Positions 1 to 32,000 of a DNA stretch of 32,000 nt are shown here, piece by piece. Every line of letters begins with the position of its first letter. Positions within the stretch are counted from its first letter, which is position 1. The notes under the pieces are model-generated. The model was given only the letters and a program-made list of their open reading frames with translations, ran no database searches and was not told where the DNA came from. Source of the DNA: Candidatus Kuenenia stuttgartensis (GTDB lineage: Bacteria; Planctomycetota; Brocadiia; Brocadiales; Brocadiaceae); the NCBI RefSeq assembly GCF_900232105.1, contig NZ_LT934425.1:3720001-3752000 (forward strand), read 5' to 3'. The position numbers and the translations under genes are program-made.

Positions 1-1
1 T

Positions 2-952
2 CAGGATGCACGGAAATTATATTTACAACCGGTAGACGAAAATGATCAACCTACGGGCGAAGAAACCATTGAGAGAATATTATGGAGTGAAGATACATAT
101 CGCGAATGGAGATTTAGCGGTTATAGCGGATTGGAAGAAGATTATCCGGTAAACAATTATGCAGGGCGGGCGCTGCAGTGTCAGGATTGCCATATGAAAG
201 ACCCACCCCCTGACCCCGCAACGGGCAAATCTATTGCAAATTATAAAGAGGTCACAGATTCATTTTATATGTTGTCCGAAGACAAAAAGCAGTCGGGGAC
301 CAGCCGCGACCCCAGAACCATATATCCTCACCATTTTGAAGGAACCAATCAAAACCTTCCGGTTGGCGAAAAGAAACGATATCTTGATTGGGCGGTGGAT
401 CTTTCAGTTTCGAATGCCAGTGTCACTGATGGTATTGTCAGTTTTGATGTGGATGTGAAAAATTCACATACGGGTCATGCTTACCCATCCGGTGTTACGC
501 AACGAAATGTCGTTTTATATGTGGAAGTAACGCAAACAGGAAATTCTCTTAGTCAAACCAATGATCAAGTCGTTGATACCCCGGGAGGAAATTTCCCGAA
601 TGGCTATTATAATGGTGAAGGAGACTATGCAGGGAAGTCGGGCAAAATATTCATAAAACATAACAGGATGCTTGAAGATAACAAGGATCTGGATCCTTTT
701 TTCAATGATATATTGTATGCCTTTGCCGTTGAGGAATTGTACGATACGCGCATCAAGGCGAATGAGACAGACACCACACACTATGAGTTCCAAACACTGG
801 ACAACAGCACAATAACCATCACTGCAAGGCTTATTTACCGCTTTTATCCGAAAGGAACGCTTGAATTTGCGGCGCAAAACGGATATGTGATTTCTTCCCT
901 GGAGGAAAATGATTATGAATCGCATAAAGTGGAAATAACCGTAGAGCCGTAA
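2..952 (+). CDS. c-type (multi)haem cytochrome family protein, C-terminal part; 5' end lies upstream of the window
   Basis: The frame is open from nt 2 to the TAA at 950-952, so the TTG at 131 in the ORF track is not needed. A CxxCH haem-binding motif (CQDCH) is encoded at 179-193. An HTGHAYPSG segment resembles multihaem cytochrome families. Confidence 0.65.
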   Translation, partial: QDARKLYLQPVDENDQPTGEETIERILWSEDTYREWRFSGYSGLEEDYPVNNYAGRALQCQDCHMKDPPPDPATGKSIANYKEVTDSFYMLSEDKKQSGTSRDPRTIYPHHFEGTNQNLPVGEKKRYLDWAVDLSVSNASVTDGIVSFDVDVKNSHTGHAYPSGVTQRNVVLYVEVTQTGNSLSQTNDQVVDTPGGNFPNGYYNGEGDYAGKSGKIFIKHNRMLEDNKDLDPFFNDILYAFAVEELYDTRIKANETDTTHYEFQTLDNSTITITARLIYRFYPKGTLEFAAQNGYVISSLEENDYESHKVEITVEP

Positions 953-1228
953 AATGGATATCCGTGAAGGTGCGTTACTGAACAAAAAAATTAAGAACAA
1001 ATTCGAATGTCGAATCACGAAATTCAAGACAAATACTAAATTAAAATGTTTGAATGCCCAAAACATTGCAATTATCGGGATTTTTCAAAAAACTCTTTGC
1101 GGGTTCAGAAGCGCCACATACATTTTATGGTTAAATTGCCTATATAAAACGTGGGGTTCAGGTCACAGACCTGAACCCGCTTGGAGATCGCATAAATTGG
1201 AAATAACTGTAGAGCCGTAAAATGGATA
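919..1228 (+). repeat. 42-nt direct repeat pair (919-960 and 1187-1228) flanking a 226-nt insert
   Basis: atcgcataaaGtggaaataacCgtagagccgtaaaatggata matches atcgcataaaTtggaaataacTgtagagccgtaaaatggata with 2 mismatches. Each copy contains the last codons plus the stop of the cytochrome gene. Confidence 0.9.
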
Positions 1229-1272
1229 CCAAGGATTTACATATTTTAAATAAAATCCATTACAAGGGGTGG

Positions 1273-1303
1273 CACGGACAAACTCTGTTTGTCCGTGATT
1301 TTT
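1273..1303 (+). terminator. Rho-independent terminator
   Basis: An 11-bp perfect stem, cacggacaaac (1273-1283) / gtttgtccgtg (1287-1297), has loop tct and is followed by attttt. Confidence 0.75.
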
Positions 1304-1525
1304 CCGTGGAGTAGTTTCTTGGATCTGATTCAATTGTCCAAAATTGAACCGAAACTTTTTGCACTGTTTATGGTTTTTTTCACGGCTTTTTACCATTCAC
1401 AGCCAATGGTACTGTAAAAAACATCCGGTTCAATCTGAAAACAGGAAGGATACAAAGTGTTTGTAAAAGATGGATATATCTGTTACTATTTTTACTTTTC
1501 AACGAAGACAAAGGGATTGTCGTAA

Positions 1526-1996
1526 ATGAAACGGAATGTTGCCTTATTAATGATCACTTTTTTTGCTTTCATAGCACTTGCCGGTTGCGCTACAGGACAA
1601 TGGGGACGAAGGAATTTAACCAATGTTTCACGGTATGTCAACGGCGATGCAGCATCGGTTTGGGAGGCGGTTGATCAGGCGCTTATTGGAATACGCGTGA
1701 AAGAGAAGAATGTAGAAAAAGGACTTCTGATAACTGACTGGGTTAGTGGCTATTCCACAACACAGAACATGGGAGTGCTTTTGGAGGGGCGATGGCACGA
1801 ACGTTACCGTTTATTCATTACCGTTGTGCCGGAGCAAAACAAAACCTATCTTTCGATAGGATCTCAGGTGGAACAGAAGGCTCCTGGCGGAACGCGCGCG
1901 TATCGCTGGGACCGCATTCCGTCAAATGGACTCCCCGAACAAATGATCCTTGATAGGGTTGAACAGATTCTTAGTGCAATGGAGCAGGCACCTTGA
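1526..1996 (+). CDS. lipoprotein of unknown function (possibly BamC/NlpB-like fold)
   Basis: The N-terminus MKRNVALLMITFFAFIALAGC has a lipobox (LAGC). It is a clean 156-aa ORF with aaggga upstream. The functional call is only a weak resemblance. Confidence 0.75.
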   Translation: MKRNVALLMITFFAFIALAGCATGQWGRRNLTNVSRYVNGDAASVWEAVDQALIGIRVKEKNVEKGLLITDWVSGYSTTQNMGVLLEGRWHERYRLFITVVPEQNKTYLSIGSQVEQKAPGGTRAYRWDRIPSNGLPEQMILDRVEQILSAMEQAP

Positions 1997-2012
1997 AACA
2001 TTTAATTGCAAT

Positions 2013-2085
2013 GTAGGGGCGAAGCATTTGTTGTAAATTGTCATAAATGCGTTCATACCCAAACGGGCAAATGCTTCACCGCTAC
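2013..2085 (+). repeat. 73-nt hairpin (REP/MITE-like) element, copy 1
   Basis: Arms GTAGGGGCGAAGCATTTGT and GCAAATGCTTCACCGCTAC enclose a conserved 35-nt core (tgtaaattgtcataaatgcgttcatacccaaacgg). It lies 16 nt after the lipoprotein stop. Confidence 0.85.
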
Positions 2086-2171
2086 CGTGCTCTCCAATGT
2101 GTCAATATTAGCTTTTTTAAATCGGTTTGAGGCCCCGCTTCGCCGGATATTTTCCGATAGGATAGTTTATC

Positions 2172-3923
2172 ATGAATAAAAATGTATTTTTTCAGTTCAG
2201 CCTTTACGTTTCACTGATCTTGTTGGTGTCTTTTGCCGGCAAGGTTTTTTCTCAGGAAGGGGAAGCGGAACCTGCAGAAAATTTTCAAATGGACGTGTAT
2301 CTTACCCAGGAAGAGGCGCTTAAACTGGTTTTCCCGAAGAGCGATGAAATAGTAACCGACGAATTTATTATGACTCCGGAAGAAAAACAGCATCTGGAAC
2401 AGTTATTAAAAAGGCGTATCTTTGAGGATGGTTTTATCGTATATATTGGAAAGAAAAATAATGAAATCCAGGGATATGCGATCATAACAGAAGAGATAGG
2501 CAAGTTTCACCCGTTTACCTTTATTGTTGGAGTAAAACCAAACGGGAAGATAAGCGAGGTCGCCGTGCTTGTCTATCGGGAAAGCCGCGGGGGAGAGATT
2601 GCAAGGAAACGTTTTCTCCACCAGTTTTCAGGCAAATCATTCAAAAATTCAATCAGGACCAACAAAGACATCATTAATATCACCGGTGCTACCATGTCAG
2701 TTCAATATATGTGCGCCGGTGTAAGGAAGGTGCTGGGAGTGATAAATGAATATTATCTGAACGGCAAGAGGGAGGTAAACGTTAAGAAACAGGGCAATAC
2801 CCTGGTAAAACTTAATGGAGATGGCACGTTTAATGATAAAAAAATGCAATCGTCTGAGGGCGTGGCGCATCGCAATTTCAATGAAGAACAGAGCAAAAAA
2901 GGGGATGAAGCTTCCGGGAAAAAACTCGTAAAAGAAACGAGAATGATTATGGGTACTTTCGCTGAGATATCCACCTATTCCAATGATGTGAAGAATGCAG
3001 GTGCAGCAATTGACGCCGCGCTGAATGAAATGGAGCGAATGGACGCACTTTTAAGCAATTACAAAAAAGACAGCGAACTTTCCAGGGTGAATAGGGAAGC
3101 GGCAAAGGCTCCTGTTCCATGCTCTGAGGAATTCCTGGAATTTATTGAACAATCACTTTTTTTTAGCGAGTTAAGCGGCGGGGCGTTTGATATTACCGTT
3201 TCTCCCATAGTTTCGTTATGGGGGTTCTTTAATGAGAAGGGACATATTCCCTCTGATGAAGAAATTAACAGGCTTTTGCCGTCTGTATCGTATAAAAATA
3301 TAGAGATAAAAAGAAACGGAGATAAGAAAAAACCAGGCACGGTGTTTTTTAAACATATATCAACGCAAATAGACCCGGGCGCTATTGGGAAAGGATATGC
3401 CGTAGACAAGGCGTTGAACGTATTAAAGAAATATGGCATTGACAATGCCTGTATTAATCTGGGCGGCAATATATATGTATTGGGGGTTTCTGACGGGAAA
3501 GACGCCTGGAGGGTTGGCATACAGCATCCTAGATATAAAAATGAAATACTGGGATATTTGGAGCTTAAGGATGAAGCAACTGCGACGTCGGGCGATTATG
3601 AACGATTCTTTGAAATTAATGGCGTCCGGTATTCACACATAATTGATCCACGGACAGGGAAGCCTGTAAACGGAACAATTGCTGTGACAATAATTGCTCC
3701 ATCCGGAACGGATGTTGATGCGCTTTCTACAAGTGTATATGTTTTGGGACAAGAAAAAGGACTGAAATATTTACGTGAGATTCCCGGTGCTGAGGCATTG
3801 ATTGCGTGTGAGAAGGGCGGGAAAATTGTATTGTATGCAACCCGTGGTTTTAATGAAAAATTTACAAGAGTTGAAAATGAAGGAAAAACCGATGTCACGT
3901 GGCATGTGGTCTCTGCCAATTAG
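2172..3923 (+). CDS. apbE: secreted fusion protein: FMN-binding domain (flavinylation substrate type) + ApbE FAD:protein FMN transferase
   Basis: There is a signal peptide. The N-terminal half has the FMN_bind pattern ending in INITGATMS, with the motif Thr codon at 2691-2693. A K/E-rich linker follows. The C-terminal half has ApbE hallmarks: MGTFAEIS, DPGAIGKGYAVDKA, TSGDYERFFEINGVRYSHIIDPRTGKP. Confidence 0.85.
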   Translation: MNKNVFFQFSLYVSLILLVSFAGKVFSQEGEAEPAENFQMDVYLTQEEALKLVFPKSDEIVTDEFIMTPEEKQHLEQLLKRRIFEDGFIVYIGKKNNEIQGYAIITEEIGKFHPFTFIVGVKPNGKISEVAVLVYRESRGGEIARKRFLHQFSGKSFKNSIRTNKDIINITGATMSVQYMCAGVRKVLGVINEYYLNGKREVNVKKQGNTLVKLNGDGTFNDKKMQSSEGVAHRNFNEEQSKKGDEASGKKLVKETRMIMGTFAEISTYSNDVKNAGAAIDAALNEMERMDALLSNYKKDSELSRVNREAAKAPVPCSEEFLEFIEQSLFFSELSGGAFDITVSPIVSLWGFFNEKGHIPSDEEINRLLPSVSYKNIEIKRNGDKKKPGTVFFKHISTQIDPGAIGKGYAVDKALNVLKKYGIDNACINLGGNIYVLGVSDGKDAWRVGIQHPRYKNEILGYLELKDEATATSGDYERFFEINGVRYSHIIDPRTGKPVNGTIAVTIIAPSGTDVDALSTSVYVLGQEKGLKYLREIPGAEALIACEKGGKIVLYATRGFNEKFTRVENEGKTDVTWHVVSAN

Positions 3924-4428
3924 CAATAAGATATTTTTTACATTTTTCCTGGCCATAATTACCGTCGCCATTGGGGTAGGTTTTTGGATAGCGTATGACA
4001 AGACGGGTTTTTCTCCGGCGAAAACGGTGCGCTATTATTGTGGCGATGAAGGGGGAGAATTTGATCCGAATCAATCTCAGGAAGAATACCTGGAGAGCTT
4101 AAAGGAAGGTATTTATTTTCCCAAGTCGTACAGAGAACTTTTAGGAGTAACCCACGCCCATATTTTCTCAATACCCATTGTCGTTTTTATCCTTTCCAGG
4201 ATGCTTGCAATGACGCAATTGCGTGATTGGTTAAAGATTGCCGTTTACAGCGGCTCTTTAGCAGGGATCATCATGAACCTCGGTGCGCCATGGCTTATAC
4301 GCTATACATCACACCATTTTGTCATACTGTTAACCATTTCCAACATCCTCTTTATCCTTACCTTCGGCGCATACATCTTTTTCCCCCTCTACGATATGTG
4401 GTTTTATCGTGGGCAAATAAAAAAGTAA
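3892..4428 (+). CDS. integral membrane protein (4 predicted TM helices), unknown function
   Basis: The ORF track begins at 3802, but the ATG at 3892 is preceded by aagga with a 7-nt spacer. It overlaps the apbE fusion 3' end by 32 nt. There are four hydrophobic segments, and His pairs sit at TM edges (THAHIF, TSHHF). Confidence 0.7.
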   Translation: MSRGMWSLPISNKIFFTFFLAIITVAIGVGFWIAYDKTGFSPAKTVRYYCGDEGGEFDPNQSQEEYLESLKEGIYFPKSYRELLGVTHAHIFSIPIVVFILSRMLAMTQLRDWLKIAVYSGSLAGIIMNLGAPWLIRYTSHHFVILLTISNILFILTFGAYIFFPLYDMWFYRGQIKK

Positions 4429-4477
4429 CAGGCAACACAGACAGACAAACAGCTACAGCACGACAATACCTGAGACA

Positions 4478-4556
4478 GTAGGGGCGAAGCATTTGCTATA
4501 AATTGTCATAAATGCGTTCATACCCAAACGGGCAAATGCTTCGCCCCTGCTTTTTT
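4478..4556 (+). repeat. 73-nt hairpin element, copy 2 (best-preserved), followed by a T6 tract; probably doubles as a terminator
   Basis: GTAGGGGCGAAGCATTTGC ... GCAAATGCTTCGCCCCTGC has 18 of 19 positions complementary, then tttttt. It lies 50 nt after the stop at 4428. Confidence 0.85.
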
Positions 4557-4667
4557 AAAAGACTAATGTGTTACATAAGTTTTGATAATTTGTTAAATCA
4601 AATCCCACTAATGTTCTGGAAACAGAGTTTCCAGTGCAATAAGGCGCTCTCCGACGAATAGTTAGTT

Positions 4668-6036
4668 GGCTCTTCAGGCAAATGAGTGGGTAAATTTTTG
4701 CATTTTTATATCTCTGGTAGCATACAAGTAAGAATTTTTAGCCGAAGATATTCCTCATTTCTCAGACCGTATGCTCTTCTCTGTATCACCCTAATCTTGT
4801 TATTTAAGGCCTTCGACAAAGCCTAATGGGACCTTGTTCTCAGGTCTGCTGTATGCTGCAATGCCATCACAGTGTTTCTCTATCATTTCTGCAAACTTCT
4901 CGTAAGGCTTTAACCGTTGCCACTTCAGCGATTCCTTCCAGTTATCGAAAAACTTCCTTGACCATCCCCCTGTCTTATAGCTCCATAATTGTCCAAAGGA
5001 TTCCTTCAACAGATAGGCAGTGTTGAGCCGTTTGTTTGCCATGAGCAGCTTCTTTAACGCCTTGCGTCCATCAAGGGTGAGGTTCTCTCTGTTTGACAGA
5101 AGCGTATATTTCTGCCCTTTGATATACGAACGTTCTTTACCTGAAAGCCGTGCATATTCCATCTTCCGCACTTTGTCCAACGCTTCCCCAAGATGCCTCA
5201 TTACATGAAACTTGTCATAAAGGATCGCAGCATGAAACGCATTCTCCCTCGTTGACTTCTCAAATGCCTTCCACATATCCATTACTGCCAACCGTATCTT
5301 CTTTACCTTCTTTGCACCAAGCCACTGGTAAAATATATCGAGACTCTCTTTAGACCGATCCTTCCCTCCAAACCAAATCGGTCTTCCACGCTCCAAATCG
5401 CTTACCACTATCCGATAGGTATGCCCTTTCCTTATGGATATTTCGTCTATACCAATTACACGAGGTGCTGCTACTGGATACCTCCGAAGCTGTTTCTTCA
5501 TGTATTCTTTGTCTAATGTCTTCACCGTATCCCAGTCCAGCTTGAACTCCTTCGCCACATCCTTTACGGTCATAGTACGGCACTTCCGTCCTACAGAATA
5601 GGCAAATCGCTTCGTGTAAAAGGGATTGCCCGCAAGCCATTCCAGTTTTTCCCGCTTCACCTTTTTGCACTTCCGACATAATACTCGCCGCACCTCCACT
5701 TCCAGGTAAATCCGTGCATCTCCACAGGATAAATCCCGTACCAGACGCACCTTCTTGTCGTAATGACTCCAATGAATCTTTCCACAACACCCACATCCCG
5801 TTTTTTTTGTGTCCGCTTAAGTCTAATAACACGTGCCTTCGAGTCTCCAAATATCCCCTTAATTTCTGCTCTCGGACTAAACCCGGGGAAACCTATATTC
5901 GTCCAGCAGTCGTCTCTTTTTTTTCATTCAATTAGCATACAGTTTTTTTGCGCATAAAAAACTTCTTTTTTCCCTTATTTTATGCTATGTTGCAGTCAAT
6001 TCATGACTCATTCTTACCCACTCACTTGCCTGAAGC
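4668..6036 (-). mobile_element. ISL3-family insertion sequence (~1.37 kb)
   Basis: The terminal inverted repeats are GGCTCTTCAGGCAAATGAGTGGGTAA (4668-4693) and the reverse complement of 6014-6036 (GCTTCAGGCAAGTGAGTGGGTAA). The GGCTCTTC-type tip is typical of ISL3. An ISL3-type transposase lies inside. No clear target-site duplication was seen. Confidence 0.8.
4800..5927 (-). pseudogene. ISL3-family transposase, N-terminal region broken by frameshifts
   Basis: The 316-aa ORF (4800-5750, GTG) has clear ISL3 transposase features, including the zinc-finger-like CRKC. The missing N-terminus (MKKKRRLLDEYRFPGFSPRAEIKGIF...RLKRT..KKTGCGCCGKIHWSHYDKK) is readable only by changing frame at GGGG 5885-5888 and at T8 5801-5808. 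Confidence 0.75.
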
Positions 6037-6086
6037 AAAACATTTGTATAACAACTTTTTTCCGATTGACACAACATATTATGTGA

Positions 6087-6395
6087 AGTCGAAAAGTTAA
6101 CTCTGCTGGGCTTTTCTATGAATATTTTTTGTTGAAAACTCTGAATTTCGAAGAAATGAATTCTGATTCAGCGGTTCCGGGTCTTAATAGAAACATTGCG
6201 CTTTCCACGGAAATCAAAATAGCACCTTATGAAAGGCTTAAAGATTTTAACCGCCAATGTGCCCCTTATCTTGAAAAAATAGATATAAATAATAAACAAA
6301 TCCGTATCCTCGAAAAACTACGCGATTTACTGTTACAGAAATCAATGAGTGGCAAAGTAAGGTTCAATTTGAAGAAAATTAAGGCTTCTGATTAA
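6087..6395 (+). pseudogene. hsdS: type I restriction-modification specificity subunit (HsdS), C-terminal fragment only
   Basis: The frame opens at 6087. The tail ...AVPGLNRN...LRDLLLQKSMSGKVRF matches the conserved HsdS C-terminal helix pattern (LRDxLLPKLxSGExRV). There is no N-terminal half, and no hsdM in the window. Confidence 0.6.
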
Positions 6396-6410
6396 TGGAC
6401 AGGTTGAAAA

Positions 6411-6932
6411 TTGAAAAAATATAATCCAAAAATACATCATCGTCAGTCAATCAGATTAAAAGAATACGATTATTCACAGGAAGGATTCTATTTTATTACG
6501 ATATGCACGAATCACTATGTATGTTTATTCGGCAAAATATACGATGGTAAAATGGTATTGAATAATGCGGGAAACATAGCAGAAGAATGTTGGTTAGATA
6601 TTCCAAAACATTATCCGAATACCATTTTACGTGAATATGTGATTATGCCGAACCATGTACACTGGATTATCGAAATCGTTGCACATGTAGGGGCGAATAA
6701 TTATTCGCCCCTACAAAACGGCACGTCCAAAACAATCGGCGCCATAGTGCGGGGATTTAAAATTGGCGTAACAAAATGGTTTCGGAAAAATACAAACGTA
6801 CATACGGTATGGCAACGTAATTATTACGAACATATTATACGCAACGAACAATCATATTATAAAATTTCAGAATACATTATCAATAATCCCTCTCATTGGC
6901 TAACTGATAAATACTATGAACAAAATTTCTGA
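6411..6932 (+). CDS. Y1/HUH transposase-like protein (IS200-like / REP-associated tyrosine transposase-like, COG1943 type)
   Basis: The N-terminus KIHHRQSIRLKEYDYSQEGFYFITICT is typical of the family. The HUH motif is HVHWII and the catalytic Tyr context is RNYYEHIIRNE. It has a TTG start and overlaps the hsdR start by 17 nt. Confidence 0.8.
   Translation: MKKYNPKIHHRQSIRLKEYDYSQEGFYFITICTNHYVCLFGKIYDGKMVLNNAGNIAEECWLDIPKHYPNTILREYVIMPNHVHWIIEIVAHVGANNYSPLQNGTSKTIGAIVRGFKIGVTKWFRKNTNVHTVWQRNYYEHIIRNEQSYYKISEYIINNPSHWLTDKYYEQNF
6687..6714. repeat. 28-nt perfect palindrome inside the Y1 transposase-like ORF
   Basis: GTAGGGGCGAATAA|TTATTCGCCCCTAC encodes VGANNYSPL. Its outer 11 nt equal the termini of the 73-nt hairpin elements. 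Confidence 0.95.
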
Positions 6933-7833
6933 AAATACCATCGAACAATTCGCCATCGAACTGCTCGAAAAATCAGGCTATCAATACGTCTATGGCCCCG
7001 ATGTTGCGCCCGACAGCGTAACACCTGAGCGACAGTCTTTTGAGGATGTTCTTCTCATTGAGCGGCTTACTGCCTTCGTGGTCCGCATCAATTCGAATGT
7101 CCCTGCGGATGCAAGGGAAGATGCGATAAAGTAATTGCTTTGTCTCAATTTACCCGATCTCATATCGAACAATGAAACTTTTCACCGGATGCTAACCGAA
7201 GGCATTAAGGTAAGCTACCAGAAAGATGGTAGCAGCCGTGGCGACCTCGTATGGCTTATTGATTTCAACTCCCCGGAGAACAACGACTTTTTGGTGTTGA
7301 ATCAGTACACGGTAATCGAGAACCACGTCAACAAAAGGCCTGATGTAGTTCTTTTCGTAAATGGATTACCGCTGGTAATTATCGAGCTAAAGAATCCTGC
7401 CGATGAAAACGCTACTGTTCACTCCGCCTTTCAGCAGATACAAACCTACAAGCAGGCGATTCCCGGATTGTTTACATACAACGGTTTCATCGTTATTTCA
7501 GATGGGCTGGAGGCCAGGGCAGGTACAATTTCCGCCGCTTTCAACCGTTTTATGGCGTGGAAGACGGCTGACGACAAGGTTGAAGCCTCGCCTCTTATTG
7601 GTCAGCTTGAGACACTCGTCAAGGGTCTGTTGAATAAGACTACTCTCTTAGACCTTGTCCGGCATTTTATTGTTTTTGAAAAATCCAAAAGAGAGGACAG
7701 AGAAACCGGTATTATCACTATACAGACAGTAAAGATACTTGCAGCGTATCATCAGTATTATGCGGTGAACAGGGACGTTGAATCAACGATTAGGGCGGCT
7801 GGGTATGTACCCACCCCTAGCCCCTCCCGATAG
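6916..7833 (+). pseudogene. hsdR: type I restriction enzyme R subunit (HsdR), N-terminal ~295 codons with an in-frame stop, truncated before the helicase motifs
   Basis: The N-terminus MNKISENTIEQFAIELLEKSGYQYVYG... and the nuclease-domain pattern RPDVVLFVNGLPLVIIELK are typical of HsdR. An in-frame TAA sits at 7132-7134. Similarity stops near 7800 (..AAYHQYYAVNRDVESTIRAAG), just where the ATP-binding motif I should follow. Confidence 0.8.
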
Positions 7834-8034
7834 GGGAATATAATTTTAGACCCCTTCCAGGGGTGGAACAGAATCTCTGATCCTTCTCAGGAGGGGAACA
7901 TAGTTTCCGGCCTTTACAGGGTGGGGAATACAGATTCTCGATCCTCCCATGAAAACGACAAAACAAAAAGTCTCCTTTGTGTTGAGGGAAGAACAAAAAG
8001 TCCCCTCCTGGGAGGGGATTCAGGGGGTGGGTGG
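7819..8034 (+). repeat. tandem array of about seven ~30-bp units, each with a short CCCCTCC/GGAGGGG-type hairpin
   Basis: Example units: cccctcccgataggggaatataatttt, ccccttccaggggtggaacagaatctct, ccttctcaggaggggaacatagtttcc, cctttacagggtggggaatacagattctc, cccctcctgggaggggattcaggggg. The middle units are degenerate. Confidence 0.8.
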
Positions 8035-8128
8035 AAAGAGAAAAATCCTTTCCTATAATCCAAAACTCAAGGAGTTGGCAGGAAAACTGAGAAAAAATAT
8101 GACGCTTTCAGAAACTTTGCTAATGTAA
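7949..8128 (+). pseudogene. DUF559 (Vsr-like endonuclease family) leader fragment, 59 codons
   Basis: ..ILSYNPKLKELAGKLRKNMTLSETLLM* matches the conserved N-terminal helix of DUF559 proteins (LPYNPxLKxxARxLRKNxTxxExxLW). The ORF stops before the endonuclease domain. Confidence 0.5.
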
Positions 8129-8241
8129 CCTTTGCGCTTGCCCTGTTCGTCATAAACGTCATAATACTGTTGCTCCGTTTGTGATACCGTTGAAGTGCAT
8201 CCGGCAACCAACAAACATGAGGCGATAATTATTGTTTTCAT
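8053..8241 (-). CDS. small putative lipoprotein (62 aa); 3' part runs antisense through the DUF559 fragment
   Basis: MKTIIIASCLLVAGC has a lipobox. The ATG at 8241 is preceded by aagggga. The C-terminal third is probably not native sequence. Confidence 0.35.
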   Translation of the reverse strand: MKTIIIASCLLVAGCTSTVSQTEQQYYDVYDEQGKRKGYISKVSESVIFFLSFPANSLSFGL

Positions 8242-8343
8242 GGTGTCCCCTTAAAAAAGGTACGGTAAAAGTACGGCAGTAAGCTACTAACGGAAAATAC
8301 AAGCTGCCTTGAATACCAATACATATAAGGCTTTTCCGGTGAT

Positions 8344-9537
8344 TCACATCGCCTTTTCCACTTTATCTGCGATAAATTTGCTGAATGAAAAAGAAGAGGT
8401 AAATGCGGGGGATACCGCGTTTAATATGTGGGTGGAAGTTTCTTCCTGTTCTACAACGAAATCCATCTCCAGTTTCATTGTTCTTGTATCAAGCAGTTGC
8501 GCCCTTATTCCCGGGGTGAGATAATTGCCGAATTTATCCTCTTCCAGGTTTTTCACTAAATGAGCGGCTTGTTTTATGAAATATTTCCTATAGTGTTTTT
8601 TCATCTCTGCAAATGCCAGATCTCTGAAATTAAAAGAATTCATAAGAAAAAGTTTTGCCTCGTACCGGAGTATTTCAAAGAATTCTCCGGGATGAAAATT
8701 GGATAAACCCTCATAATTTTCCCTCCAAAATACGGGAATTGCCGTTGGCCCCATTTTTACCCTCCCGTCAACCATTTTTGTAAAGTGTACGCCAAGAAAC
8801 GGGTTTTTCAGATTGGGAACGGGGTATATGTGTTTTTGAATAAAATTACTGTCCTTATATTCAATATACAGTCCTTTAAAAGGGATGAGGGTATAGTGTT
8901 TTCCAACACCGTATTGGTGGCCTATTTTATCGGCATACAGACCGGCGCAATTAATAAGGTGCCGGTAGTGTATTGTATTTTTATTAGTGACTGCCGAATG
9001 AAGGCCCTCTCGCTTTATGAATTTTTCATTCAATAGCAGGTTGATGTTTTTTTTAAAACCGGTTGCGATATGGTTCAATACTTCTTTTGGGTTCACCACT
9101 GAAGTTGCAGGAGAATGGATAGCCTTGCAATATGTTTTTGCATTTGGGTCGATTTGGGATAGTTCCTGTTCATCTATTATTTGTAATTCCACGCCATTTT
9201 TGTCACCTCTGTTTTTTAACGCATAAATCCCTTTTAAATCCTCTTCATCTTTTGCAACAACTACTTTCCCGCATCTGTTAATGGAAAGGTTGTGTTGTAA
9301 ACAATATGCTGTTAAAAGCCTGTTTCCCTCAACCGTAAATTTCGCTTTTAAACTGTCAGGAGTATAGTAAAATCCCGCATGAAGTATGCCGCTATTCCTG
9401 CCACTTGCATGGCGGCCAGGGGAATCTTCTTTCTCGATTAAAGTAATTATTAATTCAGGATGTCTATGATGCAGCTCTCGCGCGATGGAGAGTCCCATAA
9501 TGCTGGCGCCAATAATTAAAATGTCTGTTTTTATCAT
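8344..9537 (-). CDS. lhgO: FAD-dependent oxidoreductase, L-2-hydroxyglutarate oxidase (LhgO)-like
   Basis: The N-terminal dinucleotide fold is DILIIGASIMGLSIA. PGRHASGRNSGILHAGFYYTPDSLKAKF closely follows the LhgO pattern ([22 protein letters not shown]). Confidence 0.75.
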   Translation of the reverse strand: MIKTDILIIGASIMGLSIARELHHRHPELIITLIEKEDSPGRHASGRNSGILHAGFYYTPDSLKAKFTVEGNRLLTAYCLQHNLSINRCGKVVVAKDEEDLKGIYALKNRGDKNGVELQIIDEQELSQIDPNAKTYCKAIHSPATSVVNPKEVLNHIATGFKKNINLLLNEKFIKREGLHSAVTNKNTIHYRHLINCAGLYADKIGHQYGVGKHYTLIPFKGLYIEYKDSNFIQKHIYPVPNLKNPFLGVHFTKMVDGRVKMGPTAIPVFWRENYEGLSNFHPGEFFEILRYEAKLFLMNSFNFRDLAFAEMKKHYRKYFIKQAAHLVKNLEEDKFGNYLTPGIRAQLLDTRTMKLEMDFVVEQEETSTHILNAVSPAFTSSFSFSKFIADKVEKAM

Positions 9538-9941
9538 GTACGATATTCCTTAATGGATGGTTGCTGAACGTTTTTTTGTCTGAAAATACTTTCTATCTCC
9601 AGACTTCGCGAAGTACGATTTACGAGGTACGATTCAAAATTGTAAATCGTAAATCCAAAAGGATGTTTCAAATTTCCTTTTGAAATTGACCGGTAGTTTT
9701 ATTTTATGTACGATAACAAGGCGTTGAAAAAGACCTGTTTCTATAGACCATTAATACCATGTTACGGAATGATATGGCAATAAATAAGGTGTAAGTATCA
9801 TCATTTTGCCAAAAATTTACAAAAGTATTTTAATAAGCATTTTTTTCCGTTCTGCTTGTCTTAAAAAATCAATCGATAAAGCAGAGACACAGGATTTATT
9901 CCTTTACTTGTTTAATAATTATTCACAATTGTATTACGTCT

Positions 9942-10703
9942 ATGATATTAGTATTATCCGGCACCGAAGAGGGTAAAGAAATCGTCCGACAACTTCATTA
10001 TGATGGTTTTAATGTAAGGACTACAGTTGCTACTGAATATGGCAGAAAGATGTTTGAACAAATTGGACTTGATACTCTTTGCATTCAAAAGCGTTGTGAC
10101 AAGGAAGGATTTAGAAGACTCATTCAGGAAAAAGGAATCACTGTTTTAATTGATGCAACACATCCTTTTGCGGTTGAAGCGACAAAAAACGCATATGAAG
10201 CATGCAGGGAAGCCGGCATTGACTATTTTCGCTTTGAACGCAAAGACTCCGTGATATCTGATCACCCGCTTATACATAGCGTTAGTTCTGCCGATGATGC
10301 GGTAAAAAAAGCCAGGCAGCTTGGAACTAATATTTTTTTGACAACCGGGATTTCAGGCGTTTCAAAGTTTATCTCTTTAAAAAATGAAAAACAGCTATTT
10401 GTTCGTATACTTCCCATACCGGAACATATCGTGTCGTGCATTGAAATGGGGATATTTCCTAAAAACATTATCGCAATGCATGGCCCGTTTTCAACAGAGT
10501 TAAACAAAGCTATGTTTCAGCAATACGGGATTAATGTCATCGTTTCAAAAGAAAGCGGGGGAGTGGGGGGGGTAAATGAGAAAATTCAGGCAGCTATTGA
10601 GTTAGGTATCGACACGATTCTGATAACAAGGCCTGCATTAGCATTACCGGATGTTTACACAAGTATTACTGATATCCTGAATAAAGTAAAAGCCCTGCGG
10701 TAA
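9942..10703 (+). CDS. cobK: precorrin-6A / cobalt-precorrin-6A reductase
   Basis: MILVLSGTEEG..., IDATHPFA, FLTTG, HGPFS.ELN and SKESGG.GG...K are all CobK/CbiJ signature blocks. Confidence 0.85.
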   Translation: MILVLSGTEEGKEIVRQLHYDGFNVRTTVATEYGRKMFEQIGLDTLCIQKRCDKEGFRRLIQEKGITVLIDATHPFAVEATKNAYEACREAGIDYFRFERKDSVISDHPLIHSVSSADDAVKKARQLGTNIFLTTGISGVSKFISLKNEKQLFVRILPIPEHIVSCIEMGIFPKNIIAMHGPFSTELNKAMFQQYGINVIVSKESGGVGGVNEKIQAAIELGIDTILITRPALALPDVYTSITDILNKVKALR

Positions 10704-10721
10704 AACGATGCATTTGCATAA

Positions 10722-10943
10722 TATAATGGACGGGCTTTTTCATACCAGTAGTTAAGATGCTTTTTTGGTAAGATAAGTAATAGAAAGGGAGGTCTGAAAA
10801 ATGAGAAAGGGTTTTGATGCAGAATACATGGCAAAGGTGGCATTGGATGCTATCAGGGAAGAAAAGACGCTGGCAGAATTGTCATCACAGTACGAAGTTC
10901 ATAAGACACAAATAGCAAAGTGGTGCAAACGAGCGATAGAAGG
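10722..10943 (+). mobile_element. IS3-family left-end remnant A (outer end + 5' part of orfA)
   Basis: These 222 nt are ~95% identical by eye to the reverse complement of 18466-18687. The candidate terminus is TGGACGGGC at 10727. Confidence 0.8.
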
Positions 10944-10956
10944 TACTAAACATTGA
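10801..10956 (+). pseudogene. truncated IS3-family OrfA (HTH) - first 47 codons then unrelated tail
   Basis: MRKGFDAEYMAKVALDAIREEKTLAELSSQYEVHKTQIAKWCKRAIEG is nearly identical to the N-terminus of the 101-aa ORF at 18303-18608. Confidence 0.8.
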
Positions 10957-11033
10957 ATTAGATAACGTAGGTCGGGTTTCTTGCCTGACTTTCTGGTCTC
11001 ATATTTCGACAGAAGATTTTTTGAGGTGCGACA

Positions 11034-11693
11034 ATGAAAATCATATCATTTGGCGATGTTCATGAAGACGTCAGTAAACTTCCGTTAATTCAACACATTG
11101 TGGAAAAAGCCGATTTAATAATTATTTCAGGTGACATTACAAACTGTCACGGCAAAAAACACGCTGAACCGGTCATAAACTTATTGAAAATGATTAATAA
11201 TAATATATATGCACAGTATGGGAATATGGATACTTCTGCAGTAAATAATTATCTGACTGATATCGGCATAAACCTGCATGGGAAAGGGTATTTTTTTGGA
11301 GACGTTGGGGTATTCGGCTGTGGTGCATCAAATCCAACCCCTTTTAATACTCCGTCTGAAATCAGTGAAGATGAAATAGCGGCAAATTTGTTAAAAGGAT
11401 ATAACATGGTAAAGGGCGCACGATGGAAAATTATGGTGTGTCACACACCGCCCAAAGATACCGCTGTTGACAGAATTAGTAATGGCATGCATGTGGGAAG
11501 CAGCGCCGCGAGGGATTTTATTGAACAACAAAAGCCTCACGTTTGCATTTCAGGACATATACATGAGGCAAAAGGAAAAGATAAAATCGGGGACACGCTG
11601 ATATTGAATGCGGGTATGTTTCGTGATGGGTGGTATATTGAAATAGATTGTGATGAAAGAGTAATATCTGCTAACCTGCGGTCTATAGCATAA
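11034..11693 (+). CDS. metallophosphoesterase (calcineurin-like, YfcE/MJ0936-type)
   Basis: The motif order is GDVH, GDITN, GNMD, VCHTPP, SGHIHE. The RBS gaggtg lies 6 nt upstream of the ATG. Confidence 0.85.
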   Translation: MKIISFGDVHEDVSKLPLIQHIVEKADLIIISGDITNCHGKKHAEPVINLLKMINNNIYAQYGNMDTSAVNNYLTDIGINLHGKGYFFGDVGVFGCGASNPTPFNTPSEISEDEIAANLLKGYNMVKGARWKIMVCHTPPKDTAVDRISNGMHVGSSAARDFIEQQKPHVCISGHIHEAKGKDKIGDTLILNAGMFRDGWYIEIDCDERVISANLRSIA

Positions 11694-11754
11694 GGGATTT
11701 CTATCTTTAACAACAATAACAGAATAAAGTCGCTGCCAAAGGAACCTGATTTCA

Positions 11755-12912
11755 ATGAAGATTGCATTAGTAGTGTATCAATTTATTAAAGAAAAAGGTG
11801 GCGTTGAGCGTTATGTATATAATTTGGCAGAGCAACTAGTCAGTAAAAAATATGAGGTGCATATATTTACGCATTGTCTTCCTGAAAAAGAAGATAACAG
11901 ATATATCTTTCACTATGTACCTGCCATTTCTTTCTGGTCTCCGCTAAAATACTGGACATTCGCCTTCAATGCCCCACGGGCGGTTAAAAAAACTGGCATA
12001 CGATTTGACATTGTTCACGGGTTTACACAAACATTGTATCAGGATATTTACAGAGTAGGGGGGGGATGTCACTGGGATTATATGCTGCATACGTATCCTT
12101 CCATGCAGACCATCTTTGGCAGGGCATTGCTCTGCCTTAATCCAAGGCACATGAGCCTTTTGCTTTTAGAGAAAATGATTTTTAAAGGGAAACGCTACAA
12201 ACAGGTTACTTGTATTTCTGAGATGTGCAAAGATGAGTTGGTGTCACATTATAAAATACCCCCTGAAGACATAGCAATTATTTACAATGGCGTGGATACA
12301 ATGCTTTTTAGTCCGGATAACAGCCGGAAATACAGGGATAGCATAAGAAGCATGTATGATGTGGCTCCGGATGATATTCTTTTGGTGTTTGTGGGTTCCG
12401 GGTTTAAGAGGAAGGGCCTCATACATGTGATACATGCCTTGGCAATGGCAGATATGCCAAAAAACGTGAAACTGTTGGTTGTTGGCAGGGGATATGAAGA
12501 AAAGTTTCGGGCAATTGCGAAGGAGAAAGGTATTTATGAACTGGTAATTTTTGCGGGCACTAGCAAAGAAATTCACAAAATATATGCGGCAGGTGATATT
12601 TTTGTTTTCCCCAGTGAGTATGATGCGTTTGGCACGGCATGCCTGGAGGCAATGGCGTCGGGTCTTCCGGTAATTGTGAGTAAAGCGAGCGGTGCATCTG
12701 AAATTATCGAGGACGGCAAAGATGGTATCGTTATTGAACATCCGATCAATGCAAAAGAAATCGCTGATGCTTTGCAGATGCTTTATGATAAGGAGAAACG
12801 GAAGCAAATGGGACTGGCAGCAAGGAATAAGTCGGAAAAGTATTCATTAGAAGTAAATATAAACAAAACGTTGTCGGTATATCGGAGGCTTGTGTGTGAC
12901 AGTAACTTTTAA
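11755..12912 (+). CDS. glycosyltransferase family 4 (GT-B, RfaG-like)
   Basis: The C-terminal half has FVFPSEYDAFGTACLEAMASGLPVIVSKASGASEIIEDGKDG (EX7E region). The N-terminal half has GGVERYVYNLA. Confidence 0.85.
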   Translation: MKIALVVYQFIKEKGGVERYVYNLAEQLVSKKYEVHIFTHCLPEKEDNRYIFHYVPAISFWSPLKYWTFAFNAPRAVKKTGIRFDIVHGFTQTLYQDIYRVGGGCHWDYMLHTYPSMQTIFGRALLCLNPRHMSLLLLEKMIFKGKRYKQVTCISEMCKDELVSHYKIPPEDIAIIYNGVDTMLFSPDNSRKYRDSIRSMYDVAPDDILLVFVGSGFKRKGLIHVIHALAMADMPKNVKLLVVGRGYEEKFRAIAKEKGIYELVIFAGTSKEIHKIYAAGDIFVFPSEYDAFGTACLEAMASGLPVIVSKASGASEIIEDGKDGIVIEHPINAKEIADALQMLYDKEKRKQMGLAARNKSEKYSLEVNINKTLSVYRRLVCDSNF

Positions 12913-12920
12913 TACCATAC

Positions 12921-12986
12921 TTGGCAGTTGGCAATCTACAGTCTACAGTCGGCAAATTGCAGATTGCCGATTGAGGACTGAGGATT
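12921..12986. repeat. heptanucleotide tandem array with drifting unit
   Basis: The units read ttggcag ttggcaa tctacag tctacag tcggcaa attgcag attgccg attgagg actgagg. The array is related to the one at 24283-24338. Confidence 0.85.
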
Positions 12987-13024
12987 GTTTTTAGCGCAGT
13001 TCAAGCGTAGTATTAATGATGTTT

Positions 13025-14650
13025 CTAAAAGTTGTATCCAATGCTTCCAATAAGAGTGGTATCATCTTTTTTATTAGCCCCGGAAGGGGTATTATCATAC
13101 TGGTTTATTAATACCGTGCTTAGTGACAAAGCCTTCATCAAATCATGCTTTATCCCTAAACTTGAATCTAACCGCCAATCTTCCTGATCTTCAACACTTG
13201 TGTTGTATTCATTTTTTGCAAATAACTTTGTAGAACTCAGCATATGCCAGTCTAAATAATGCCCAAACCGTAAACCGAAATTGTTTTCCGTGATACCTCC
13301 GTGATATCTTTCATGGGTAAATGCAGGGCCTCCTTCAATCCGATATTTAATTTTTTCACTACTAAATAAACGATACCCAGGCCCAAAAGAGGAAATCGTT
13401 CTGTAATTTAAATTTTCAAGTTCATCATGTTCAAAATATTCCTGCAAAAACAGATATACTTTGAAAGAGGTGTTATATTCGTATTTCAATGTCACCTTTT
13501 GCTCATTGGCGGTTTCTTCAGACCCACCGGTACTTTGGTTCTTCTTTGTTTCAAAAATGGCAAGCATATCGAAAAATATTTTGTCGCATTTCCTTTCGTT
13601 TGAATATCCAATTTTCAGGTGCGTTGTTGTGGCTTCCGTATTTCCTGTTTTAATGTTAATGCCGGACTCAACGCTCCCTTTCCATGTTTTTTGAGGAGAA
13701 GAATCTTTTTTGGACTCATCTACCGCCAGTGTAACGGTTTCATCCTTATCCCCGGCAATTGGAGGTACGGCGTCACCTTCCTTTTCGGATGTATGCGTAT
13801 CTGATGGTATTGCCTGTTTGGGTATTAAATATGAAGATGGTTCTTTTTGTGCGGTTATTATTTCATCAAGGGTATGAGTGGCATCTAATAGTTTAAAAGC
13901 ATAAACGTTTATTTTTTTGATGGATACATATTCACCGTTTACAGGTTTAAGAATCGAGAACTGAGTGGGTTTGTTTTCATGATAATAGACTTTTATAATT
14001 TCGTTATTGCTGGAAAAAACACTGACGTTCTCTAATCGGATAGTACAGATATTTTCTCCGTCCTGCAGAAAGGTAATGGAATTATCGGTAATTTTGATAA
14101 GTTTCCCTTTTATGTATATCCCATCAACTGTTATCAATTCATCTGAAAGCGTCTGAGATGTTGAGGTGCGCAGCTTGTTTTGCATGTGTATTTTTGTATT
14201 TGCAGATTTGATGTGCCTGCGGGTCTTTATTACGTCAATGTCTTCATCATCATCGGGAGCGTAAACTCCATATTCATTTTCAGTAAAACCATGCGCATTT
14301 TTACTATGAGAATTATTAAATGCCATATGAAGTGAAGAAATCGTATCTGCCGGAATAGAGAGTATTAGTTTGTTATTTGCATAGGCGTCCACTTTACATG
14401 GAATGGTTATATCATCAACCTTTAAGGAAACATGACCGGAGGAGTAAGTATCGTCGGGAAACTGCATTATTAAAGATTTAAGATCGCTTTCTGACAGCTC
14501 TGCGGTTACATAATTTCCCTCAAAACCGACAATTTCAATATCGATGCTTTTGTCGGCATTCTTCAAAAATAAAGAATCTCCATATGCAGCGGAACAAACA
14601 CTTATAAGCAAAATTATTACAGTGAAAGAAAACTTCATTATTGATTGCAT
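13025..14650 (-). CDS. outer-membrane beta-barrel protein, DUF481 (YdiY-like) C-terminal domain with ~320-aa N-terminal extension
   Basis: There is a signal peptide. The C-terminal ~220 aa begin WKGSVESGINIKTGNTEATT and end ..LIGSIGYNF (terminal aromatic). The alternating-residue pattern is typical of DUF481. Confidence 0.65.
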   Translation of the reverse strand: MQSIMKFSFTVIILLISVCSAAYGDSLFLKNADKSIDIEIVGFEGNYVTAELSESDLKSLIMQFPDDTYSSGHVSLKVDDITIPCKVDAYANNKLILSIPADTISSLHMAFNNSHSKNAHGFTENEYGVYAPDDDEDIDVIKTRRHIKSANTKIHMQNKLRTSTSQTLSDELITVDGIYIKGKLIKITDNSITFLQDGENICTIRLENVSVFSSNNEIIKVYYHENKPTQFSILKPVNGEYVSIKKINVYAFKLLDATHTLDEIITAQKEPSSYLIPKQAIPSDTHTSEKEGDAVPPIAGDKDETVTLAVDESKKDSSPQKTWKGSVESGINIKTGNTEATTTHLKIGYSNERKCDKIFFDMLAIFETKKNQSTGGSEETANEQKVTLKYEYNTSFKVYLFLQEYFEHDELENLNYRTISSFGPGYRLFSSEKIKYRIEGGPAFTHERYHGGITENNFGLRFGHYLDWHMLSSTKLFAKNEYNTSVEDQEDWRLDSSLGIKHDLMKALSLSTVLINQYDNTPSGANKKDDTTLIGSIGYNF

Positions 14651-14721
14651 TTGCAGAATCGATAAAAAGTAACAATTTATTTTTTGAAAAATTCCAATAA
14701 TAGCGATGTTTGCCGCACAGC

Positions 14722-14794
14722 GTAGGGGCTAAGCAATTACTATAAATTGTCATAAATAAGTGCATACCCCAACTGGTAAATGCCTCACCCCTAC
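14722..14794 (+). repeat. 73-nt hairpin element, copy 3 (diverged)
   Basis: gtaggggctaagcaattac-tataaattgtcataaataagtgcataccccaactg-gtaaatgcctcacccctac has 15 of 19 arm positions complementary. It lies 16 nt downstream of the marC-like stop (minus strand). Confidence 0.8.
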
Positions 14795-14809
14795 ACTGTA
14801 AAACTGAAA

Positions 14810-15442
14810 TTATGCGAGCGAAGGGAATAATTCACGCAGCCCGTTTGCTATAATTTCTATTGCGATTGCGGTTAGAATCAAACCAAATAAACGATTAAGG
14901 ATATTGCGTCCTATCGGGCCTAATGCCCTGCCTATAGGGCTTGCAAGGCGAAGAACTATCCAGAGCAGTATGCAGGTGATAAGAATACATAGTATGACCA
15001 GCGCCCCGTGATAAGTGGCGGAAGAACGGTGCATTTCTATTATAACAGTACTTATCGAGCCGGGACCGGCTAGCAGCGGAATGGCAAGGGGAACGACGGC
15101 AATTGTCGCCTTGTTCTCTGCCGCTGCCTCTTCAGTGGGGCTTGTTTTCACTTTATCGGCCTGCGCTCTTAGCATTGCCAATGCCATTATAAACAATACA
15201 ATGCCGCCACCGACTCTAAAAGAGGCAAGGCTTGTGCCAAAAGTCTTTAATAATGATTCACCGCTAATGGCAGAGGAAATGAGGACAAGTGCTACCGTTA
15301 TTATGGTAACAAGCACGACCCGTGCTCTTTGTGATTGGCTGTATCCCTGCGTTAGGCTTAAAAATATGGGAATAGCCGCAAAAGGGTCCAGTATTACCAT
15401 GAGGGCTGTCAAAAATCGCGTGTATTCCGTCCAATGTTCCAT
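14810..15442 (-). CDS. MarC family (UPF0056) integral membrane protein
   Basis: LTALMVILDPFAAIPIFLSLT is an N-terminal signature of the MarC family. The protein has six hydrophobic segments and is 210 aa long. Confidence 0.85.
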   Translation of the reverse strand: MEHWTEYTRFLTALMVILDPFAAIPIFLSLTQGYSQSQRARVVLVTIITVALVLISSAISGESLLKTFGTSLASFRVGGGIVLFIMALAMLRAQADKVKTSPTEEAAAENKATIAVVPLAIPLLAGPGSISTVIIEMHRSSATYHGALVILCILITCILLWIVLRLASPIGRALGPIGRNILNRLFGLILTAIAIEIIANGLRELFPSLA

Positions 15443-15583
15443 AGAGTATTACCCTGTAAAAACTTCTTTTGTAATAGTTTTGACCCCTTCTCTAAACAAG
15501 AGAATGATCCAGCCCCTCTCAAACAGGGGAATACAAAAATCACCTCATAGAAAAAGATTTAGAATATCAGACTATAATCAAAG

Positions 15584-15623
15584 AAAAAAGCATGGACAGT
15601 ATTGAATTGTCCATGCTTTTTTT
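15584..15623 (-). terminator. bidirectional Rho-independent terminator
   Basis: A6 - gcatggaca (15590-15598) - 9-nt loop - tgtccatgc (15608-15616) - T7. It lies 64 nt downstream of the Ig-like repeat gene stop on the minus strand. Confidence 0.8.
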
Positions 15624-15686
15624 GTGTAAAAATAATTGTCTAACGAATGTTGCTTACCAACCCGTAACCGTCTCGTAAGTTTCTTT

Positions 15687-17237
15687 CTAGTCAACATTAA
15701 CGTCAAGTATTGATTGTAAATCGCCAGAGGAAAACTTTATGCTAATATTGTCTTTTTTTGATGTTTTCCTTGCGCCTGTTACTGTAAATACTGCCTTACC
15801 TGCTTCATCTGTCAAAATTGCAGTAGATGAAATCTTTACCTTGTTGCCATCCTTTTGGACAATTGCATCAATCTTAGCGTCCACTGCGGGGCTTCCGTTT
15901 TTACATTTTGCCTTGACTGTTACTTCGCTGCTTTCTCCTTCTTTGAGTTTAAGCTTTTTATCAGGATTTGTTGTTAAACTGCCAAGACTGCATGCCTCTG
16001 CCTGAACCTTTACCTCTAGTTTAGCGCTGAGTTTTTCAGCCTTGAATTTAATTTCTGCTGGCTCTGTATCGGTTTTCATATCACCGGACACAGCAAAAAC
16101 TGCCTTTCCATTTTTATCTGTTTCAGCGCTTTTGGGAGTAAGCGTTATATATTTCTTGCCTTTTATTACCTCGGCTTCTAGTTTAACGCCCTCTGCCGGA
16201 CTATCGTCCTTGCACTTTACTTTAACGGTAATGCTGGCATTTTTGCCTTTTTCCAGGGTTAATTTTTTATCGGGAAGCGTTATTACTGTTTTTGGTTTGC
16301 ATGGAGTTGTTATTTCTGTAGTTTCCTCTGCTGATGTTGTTTTAGCGGTGTCTGCGGAGGTTTTCTCTTCCGTTAGAGAAGTGCCCTCAACTTCAACTTC
16401 ATCAGTGGATATGGATTCATCAACTATTTCTTCGTTAGATGACTCCTCACCTTCTTCTTTCACCAGGGAAGCGGCAACGGTTTCTTCTTCAGAACCGGCT
16501 TCTGTGTCTTTTTCTGCTTCTGTTTTAACCTTTACCTCGAGAATTGTTTTAATATCATCTGCGGAAAATTTGATGGTAGGTGCATCTTTCTTCGTTTTAC
16601 TTATACCGGAAACGGTAAAGACGGCTTTGCCGCTTTCATCGGTTAATGCGCTGGAAGAGGAAAGTTTTATGCTATTACTGCCCTTCTGTATGATGGCATC
16701 CACTTTAACATCAACCGCGGGACTTCCATTGTTGCATTTTAACCTGACGGTTATATCGCTGCTTTGCCCTACGAAAAGTGTTACTTTGTTCTCAGGATTT
16801 GTCTTTATAGTATCCAACTTGCATTCTTCAGCCTGAACCTTTATCTCTAGCGTAGTGCTAAGTTTGTCTGCCTTGAATTTGATTTCGGCATTTTCCGTTT
16901 CTGTCTTCTTATCTCCCGTGATAGTAAACACGGCTTTGCCATTTTCGTCTGTTACCGCACTTTTTGGAGAAAAGGATATGTTTTTGTTGCCTTTTAATAC
17001 TTTCGTCTCTATGGCAACACCGGAAGCCGGGCTGTCGTCCTTGCATTTTAACCTTAGAATGACATTGCCGCTCTTGCCTTTTTTGATGGTAAGTGTCTTT
17101 TCCGGGTTAGTTTGCATAGACTTGGGCTTACAATCAGAGGCAATTGTATTGTTTGTTGGGGCAATAGCCGAAATAAATGAAACACAAATTAAAACAATAC
17201 TATACAAAAAAATATTTCTGCACGTAATTCCGTTCAT
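15687..17237 (-). CDS. secreted protein with four ~100-aa Ig-like (Big-type) domains and a central acidic linker
   Basis: There is a signal peptide. Four domains each begin with C..(T/N)P and contain LKCK..SPA and TDE(N/S/A)GKAVFT(V/I)(T/S)G. They cover aa 36-138, 139-238, 313-415 and 416-516. The E/T/S-rich linker covers aa 239-312. Confidence 0.8.
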   Translation of the reverse strand: MNGITCRNIFLYSIVLICVSFISAIAPTNNTIASDCKPKSMQTNPEKTLTIKKGKSGNVILRLKCKDDSPASGVAIETKVLKGNKNISFSPKSAVTDENGKAVFTITGDKKTETENAEIKFKADKLSTTLEIKVQAEECKLDTIKTNPENKVTLFVGQSSDITVRLKCNNGSPAVDVKVDAIIQKGSNSIKLSSSSALTDESGKAVFTVSGISKTKKDAPTIKFSADDIKTILEVKVKTEAEKDTEAGSEEETVAASLVKEEGEESSNEEIVDESISTDEVEVEGTSLTEEKTSADTAKTTSAEETTEITTPCKPKTVITLPDKKLTLEKGKNASITVKVKCKDDSPAEGVKLEAEVIKGKKYITLTPKSAETDKNGKAVFAVSGDMKTDTEPAEIKFKAEKLSAKLEVKVQAEACSLGSLTTNPDKKLKLKEGESSEVTVKAKCKNGSPAVDAKIDAIVQKDGNKVKISSTAILTDEAGKAVFTVTGARKTSKKDNISIKFSSGDLQSILDVNVD

Positions 17238-17495
17238 GCGCCTTTCTCCTGATCTTCTTTTAAAAATATTTTGCGGTAGAGATAAAGTAAATTACCCGTT
17301 TTTTGATTTAAGAGCGGGGTAATATTTATGAGTTATTTGGTGTGTGACAAAGAAAGAAAAAAGCACGCTATCCCAATAGAGATGTTTATTGATATGAGTG
17401 GATATTATAAATACCATATTGAGAAAATGCAACGTTAAAAGTAAATGAAGGTGAGGTGTAATGTTTACGCTGAATAGTTACCCGATAGGATAAAC

Positions 17496-17530
17496 AAAAA
17501 CAGGCTGGATATTATATCCAGCCTGTTTTT
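17496..17530 (-). terminator. bidirectional Rho-independent terminator
   Basis: A5 - caggctggata (17501-17511) - tta - tatccagcctg (17515-17525) - T5. It lies 67 nt downstream of the YHS gene stop. Confidence 0.8.
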
Positions 17531-17596
17531 GTTGGTCATACATGACGATGAATCAATTTGGAGATGATTCAAACAGGGTAAAAATGAGAGAATGTA

Positions 17597-17893
17597 TTAC
17601 TGTCCGGTTCTCTCGTTAAAAACTTTCTTACACTGTTCTGAACAGAAGTAATATACCTCCCCTTTGAATTCTGCTGAAGGGGAATTTTTCAAATCCTTAA
17701 CTTCCATTCCGCAAATGGGATCTTTTGCAACCCCTTCCTGCCCTTCTTCTTTTATTTCGTGCTTATGTGGCGGACGGCTGGCATCACTGCCGCATACTCC
17801 ACAGCTTGCCCAGGAAGCAGCGCTTACGCAAAAGATGCTAATGCAAGTAATAAAAAAGATGGTTGTCCTGTTTATGTAGAAATATTTTTTCAT
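17597..17893 (-). CDS. secreted YHS-domain (TRASH-type metal-binding) protein
   Basis: There is a signal peptide. The C-terminus DPICGMEVKDLKNSPSAEFKGEVYYFCSEQCKKVF matches the YHS pattern (DPVCGM...Y.G..YYFCS..C...F). A Cys/His-rich stretch (CGVCGSDASRPPHKH) is also present. Confidence 0.8.
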   Translation of the reverse strand: MKKYFYINRTTIFFITCISIFCVSAASWASCGVCGSDASRPPHKHEIKEEGQEGVAKDPICGMEVKDLKNSPSAEFKGEVYYFCSEQCKKVFNERTGQ

Positions 17894-18302
17894 AAATAAA
17901 TCTCCTTGAGAAATATACTTGATTTATAATCTAAAATAATACAGCAATGCCTCCTTTCGAAATAAAGAAAATTGTAAACAACAAGGTCTATCTATTTTCG
18001 TATTCCGTTTCACGCTCATCGATTATAAAAAACAATAATACCGAATAAAAGATAAATACGCATTTATTATTTACCCGGCGGACATTATTCAACAGGTGAT
18101 CCTGTTTAACTGGTAACTATTCAGCGTAATCTATTAAACTATCGAAGCACCACTCGTTCCCAAACAGAACAGACTGGGTCAAATGTGCAATTTTATCCTA
18201 TTTCACAACAAGCATTTCTCCCTTTTGAGGCAACAAAGTTTCATTTGCCCCAGTCTGTGGAGCTTGAGAACGAGAGAATGTCCGCTTCGGCGAGGCCTTA
18301 TG

Positions 18303-18608
18303 TTAAACCGTCTTGTTTTTTTCATCAACGCTCAATCTGTCTAGCTTTTTTTTAAGCCATTCGTTCTCCACCTTCAATTGCCCTATTTGCCGGTACAACT
18401 CATCTATTACCTTCTTCTTTTCTCCGATAGTCTTCGCCTCCTTTCCCTGAAATATCCCTCCTAATCCTTCTATCGCTCGTTTCCGCCACTTTGCTATTTG
18501 TGTCTTATGGACTTCGTACTGTGATGACAATTCTGCCAGCGTCTTTTCCTCCCTGATTGCATCCAATGCCACCTTTGCCATGTATTCTGCATCAAAACTC
18601 TTTCTCAT
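18303..18608 (-). CDS. IS3-family OrfA (HTH + leucine-zipper-like helix)
   Basis: The 101-aa ORF reads MRKSFDAEYMAKVALDAIREEKTLAELSSQYEVHKTQIAKWRKRA...LYRQIGQLKVENEWLKKKL, typical of IS3 OrfA. Confidence 0.75.
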   Translation of the reverse strand: MRKSFDAEYMAKVALDAIREEKTLAELSSQYEVHKTQIAKWRKRAIEGLGGIFQGKEAKTIGEKKKVIDELYRQIGQLKVENEWLKKKLDRLSVDEKNKTV

Positions 18609-18687
18609 TTTTCAGACCTCCCTTTCCATTACCTATCTTACCAAAAAAGCATCTTAACTACTGGTCTGAAAAAGCCCGTCCATTATA
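18303..18687 (-). mobile_element. IS3-family left-end remnant B (outer end + complete orfA, no orfB)
   Basis: The outer 222 nt match remnant A in inverted orientation. The element ends just after an A7 run (T7 at 18316-18322 on +). No DDE-encoding frame follows. Confidence 0.8.
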
Positions 18688-18759
18688 AAATAAATAAATA
18701 AAGAAATTAATTTTCCATCAAGACACAGGCCAAAGGAGATGTATAGGATTAAAAAATAT

Positions 18760-20790
18760 CTATTCATGGTTTAGATATTTTTTGATTTTTTTAATTAAAC
18801 AAAGCAATGCATCTACAAAACAGCAATAAATGGTCTTGACAAACCCATCCGCCGCACAAATAATTTTCTTTTCTTTATAAAAATGCTCCCATTGCCGCAA
18901 TTTTCTCTTACATCTTAATTCGCGGATACATACACCAAGTTTCGCACCGGCAGAACCATCCAGAAGATCAAGAATGTAAGGGCGCTTGAAACATTTATAG
19001 AAAAAAGCAGCAATTCCCTTTCGAATTCTTTTATAGTGGCGTTGACGTATATAAGTGCGGTTAGTATTTATAAGTGCTTTTATACCTGAAAAAAAATCAA
19101 CAGAAATTAGAACACGAGCTGCCGCATCAGCGGCGTTCCAGCTTTGACAATAACATGCTTGTTTATAGACTTCTTGTATTTTGTTAACAGCTATTTTTTT
19201 GCCTTGCAATCGTTCAATGTCTAAAATAATAATTTCACTCAAAAACCCATCTTCGAAGGAATCATATTCAGCAGATTCAGAACTAAGGCGAGAGAAATCG
19301 CTAAATATTTTTTCAAAATTGGTTTGTTTCTCAATAACGTGTTCTTTTTTCAAGCGTTTGCAATGAGGAGTATTGCTTCGTATTATATCACGTGCTATCT
19401 CAAGATAAAGGCGTGTTATAATTGCCAATTCTCTTCTGTCAAGTAGCAATGGAGGATCAAGAACAATTGGTTCTAGAGTTTTTATTGCATCGTCCAATTT
19501 TCCAAGGCGCCAATAAGTAAAGCCTTTTAGACAAGTGATTTTTGAGGACTCATTGTTAAGATTGTCGTTTACGTTAATTTTTTCTAAATATTGCATTGCA
19601 GAGCAATAGGCAGATACACTTAAAAGAGCATTTGCTATATCCCAATATAGTAGTGGCGTAAGTTTTGTTATAGTATTTTTACTACTATTATAGGATAATT
19701 CGCGTATATATTGAATATGCAAGGAAGGCCATCCTGCAATAACCCCTGGCCCTTTATCAAACATAATATAAGTAGAGTTTCTAAGATTTTCTAAAGAAAT
19801 TTCACTGAACCAATCTTTAAAGTTTTTTTCCCACTCAGGATTTTGGGAATTTGTGCTACGTTTCCATCCATATTCAGCACCTAATTTGAGTAACCAATTA
19901 TCTTTTGTATCTTCAGATGTAAGATTAGTTCTAATCCAATATTTAGTGAAATCTGGTGGTCTCTCACCTTTTTTTACAACCCAGATTAATTTCGCACAAG
20001 TATTATTTAAGTTTCTTAAGTGAGGCGAAATATCAATATCGCCATATCCACTGTAGCCGACGACAAGAACTACTTTATTATTAAGCAGTTTTTCGATATA
20101 GTTGTACTCTTCAAGATATTTTCCTTTTATTAAAGCAGGAGAAGTTGCTTTGATCTTACCCTGAAAAACATCTCCATGAAGCTTAAGTATGTATGGTTCG
20201 TTTTCTAAATTATTTAATGGTTGAGAATGAATTAATAATCGGATGCTATTGTTACACAATTCAATGGCATTATCAAAATTAGTTGTAATAACAGCGCTTG
20301 CCTTCTTTTTCTCAAGTAGAAAGCTAATCGCCGAATGGTTTGAGTTAAATTGTTTTTCTTTGCATTTAAATACAGCTCTTATTAAAGAATCAATAACACT
20401 TGGCTTTTCTTTCGATGGTTGTTCAAACGCATTAATAGAGGAATCTGGAGAACCAACGTCTTTTGAAATAAAGGAAACTTGAATACGATATAAAAGATCT
20501 TCGAATTTAGTATTTATACGAAGAGAAACATATACTCCTTCCGCTAATTCATACGAGTACTTGGCTAACAATCTATCATAGTATGAAGGTGATTTTTCTG
20601 CATCTTCTAATTCTAAAAATAGTTTTAAATTATAAAAGAAGTGCTTTGAAAAGTCAGAAACTGATGGTAGAAAATTTTTTTCAATCCCATTTCCTAACAA
20701 AGAAATTCCGCAACCACAAAAAATGACAAAAGAATCACCAAGCTCATTTCTTAGTTTATTGAATGAGTTTAATTCTATTGCATATGTCAA
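18760..20790 (-). CDS. SIR2_2-family (SIR2-like, PF13289-type) protein with long alpha-helical / TPR-like C-terminal half
   Basis: The SIR2_2 motif order is FVIFCGCGIS (aa 21-30), VITTNFDNAIE (Asn171 codon 20278-20280), ILKLHGD (His205 codon 20176-20178), VLVVGYSGYGDIDISP. The C-terminal ~370 aa are helical and include TPR-like CLKGFTYWRLGKLDDAIKTLEPIV. The TTG start has GAGGAG 11 nt upstream. The gene is markedly AT-rich. Confidence 0.75.
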   Translation of the reverse strand: MTYAIELNSFNKLRNELGDSFVIFCGCGISLLGNGIEKNFLPSVSDFSKHFFYNLKLFLELEDAEKSPSYYDRLLAKYSYELAEGVYVSLRINTKFEDLLYRIQVSFISKDVGSPDSSINAFEQPSKEKPSVIDSLIRAVFKCKEKQFNSNHSAISFLLEKKKASAVITTNFDNAIELCNNSIRLLIHSQPLNNLENEPYILKLHGDVFQGKIKATSPALIKGKYLEEYNYIEKLLNNKVVLVVGYSGYGDIDISPHLRNLNNTCAKLIWVVKKGERPPDFTKYWIRTNLTSEDTKDNWLLKLGAEYGWKRSTNSQNPEWEKNFKDWFSEISLENLRNSTYIMFDKGPGVIAGWPSLHIQYIRELSYNSSKNTITKLTPLLYWDIANALLSVSAYCSAMQYLEKINVNDNLNNESSKITCLKGFTYWRLGKLDDAIKTLEPIVLDPPLLLDRRELAIITRLYLEIARDIIRSNTPHCKRLKKEHVIEKQTNFEKIFSDFSRLSSESAEYDSFEDGFLSEIIILDIERLQGKKIAVNKIQEVYKQACYCQSWNAADAAARVLISVDFFSGIKALINTNRTYIRQRHYKRIRKGIAAFFYKCFKRPYILDLLDGSAGAKLGVCIRELRCKRKLRQWEHFYKEKKIICAADGFVKTIYCCFVDALLCLIKKIKKYLNHE

Positions 20791-21168
20791 ATTTAAAATA
20801 GCTCCTCAAGAAATATTTTTAAACAAAAAAATAAAAGTAGAATTAGCAATAAATATTTTAATTAACAATTAAAATATACCAAATTATATTGATATTTACT
20901 TCTATAGCATTTGTATCTGTTTGAATTTGTAAATATGAAATATTAAAAGTTCTTAAGTCATTGATATTGGGCTGGTTTCCCGCTTTTCCTTGAAAATTAA
21001 GATATTGTTGGCATACATCAATTCTATCATTTTTGATTGATTTTAGCACGAAATTAGCACGCACATCGAACAACCATGACGCTGTCAAAGTTTTCCATAA
21101 GCACATAAAATACAAAGATATGTAAAAAAACGTGGACATTCCCCCTAAAATATTTTATATTATAGGGC

Positions 21169-22928
21169 ATGAACCAGCATACAACACCAATCGATAACAC
21201 ACACAACGAACTACTTCATTCAATTACCGTTCGTCCTGTTTCACAAAACGACCAGGCAAATTGGGACACACTGATGCGCCAGCATCATTACCTTGGATTT
21301 CGTTCTCTCGTAGGAGAATCAATTCGCTACGTAGCGGAATCACAGGGACAATGGCTTGCCTTGATCGGCTGGGCTGCCGCAGCATTAAAATGTACCGTTC
21401 GCGATAAGTGGATTGGATGGCCGCCATTTTTAAAATCGCAACGACTGAAACTCATAGCAAACAACTCACGTTTCCTGATCCTTCCTCAGATACACGTACC
21501 AAACCTTGCCTCCCGTATTCTTTCTCTTAACCTTAAGCGCTTATCACAAGACTGGACTAAGGTCTATGGGCATCCAATCTGGCTTGTGGAGACCTTTGTC
21601 GATCCTCGTTTTTTTAAAGGCGTCTGCTATAAGGCCGCAGGATGGATTTTTTTAGGACATTCAACCGGTTTTGCCAGATCATCACAAGGCTATCTTCTGC
21701 ACAATAAGCCAAAGATGGTCTTTGTTCGCTCATTGAAAGCACAAGTCCAAAAACAACTTAACAACCTTAATCTTACCATACAATTAAGAAAGGAGACAAA
21801 GCCTATGAAATTATCTTTAAAAGATGCGGAATTTCTTGACGAATTATTGCAGCAAATCCCTGAACATCGCATGCCCAGAGGCGTTCGCCACAGGAAACGT
21901 TCTATCCTGGCAATTTCTATCTGTGCTATCATCTGCAATGCCTGGAGCTTTGCCGCCATTGCAGAGTGGGCAAAGCGTTGTCCGCAAAATATGCTAAAAC
22001 GTCTCTCCTGCCGTTATAATACAAAAACGAAACGATACGAACCACCGAGTGAACCTACCATCAGGCGTTTCTTACAGCAGGTGGATGCAGAAGCAGTTGA
22101 TAAAGTCCTCTCGCGTTGGTTTCAATCTGTAGGTGATAAAAGCCTGCCCATTGCGGTTGACGGGAAAACCCTTTGCGGTGCAAGACAGCCTGACGGCAAA
22201 CAGGTACATTTGCTTGCCGCTTTTCTTCATAAACAGGGTATAGTTCTCGCACAAACTCAGGTAGACCGCAAAACAAACGAAATACCGATGGTTCCGGTAT
22301 TGTTTGATGATTTAGACATAAAAGACCGTGTCGTTACTTTCGATGCCTTACATGCGCAAAAGGAAACCGCCCGTTATCTGGTAGAAGACAAAAAGGCAGA
22401 ATATATATTCACGGTGAAAGATAATCAAAAAACCATAAAACAAGCCATCTAGGAACTGAATCTCAGTTCTTTTCCCCCCCTCAGCACGAAACAATTGAAA
22501 AAGGCCATGGCCGCATTGAAATCCGCAGGATTTGGACCAGCACCGAATTAAACGAATAACTTGATTTCCCCTACGTTAAGCAGGTATTTTGCATTCATAG
22601 AATATTTACAAAAGTCAAGACCGGCAAAAAGACCGAGGAAATTGTTTACGGTATTACCAGCCTGACACAACAAAAAGCAAGTCCCAAAACCATTCTTAAG
22701 TTTTCCCGCGGACACTGGTCAATAGAAAATGGACTTCATTATGTGCGTGATACCTCCTTCCGTGAAGACCATTCTCAAATACGCACACAAAATGCCCCAA
22801 GGGCAATGGCTTCTTTGAAGAACCTTGTGGTTGGGCTGTTTCATTTTCTCAATGTACCAAATATTGCAAAGACGCTCAGAAATTTTGCGGCAAGACCTTT
22901 TCTTGCACTTCAAATGCTTCGCTTGTAA
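21169..22928 (+). pseudogene. ISAs1-family (H-repeat type) DDE transposase with DUF4338-like N-terminal domain; disrupted
   Basis: aa ~20-200 read HHYLGFRSLVGESIRYVA..WLALIGWAAAALKCTVRDKWIGW..LIANNSRFLILP..NLASRIL..YGHPIWLVETFVDP.FFKGVCYKAAGW, a DUF4338 pattern. The transposase part then follows (DDE_Tnp_1_assoc-like, and later EKGHGRIEIRR, HWSIENGLHYVRDTSFREDHSQIR). Lesions are a TAG at 22450-22452, a frame change in the C7 run at 22474-22480, and a TAA at 22557-22559. Confidence 0.75.
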
Positions 22929-23170
22929 TGTAGAGAACAAAAAAAAGCCTTTATTTTTTTACTATCTCTTTCGTTACCACAGGGATACTCCCGTTACATT
23001 TTGCTTGTTTTGCTCATTTCTGCAGATTTATATGGGAATTCTATCGTTTTTTACTTTCTTCTCCACTTATTGACGGGAGCTTTTGGCACAAATTCTTGAT
23101 CCGCGTCTTTCGTAGGGTGACTTTGACGTTGCCGTGAATTAAGTATGGTGTCCCTTGAATTATCTCTGAA

Positions 23171-23497
23171 TTATCCTTTTTTATTTTGTATAATATCGTC
23201 TGCCCAGCTTAATGCAGCAACAACGTTCGGAAATCCAATGGTACTGGTGACGAGAATCATTGTATGATATATCTCCTCCGGTGTTACCCCTGCTTCAAGT
23301 GCCCTTCTTACATGACTATGAACAGCGCCCTCGGAGCGTTCAGTTGCAGCAGTTGCAAGTTGAATTAGTTGTGCAGTCTTTTCGTCCAGGGGACCCTCCT
23401 GTTTAACAACCTTGCCAAGCTCCTCAACGGCATCGAAATATTTTTCATGTCGTTTTTTAATTTGAAGAAACTGTTTAGGTAATTTTTCCTTTGCCAT
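23171..23497 (-). CDS. carboxymuconolactone decarboxylase (AhpD-like) family protein
   Basis: The pattern is LDEKTAQLIQLATAATERSEGAVHSHVRRALEAGVTPEEIYHTMILVTSTIGFP. I prefer the ATG at 23497 (aaaggag RBS) over the TTG at 23521 given in the ORF track. Confidence 0.8.
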   Translation of the reverse strand: MAKEKLPKQFLQIKKRHEKYFDAVEELGKVVKQEGPLDEKTAQLIQLATAATERSEGAVHSHVRRALEAGVTPEEIYHTMILVTSTIGFPNVVAALSWADDIIQNKKG

Positions 23498-23705
23498 ACT
23501 ACACTCCTTTTCAATAAGCAATTATACTGATTATAATTTACGGTGGGTAAGTACTGTATTTTATCATACTGTTGTTAAAAAAAGGATGATAAATATTATT
23601 GAGTTATGTTGTTATTGATTTTTATAAGGAAAAATCCTATTGATCCAAGTTCAACAAGTAAAAACCATATCTTTTGTAACACCAATAAGTTGCAATTTTA
23701 GTACT

Positions 23706-23981
23706 TCATTTTTCTACACTACATCTTTGAGTTTTAATAGGTGATTTTATATATTTTCTGCCTGGCGGTGTATGTTTCATATGAAGATTATTATAAATCA
23801 TGTGTTGCTCTTCCGTGGGTGTTGTGCAGGTTCTGACATCAATAACGTGGCCATCCTCTGTGTTCATGGTAGTTGTTACCCTTATGTGTGTAGCAAGGAT
23901 ATTACAGATCGTATTCCACGTATGATGAATCCCCACGGTTCTTAGCTTCTTTAATATCCCGGCAGGCATATGATAGGCCAA
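23706..23981 (-). pseudogene. C-terminal fragment of a DDE transposase (IS4/IS1634-like tail), tentative
   Basis: ..WNTICNILATHIRVTTTMNTEDGHVIDVRTCTTPTEEQHMIYNNLHMKHTPPG resembles the conserved tail of IS1634-type transposases (W..i...l..h.rvt......G......R....P...q..iy..l). No catalytic region is present. Confidence 0.3.
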
Positions 23982-23986
23982 TACCG

Positions 23987-24232
23987 TTATATGCGCATGG
24001 GCAATGGTTGAGGAGGGGTCTCAAAGATATAGGAGTAAATGCACTTCTGCTTTAAGAGACATTCATCGCATTCTTTGCTCTTGATTACGCATACTACAAG
24101 TCTAAAGGCATATCCAAAGCCGCCGCAGAATACGGCGCCTTTATATGCGGGAAAGCGTATTTGGTATTTAGCGCAGATGGTGAACCTGAATCTTACAGCC
24201 CGAAACCTTTCGAACATAGAAATTCCGATCAA
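23987..24232 (-). pseudogene. N-terminal fragment of a Cas6-like RAMP protein (PF10040/DUF2276 type), tentative
   Basis: FRFTICAKYQIRFPAYKGAVFCGGFGYAFRLVVCVIKSKECDECLLKQKCIYSYIFETPP follows the pattern LPxYKGSxLRGxFGxALRxxxC....C..C.L...C.Y..lFE that I recall from that family. The ORF is cut off after 81 codons by the transposase fragment. Confidence 0.35.
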
Positions 24233-24246
24233 GGTTAGATGCTGGG

Positions 24247-24401
24247 TAACCTCTCAATAAGTTGAGGTTTTTATAATAGTTTCTACAGTCTACAGCCTAC
24301 AGTCTACAGTCTGCAATTTGCCGATTGCCGATTGCTGACAGCACAGTATTCCCTATTAATGAAGTAAGGGGGGGTGTTTACCTCAACTTATTGAGAAGTT
24401 A
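24247..24401. repeat. 155-bp inverted-repeat-bounded element containing a heptamer array
   Basis: The arms taacCtctcaataagttgaggt (24247-24268) and acctcaacttattgagaAgtta (24380-24401) are complementary at 21 of 22 positions. Inside lie ctacagt ctacagc ctacagt ctacagt ctgcaat ttgccga ttgccga ttgctga (24283-24338). Confidence 0.85.
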
Positions 24402-25076
24402 CGATGCCAGAAGAGGTGGAACTTTTTGAAGAACAGCCTGCCGATACTATATGAATGCCAGTGTAAGAAAGCAAATGAAAAATAGAGGGACGAAGGAGGA
24501 GAGAACAGGAGGTGGGAGAGGGATCCGTTAACTTTGCAGAATGAGTCTGTTTTTCGTTTCATCGCGTAATAAGCTTTGCAAAAATATGCCAATCCCTTTC
24601 GTCCAACATTTTAAATGTTTCGTTGTTAATATACCTACACTTCAATGCAAACTCCAACCCTGTTTATGTTTCTGCCGCTTCTTATTCTGCAAGCGGTTAA
24701 TTTATTAACAAATACCGCCTTATATCTACATTTTATCACGCCTTCAGCAAGATTAACGCATGCTGACCCTGAAGACCTGCTGTGTAGGGGGGATTAAGCG
24801 GCAGCGAATCCACCACAATAAAGACAGGGAATCCCAGCTATATCATATACACTTCTTTAGGGTAATTCTCTTGTCCTGAATTTATAGACTTTTATAACAA
24901 CAAATGATTCATGGTCACACCTGAGTAGTACCGTACTCTGAATGAAACAAAATCAAAAACCATTGGACAGAATAAAAACAAAAAACCCTCCCGCATGCCT
25001 TGATAATACGACCGGAATAAAGACTCTTTGTAAGGAACGAAAATATATCAAAACACTTGAAAAGGTTATGGGAAAA

Positions 25077-26321
25077 TCATGACATGTTAGCGATTATTCT
25101 GTCTGCGAACTCTGAACATTTCAGCAATTGAGCGCCGTCCATTTGCCGTTCCAAATCATAGGTTACCGTTTTTTGCCGAATGGTTTTTTCTAATGCCGTT
25201 ATAATTAACATTGCCGCTTTATCCCATCCAAGGTGTTCAAACATCATAACTCCTGATAAAATTACTGAGCCTGGATTAACAATATCCTTTCCGGCATATT
25301 TTGGCGCAGTACCATGTGTCGCTTCGAAGATTGCCGCATTATCGCCAATATTGGCGCCCGGCGCCATGCCTAATCCGCCAACCTGTGCCGCGCAGGCATC
25401 GGAGATATAATCGCCGTTTAAATTCGGAGTGGCAATAACACTATATTCATCTGGCCGAAGGAGTACTTGCTGGAACATTGCATCTGCAATTCTATCTTTT
25501 ATCACTACCTTGTTTTTGGGTGCTTTACCGTTATATTTTTTTTGTACTTCTTCTTCAGTTATTACCGATTTAGAGAATTCTTCTCTGGCGACTTCATATC
25601 CCCATTCACAAAAGGCGCCCTCAGTGTACTTCATGATGTTGCCTTTATGCATCAGGGTTACACTGCATAGCTTTTTATCAATGGCATACTGAATTGCACG
25701 CCTTACTAACCTCTTTGTGCCTGTCACACTTATCGGCTTAATGCCAATGCCGGAATCTTTTCTGATTTTTACCCGGAACTCTTTTTCTATAAAGGCGATG
25801 AGTTTTTTTGCATCGGGAGACCCTTTTTTGTATTCGATACCCGCATAAACATCCTCGGTGTTTTCACGAAAAATGATGACGTTTAATTTTTCCGGTGATT
25901 TAACAGGACTGGGAACACCTTCAAAATAGCGGACAGGACGGACACAGGCATATAAATCGAGTTCCTGGCGAAGTGTGACATTGAGGCTTCGGATTCCACC
26001 TCCAACGGGTGTCGTAAGAGGCCCCTTGATTGCTACCTTGTATTTTTTTATTGCTTTTAAGGTTTCTCCGGGCAACCATTCACCACATTCGTTAAAGGTC
26101 TTTTCTCCTGCCAGTACTTCCAACCAGTGAACCCTTTTTTTGTTTTTATAGGCAATGCTTACTGCCGCATCAAACACCCGTACCGAAGCGTTCCAGATAT
26201 CAGGGCCTGTGCCGTCTCCGCTGATAAACGGAATAATAGGATCATTCGGTACAACCAAATGAGTTTTTTCTTTTGTTATAGCGCTACCTTCCTTTGACAG
26301 TTTTTGTGTTTTTGTTACCAA
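25077..26321 (-). CDS. icd: isocitrate dehydrogenase (NADP-dependent, homodimeric Icd type)
   Basis: The 414-aa protein has [53 protein letters not shown] and [12 protein letters not shown]. The TTG start has GGAGG 7 nt upstream. Confidence 0.9.
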
Positions 26322-26750
26322 GACGAACCCTCCTGTAAATTTGTTCAGTTTTGCAGCAGTTTATAAAAGGCTTTATAGTACATTCATAAGAAGATAAATT
26401 CAATTTAATAGTAACAGGAATTTAGTAAGGCGTCTTGTTATGGGTTCATTGCTTAAATGTTCCTTGCGTGGCTGTATTTTTATGGTACTGATATCCCTGA
26501 GACAACCCCGATATTCATTCATAGTTATTTTTTTAATTTTAATAAAGACTTAACGGGTTGTGCCTGCAAGAAATATTGTATAAATTGGATATTTTGGGCA
26601 TAAGATGTGTGGATAGCTTTTTTTACCTATTAAGGAAATAATATTATTGACAATGTAATTTGTGTCTGCTACCATGATTCACCTTTAGGTGTGCAGTAGA
26701 TTAAGGTATTTTTAGGGCTTTACAGAGAAAATATTATAAGGAGGACTAGG

Positions 26751-27011
26751 TTGAACGACGAAGAGATTGAAAAAGGTGTAACCTCAATAGTTGCAGAGGT
26801 TACAGAGCTGGATGAAAAAGAGATCTGGGAGAAAAGGGATGCGAATTTTTTTCAGGACCTTGAAATTGATTCTCTTCTGGCGCTTGAGATTTTAGCGCTT
26901 ATAGAAAAAAAATTTAAAGTGCAAATTCCAGAAGAAAAACTTGTAGATATTACTTCTTTGAGCGCCACGATTGGTTTAACAAAATCGGTTTTGGCAGAGA
27001 GTGGGAAGTAA
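26751..27011 (+). CDS. acpP: acyl carrier protein
   Basis: The 86-aa protein has the phosphopantetheine site LEIDSLLALE (Ser codon 26871-26873). The TTG start has AGGAGG 6 nt upstream. Confidence 0.85.
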   Translation: MNDEEIEKGVTSIVAEVTELDEKEIWEKRDANFFQDLEIDSLLALEILALIEKKFKVQIPEEKLVDITSLSATIGLTKSVLAESGK

Positions 27012-27059
27012 ATTGGTTATTCGAAAATCATTGTGCAATGAAAGAAAGAGATATTCAAC

Positions 27060-27509
27060 ATGATACTTTTTGAGGAAATACGATCTCTTCTTCCTCAAAA
27101 ATATCCTTTCATATTTATTGATAGAGCGATTGAGTTTGAAGAAAGCAAGAGAATCGTATGCGTAAAAAACATTTCCGGTAATGAACCTGTCTTTGTAGGA
27201 CATTTCCCTGATTTTGCCATAATGCCTGGTGTTTTAATCATTGAGGCGATGGCGCAAGCTTCAATAATCTTGTTCAGAAAGAGTCTTCCTTCCAGAAACG
27301 ATGAAGATGCTGTTTTTTTATTGGCATCAGTCAATAATGCCAGATTTACAAAACCCGTCGTTCCCGGTGATCAGCTTACCATAGAAGTGATTGTTGAAAA
27401 GATTGTTTCAAGAGGTGCTATAGTTCAGTCTGTTGTGAAAGTTCAGGAAAAGGTCGTTGCTAAAGCAGCTTTGACTTTTGGTATTGTGGAAAAGAGTTCG
27501 TTGGTTTAA
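27060..27509 (+). CDS. fabZ: 3-hydroxyacyl-ACP dehydratase (FabZ family)
   Basis: LLPQKYPFIFIDRAIEF, GNEPVFVGHFPDFAIMPGVLIIEAMAQ (catalytic His context) and FTKPVVPGDQL are present. Confidence 0.9.
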   Translation: MILFEEIRSLLPQKYPFIFIDRAIEFEESKRIVCVKNISGNEPVFVGHFPDFAIMPGVLIIEAMAQASIILFRKSLPSRNDEDAVFLLASVNNARFTKPVVPGDQLTIEVIVEKIVSRGAIVQSVVKVQEKVVAKAALTFGIVEKSSLV

Positions 27510-27527
27510 TTAAAATAGCATTAATAT

Positions 27528-28748
27528 ATGGATAAACGAGTCGTTATAACTGGTGTTGGGATGATAACTCCCATTGGTTCGGGGAAAGATGTTTTTTGGA
27601 ACGCCCTTACCGCCGGGGAATCGGGCGTATCTGAAGTGTCATGTATAGATACTTCAGGATACAGAGTACACAAAGGGTGCGAGGTCAAGAATTTTAATTA
27701 TTCAGATTATATTAAAAATGGTGTCTTAAAAGAGATAGGCAAGGGTTCGCAATTTGCTATAGCGGCTACGAAACTTGCGTTAGATGATGCTAAAATGGAT
27801 TTGTCTAAAATTGAATTGGAACGAATGGGGGTGTCTGTCGGGACAACTGCCGGTGAAATACAAATCTTAGAGAAAGTAAATTATATCAGACATAGAGACG
27901 GGGAGGACAAAGTAGCCCCTGATTTGTTTTTAATGCATCCCTGTAACAATATCCCTGCTAACATTGCAATTGAATTTGGTTTGAAAGGCCCCAATACGAT
28001 AATACCCACTGCGTGTGCAGCGGGGAATTATGCTATTGGTTATGCTTACGATTTAATTAGATTTGGAAGAGTAGATGTTATGGTTGCGGGGGGTTCTGAT
28101 CCTTTTTCGAAAGTGGCTTTTACCGGTTTTGCCCGTTTAGGTGCTATAGCGCCAGAAATTTGTCAGCCTTTTGATAAAAATAGAAAGGGCATGATGGTTG
28201 GTGAAGGTGCGGGAATGCTTGTTTTGGAGTCGCTGGAGTCTGCGGAGAAAAGAAACGCTAATGTTTATGCTGAGATTATTGGTTACGGTTTGAGTTGCGA
28301 TGCTTACCATATTACCATACCACATCCGGATGGCGAAGGTGTTATTTCTGCAATGATAAAAGCATTAAAGAGCGCAAACCTCAGGCCTGAAGATGTTCAA
28401 TACATAAGCGCTCATGGTACCGGCACTCCTGCAAATGATAAGGCGGAAACTATTTCAATAAAAAAGGTCTTTGGAGAAAAACCTGAACATCTGGCAATTA
28501 GTTCAATAAAATCGATGATAGGGCATACAATGGGTGCTGCCAGTGTTATAGAAGCAATTGCTTGCGCCTTAGCGGTGCAAAACGACATTATTCCTCCTAC
28601 TATAAATTATGTTACGCCTGATCCTGAATGTGATTTGGATTATGTGCCCAATGTCATGAGAAAACAAGAGGTAAACATTGCGTTGAACAATGCTCATGCC
28701 TTTGGGGGCAATAACAGTTGTCTGGTAATAAAGAAATTTACCAATTAG
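27528..28748 (+). CDS. fabF: beta-ketoacyl-ACP synthase II (FabF type), catalytic triad intact
   Basis: The active-site Cys is in PTACAAG (Cys163 codon 28014-28016). The His residues are in CDAYHIT and [22 protein letters not shown] and [13 protein letters not shown] are also present. Confidence 0.9.
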
Positions 28749-28846
28749 AATGTTTGTAAAGAAAATTTATTTTAAAAATAATTGAAATAATTATATTTAA
28801 GAACGATATTTCCAAAGTTGAAGCGTATAAAATAAGAGGTTTATAA

Positions 28847-30085
28847 ATGGGCGATACGAGGATTGTAATTACAGGAATATCTGTCATCTCCCCTCTTGGA
28901 GAAACGAAAGAGGACTTTTGGCAAAATTTAATAAACGGGGTATCCGGGATTAAACCGGTAACGTTATTTGATGTAACTCATTTTAATAGTAAACAGGCAG
29001 GAGAGATCACGGATTTTGACCCTAAAATTTATTTGGGGAAGAAGGGTATTCGCCATATCGACAGAACGTCCCTTCTGGTATCTTCGGCTACGTGTCTGGC
29101 GATTAAGGATGCTAATCTTGAGAATAATACTTACAATGAAGATGAATTAGGCATCGTTGTAGGCTCTACTTATGGCAGTATTGACAGTATAAGTTCTTTT
29201 GATTTTCAATCACTTAGAGAGGGTCCAAACTATGTAAATCCGATGGACTTTCCTAATACGGTAATAAACGCACCTGCCAGCCGGGCGTCGATTTTTTGCA
29301 AGGCAACAGGTTTAAGTACAACAATTTCTAACGGGGTAACGAGCAGCATTGACGCTATTATATATGCATCTGATTTTCTGCGAATGGGAAGGGTAAAGGC
29401 GGTAATTGCAGGAGGAGTTTATGGATTAGGCCATGACATTTTTTGGGGAGCGCATAGTTCAAAAATCTTGGCGGGGAGTAATAGCGGTACCCTTGAAATT
29501 AGTGCGCCTTTTGATAAGAGACGTAATGGCATGGTCCTGGGAGAAGCCTCTGCGCTGGTTATACTCGAAACTTTAGAGGATGCGTTAAAGAGGAATGCAA
29601 ATATTTACGCGGAAGTAAGGGGTTATGGAACAGCCTTTGATCCTAAGATGTCCACCAGTAAAGAATACCAGACAGACGGCAGCATAAGGGCTATCCGAAG
29701 CGCTTTAGAAGATGCAAAATTAACGCTTCATGATATTTCCTGCATATCTGCTAATGCATATTCCGGAGTATATGGCGATGCAATGGAGGTAAGGGCTTTA
29801 AAAGAAGTATTTGGTATGCGCGCGAAACTTATTCCAGTGACTGCTATCAAATCAATGACAGGTGAATGTCTTGACGCATCAGGGGCTTTACAGACAGTGG
29901 CGGCGGTGATGTCTCTTAACACGCATACTATTCCTCCGACAATTAATTATAAGGAACCTGATCCGGAATGCGACCTAGGTTTGGTTGTTGAAAGAGCGGC
30001 GACTGTTCCGGTAAAAAATGTCCTTATAAATTCATCCTCACGTTTAGGAAATAGCTCTTCCCTGATAGTATCAAAGTTTAAATAA
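28847..30085 (+). CDS. ketosynthase-like protein lacking the Cys-His-His triad (chain-length-factor-like partner)
   Basis: It aligns along its full length with the upstream FabF (RVVITG/RIVITG, GRV..V.AGG, PFDK.R.GM..GE, RNAN.YAE..GYG, IPPTINY..PDPECDL). At the catalytic positions it has Val164 (codon 29336-29338) for Cys, Met for His (DPKMST) and Asn for His (SANAYSG). GECLDASG replaces GHTMGAAS. Confidence 0.85.
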   Translation: MGDTRIVITGISVISPLGETKEDFWQNLINGVSGIKPVTLFDVTHFNSKQAGEITDFDPKIYLGKKGIRHIDRTSLLVSSATCLAIKDANLENNTYNEDELGIVVGSTYGSIDSISSFDFQSLREGPNYVNPMDFPNTVINAPASRASIFCKATGLSTTISNGVTSSIDAIIYASDFLRMGRVKAVIAGGVYGLGHDIFWGAHSSKILAGSNSGTLEISAPFDKRRNGMVLGEASALVILETLEDALKRNANIYAEVRGYGTAFDPKMSTSKEYQTDGSIRAIRSALEDAKLTLHDISCISANAYSGVYGDAMEVRALKEVFGMRAKLIPVTAIKSMTGECLDASGALQTVAAVMSLNTHTIPPTINYKEPDPECDLGLVVERAATVPVKNVLINSSSRLGNSSSLIVSKFK

Positions 30086-30090
30086 GTTTC

Positions 30091-31560
30091 ATGTCATCGA
30101 CCAAGCCTATCAAGCCACATATTCAATCCACGAAAATCGATACATTATATCCTTCTTACGATGTAATTGTAATTGGAGCGGGTATCGCAGGCCTTATTTG
30201 TGCCGCATTTCTTGCTAAAAGCGGGAAAAAGGCACTTCTTATTGAACAGCATTTTATTCCAGGCGGATATTGTACTTCGTTTAAAAGAAAAGGATTTCTT
30301 TTTGATGCTGCTGTTCATCACATCGGTGGTTGTGGTAAATGGAGTGTTGTTGGGCGTTGTTTTAAAATGCTCGGGATAGAGATGGATTTTTACCACTTAG
30401 ATCCCATGGATAATCTGATTTTTCCAACATTCAGCATTGAAATTCCTGCCGACTTAGACGAATATTTATTACGTTTACAGAAAAGGTATCCACATGAAAA
30501 GGACAATATTAAGTGGTTCTTTCAAGACTTTATAAGGCTTTATCGTGCTACATTTCATAATGAAAAAAGTCAGATTATAGAAAAATACAAAGACATGACT
30601 TATGGAATGATGCTCGATCATTTTTTTGATGATAGTGAGTTAAAGATGGTTCTTTCTGGGCAGTGGGGTTATGTAGGTTTAGCGCCGTCGAAAGCATCTG
30701 CGATTGCCATGTCTCAAATGATGATAAATTATCTTAAAGATGGCGCCTTTTTCCCAAAAGGCGGAACGCAAGAGTTTGCAAATGCAATTTTTAGGAAATT
30801 TATTGATTTTGGCGGACACGTTATGTTATCATCCAAAGTCAAAAAAATCTTAAAGAAAGGACCCTCCGTTAACGGTGTTAAATTAAATGATGACAAAGAG
30901 ATACATTCGAGCGTTGTTGTGTCGAATATAGATGCAAGACAGACGTTTTATCATTTGTTGAATGATGAAAATGATGTAGATGCGGTGTACCTTAAAAACA
31001 TTGAAGGAATGAAGGAAAGCTGTTCTTTTTTTCTCTTGTATCTGGGAATTGGAAAAGGGATAGATTTAAATACTTTAAAAAGAGGATTTTATTTATCCGG
31101 CTCAAATTTTGACTCTATTGATAGTGAGTGGATGTATATATCTGTTCCAACCAGTATATGCCAGGCCCTTTCCCCTCAAAATAAACAAATAATCTCCATA
31201 GTAGTGTATAAGAAGGAAGAATTTTATAAAAATGTGACGGATTGGGAATTGCTCAAACAAAATATAGTTTCAAGTACTTTGGAGAGACTAGAAAGTTATT
31301 TACCTGATATAAAAAAACATATAGAAATAATAGAGGTGGCTACTCCTAAAACCCTGGAGCGTTACACATTAAATACCAATGGGGCAGCTTATGGCTGGGC
31401 AGTAAGCGTTGATCAAATATGGGAACAAAGGCTTTCGCCGACAACACCAATTAGCGGCCTTTATTTGGCAGGCCATTGGACAAGACCTGGCCCTGGCATA
31501 TGTGCTGTTGTTTCTTCGGGATGGAGTGTTGCTAATTTAATTTTGAAGAATTGGAGGTAA
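30091..31560 (+). CDS. FAD-dependent oxidoreductase of the phytoene desaturase (CrtI/CrtD-like) family
   Basis: The N-terminus is YDVIVIGAGIAGLICAAFLAKSGKKALLIEQHFIPGGY and the C-terminus is GLYLAGHWTRPGPGICAVVSSG. The start lies 5 nt after the preceding gene. Confidence 0.85.
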   Translation: MSSTKPIKPHIQSTKIDTLYPSYDVIVIGAGIAGLICAAFLAKSGKKALLIEQHFIPGGYCTSFKRKGFLFDAAVHHIGGCGKWSVVGRCFKMLGIEMDFYHLDPMDNLIFPTFSIEIPADLDEYLLRLQKRYPHEKDNIKWFFQDFIRLYRATFHNEKSQIIEKYKDMTYGMMLDHFFDDSELKMVLSGQWGYVGLAPSKASAIAMSQMMINYLKDGAFFPKGGTQEFANAIFRKFIDFGGHVMLSSKVKKILKKGPSVNGVKLNDDKEIHSSVVVSNIDARQTFYHLLNDENDVDAVYLKNIEGMKESCSFFLLYLGIGKGIDLNTLKRGFYLSGSNFDSIDSEWMYISVPTSICQALSPQNKQIISIVVYKKEEFYKNVTDWELLKQNIVSSTLERLESYLPDIKKHIEIIEVATPKTLERYTLNTNGAAYGWAVSVDQIWEQRLSPTTPISGLYLAGHWTRPGPGICAVVSSGWSVANLILKNWR

Positions 31561-31564
31561 AAAT

Positions 31565-32000
31565 ATGAAAAAAATGATGCTCATTAATCCACATAAGCCC
31601 GGGAGGCATGGAGAAGAGAGTATTACGGTAATTGTTCAGATGCCGTTAAACCTTGCTTATATTAAGGCCCTTACGCCTGGTGATTGGGAATTTGATGTTA
31701 TTGATGAAAATATCGAACTGGCAATTGATGATAATGGCGAACTTACTTTCGCGCCGGTGGACCTTGTTTGTATTACATCAGTGACCTACCAATCTCCCAG
31801 GGCATACAAGATTGCTACTGCATGTAAAAGGAAAGGTATGACCGTAATAATGGGAGGGATACATGCGTCTGTAATGCCTGAAGAGGCTTCAAAGTACGTG
31901 GACACTGTTTTTATTGGTGAGGCAGAGGAAGTCTGGCCACGGGTAATAAAAGACTTTGAAGCAGGAAAGTTAAAGAAGGTTTACGATGGTGGTTTACCGC
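31565..32000 (+). CDS. B12-binding-domain radical SAM protein, N-terminal 145 codons (3' end beyond window)
   Basis: The ATG at 31565 has GGAGG 7 nt upstream, and the frame is open to the window end. LINP..NLAYIKALTP..DLVCITSVTYQSPRAYKIATACKRKGMTVIMGGIHASVMPEEA..DTVFIGEAEEVW matches the cobalamin-binding N-domain of class B radical SAM enzymes. The CxxxCxxC motif would lie outside the window. Confidence 0.7.
   Translation, partial: MKKMMLINPHKPGRHGEESITVIVQMPLNLAYIKALTPGDWEFDVIDENIELAIDDNGELTFAPVDLVCITSVTYQSPRAYKIATACKRKGMTVIMGGIHASVMPEEASKYVDTVFIGEAEEVWPRVIKDFEAGKLKKVYDGGLP

Follow-up and report, generated by a model that had tools for sequence, protein, structure and literature searches.

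The gene described here, KsCSTR_20810 of Ca. Kuenenia stuttgartiensis (protein QII11460.1), lies on the minus strand at positions 18760-20790 of the window, by which we mean the whole stretch of 32,000 nucleotides that was analysed. According to the list of open reading frames it starts with TTG, and it is complete, encoding 676 amino acids plus a stop codon. An earlier note on this DNA had placed it in the gap between an IS3 remnant ending at 18687 and an ISAs1-type transposase pseudogene beginning at 21169, and this arrangement was confirmed by repeat and frame analysis. The IS3-type remnant (18303-18687, minus strand) comprises a 101-aa OrfA at 18303-18608 and, at 18687, the outer end of the IS. 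The match of OrfA to HTH_Tnp_1 is below threshold (E 0.011), and members of its cluster carry the public names transposase or IS3 family transposase. A 222-nt repeat at 18466-18687 recurs in inverted orientation at 10722-10943 with 96% identity, and since it stops exactly at 18687, this position is a genuine IS terminus. On the other flank, the ISAs1-family transposase pseudogene (21169-22928, plus strand) begins with an ORF that ends at 22452 and has a DruA/DUF4338-like N-terminal domain (Pfam: DruA 3.8e-23, DDE_Tnp_1_assoc 3.2e-20, DDE_Tnp_1 3.3e-7). This ORF is named 'ISAs1 family transposase' by NCBI, and other copies measure 442 aa. The transposase is broken, as its DDE domain runs on in another frame to 22928, with an in-frame stop.

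The spacer upstream of the gene (20791-21168) is AT-rich, with a GC content of 0.262, and contains a Shine-Dalgarno sequence, GAGGAG (20802-20807, minus strand), 11 nt upstream of the TTG start, and a single weak site resembling a promoter (minus strand, 20882 to 20855). Promoter and terminator scans gave site counts that were not above shuffle expectation, and no Rfam family or tRNA was found across the whole window. The islet had been judged visibly AT-richer than its surroundings from spot counts of single lines. When computed, the gene has a GC content of 0.328 and a GC3 of 0.241, the lowest among 25 ORFs, against a mean GC of 0.400 +/- 0.016 (minimum 0.368) in 2-kb windows outside the islet. 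The islet does deviate, though by less than the spot counts had suggested, and neither fabF, with a computed GC content of 0.412, nor icd, with 0.428, reaches the figure of about 58% G+C that one of these counts had given. The composition of the gene is foreign to the surrounding genome.

KsCSTR_20810 had been deposited previously, under the names "SIR2 family protein" or hypothetical, and is neither newly found nor strain-specific. An exact-sequence look-up retrieved the identical protein from 65 contigs, a 4.4-Mb genome among them, and the exact protein is present in both complete Kuenenia genomes and in many MAGs, so that any horizontal acquisition must be older than the divergence of the sequenced strains. 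No prior study of the gene came to light: a literature search for Kuenenia together with SIR2, SIR2-TPR or PDC-S65 found nothing, and neither the gene nor its architecture is mentioned in two papers on domain-centric discovery or in one on the comparative genomics of Kuenenia.

The IS remnants on both flanks would fit a toxin-like module belonging to mobile DNA and serving addiction or conflict, or else, in Kuenenia, the inert leftover of such a module caught between defunct IS elements. The gene is moreover recorded as split ORFs in several Kuenenia MAGs, with three different break positions. However, one of these breaks falls on an A7 run and could therefore be a sequencing error, and the copy in the window, like most Kuenenia copies, is full length with every catalytic residue present. 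Together with the homologue data given below, this makes a module or remnant of this kind distinctly unlikely.

A SIR2_2 domain followed by a predicted TPR-like superhelix

The N-terminal half of the protein (aa 1-295; 19906-20790, minus strand) is a SIR2_2 effector half with a Rossmann-type fold, seen as beta/alpha secondary structure in the model. The SIR2_2 identity proposed from the motifs held up, since the Pfam family PF13289 scored 32 bits over aa 166-276, above its cut-off of 24.5 (E 1.6e-7), and a precomputed PF13289 match is found in all homologues. The motifs that can be read from the sequence are FCGCGIS (aa 24-30, with S30), TTNFDN (N171 and D173), KLHGD (H205), and VVGYSGYGD (aa 243-251), which extends as GYSGYGDIDI. 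In an alignment of 58 full-length representatives of the family, N171, D173, H205, G245, Y246, G250, D251, and D253 are invariant (58/58), and G26 and S30 are conserved in 93% and 91%, respectively. The catalytic residues of the phage defence protein DSR2 are S51, N133, D135, and H171 (PMC11850899), and these correspond to S30, N171, D173, and H205 of the Kuenenia protein. The codons of the catalytic Asn171 and His205 lie at 20278-20280 and 20176-20178, and read att and atg on the plus strand, thus AAT and CAT on the coding minus strand. The residues of the TTNFDN and KLHGD motifs also align with TTNFDD and KIHGD of the SPARSA Sir2 protein, and profile comparisons matched the SIR2 cores of SPARSA Sir2 (2.8e-7) and DSR2 (5.6e-5).

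A different use of NAD by this domain must be considered as well. The protein could be a cellular, non-immune NAD-dependent enzyme, either a deacylase or an ADP-ribosyltransferase, which is recruited by its TPR half to a host substrate and has a regulatory function. As general-purpose modules for protein-protein interaction, TPR domains agree with such a role. However, the canonical sirtuin model (PF02146) is not reached (16 bits versus a cut-off of 24), the score for the NCBIfam deacylase model is 11 bits where 243 are required, and among the positions conserved to 85% or more in the 58 representatives there is no Cys4 zinc module or conserved Cys pair, so that the zinc-ribbon cysteines are not conserved. 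The closest solved relatives, both by sequence and by fold, are all immune NADases, namely SPARSA Sir2, DSR2, KomC, Avs5, and SIR2/HerA. We therefore infer that the SIR2 half is an NADase and not a deacylase, and regard the cellular enzyme as unlikely, although some of the family data discussed below would agree with it.

The C-terminal half (aa 296-645; 18856-19905, minus strand) is predicted to form an all-helical TPR-like superhelix of approximately 17 helices, and is presumed to be the sensor or regulatory half. The structure models on which this is based are of moderate confidence (pLDDT 79 and 74). No Pfam family attains its cut-off in this half, and sequence matches to TPR_1 (0.072), ANAPC3 (0.021), and SRP72 (0.004) remain below threshold. 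The TPR-like nature that had been proposed for this region shows only in the fold and in these subthreshold matches. Conserved residues in this half are N298, W320, W327, Y395, W427, R428, R460, E464, and W634. The best fold matches of a model of the C-terminal half alone were all TPR proteins, specifically Rap, LGN/Pins, AimR, and consensus TPR, and these matches are weak, with TM scores of 0.43-0.48 over approximately 320-390 columns, E values around 3e-3, and 10-14% identity. The TPR superhelices of Rap, AimR, and LGN/Pins have a groove in which peptides or segments of proteins are bound. It is conceivable, yet very doubtful, that the TPR half has an RRNPP-like groove of the Rap/AimR type that senses an infection peptide or exposed segment and is coupled directly to NAD+ depletion. 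The modelled likeness to Rap, AimR, and LGN may be generic to TPR solenoids.

The protein ends in a lineage-specific tail (aa 646-676; 18763-18855, minus strand) with three Cys, which continues the last long helix (613-675) in the model. The tail had been described as Cys-rich, and indeed 7 of the 17 Cys of the protein are located in aa 600-676, but aa 646-676 are absent from most relatives, the alignment of 58 family sequences having 86% gaps here. SLOG, Macro, P-loop or NTPase domains were not detected in the protein by Pfam.

Relation to known SIR2 systems

The closest overall likeness is to DSR2. Both are solo single polypeptides in which an N-terminal NADase-type SIR2 domain with the same Ser, Asn, Asp, and His residues is followed by all-helical repeats, and DSR2 was the top whole-protein Foldseek match (E 3e-6), yet with a global TM score of just 0.23. 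DSR2 measures approximately 1,000 aa against 600-676 aa here, its MID and HEAT-like CTD are missing from the Kuenenia protein, and the two sequences are alike only in a stretch of about 90 residues within the SIR2 core. DSR2 was also absent from the top 50 structural matches of the C-terminal model, and no DSR model appeared among the PADLOC matches of 13 family members. Membership of DSR2 was therefore rejected.

By sequence, the nearest SIR2 core is that of SPARSA SIR2-APAZ (PDB 8in8/8jkz, E 2.8e-7; PADLOC Aga_SIR2, 2.8e-11), which has a similar overall length of approximately 585 aa. However, the Aga_SIR2 match spans positions 112-258 of a profile of 1010, and both the APAZ domain and the pAgo partner are missing, neither the window nor any of the homologue loci containing a pAgo gene. 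PADLOC further contains PDC-S65, a SIR2-containing single-gene candidate system with HMMs of similar lengths (503 and 592). It was matched by 12 of the 13 family members, with a best E value of 4.5e-13, and by the window protein with an E value of 4e-6 in the SIR2 core, where the match takes in 123 residues (aa 127-249; positions 10-139 of the 503 in the profile). Since these matches are partial and weak, membership of PDC-S65 was rejected. Thoeris ThsA, SIR2-HerA, Avs5 (SIR2-STAND), and Kongming KomC have the SIR2 NADase effector fold in common with the Kuenenia protein, but the SLOG and Macro domains of ThsA, the HerA partner, the NTPase domain of Avs5, and the Kom partners are all missing here, and ThsA models gave marginal matches (2e-4) in 2 of the 13 members. 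None of the PADLOC models spans the whole protein, and all of them reach the SIR2 core only. The protein thus fits no named system, in line with the earlier note, which had been unable to assign one. The note had likewise reported a single gene without a SLOG, HerA, pAgo or STAND partner, and none of these, nor a TIR gene, was found in the window.

Distribution and genomic neighbourhoods of the family

The homologues form a discrete family of approximately 100 clusters, with members of roughly 600 aa. Dated genome matches come from Chloroflexota, Acidobacteriota, and Armatimonadota, and the spread across phyla is patchy and non-syntenic. Purifying selection acts on both halves, with dN/dS values in a close lineage of 0.11 (SIR2 half) and 0.15 (C-terminal half). 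In another 24 proteins, the SIR2 half of this clade is followed by a TPR C-terminus that is either strongly diverged or different. HHalign gave a probability of 98% over 272 columns for one group of these C-termini, and for another group only a match of 32 columns at the junction. A SIR2 half with varied TPR C-termini amounts to a pattern of a constant effector with a variable second half. For the reverse arrangement, re-scoring of the matches of the exhaustive search found no case of the C-terminal module on a different effector; a word-indexed search for fusions of the C-terminal half recovered just one known member and is hence uninformative. The family was not found in phage, plasmid, and viral-contig collections or in a viral structure library, and with zero matches in those collections a phage, plasmid or viral origin was rejected.

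Across 27 homologue loci there is no conserved neighbour or partner gene. Among some 20 independent loci, about 11 have defence or mobile hallmarks within approximately 5 kb. This is a raw count and not a measure of enrichment, and for several loci it covers the immediate neighbours only. One member (locus L014) is accompanied by a type I restriction-modification (R-M) system, NB-ARC/Schlafen STAND, Mrr, and an integrase, and another (L020), which is just 27% identical to it, by hsdM-hsdS and a TPR protein. A TIR_2 gene lies directly upstream in one of the 27 loci (L015). Other neighbours are helicases and NB-ARC (L027), ISL3, HepT, Fic, and a caspase domain (L007), integrases (L013), and, elsewhere, EAD7, an integrase, and ImmA/IrrE. 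The other loci, about half of the total, lie amid ordinary housekeeping genes, such as the kdp operon, CTP synthase, MoeA, Mrp, and an AMP-binding enzyme. In Kuenenia, the sole defence-type gene nearby is an HsdR remnant approximately 11 kb away. No neighbourhood is conserved among the loci. The case for a defence role of the family is circumstantial, as its neighbourhoods are repeatedly but not universally of the defence or mobile type.

These data bear on the cellular enzyme introduced above. Housekeeping neighbourhoods, purifying selection on both halves, and a gene that is fixed and nearly invariant in Kuenenia are what such an enzyme would show, but the patchy, non-syntenic spread of the family without a conserved neighbourhood, and the foreign composition and IS flanks of the Kuenenia gene, argue against it. 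They bear equally on the addiction or conflict module. Integrases, ParA/ParB, and transposases adjoin several homologues, as expected of mobile DNA; however, no antitoxin-like small gene is conserved beside the homologues, and no member of the family was found in the plasmid and phage collections.

The neighbourhoods also bring up the possibility that the protein is not autonomous. It might depend for its activation on partners that are unlinked or variable, or act jointly with them, for example with a STAND sensor, a type I R-M complex or a producer of a TIR signal, and the TPR half would then serve for docking rather than as the primary sensor. Of note, the two members that are 27% identical (L014 and L020) each close a type I R-M gene cluster or operon at its 3' end, and the upstream TIR_2 gene and the adjoining NB-ARC genes (L014 and L027) point in the same direction, as does a UvrD helicase gene located 40 nt upstream in four loci. 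However, these four loci represent one lineage (86-89% identical), the helicase is truncated in 2 of the 4, and the UvrD gene decays where the SIR2 gene remains intact, so the helicase was rejected as a general partner. A methyltransferase of approximately 270 aa, present at three loci, was also rejected as a partner, since its distance and orientation vary and it is a generic SAM methyltransferase. No partner type occurs in more than two independent loci, and many loci, that of Kuenenia included, lack any candidate partner within 5 kb. Dependence on such partners therefore appears improbable.

The reading that we prefer is that KsCSTR_20810 is an autonomous, DSR-like NADase immune protein with a TPR sensor, acting by abortive infection, and we give this a probability of roughly one in two. 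[quoted passage not shown] On this reading, the SIR2_2 domain would be an NAD+ glycohydrolase that is inactive at rest. The TPR-like superhelix would bind a ligand derived from the infection, most probably a protein or peptide of the phage, and this binding, probably together with oligomerisation, would open the active site. Depletion of NAD+ would follow, and the infected cell would cease to support phage replication. Ligand sensing by the TPR half, abortive infection, and activity in Kuenenia are, like the NADase activity, what we infer.

If the protein has a cellular role instead, it would be merely another annotated, unstudied SIR2 family protein. As an autonomous NADase defence, it would add a compact architecture of approximately 600 aa to the DSR-type sensor-effectors, with a sensor of the TPR rather than the HEAT type, and the family would be a variation on a known theme and not a new kind of system. 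Should the RRNPP-like reading be true, the family would be a compact 'mini-DSR' with a sensor of the peptide-receptor type, and the first innate immune effector described in anammox Planctomycetes, common also to Chloroflexota and Acidobacteriota. To our knowledge, Planctomycetota, Chloroflexota, Acidobacteriota, and Armatimonadota are almost missing from experimental work on phage defence, and the phage resistance of Kuenenia is of practical relevance to anammox reactors.

An AT-rich islet between insertion sequence remnants

The earlier note described a SIR2-type gene in an AT-rich islet between insertion sequence (IS) remnants, and this observation was confirmed. The ORF runs from 18760 to 20790 on the minus strand, encodes 676 aa from a TTG start codon, and is preceded by the Shine-Dalgarno sequence GAGGAG, 11 nt upstream. 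The motif series that had been assigned to it, FCGCGIS, TTNFDN (N171), KLHGD (H205), and VVGYSGYGD, was found in full at the residues claimed. With a GC content of 0.328 and a GC3 of 0.241, the gene is the lowest among 25 ORFs, and the 378-bp spacer upstream of it reaches 0.262, whereas outside the islet the mean over 2-kb windows is 0.400 ± 0.016, with a minimum of 0.368. Its composition is clearly unlike its surroundings, although the spot counts used for the original comparison were rough, and the 58% G+C among them does not hold, the computed values being 0.428 for icd and 0.412 for fabF. The protein had already been deposited (QII11460.1 / KsCSTR_20810) as "hypothetical protein", "SIR2 family protein" or "SIR2-like domain-containing protein", and by JGI as "TPR repeat protein", but no mention of gene KsCSTR_20810 was found in the literature. 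Icd, FabF, MarC, CbiJ, and ApbE, also encoded in the window, are identical to deposited proteins of Kuenenia stuttgartiensis, which is an anammox planctomycete.

The left border at 18687 is, as had been proposed, a genuine IS terminus, since a 222-nt repeat (18466-18687) stops precisely there and recurs inverted at 10722-10943 with 96% identity. The 101-aa OrfA on this flank matched HTH_Tnp_1 below threshold, and the public names within its cluster are transposase or IS3 family transposase. The inverted copy stops abruptly at 10943, where genes for a metallophosphoesterase and a GT4 glycosyltransferase follow, thus both IS copies are truncated remnants. On the right, the ORF at 21169-22452 (+) has DDE_Tnp_1_assoc and DDE_Tnp_1, domains of the ISAs1 type, and the reading of this gene as a pseudogene holds, with an in-frame stop and the DDE remainder continuing out of frame to 22928. 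Over its first ~170 residues, the transposase (21169-22928, +), of the ISAs1 family, matches Pfam DruA/DUF4338, the family of Druantia proteins, at E 3.8e-23; a weaker match is to the Mom family of phages (4e-5). This DruA-like domain precedes the usual DDE_Tnp_1_assoc and DDE_Tnp_1. The transposase occurs in many copies in Kuenenia (a 74-member cluster, usually 442 aa).

Elsewhere in the window, 7135-7833 (+) encodes a remnant (232 aa) of the HsdR subunit of a type I restriction enzyme; in other Kuenenia strains, versions from the same 90% cluster measure 1,354-1,369 aa. The remnant adjoins ISL3 (4800-5750) and RayT genes, hence the region of ~4.5-23 kb is a decayed mobile/defence zone among housekeeping genes. 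Three stretches (2013-2083, 4478-4548, and 14722-14792; 82-94% identical) are copies of one 71-nt element, the termini of which are inverted (GTAGGGGCGAAGCATTTG...CAAATGCTTCGCCCCT), and together with the ORF at 6411-6932 (+), publicly named RayT / IS200-like 'REP element-mobilizing transposase', these look like a REP/RayT pair. Two intergenic regions (12925-12988 and 24285-24339), separated by about 11 kb, share a ~50-nt repeat of short tandem motifs (CAGTCTACAG..., GCAAATTGCAGATTGCCGATTG), in direct and inverted register. The gene at 15687-17237 (-) encodes a 516-aa exported protein with Big_1/MG4-like Ig repeats and an acidic Ser/Thr/Glu-rich linker; a 300-nt segment is duplicated within the gene, the two copies lying 831 nt apart with 70% identity, and in some Kuenenia records the protein is a 476-aa variant.

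A SIR2_2 domain followed by a TPR-like half

The SIR2_2 assignment was borne out by the Pfam model, which scored 32 bits (cut-off 24.5), while the canonical sirtuin model remained below threshold (16 versus 24). A word-indexed search yielded only 12 relatives, nearly all full length and 24-35% identical, and when 1.84 billion cluster representatives were searched exhaustively with a profile, 105 were found at E ≤ 1e-30, of which about 58 are full length (567-712 aa). Matches in genomes of named organisms belong to Chloroflexota, Acidobacteriota, and Armatimonadota, and the family was not found in phage, plasmid, and viral collections. Invariant in the 58 full-length relatives are T169, N171, F172, D173, K203, H205, G206, G245, Y246, G250, D251, D253, and N298, and conserved residues of the C-terminal half are W320, W327, Y395, W427, R428, R460, E464, and W634. 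The catalytic residues S51, N133, D135, and H171 of DSR2, defence-associated sirtuin 2 of Bacillus subtilis (PMC11850899), have S30, N171, D173, and H205 as counterparts. Two features set the Kuenenia protein apart: an insertion at about aa 110-128 and its final 31 residues, where part of the Cys-rich tail noted earlier lies.

In the AlphaFold model of the whole protein (pLDDT 78.9, pTM 0.76), a β/α SIR2 domain (aa 1-295) is followed by about 17 helices. The top whole-protein matches in the PDB were DSR2 chains (E 3e-6), yet with a TM of only 0.23; the Sir2 subunit of SPARSA (SIR2-APAZ short-pAgo systems), KomC, Avs5, and SIR2/HerA ranked next, via the SIR2 core. Sequence-profile alignments were likewise limited to ~90-100 residues of this core (2.8e-7 for SPARSA Sir2 and 5.6e-5 for DSR2). 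Modelled separately (pLDDT 73.9), the C-terminal half matched the TPR proteins Rap, LGN/Pins, AimR, and consensus TPR (TM about 0.45, E about 3e-3), and DSR2 was not among its top 50 structural matches. At the level of fold, this half may be TPR-like, as proposed; by sequence, it has no significant match to any Pfam family or solved structure.

The C-terminal module was never found with another N-terminus, the 12 "C-only" matches being fragments. Conversely, 24 sister proteins (P0106-P0154; 450-765 aa) combine the SIR2 half of this clade with C-termini that the C-half profile missed; in twelve of them the C-terminus is a highly diverged form of the module itself (HHalign 98%, 272 columns), and six carry a different, longer TPR array that has only a 32-column junction in common (HHalign). 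This is a constant-effector, variable-second-half pattern, as expected of a sensor-effector.

Partner genes, neighbourhoods, and selection

In agreement with the earlier note, no SLOG, HerA, pAgo, or STAND partner was found in the window, nor a TIR gene, and all-against-all comparison of neighbours at 13 and then 27 homologue loci revealed no conserved partner; the SIR2 gene is a solo gene. A rival explanation, in which the effector would rely on partners that vary, draws on type I restriction-modification (R-M) and TIR adjacency. Locus L014 (1901-11773) holds genes for a ParE toxin, HsdR, an NB-ARC/Schlafen STAND protein, HsdM, HsdS, the SIR2 protein, an integrase, and Mrr, the STAND gene sitting between hsdR and hsdM. 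In L020 (93-6717), HsdM, HsdS, and a canonical 551-aa TPR protein, encoded between hsdS and the SIR2 gene, come before the family member. Both members lie at the 3' end of their R-M clusters, and because they are only 27% identical, the two associations are independent. At L015, which also has a DDE transposase, the gene of family member P0012 has a gene for a 366-aa TIR_2 protein (5554-6654) immediately upstream; this Thoeris-like arrangement occurs at no other locus examined.

Further neighbours are UvrD and SF1 helicases upstream and NB-ARC downstream (L027), EAD7 (L028), an integrase (L030), an ImmA/IrrE peptidase (L033), an ISL3 transposase with HepT, Fic, and a caspase domain (L007), two integrases with ParA (L013), and ParB with a Dam-like methyltransferase (L017); in the window, IS remnants lie on either side. 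Of about 20 independent loci, roughly 11 thus have a defence-related or mobile look, which is suggestive rather than proof. Other loci are ordinary, with the kdp operon (L003), FHA and CTP synthase (L004), MoeA (L009), RecO (L016), an AMP-binding enzyme (L018), Mrp (L023), or DinB/TonB (contig of homologue P0013), and a second rival reading is a cellular NAD-dependent regulator recruited via the TPR half.

At four loci, a co-oriented UvrD-like helicase gene ends 40 nt upstream of the SIR2 gene; with SIR2 proteins 86-89% identical and upstream DNA 80-89% identical, these are a single lineage, and in two of them the helicase is truncated while the SIR2 gene is intact. Within this lineage, the SIR2 half has a dN/dS of 0.11 (amino-acid identity 91.0%) and the C-terminal half one of 0.15 (85.5%); the whole protein is therefore maintained by selection, with the second half drifting faster. 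Across the family, alignment columns have a mean conservation of 0.48 in the N-terminal half and 0.34 in the C-terminal half. Copies in Kuenenia are almost invariant, and an exact-sequence look-up placed the identical protein on 65 contigs. Several Kuenenia MAGs (homologues P0205-P0208, P0212, and P0214) record the gene as a pair of ORFs of half length. The break comes at one of three different positions, following about aa 248, 277, or 293, and P0208 has a further frameshift near aa 606. One of the breaks falls on an A7 run, so that the split copies may reflect separate losses of the gene or sequencing errors in homopolymers. A third rival is a mobile-element toxin, or the inert remnant of one.

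A candidate NADase outside the named systems

The reading we prefer, to which we give about an even chance, is that the SIR2-TPR protein is an autonomous DSR-like NADase that would abort infection after its TPR half binds a ligand. The TPR superhelix would keep the SIR2 domain switched off until a protein or peptide derived from the infection binds to the superhelix; the released domain would then deplete NAD+, and the infection would be aborted. Our data show the fold, the catalytic residues, the solo gene, the pattern of selection, and a defence context at part of the loci; we infer the NADase activity, ligand sensing, and phenotype from DSR2 (PMC11850899) and other SIR2 immune effectors. 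By this analogy the protein would work like DSR2, yet it falls outside the DSR2 family. For each of DSR2, ThsA, SPARSA, SIR2-HerA, Avs5, and the PADLOC candidate PDC-S65, a defining feature was looked for and is absent, so that, as first suspected, it fits none of these six named systems. It would join the known single-protein SIR2 NADases whose second half consists of helical repeats, and the gene was already deposited under a generic name. One more SIR2 fusion will not surprise specialists; what the SIR2-TPR proteins offer is a discrete, compact family from poorly studied phyla, with a candidate function.

Follow-up and report, generated by a model that had tools for sequence, protein, structure and literature searches.

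Cluster I of Kuenenia stuttgartiensis, the operon kuste3603-3608, was described in 2009 (Rattray et al., 2009) and has been the subject of later work (Javidpour, 2016; Dietl, 2023; Granatino, 2026 preprint); this literature describes it as 'encountered exclusively' in ladderane producers or as 'unique to' them, and it is highly expressed in anammox bacteria. When kuste3603-3608 were co-expressed in anaerobic Escherichia coli, all six proteins were detected, and neither ladderanes nor new fatty acids were formed (Javidpour, 2016); the initial annotation was right to caution that the ladderane chemistry is unproven and that heterologous expression had failed. According to the literature, anammox bacteria have yielded neither polyunsaturated nor cyclopropyl intermediates, and the results of isotope labelling disagree with polyene-folding routes. 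The dehydratase amxFabZ prefers C6-C8 substrates, and its complex with the acyl carrier protein amxACP has been reported (Dietl, 2023); the ketosynthases amxFabF2 and amxFabFmut form a heterodimer that decarboxylates malonyl-ACP and has a C6/C8 preference (Granatino, 2026 preprint). A canonical FabF (KustD1386) and a canonical cluster for fatty acid synthesis (kustd1386-1391) are encoded separately in the Kuenenia genome.

The locus is Cluster I

The window (the whole stretch of 32,000 nt that was analysed) contains six co-oriented genes in the order ACP-FabZ-FabF2-FabFmut-PDH-rSAM, with intergenic gaps of 48, 18, 98, 5 and 4 nt. We regard it as virtually certain that this locus is Cluster I, because its ACP and FabZ are the crystallised Kuste3603 and Kuste3604 and its ketosynthase pair shares ~85% identity with the Brocadia amxFabF2/amxFabFmut heterodimer, for which crystal structures also exist (PDB 9s5h/9s5i). 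The operon is already known, not new; the initial annotation had called it one of the clusters proposed for ladderane synthesis in Kuenenia, and it is literally that cluster. The exact PDH protein is also present on Kuenenia-type contigs, with identical DNA. Every named match down to 58% identity belongs to Kuenenia, Brocadia, Jettenia or Scalindua or bears a broader Planctomycetota or metagenome label, with no assignment to any other phylum.

The operon is divergent from its upstream neighbor icd (25077-26321, minus strand), from which it is separated by a 429-nt leader (26322..26750, plus strand) with no ORF of at least 50 aa; no Rfam families were found in the window. The top plus-strand match in a consensus scan is a promoter-like site at 26647-26675 (6557-6585 in L001, a contig with identical DNA) that agrees at 10 of 12 consensus positions, as a match only: TTGACA (26647-26652) and TACCAT (26670-26675), separated by a 17-nt spacer whose last two letters are TG. 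A Shine-Dalgarno sequence, AGGAGG (26739..26744, plus strand), lies 6 nt ahead of the TTG start of the first gene. On re-reading the ORFs, the gene orientations, gaps and start described in the initial annotation were exact and its ~430-nt non-coding region was confirmed; Pfam likewise bears out its domain content (PP-binding, FabA-like, ketoacyl-synt N+C twice, Amino_oxidase/NAD_binding_8 and B12-binding).

The first gene (26751..27011, plus strand, as are the five that follow) encodes amxACP (Kuste3603), a dedicated acyl carrier protein of 86 aa with a DSL phosphopantetheine site (Pfam PP-binding, E 1.1e-13). It is identical to PDB 7auf at 85 of 86 residues; since the alignment begins at residue 1, the TTG start is supported, and the sole mismatch (residue 2) probably comes from the expression construct. 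The next gene (27060..27509) encodes the 3-hydroxyacyl-ACP dehydratase amxFabZ (Kuste3604), which equals PDB 8ayd at every aligned position (residues 2-149) and in which we located H48, E62, I69 (in the acyl tunnel) and I115.

The ketosynthase pair consists of amxFabF2 (Kuste3605; 27528..28748), an active enzyme (KS1) with its Cys-His-His triad in the motifs PTACAAG, SAHGTGT and IGHTMGA, and amxFabFmut (Kuste3606; 28847..30085), its catalytically dead, chain-length-factor-like partner (KS2); Pfam assigns ketoacyl-synt N and C domains to amxFabF2. The two match chains B and C of PDB 9s5h with E 5.8e-245 and 6.3e-226, respectively. When the two are aligned, the active Cys of KS1 is replaced in KS2 by Val, the first His by Asn and the second His by Glu; the 'dead KS' of the initial annotation is therefore real, and its residues (the pattern Val/Asn/Tyr/Gly/Lys/Glu) are those given for Kuste3606 in Table 2 of Rattray et al. 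(2009).

The fifth gene (30091..31560) encodes PDH (Kuste3607), an FAD-dependent flavoenzyme of the phytoene-desaturase family (Pfam Amino_oxidase, NAD_binding_8) whose nearest solved relative is CrtI (4dgk, E 2.6e-22); Kuste3607 fails to complement CrtI, and CrtI activity in vivo is absent (Javidpour, 2016). The sixth gene, for the cobalamin-binding radical-SAM enzyme Kuste3608, is open at the end of the window (31565..32000, the N-terminal 145 codons; Pfam B12-binding, 42 bits versus a cutoff of 32.1). With the remainder taken from L001, the full protein has 486 aa, B12-binding and Radical_SAM domains, and the motif CPNYCDFC; CxxxCxxC is kept in all orthologues. Its highest NCBIfam scores reach 87 bits against cutoffs of 360-600, and the best models, PhpK and HpnR, are methylases. 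With no close characterised relative, the chemistry of Kuste3608 cannot be read from homology.

The cassette also occurs outside anammox bacteria

All six genes are present and collinear in 52 species-representative genomes of the anammox type, deep-branching Brocadiia included, and the cassette is retained in every anammox lineage sampled; with the order kept complete in 52 other loci, the six-gene arrangement is not due to chance. The cassette is not, however, exclusive to anammox bacteria. A collinear version with the dead ketosynthase and the amxFabZ signature is present on a contig from Blastocatellia that three independent assemblies share; the same cassette occurs in a Terriglobia lineage (one genome and ~8 metagenome contigs), where it also includes FabG and FabH, and in a lineage of 69% GC, with additional radical-SAM enzymes. 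These copies keep the active KS1, the dead KS2 (Thr, Glu, Ser, Gly or Phe in other copies at the Cys position that is Val here), CxxxCxxC and, at FabZ positions 69 and 115, residues of the amxFabZ type.

For a SerRS gene beside the Blastocatellia cassette (L070), the named proteins among the best matches are solely from Blastocatellia; a Pat-like gene beside the Terriglobia cassette (L072) has named matches in Terriglob* taxa. The GC contents of the non-anammox cassettes (0.50, 0.58 and 0.69) and their third-codon-position GC (0.81-0.95) both agree with the flanking host DNA, and the copies fall outside the monophyletic anammox (Brocadiia) clade (bootstraps 100/100). They are rare: the nearest PDH representatives have just 1-5 members each, and related Terriglobia and Blastocatellia contigs lack the cassette at the equivalent position.

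The presence of the cassette in soil Acidobacteriota and a high-GC lineage is a new result, and the literature claim of exclusivity to ladderane producers no longer holds for the genes. The initial annotation had named conserved synteny in non-anammox bacteria that make no ladderanes as grounds for refuting its ladderane reading; such synteny does exist, in carriers that may or may not make ladderanes. Because the collinear operon occurs outside anammox bacteria, the ladderane interpretation is weakened in the support it drew from restriction to ladderane producers, yet it is not refuted and overall is supported.

A proposed role and its alternatives

[quoted passage not shown] Of its six proteins, four are identical or nearly identical to proteins characterised in the literature, and by this criterion amxACP is the private carrier on which the chain grows, the amxFabF2/amxFabFmut heterodimer, resembling a ketosynthase/chain-length factor (KS/CLF), primes synthesis by decarboxylating malonyl-amxACP and favours C6-C8 acyl chains, and amxFabZ dehydrates 3-hydroxyacyl-amxACP, its Ile69-narrowed tunnel giving a strong preference up to C6-C8. 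No enoyl reductase was found in any version of the cassette examined, and the anammox cassettes encode no ketoreductase, which makes a short enoyl- or polyenoyl-ACP the probable product, with FabG presumably borrowed from housekeeping fatty acid synthesis; the lack of an enoyl reductase together with the recruitment of FabG and FabH in Terriglobia fits an ACP-bound unsaturated intermediate. The CrtI-family flavoenzyme may then desaturate or isomerise the chain, and the radical-SAM enzyme, with its B12 cofactor, may modify it by radical chemistry of the C-C or C-H kind. This module would be the likeliest core of ladderane fatty-acid synthesis in anammox bacteria: it could supply the C6-C8 linear part, to be joined to the ring system in the radical-SAM step, or it could build the cyclobutanes stepwise in the course of elongation. 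We consider a direct role of Cluster I in ladderane synthesis reasonably probable; the link remains circumstantial.

A less probable alternative is that the cassette is a general KS/CLF-dehydratase-flavoenzyme-B12 radical-SAM module, not specific to ladderanes, whose product is a different specialised acyl chain, short or modified (e.g., an acyl-ACP that is methyl-branched, unsaturated or cyclised in another way). Its contribution in anammox bacteria would then not go beyond a precursor or the linear C6-C8 tail, with ring formation encoded elsewhere, for example in kuste2802-2805 or kuste3335-3352. The non-anammox copies speak for this reading in their conserved gene order and diagnostic residues, their host-like flanking genes and base composition, and their position outside the Brocadiia clade, as do the E. 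coli result and the short chains preferred by amxFabZ and the ketosynthase pair. Characterised class B radical-SAM enzymes are mostly methyltransferases, in line with the methylase models that Kuste3608 matches best. However, anammox bacteria keep the cassette in all sampled lineages and express it highly, whereas elsewhere it is patchy and rare; no alternative product is on record, and the non-anammox carriers might also make ladderane-like lipids.

It is very improbable that the operon is a conventional carotenoid, aryl-polyene or PUFA pathway that is unusual in looks only. PDH does belong to the CrtI/CrtISO superfamily, FabF2 is about equally similar to the ishigamide ketosynthase (6kxd, E 2e-101) and to canonical FabFs, and FabZ has weak or unmarked ApeP/ApeI-like Pfam matches; but PDH falls under the crtI_fam cutoff (TIGR02734, 154.7 versus 238.1 bits) and makes no lycopene in vivo, a PUFA-type polyketide synthase is absent from the genome (Rattray et al., 2009), and phytoene synthase, pfa and aryl-polyene hallmark genes are absent on both sides, lpdA and then transposases following Kuste3608, so that the downstream check proposed earlier for such pathways came out negative. 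The conserved linkage and the dead ketosynthase effectively rule out that these genes belong to core fatty acid synthesis: ACP, FabZ and FabF are core families, and FabZ passes one FabZ equivalog cutoff (NF000582, 152 versus 113 bits), but FabF2 is below the fabF cutoff (466.8 versus 493.75 bits), ACP is far under every ACP equivalog cutoff (47 versus 70 bits), the synteny with PDH and the radical-SAM enzyme, at 4-5 nt gaps, is conserved across phyla, and the canonical genes exist separately in the same genome.

Comparison with known systems

Relative to Cluster I as described, with the same amxACP, amxFabZ and gene order, the locus itself shows no differences; what differs is the distribution. 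The ketosynthase pair resembles type II PKS KS/CLF systems such as ishigamide Iga11/Iga12 (6kxd) in that an active ketosynthase is followed by a Cys-less inactive paralogue; highly reducing KS/CLF systems also share the dedicated ACP and dehydratase without an enoyl reductase, and orthologues of the pair crystallise as a heterodimer and decarboxylate malonyl-ACP. Chain-length factors of aromatic PKSs typically have Gln at the Cys position, in contrast to Val here; also, the pair is accompanied by a CrtI-like flavoenzyme and a B12 radical-SAM enzyme rather than by cyclases/aromatases, and the sequences are nearest FabF.

Like CrtI/CrtISO (4dgk), PDH has the GxGxxG motif of the FAD Rossmann fold and matches the Amino_oxidase fold over its full length, but it differs in its sub-cutoff score, its failure to convert phytoene to lycopene and its fatty-acid rather than isoprenoid context. 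Kuste3608 has the N-terminal B12-binding domain and CxxxCxxC core of class B radical-SAM enzymes (PhpK, HpnR, HpnJ, BchE, TsrM and TIGR04072 'rSAM_ladder_B12'); however, its scores against the named families are all low, at 65-87 bits where the cutoffs are 251-650 (87 versus 360 for TIGR04072), and its best relatives among solved structures reach E 1e-9 only. To call it a methylase, a cyclase or a ligase would be premature.

In Desulfotalea psychrophila, also not an anammox bacterium, fatty acid synthesis genes adjoin radical-SAM and phytoene-dehydrogenase-like genes, with the synteny pairs Kuste3343/DP1855 and Kuste3342/DP1853 in the kuste3335-3352 cluster (Rattray et al., 2009); Desulfotalea loci were not among the 80 best loci of our PDH-profile genome scan. 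In contrast, the non-anammox copies described here are orthologues of the full six-gene Cluster I.

The operon at the end of the window is Cluster I

Six genes on the plus strand close the window: an acyl carrier protein (ACP; 26751–27011, TTG start), a FabZ dehydratase (27060–27509), two ketosynthase homologues (KS1, 27528–28748; KS2, 28847–30085), a CrtI-like flavoprotein (PDH; 30091–31560) and the N-terminus of a radical-SAM enzyme with its B12-binding domain (rSAM; 31565 to the window end, where the ORF is still open). The initial annotation, made from the sequence alone, had described this layout correctly: the six ORFs lie where they were placed, with gaps of 48, 18, 98, 5 and 4 nt; AGGAGG (26739–26744) is located 6 nt upstream of the TTG start; the noncoding leader, estimated at ~430 nt, measures 429 nt from the end of the divergent icd gene (26321); and each of the six domain calls is borne out by Pfam and NCBIfam. 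This order on a single strand with tight spacing, that is, ACP-FabZ-FabF2-FabFmut-PDH-B12 rSAM, is the order of Cluster I. The leader contains a promoter-like site (TTGACA, 17 nt, TG-TACCAT; 26647–26675) that is a pattern match from a consensus scan only. An Rfam scan of the whole window, including the 429-nt leader, returned no riboswitch or other RNA family, and a repeat search around the locus returned nothing relevant to the operon.

The ACP is identical to the crystallized protein in PDB 7auf at 85 of 86 residues; the alignment starts at residue 1, which supports the TTG start, and the sole difference (N2D) was probably introduced by the expression construct. FabZ is identical to PDB 8ayd over residues 2–149. 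Judged by sequence, then, these proteins are K. stuttgartiensis amxACP (Kuste3603) and amxFabZ (Kuste3604). KS1 and KS2 each have their match in one chain of the Brocadia amxFabF2/amxFabFmut heterodimer (9s5h/9s5i), with e-values of 5.8e-245 and 6.3e-226, respectively, and KS2 has exactly the residues tabulated for Kuste3606 (Val163, Asn298, Tyr300, Gly302, Lys328 and Glu333; Table 2 of Rattray et al., 2009). The exact PDH protein is recorded on contigs that share 100% DNA identity with the window's last 1 kb (window GC ~0.41), and in a protein search its named matches of at least 58% identity carry only anammox genera or broader Planctomycetota/metagenome labels. With the identity of the ACP and FabZ to K. 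stuttgartiensis proteins, this makes the host an anammox bacterium (Brocadiia). From the identities of the ACP, FabZ, the KS pair and PDH, the locus is therefore Cluster I, kuste3603–3608, first described by Rattray et al. (2009; PMC2649909) and studied in three later papers. The initial annotation took the operon for one of the proposed ladderane clusters, and this interpretation is supported because the ACP, FabZ and KS2 identities make the locus the very cluster that it had in mind. The operon is already known; as it is the field's main ladderane candidate, its presence in the window adds nothing new.

The sixth gene and its downstream region

The remainder of the sixth gene is supplied by identical DNA in a genome locus that extends beyond the window end (L001). 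With this extension, which the initial annotation had asked for, the full rSAM has 486 residues, with a B12-binding domain (PF02310, 42 bits vs a cutoff of 32.1, within the window) followed by a Radical_SAM domain (PF04055) and the motif CPNYCDFC, that is, the class B architecture of an N-terminal B12-binding domain and a CxxxCxxC core. Compared with the characterized class B radical-SAM families, Kuste3608 is without a close characterized relative: its best solved relatives reach only E ~1e-9, and its best NCBIfam scores (87 bits) are to the PhpK-type model (cutoff 600) and to TIGR04072, ‘rSAM_ladder_B12’ (cutoff 360). Full-length Kuste3608 at 87 bits is not a member of TIGR04072, and the non-anammox rSAM orthologues and paralogues described below (57–78 bits) all score below the same cutoff; the model describes a different paralogue family.

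Behind the rSAM gene lie a 42-codon ORF and lpdA, which encodes a dihydrolipoyl dehydrogenase (TIGR01350, 503 bits vs a cutoff of 409); the two together occupy 12994–14547 of L001 just past the window end, and transposases come next. A terminator scan downstream of the rSAM gene returned no terminator-like site between these genes. lpdA follows the cassette in most Kuenenia-/Brocadia-type loci and is absent there in Scalindua-type, basal and non-anammox loci; it is not counted as a cassette member. A downstream context of conventional type was to have spoken against a ladderane role, and the genes behind the cassette include none for carotenoid, aryl-polyene or PUFA synthesis. A conventional pathway of these kinds was considered and is rejected.

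Protein functions and the proposed module

The window FabZ (H48, E62, I69 and I115) carries the amxFabZ signature, in which Ile69 replaces the canonical Gly and protrudes into the acyl tunnel and a hydrophobic residue at position 115 replaces Arg/Lys (Dietl et al., 2023); amxFabZ acts on C6 substrates at a far higher rate than on C8, and on C10–C12 scarcely at all (Dietl et al., 2023). As in Cluster I, and in agreement with Table 2 of Rattray et al. (2009), KS1 keeps Cys-His-His and KS2 lacks the triad; alignment of the two confirms that KS2 is a dead ketosynthase, as had been claimed: Val replaces the catalytic Cys, and the two His residues have become Asn and Glu, respectively. The orthologous amxFabF2 and amxFabFmut are active only as a pair, a KS/CLF-like heterodimer (CLF, chain-length factor) that decarboxylates malonyl-amxACP and cross-links preferentially with C6–C8 probes (Granatino et al., 2026, preprint).

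The nearest solved relative of PDH is CrtI (4dgk, E 2.6e-22). PDH is not a member of the CrtI family TIGR02734 (154.7 bits vs a cutoff of 238.1), and kuste3607 in place of crtI did not restore lycopene synthesis (Javidpour et al., 2016).

No version of the cassette contains an enoyl reductase and no anammox version contains a ketoreductase, which makes it most plausible that the flavoenzyme and the rSAM would receive a short enoyl- or polyenoyl-ACP from the module.

Cluster I orthologues outside anammox bacteria

A PDH profile was run against GTDB r232 with a single genome for each species; we kept the best 80 loci and mapped all six proteins on them. Among these 80, the complete collinear cassette is present in 52 anammox-type loci that span Kuenenia, Brocadia, Loosdrechtia, Scalindua, Anammoxibacter, Subterrananammoxibius and deep-branching ‘Brocadiia’. 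Three further complete collinear cassettes are located in genomes labelled otherwise: L070 (GCA_035652355.1, Blastocatellia; 59.8-kb contig, GC 0.50, cassette at 4651–10957), L072 (contig CAVTHF010000011.1, Acidobacteriota; 381 kb, GC 0.58, cassette at 4870–12747) and L071 (contig CAZYOL010000003.1, ‘Spirochaetales’; 61 kb, GC 0.69, cassette cluster at 551–14482). Their identities to the window proteins (ACP/FabZ/KS1/KS2/PDH/rSAM) are 73/56/70/51/46/63% for L070, 51/46/58/37/43/57% for L072 and 56/49/54/38/43/58% for L071. A metagenome scan seeded with the non-anammox PDHs identified additional copies of a Terriglobia type (L093, L095–L099, L139 and L168; GC 0.54–0.63, PDH 67–90% identical to L072) and of the high-GC type (L100–L102).

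The hosts of these cassettes were checked from their flanks. In L070, a seryl-tRNA synthetase gene is located 3 kb upstream, its named best matches are Blastocatellia only, and the same arrangement of this gene and the cassette recurs in three independent assemblies (JGI, ENA and NCBI). In L072, a flanking gene encodes a 919-residue acetate-CoA ligase/GNAT protein whose named matches are Terriglob*. In all three loci the cassette genes have the same GC content as their flanks (with third-codon-position GC of 0.81–0.95 in L071), that is, the composition of the cassette is native to its hosts.

The catalytic features are also conserved in L070, L071 and L072: KS1 has Cys-His-His and KS2 lacks all three (the Cys being replaced by Glu, Ser or Gly), the rSAM has CxxxCxxC, the ACP has DSL, and FabZ has Ile or Ala (never Gly) at position 69 and Leu or Ile (never Arg/Lys) at position 115. 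On these sequence features we read the non-anammox copies as true orthologues of the six-gene cassette, carried by some soil Acidobacteriota, namely Blastocatellia (L070, L086–L088) and Terriglobia (L072, L093–L099, L139 and L168), and by the 69% GC group (L071, L100–L102). The initial annotation had proposed a test of whether the conserved order is restricted to ladderane producers; at the gene level it is not. It had also held that conserved synteny in non-anammox bacteria that make no ladderanes would count against its reading, and one half of this describes what we found, that is, genes and synteny outside anammox bacteria. The published statements that Cluster I is ‘encountered exclusively’ in ladderane producers (Dietl et al., 2023) and is ‘unique to ladderane-producing bacteria’ (Granatino et al., 2026, preprint) are contradicted by these genes; the conflict concerns where the family occurs and not the window locus itself. 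A literature search of incomplete coverage turned up no account of Cluster I orthologues in non-anammox bacteria, so an earlier report is possible.

Several other candidates were set aside. A locus labelled Thermodesulfobacteriota (L036) is an 8-kb contig with Scalindua-level identity and a GC of 0.39, and is probably mis-binned. In L081, L163 and L171, the KS, CLF, PDH and ACP genes are reordered and the rSAM is distant or missing; these are related to the cassette and are not the same.

The closest non-anammox PDH representatives (P0121–P0130) are rare and form clusters of 1–5 members each. In related Terriglobia/Blastocatellia contigs (L090–L092 and L173–L177), the corresponding flanking genes occur without the cassette next to them, so the cassette is patchy and accessory in both groups. 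In the Terriglobia type, FabG comes immediately behind the rSAM gene and a divergent FabH is also present; the additions of the high-GC type are a further Kuste3608-like rSAM, a second KS/CLF-like pair, and a divergent enoyl-CoA hydratase accompanied by another two B12 radical-SAM enzymes. Some deep-branching/marine anammox-type loci have, no more than a few kb from the cassette, an extra KS/dead-KS pair (40–55% identity) and others an additional B12 radical-SAM enzyme that is only distantly related (23% identity); such genes in L067 (7311–9310), L054 (1487–2518) and L082 (1855–2781) echo the duplications of the high-GC cluster.

In a neighbor-joining tree built from a concatenation of the six proteins (1977 columns, 56 loci, midpoint rooting), all anammox-type loci form one clade and L071 groups with L072 (100/100 bootstraps each); L070 is sister to the anammox clade under this rooting. 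Given these positions, the cassettes outside anammox bacteria did not come recently from crown anammox lineages. Either the cassette predates the Brocadiia or it was acquired at their base, and it has relatives in other phyla; as rooting and method are simple, the transfer may have gone in either direction.

Other features in the window

An 81-residue ORF (23987–24232, minus strand) matches the N-terminal 66 of the 296 positions of a Cas6 profile (PADLOC, E 1.4e-20) and no others. The surrounding 1.5 kb (~23.5–25.0 kb) has no long ORFs, and the short one resembles what is left of a cas6 gene. It is adjoined by a 23-nt inverted repeat (24246–24268/24380–24402), and no CRISPR array was seen. A 676-residue SIR2_2 protein (18760–20790, minus strand) weakly matches Argonaute-associated SIR2 defence proteins (PADLOC, E 2.8e-11); its gene overlaps a low-GC stretch (20001–21000, GC 0.29) and adjoins a gene for a 427-residue DruA-domain/DDE transposase fusion (21169–22452), and this region may be a defence or mobile-element island. 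An ISL3-family transposase gene (4800–5750, minus strand) is near a 232-residue fragment of a type I restriction R subunit (7135–7833, plus strand) that covers only the N-terminal part of the profile (positions 72–281 of 1029); hsdR seems to be cut short, probably through an insertion. The gene for the cobalamin-synthesis enzyme precorrin-6x reductase (CbiJ/CobK; 9942–10703) is located 16 kb upstream of the operon, with no sign that the two are functionally linked.

The role of Cluster I

Ladderanes are strained, fused-cyclobutane lipids that serve as biomarkers of anammox bacteria and have been considered as high-energy fuels; their biosynthesis is a long-standing open problem. When all six genes were co-expressed in anaerobic E. 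coli, the six proteins were detected and neither ladderanes nor new fatty acids were formed (Javidpour et al., 2016), and direct evidence tying Cluster I to ladderanes is still absent from the literature, including a 2026 review; the caution of the initial annotation, that the chemistry is unproven and heterologous expression negative, matches both. The comparative distribution may matter here, since exclusivity, a main argument for the role of Cluster I, fails at the gene level, and this weakens the guilt-by-association case. We regard a more general function that is not specific to ladderanes as possible if doubtful; a direct role of Cluster I in ladderane synthesis seems to us the probable one, by a modest measure of confidence.

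That the non-anammox carriers themselves make ladderane or related cyclobutane lipids we think quite improbable. If they do, ladderanes are no longer anammox-specific biomarkers, and the pathway is open to study in aerobic, potentially culturable hosts whose clusters have their own FabG and FabH. [quoted passage not shown] To our knowledge, anammox bacteria are not genetically manipulable, so such an experimental route is absent there.

Comparison with KS/CLF systems

In type II polyketide synthases, an active KS and an inactive paralogue, the CLF, are encoded side by side, usually in the order KS, then CLF; the adjacent KS1 and KS2 genes, with products 34% identical to each other, share this likeness. 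In the window (27528–30085), the active Kuste3605 comes first and the dead Kuste3606 second, the opposite of the arrangement given in the text of the 2026 preprint (bioRxiv 10.64898/2026.05.19.726425), which places amxFabFmut ‘just upstream’ of amxFabF2. The Kuenenia KS1 and KS2 would be expected to heterodimerize, as their ~85% identical orthologues crystallize as a heterodimer (9s5h/9s5i). The CLFs of aromatic type II polyketide synthases typically have Gln at the active-site position; unlike these, no KS2 compared here has Gln, and the position is occupied by Glu in basal Brocadiia and Blastocatellia, by Ser, Gly or Phe elsewhere, and by Val in Kuenenia, Brocadia, Scalindua and Anammoxibacter.

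Follow-up and report, generated by a model that had tools for sequence, protein, structure and literature searches.

Ketosynthases with an inactive partner

In type II polyketide synthases (PKS), the KS-beta subunit has the fold of a ketosynthase (KS) without the active Cys, is encoded beside an active KS and forms with it an obligate heterodimer, in which a tunnel at the interface holds the growing chain. Gln is the residue usually found at the Cys position of KS-beta. In FabF, the catalytic triad is made up of a Cys, the His of the 'AHGTG' motif and the His of the 'GH(T/L)xGA' motif. Few natural products are as strange as the ladderane lipids; to our knowledge their biosynthesis is unsolved, and the leading candidate for a ladderane locus is the anammox gene cluster known as Cluster I.

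The link between Cluster I and ladderanes has no experimental demonstration so far (Granatino et al., bioRxiv 10.64898/2026.05.19.726425, hereafter Granatino et al., 2026). The residues of its inactive KS were recorded by Rattray et al. (2009; PMC2649909), whose Table 2 gives Val163, Asn298, Tyr300, Gly302, Lys328, Glu333, Gln342 and Arg392 for Kuste3606, and amxFabZ, the dehydratase of the same cluster, is characterised in another report (PMC10139942). The enzyme formed by the inactive KS (amxFabFmut) and its active neighbor (amxFabF2), designated amxFabFhet, is the subject of a preprint dated 2026-05-21, for which peer review is still pending (Granatino et al., 2026). According to this study, neither KustE3605 nor KustE3606 of K. 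stuttgartiensis is active by itself; the co-expressed proteins elute together, and the pair decarboxylates malonyl-amxACP and forms acetoacetyl-amxACP. The pair from Brocadia fulgida was crystallised as a heterodimer (PDB 9S5H/9S5I) with one productive tunnel, which passes through the active site of amxFabF2 and has Phe135, Thr138 and Val139 from the dead subunit in its lining; a second, defunct tunnel leads to the dead site and was occupied in the crystal by PEG. The acyl carrier protein, amxACP, has contact areas of about 250 and 300 square angstroms with the two subunits. When Phe135 and Val139 of the dead subunit were varied, reactivity to C6, C8 and C16 probes changed; this effect on chain length was obtained with alpha-bromoacyl cross-linking probes, and no elongation past acetoacetyl-ACP was seen in vitro. 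According to the authors, these data refute the idea, put forward in 2009, of a dead FabF that recruits a pre-made ladderane unit.

Two further pairs, Iga11-Iga12 of ishigamide (PDB 6KXD) and ApeO-ApeC of the aryl polyenes, likewise consist of a KS and a dead partner working on reduced, fatty-acid-like chains. Iga11 has been reported as the closest structural relative of amxFabF2 (Granatino et al., 2026).

The Cluster I locus of Kuenenia

The stretch of DNA analysed here, referred to as the window, comprises 32,000 nucleotides of Candidatus Kuenenia stuttgartensis (contig NZ_LT934425.1, positions 3,720,001 to 3,752,000). Six closely packed genes lie on one strand:

26751..27011, + strand: amxACP, acyl carrier protein of Cluster I (Kuste3603 orthologue) and first of the six genes; PF00550, 1.1e-13
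27060..27509, + strand: amxFabZ, 3-hydroxyacyl-ACP dehydratase variant (Kuste3604 orthologue); PF07977, 1.6e-25; NF000582 FabZ, 9.2e-45
27528..28748, + strand: amxFabF2, active ketosynthase partner; Cys163-His296-Lys328-His333 intact; match to 9S5H chain B, 5.8e-245; member of the partner-KS clade
28749..28846, + strand: AT-rich spacer of 98 nt separating amxFabF2 from amxFabFmut; ribosome-binding site AAGAGG at 28834-28839
28847..30085, + strand: amxFabFmut, catalytically dead FabF-like subunit (Kuste3606 orthologue); match to 9S5H chain C, 6.3e-226, over residues 4-412
30091..31560, + strand: CrtI or phytoene-desaturase-like flavoprotein (Kuste3607 orthologue); PF01593, TIGR02734
31565..32000, + strand: N-terminal part of a B12-binding radical SAM enzyme (Kuste3608 orthologue); PF02310, weak TIGR04072

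This operon (ACP-FabZ-FabF-dead KS-CrtI-like-B12 radical SAM) is the anammox Cluster I, Kuste3603-3608. The AAGAGG site lies 7 nt before the ATG of amxFabFmut; scans of the 98-nt spacer for terminator-like sites and for Rfam families gave no match. At the other end, the CrtI-like gene begins 5 nt past the stop codon of amxFabFmut. The B12 radical SAM gene extends 1025 nt past the end of the window, and on the cut N-terminal fragment TIGR04072 reaches 20.8 bits against a cut-off of 360.

The gene order ACP-FabZ-FabF2-FabFmut-CrtI-like-B12 radical SAM is kept, as far as the contigs reach, in all of the 20 anammox loci compared (Kuenenia, Brocadia, Jettenia and other MAGs), 17 of which carry all six genes. 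The text of Granatino et al. (2026) on the Brocadia and Kuenenia enzymes places the dead gene 'upstream', whereas in the window and in all 20 loci it lies downstream of amxFabF2.

A ketosynthase fold without the catalytic triad

The open reading frame (ORF) of amxFabFmut is intact, with an ATG start and a product of 412 aa that carries both ketoacyl-synthase Pfam domains (PF00109, 6e-36; PF02801, 4.1e-25). A preliminary description of this DNA had regarded the protein as collinear with the adjacent FabF (27528-28748), and the two indeed align from end to end, with 34% identity (E 6e-72) and a single gap of 6 residues. Against the model of canonical FabF (KAS II, TIGR03150), amxFabFmut scores 328.1 bits, below the cut-off of 493.75 bits, and the triad is absent. 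The codons of interest are the following:

29249..29263, + strand: Phe135-Pro-Asn-Thr138-Val139, segment of a helix-loop-helix lining the acyl tunnel of the partner; from orthologue conservation, the tunnel role being taken from the preprint
29336..29338, + strand: Val164, at the position of the nucleophilic Cys; from alignments
29753..29755, + strand: Asn303, replacing the first catalytic His; from alignments
29849..29866, + strand: Lys335 (kept) to Glu340, which replaces the second catalytic His; both Lys and Glu invariant in the dead clade
29891..29893, + strand: Gln349, Glu in active ketosynthases, accompanying the change of His to Glu at 340; from the alignment, and Gln342 in Table 2 of Rattray et al. 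(2009)

In the MAFFT alignment, Val164, Asn303, Lys335 and Glu340 occupy the columns of Cys163, His296, Lys328 and His333 of amxFabF2, the active-site Lys being kept as Lys335. BLASTP, HMMER (with B. subtilis FabF, 4LS6) and MAFFT all give the same register and none of them restores the triad; a shift that would bring back Cys-His-His, named in the preliminary description as a finding that would speak against its reading, is therefore not seen. All four motif pairs quoted there (PTACAAG/SNGVTSS, CDAYHIT/FDPKMST, SAHGTG/SANAYS and GHTMGAAS/GECLDASG) are present in the two proteins, as is Val164 at the Cys position with the codon given above. The losses had been summarised as Cys to Val, His to Met and His to Asn: Val164 and Asn303 stand, while the third change in the triad is His to Glu340 and not His to Met. 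The latter sits in the DAYH motif, outside the triad, at a position occupied by Lys in 65 and by Met in 47 of 116 orthologues, and the active-site list of Rattray et al. (2009) does not contain this His position. The GECLDASG motif, which holds the His to Glu replacement, was quoted in the body of that description, though not in its title. The dead KS is thus a confirmed observation in which one residue had been mislabelled.

The window protein is the Kuenenia representative of the amxFabFmut family. All eight residues listed for Kuste3606 in 2009 (Val, Asn, Tyr, Gly, Lys, Glu, Gln and Arg) are present in it and, when both window proteins are compared with PDB 9S5H/9S5I, amxFabF2 corresponds to chain B and amxFabFmut to chain C, the latter with 753 bits by HMMER (residues 4-412 against 3-411). 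The amxFabFhet enzymes of B. fulgida and of K. stuttgartiensis (KustE3605/KustE3606) belong to the same family as the window pair, Kuenenia being the same species, and share with it the Val/Asn/Glu replacements, the tunnel residues and the six-gene operon. The heterodimer, like the loss of the active site, has therefore been published before, since the sequence table of 2009 and the experiments of 2026 anticipate what the preliminary description had proposed.

An AlphaFold2 monomer model of amxFabFmut, based on 32 orthologues, confirms the FabF-like fold with a mediocre pLDDT of 65.8. Its low-confidence regions are residues 34-72, 109-165 and 200-231, the last two of which span the helix-loop-helix motif (residues 110-140) and an interacting helix (196-206). 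Residues 110-130 are reported as disordered when the dead subunit crystallises by itself as a homodimer (Granatino et al., 2026), but the shallow alignment could account for the low confidence equally well.

Conservation in anammox bacteria

Orthologues of amxFabFmut with at least 60% identity occur in 13 of 14 genomes of the anammox order, and none was found at this threshold in 285 other Planctomycetota genomes. The best genome match is to a Candidatus Kuenenia MAG, with 99% identity, and orthologues from Brocadia share 78-84% identity. The set used for conservation comprised 116 anammox orthologues, 62-98% identical. At the Cys position they carry Val (82), Thr (25), Ile (6) or Glu (3) and never Gln, and at the first His position Cys (62), Asn (53) or, once, His. 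Lys335 is present in all 116, and Glu takes the place of the second His in 115 of them. The tunnel residues Phe135, Thr138 and Val139, all found in the window protein, are invariant across the whole set.

Taken alone, the loss of all three triad residues would fit a decaying duplicate of fabF, functionless and on its way to becoming a pseudogene. Against this, the ORF is intact in every orthologue looked at, 153 of the 412 positions are conserved at 98% or more in a set of such wide divergence, synteny is fixed, and both genes are expressed according to Granatino et al. (2026). Conservation across the 116 orthologues shows that the triad losses reflect neither chance nor decay; the probability of a pseudogene is practically nil, and this candidate explanation was rejected on the conservation pattern.

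Relation to chain length factors

Like KS-beta subunits, for example the actinorhodin chain length factor (CLF; PDB 1TQY chain B), amxFabFmut has a KS fold without the nucleophilic Cys and is encoded beside an active KS. Several features set it apart from them: the Cys position holds Val and not Gln; type II PKS clusters come with cyclases or aromatases and an unreduced poly-beta-keto chain, while Cluster I includes a FabZ and neither of these enzymes; and in HMMER scores against PDB chains, on which the relation is judged here (the actinorhodin, Iga12 and ApeC CLFs were left out of the trees), amxFabFmut is nearer to B. subtilis FabF than to the actinorhodin CLF (242.4 vs 135.4 bits with 1TQY_B), as is a profile of the dead clade described below (431 bits on FabF vs 299). 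Because of the Val in place of Gln, the closer resemblance to FabF than to a known CLF and the FAS-type context, amxFabFmut falls outside the classical KS-beta family, yet it works like a chain length factor. With regard to the pairs of the ishigamide and aryl-polyene pathways, amxFabF2 of the window scores 343 bits against Iga11, and CLF subunits of the Iga or Ape type are absent from the best 60 PDB matches both of amxFabFmut and of its clade profile; in contrast to those pairs, the dead subunit is here most like B. subtilis FabF. The idea of a KS/CLF-like heterodimer within a FAS-type operon, advanced in the preliminary description, is supported, since co-elution, activity of the pair only and a heterodimer crystal are reported in the preprint.

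The role of the dead subunit

With high probability, amxFabFmut is the non-catalytic subunit of the obligate heterodimeric ketosynthase amxFabFhet, playing a structural role together with amxFabF2. The identity, dead triad, conservation and synteny of the protein were seen here in the sequences, while the heterodimer, the activity of the pair and the geometry of the tunnel come from work by others on the same or orthologous proteins. The dead subunit keeps the thiolase fold of FabF with Val, Asn and Glu in place of Cys-His-His, and thus can neither be acylated nor decarboxylate malonyl-ACP. It would dimerise with amxFabF2, the product of the gene just upstream, which is inactive alone. Its helix-loop-helix, with Phe135, Thr138 and Val139, would make up one side of the only acyl tunnel that is productive, and roughly half of the surface on which the ACP of Cluster I docks would belong to it. 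The complete enzyme carries out malonyl-ACP decarboxylation and condensation, apparently with a preference for short chains (about C6-C8), within a specialised FAS-II-like pathway (ACP, FabZ, CrtI-like desaturase and B12 radical SAM enzyme) thought to make ladderane lipids. That ladderane is indeed the product of the Cluster I pathway, and that amxFabFmut sets the length of this product in vivo, are both plausible extensions of this scheme. The suggestion in the preliminary description that the pair shapes a pocket or controls chain length, in place of a second condensation, is supported: the dead subunit lines the acyl tunnel, while control of length, seen only with cross-linking probes, is something that we infer. 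Electrostatic asymmetry has been invoked in the preprint for the preference for the heterodimer; a linear count of net charges in the Kuenenia proteins (-2 vs -3 for the helix-loop-helix, residues 110-140, and +1 vs 0 for the interacting helix) did not reproduce it, and so crude a count neither supports nor refutes an argument based on three-dimensional surface potential.

The dead subunit might act mainly as a stabilising or activating scaffold and as a docking partner for the ACP, with no real influence on chain length, in which case 'chain length factor' would be a misnomer. The inactivity of amxFabF2 by itself and its failure to crystallise agree with such a scaffold, as do the ACP contacts on both subunits and the absence of elongation beyond acetoacetyl-ACP in the preprint. 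The tunnel residues are, moreover, conserved throughout the clade and not tuned by lineage; the segment F-P-N-T-V is kept across the whole dead clade and is therefore, alone, no sign of a tuning specific for ladderanes. The Val139Gly and Phe135Gly/Val139Gly variants, however, shift the relative reactivity to the C6, C8 and C16 probes, and a mere scaffold is considered unlikely. Another view, proposed by Rattray et al. (2009), is that amxFabFmut is itself an enzyme with a non-canonical reaction, such as the loading of a pre-made ladderane unit into fatty acid synthesis. Its pseudo-active site is in fact not random, with Lys335 and Glu340 invariant and the first His position always small or polar, and the second tunnel with its PEG molecule does reach the dead site; yet position 164 (Val, Thr, Ile or Glu) offers no nucleophile, the protein alone gave neither activity nor cross-linking, Monte-Carlo docking predicts no preferred position of the ACP at the entrance of the dead tunnel, and the authors of the preprint reporting these results regard the proposal as refuted by their data. 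An independent enzymatic activity is accordingly very improbable and already largely refuted. Under the preferred reading, in which amxFabFmut is the structural subunit of amxFabFhet, the two FabF homologues form one heterodimeric condensing enzyme, which removes the model of pre-made ladderane recruitment and constrains the product of the pathway.

A clade of dead FabF-like proteins

While the finding in the window is not itself new, a view of the clade adds to it a conserved Lys/Glu pseudo-active site and a frequent fusion to an active KS. An exhaustive HMMER search with the window protein among 1.84 billion representatives showed that its nearest relatives are mostly other than canonical FabFs: of the 88 single-domain proteins among the best 150 matches, only 10 have the Cys-His-Lys-His set and about 70 have x-x-Lys-Glu. 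The columns that are invariant in an alignment of 68 dead proteins include Lys335, Gly339 and Glu340, with Glu340 as the sole family-specific one. Position 349 is Gln in 54 of 70 dead sequences and Glu in 8 of 9 active ones, and the Glu340/Gln349 swap may represent a relocated acidic partner for the buried Lys. The tunnel segment F-P-N-T-V is a signature of the entire clade, whose further marks are variation at the Cys position, a first His replaced by a small or polar residue, invariant Lys335 and Glu340, and, in most cases, the replacement of Glu349 by Gln. Among the two-domain relatives of about 800 aa, an active KS precedes the dead one in 37 of 39, in the order of the two genes of the window, which provides a fusion ('Rosetta stone') argument for obligate pairing.

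Phylogenetic placement, which the preliminary description had recommended, puts amxFabFmut in a clade of dead FabF-like proteins, apart from canonical FabFs, in quick maximum-likelihood trees (IQ-TREE, LG+G4 and LG+C20+F+G4, with SH-aLRT support). All dead sequences fall into this one clade in both trees (SH-aLRT 99): the window protein, a Kuste2805-like paralogue, two proteins of Omnitrophota, one protein from a MAG labelled Deltaproteobacteria and the C-terminal halves of the fusions. A partner-KS clade (SH-aLRT 98-99) unites amxFabF2, three other KSs of Kuenenia and the N-terminal halves of the fusions, and canonical FabFs lie outside both clades in both trees. The profile of the dead clade reaches 585 bits with 9S5H_C, compared with about 430 for ordinary FabFs and 299 for the actinorhodin CLF, which indicates that only one member of the clade has a solved structure and that the clade is distinct from the classical KS-beta family.

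The clade is also seen outside the anammox bacteria. One Omnitrophota contig carries dead KS-FabG-ACP-FabZ-KS; in a second, some 2.5 kb lie between the dead KS and an amxFabF2-like KS of 52% identity, and a CrtI-like gene and a gene for an NAD-binding protein of the acyl-reductase type (PF07993) are also present. A 2023 catalogue of type II PKS clusters (PMC10132072), with a dataset that includes Planctomycetes and Omnitrophica, contains a non-actinobacterial KS-CLF group, called 'unexplored' there, that lies close to the root of FabF and probably overlaps the dead clade. The balance leans slightly toward the view that amxFabFmut is not an anammox invention but part of a large dead FabF-like clade of single origin, co-evolving with an active partner-KS clade and often fused to it, so that heterodimeric KS/CLF-like enzymes would be a widespread lipid module of the FAS-II type and the Lys-Glu pair a selected counter-charge and not debris. 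If this is true, heterodimeric condensing enzymes would be found in Omnitrophota, in the MAG labelled Deltaproteobacteria and in many metagenomic lineages. The clade-level picture, a lead of moderate strength, suggests that the arrangement of a KS with a dead KS is general to specialised lipid pathways.

Other dead ketosynthase genes in Kuenenia

The Kuenenia genome contains eight KS genes. An active KS (3939257-3940468) is directly followed by a dead one (3940487-3941722; Phe/Asn/Lys/Glu), genes for a phosphopantetheinyl transferase and a B12 radical SAM enzyme preceding this pair, and another active KS (845893-847107) overlaps the start of a shortened, degenerate KS (847095-848156). These two further pairs are Kuste2804/2805 and Kuste3346/3348 of Rattray et al. 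(2009) and Javidpour (2016), and they go unmentioned in the preprint of Granatino et al. (2026). Kuste2805 and Kuste3348, the two remaining non-canonical FabF/FabB paralogues of K. stuttgartiensis in Rattray et al. (2009), resemble amxFabFmut in being dead KS genes placed right after an active one. The Kuste2805-like paralogue shares the dead clade with the window protein, but it is 38% identical, its tunnel motif has diverged, and its neighbors, the phosphopantetheinyl transferase and the B12 radical SAM enzyme, differ from the Cluster I set. This paralogue is present in 13 of the 14 genomes of the anammox order.

Order and spacing of the ketosynthase genes

In the window and in 20 of 20 anammox loci, the gene of the catalytically dead FabF-like ketosynthase (KS) amxFabFmut lies downstream of that of its active partner, amxFabF2, contrary to the "Sequence comparison" section of the preprint on this heterodimer, which places it just upstream (Granatino et al., 10.64898/2026.05.19.726425). 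The order found here agrees with that of KS-alpha followed by KS-beta, and also with that of fused KS proteins: in 37 of 39 two-domain proteins of ~800 aa (P0003-P0151), known from their protein sequences, an active KS domain precedes a dead one. Such active-dead proteins naturally unite in one chain the two subunits for which the window has separate genes.

The two genes are separated by the following spacer:

Window 28749-28846: amxFabF2/amxFabFmut intergenic spacer, 98 nt, very AT-rich

Other operon junctions measure 4-48 nt, against these 98 nt, and the KS-KS spacer ranges from ~14 to 100 nt in other anammox loci. A terminator-like site and an Rfam match were looked for in the window spacer, and neither was found.

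Within amxFabFmut itself, residues 109-165 and 200-231 are modelled with low confidence in the AlphaFold2 monomer, and residues 110-130 are reported to be disordered in the crystal of the homodimeric dead subunit (10.64898/2026.05.19.726425); a shallow alignment could alternatively account for the low confidence of the two modelled segments.

Paralogues and distribution of dead ketosynthases

The Kuenenia genome encodes a second active-KS/dead-KS pair, which is not discussed in the 2026 preprint (10.64898/2026.05.19.726425):

G000:C1:3937236-3941722 (L088 5236-9723): second active-KS/dead-KS gene pair, ~190 kb downstream of the window, in a cluster corresponding to Kuste2802-2805

Preceded by genes for a phosphopantetheinyl transferase and a B12 radical SAM protein, this pair (Kuste2804/2805) consists of an active KS of 403 aa with Cys-His-His and a dead KS of 411 aa with Phe/Asn/Lys/Glu at the Cys, first His, Lys and second His positions. 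The dead paralogue (Kuste2805-like) belongs to the amxFabFmut clade and is present in 13 of 14 anammox-order genomes. It is also the sole match (38% identity) in G279, a Scalinduaceae-level genome (94% complete, ~10 contigs) where a search at E <= 1e-70 gave no orthologue of amxFabFmut; the orthologue is present in the congeneric G233, and its absence from G279 may be due to a gap in the assembly or to genuine gene loss.

Dead KS genes also occur in FAS-type clusters outside anammox bacteria:

L022:7956-12050 and L021:7980-13029: dead-KS clusters of Candidatus Omnitrophota MAGs

Their dead KS carry Tyr or Phe/Cys/Lys/Glu and are 39-43% identical to amxFabFmut. The gene order at L022 is deadKS-FabG-ACP-FabZ-KS. 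At L021 the dead KS is accompanied by an inserted gene for a DUF4143 ATPase, by a KS resembling amxFabF2 (52% identity), by a NAD-binding protein of the acyl-reductase type (PF07993) and by a CrtI-like gene.

A further KS cluster is present in Kuenenia:

G000:C1:845893-850421 (L082, L087, L086): third KS cluster, containing a shortened KS-like gene in addition to two active KS genes

The shortened, Kuste3348-like gene, whose 5' start overlaps the 3' end of the preceding KS gene, encodes a protein of 353 aa that lacks the Lys and both His and has Ser at the Cys position.
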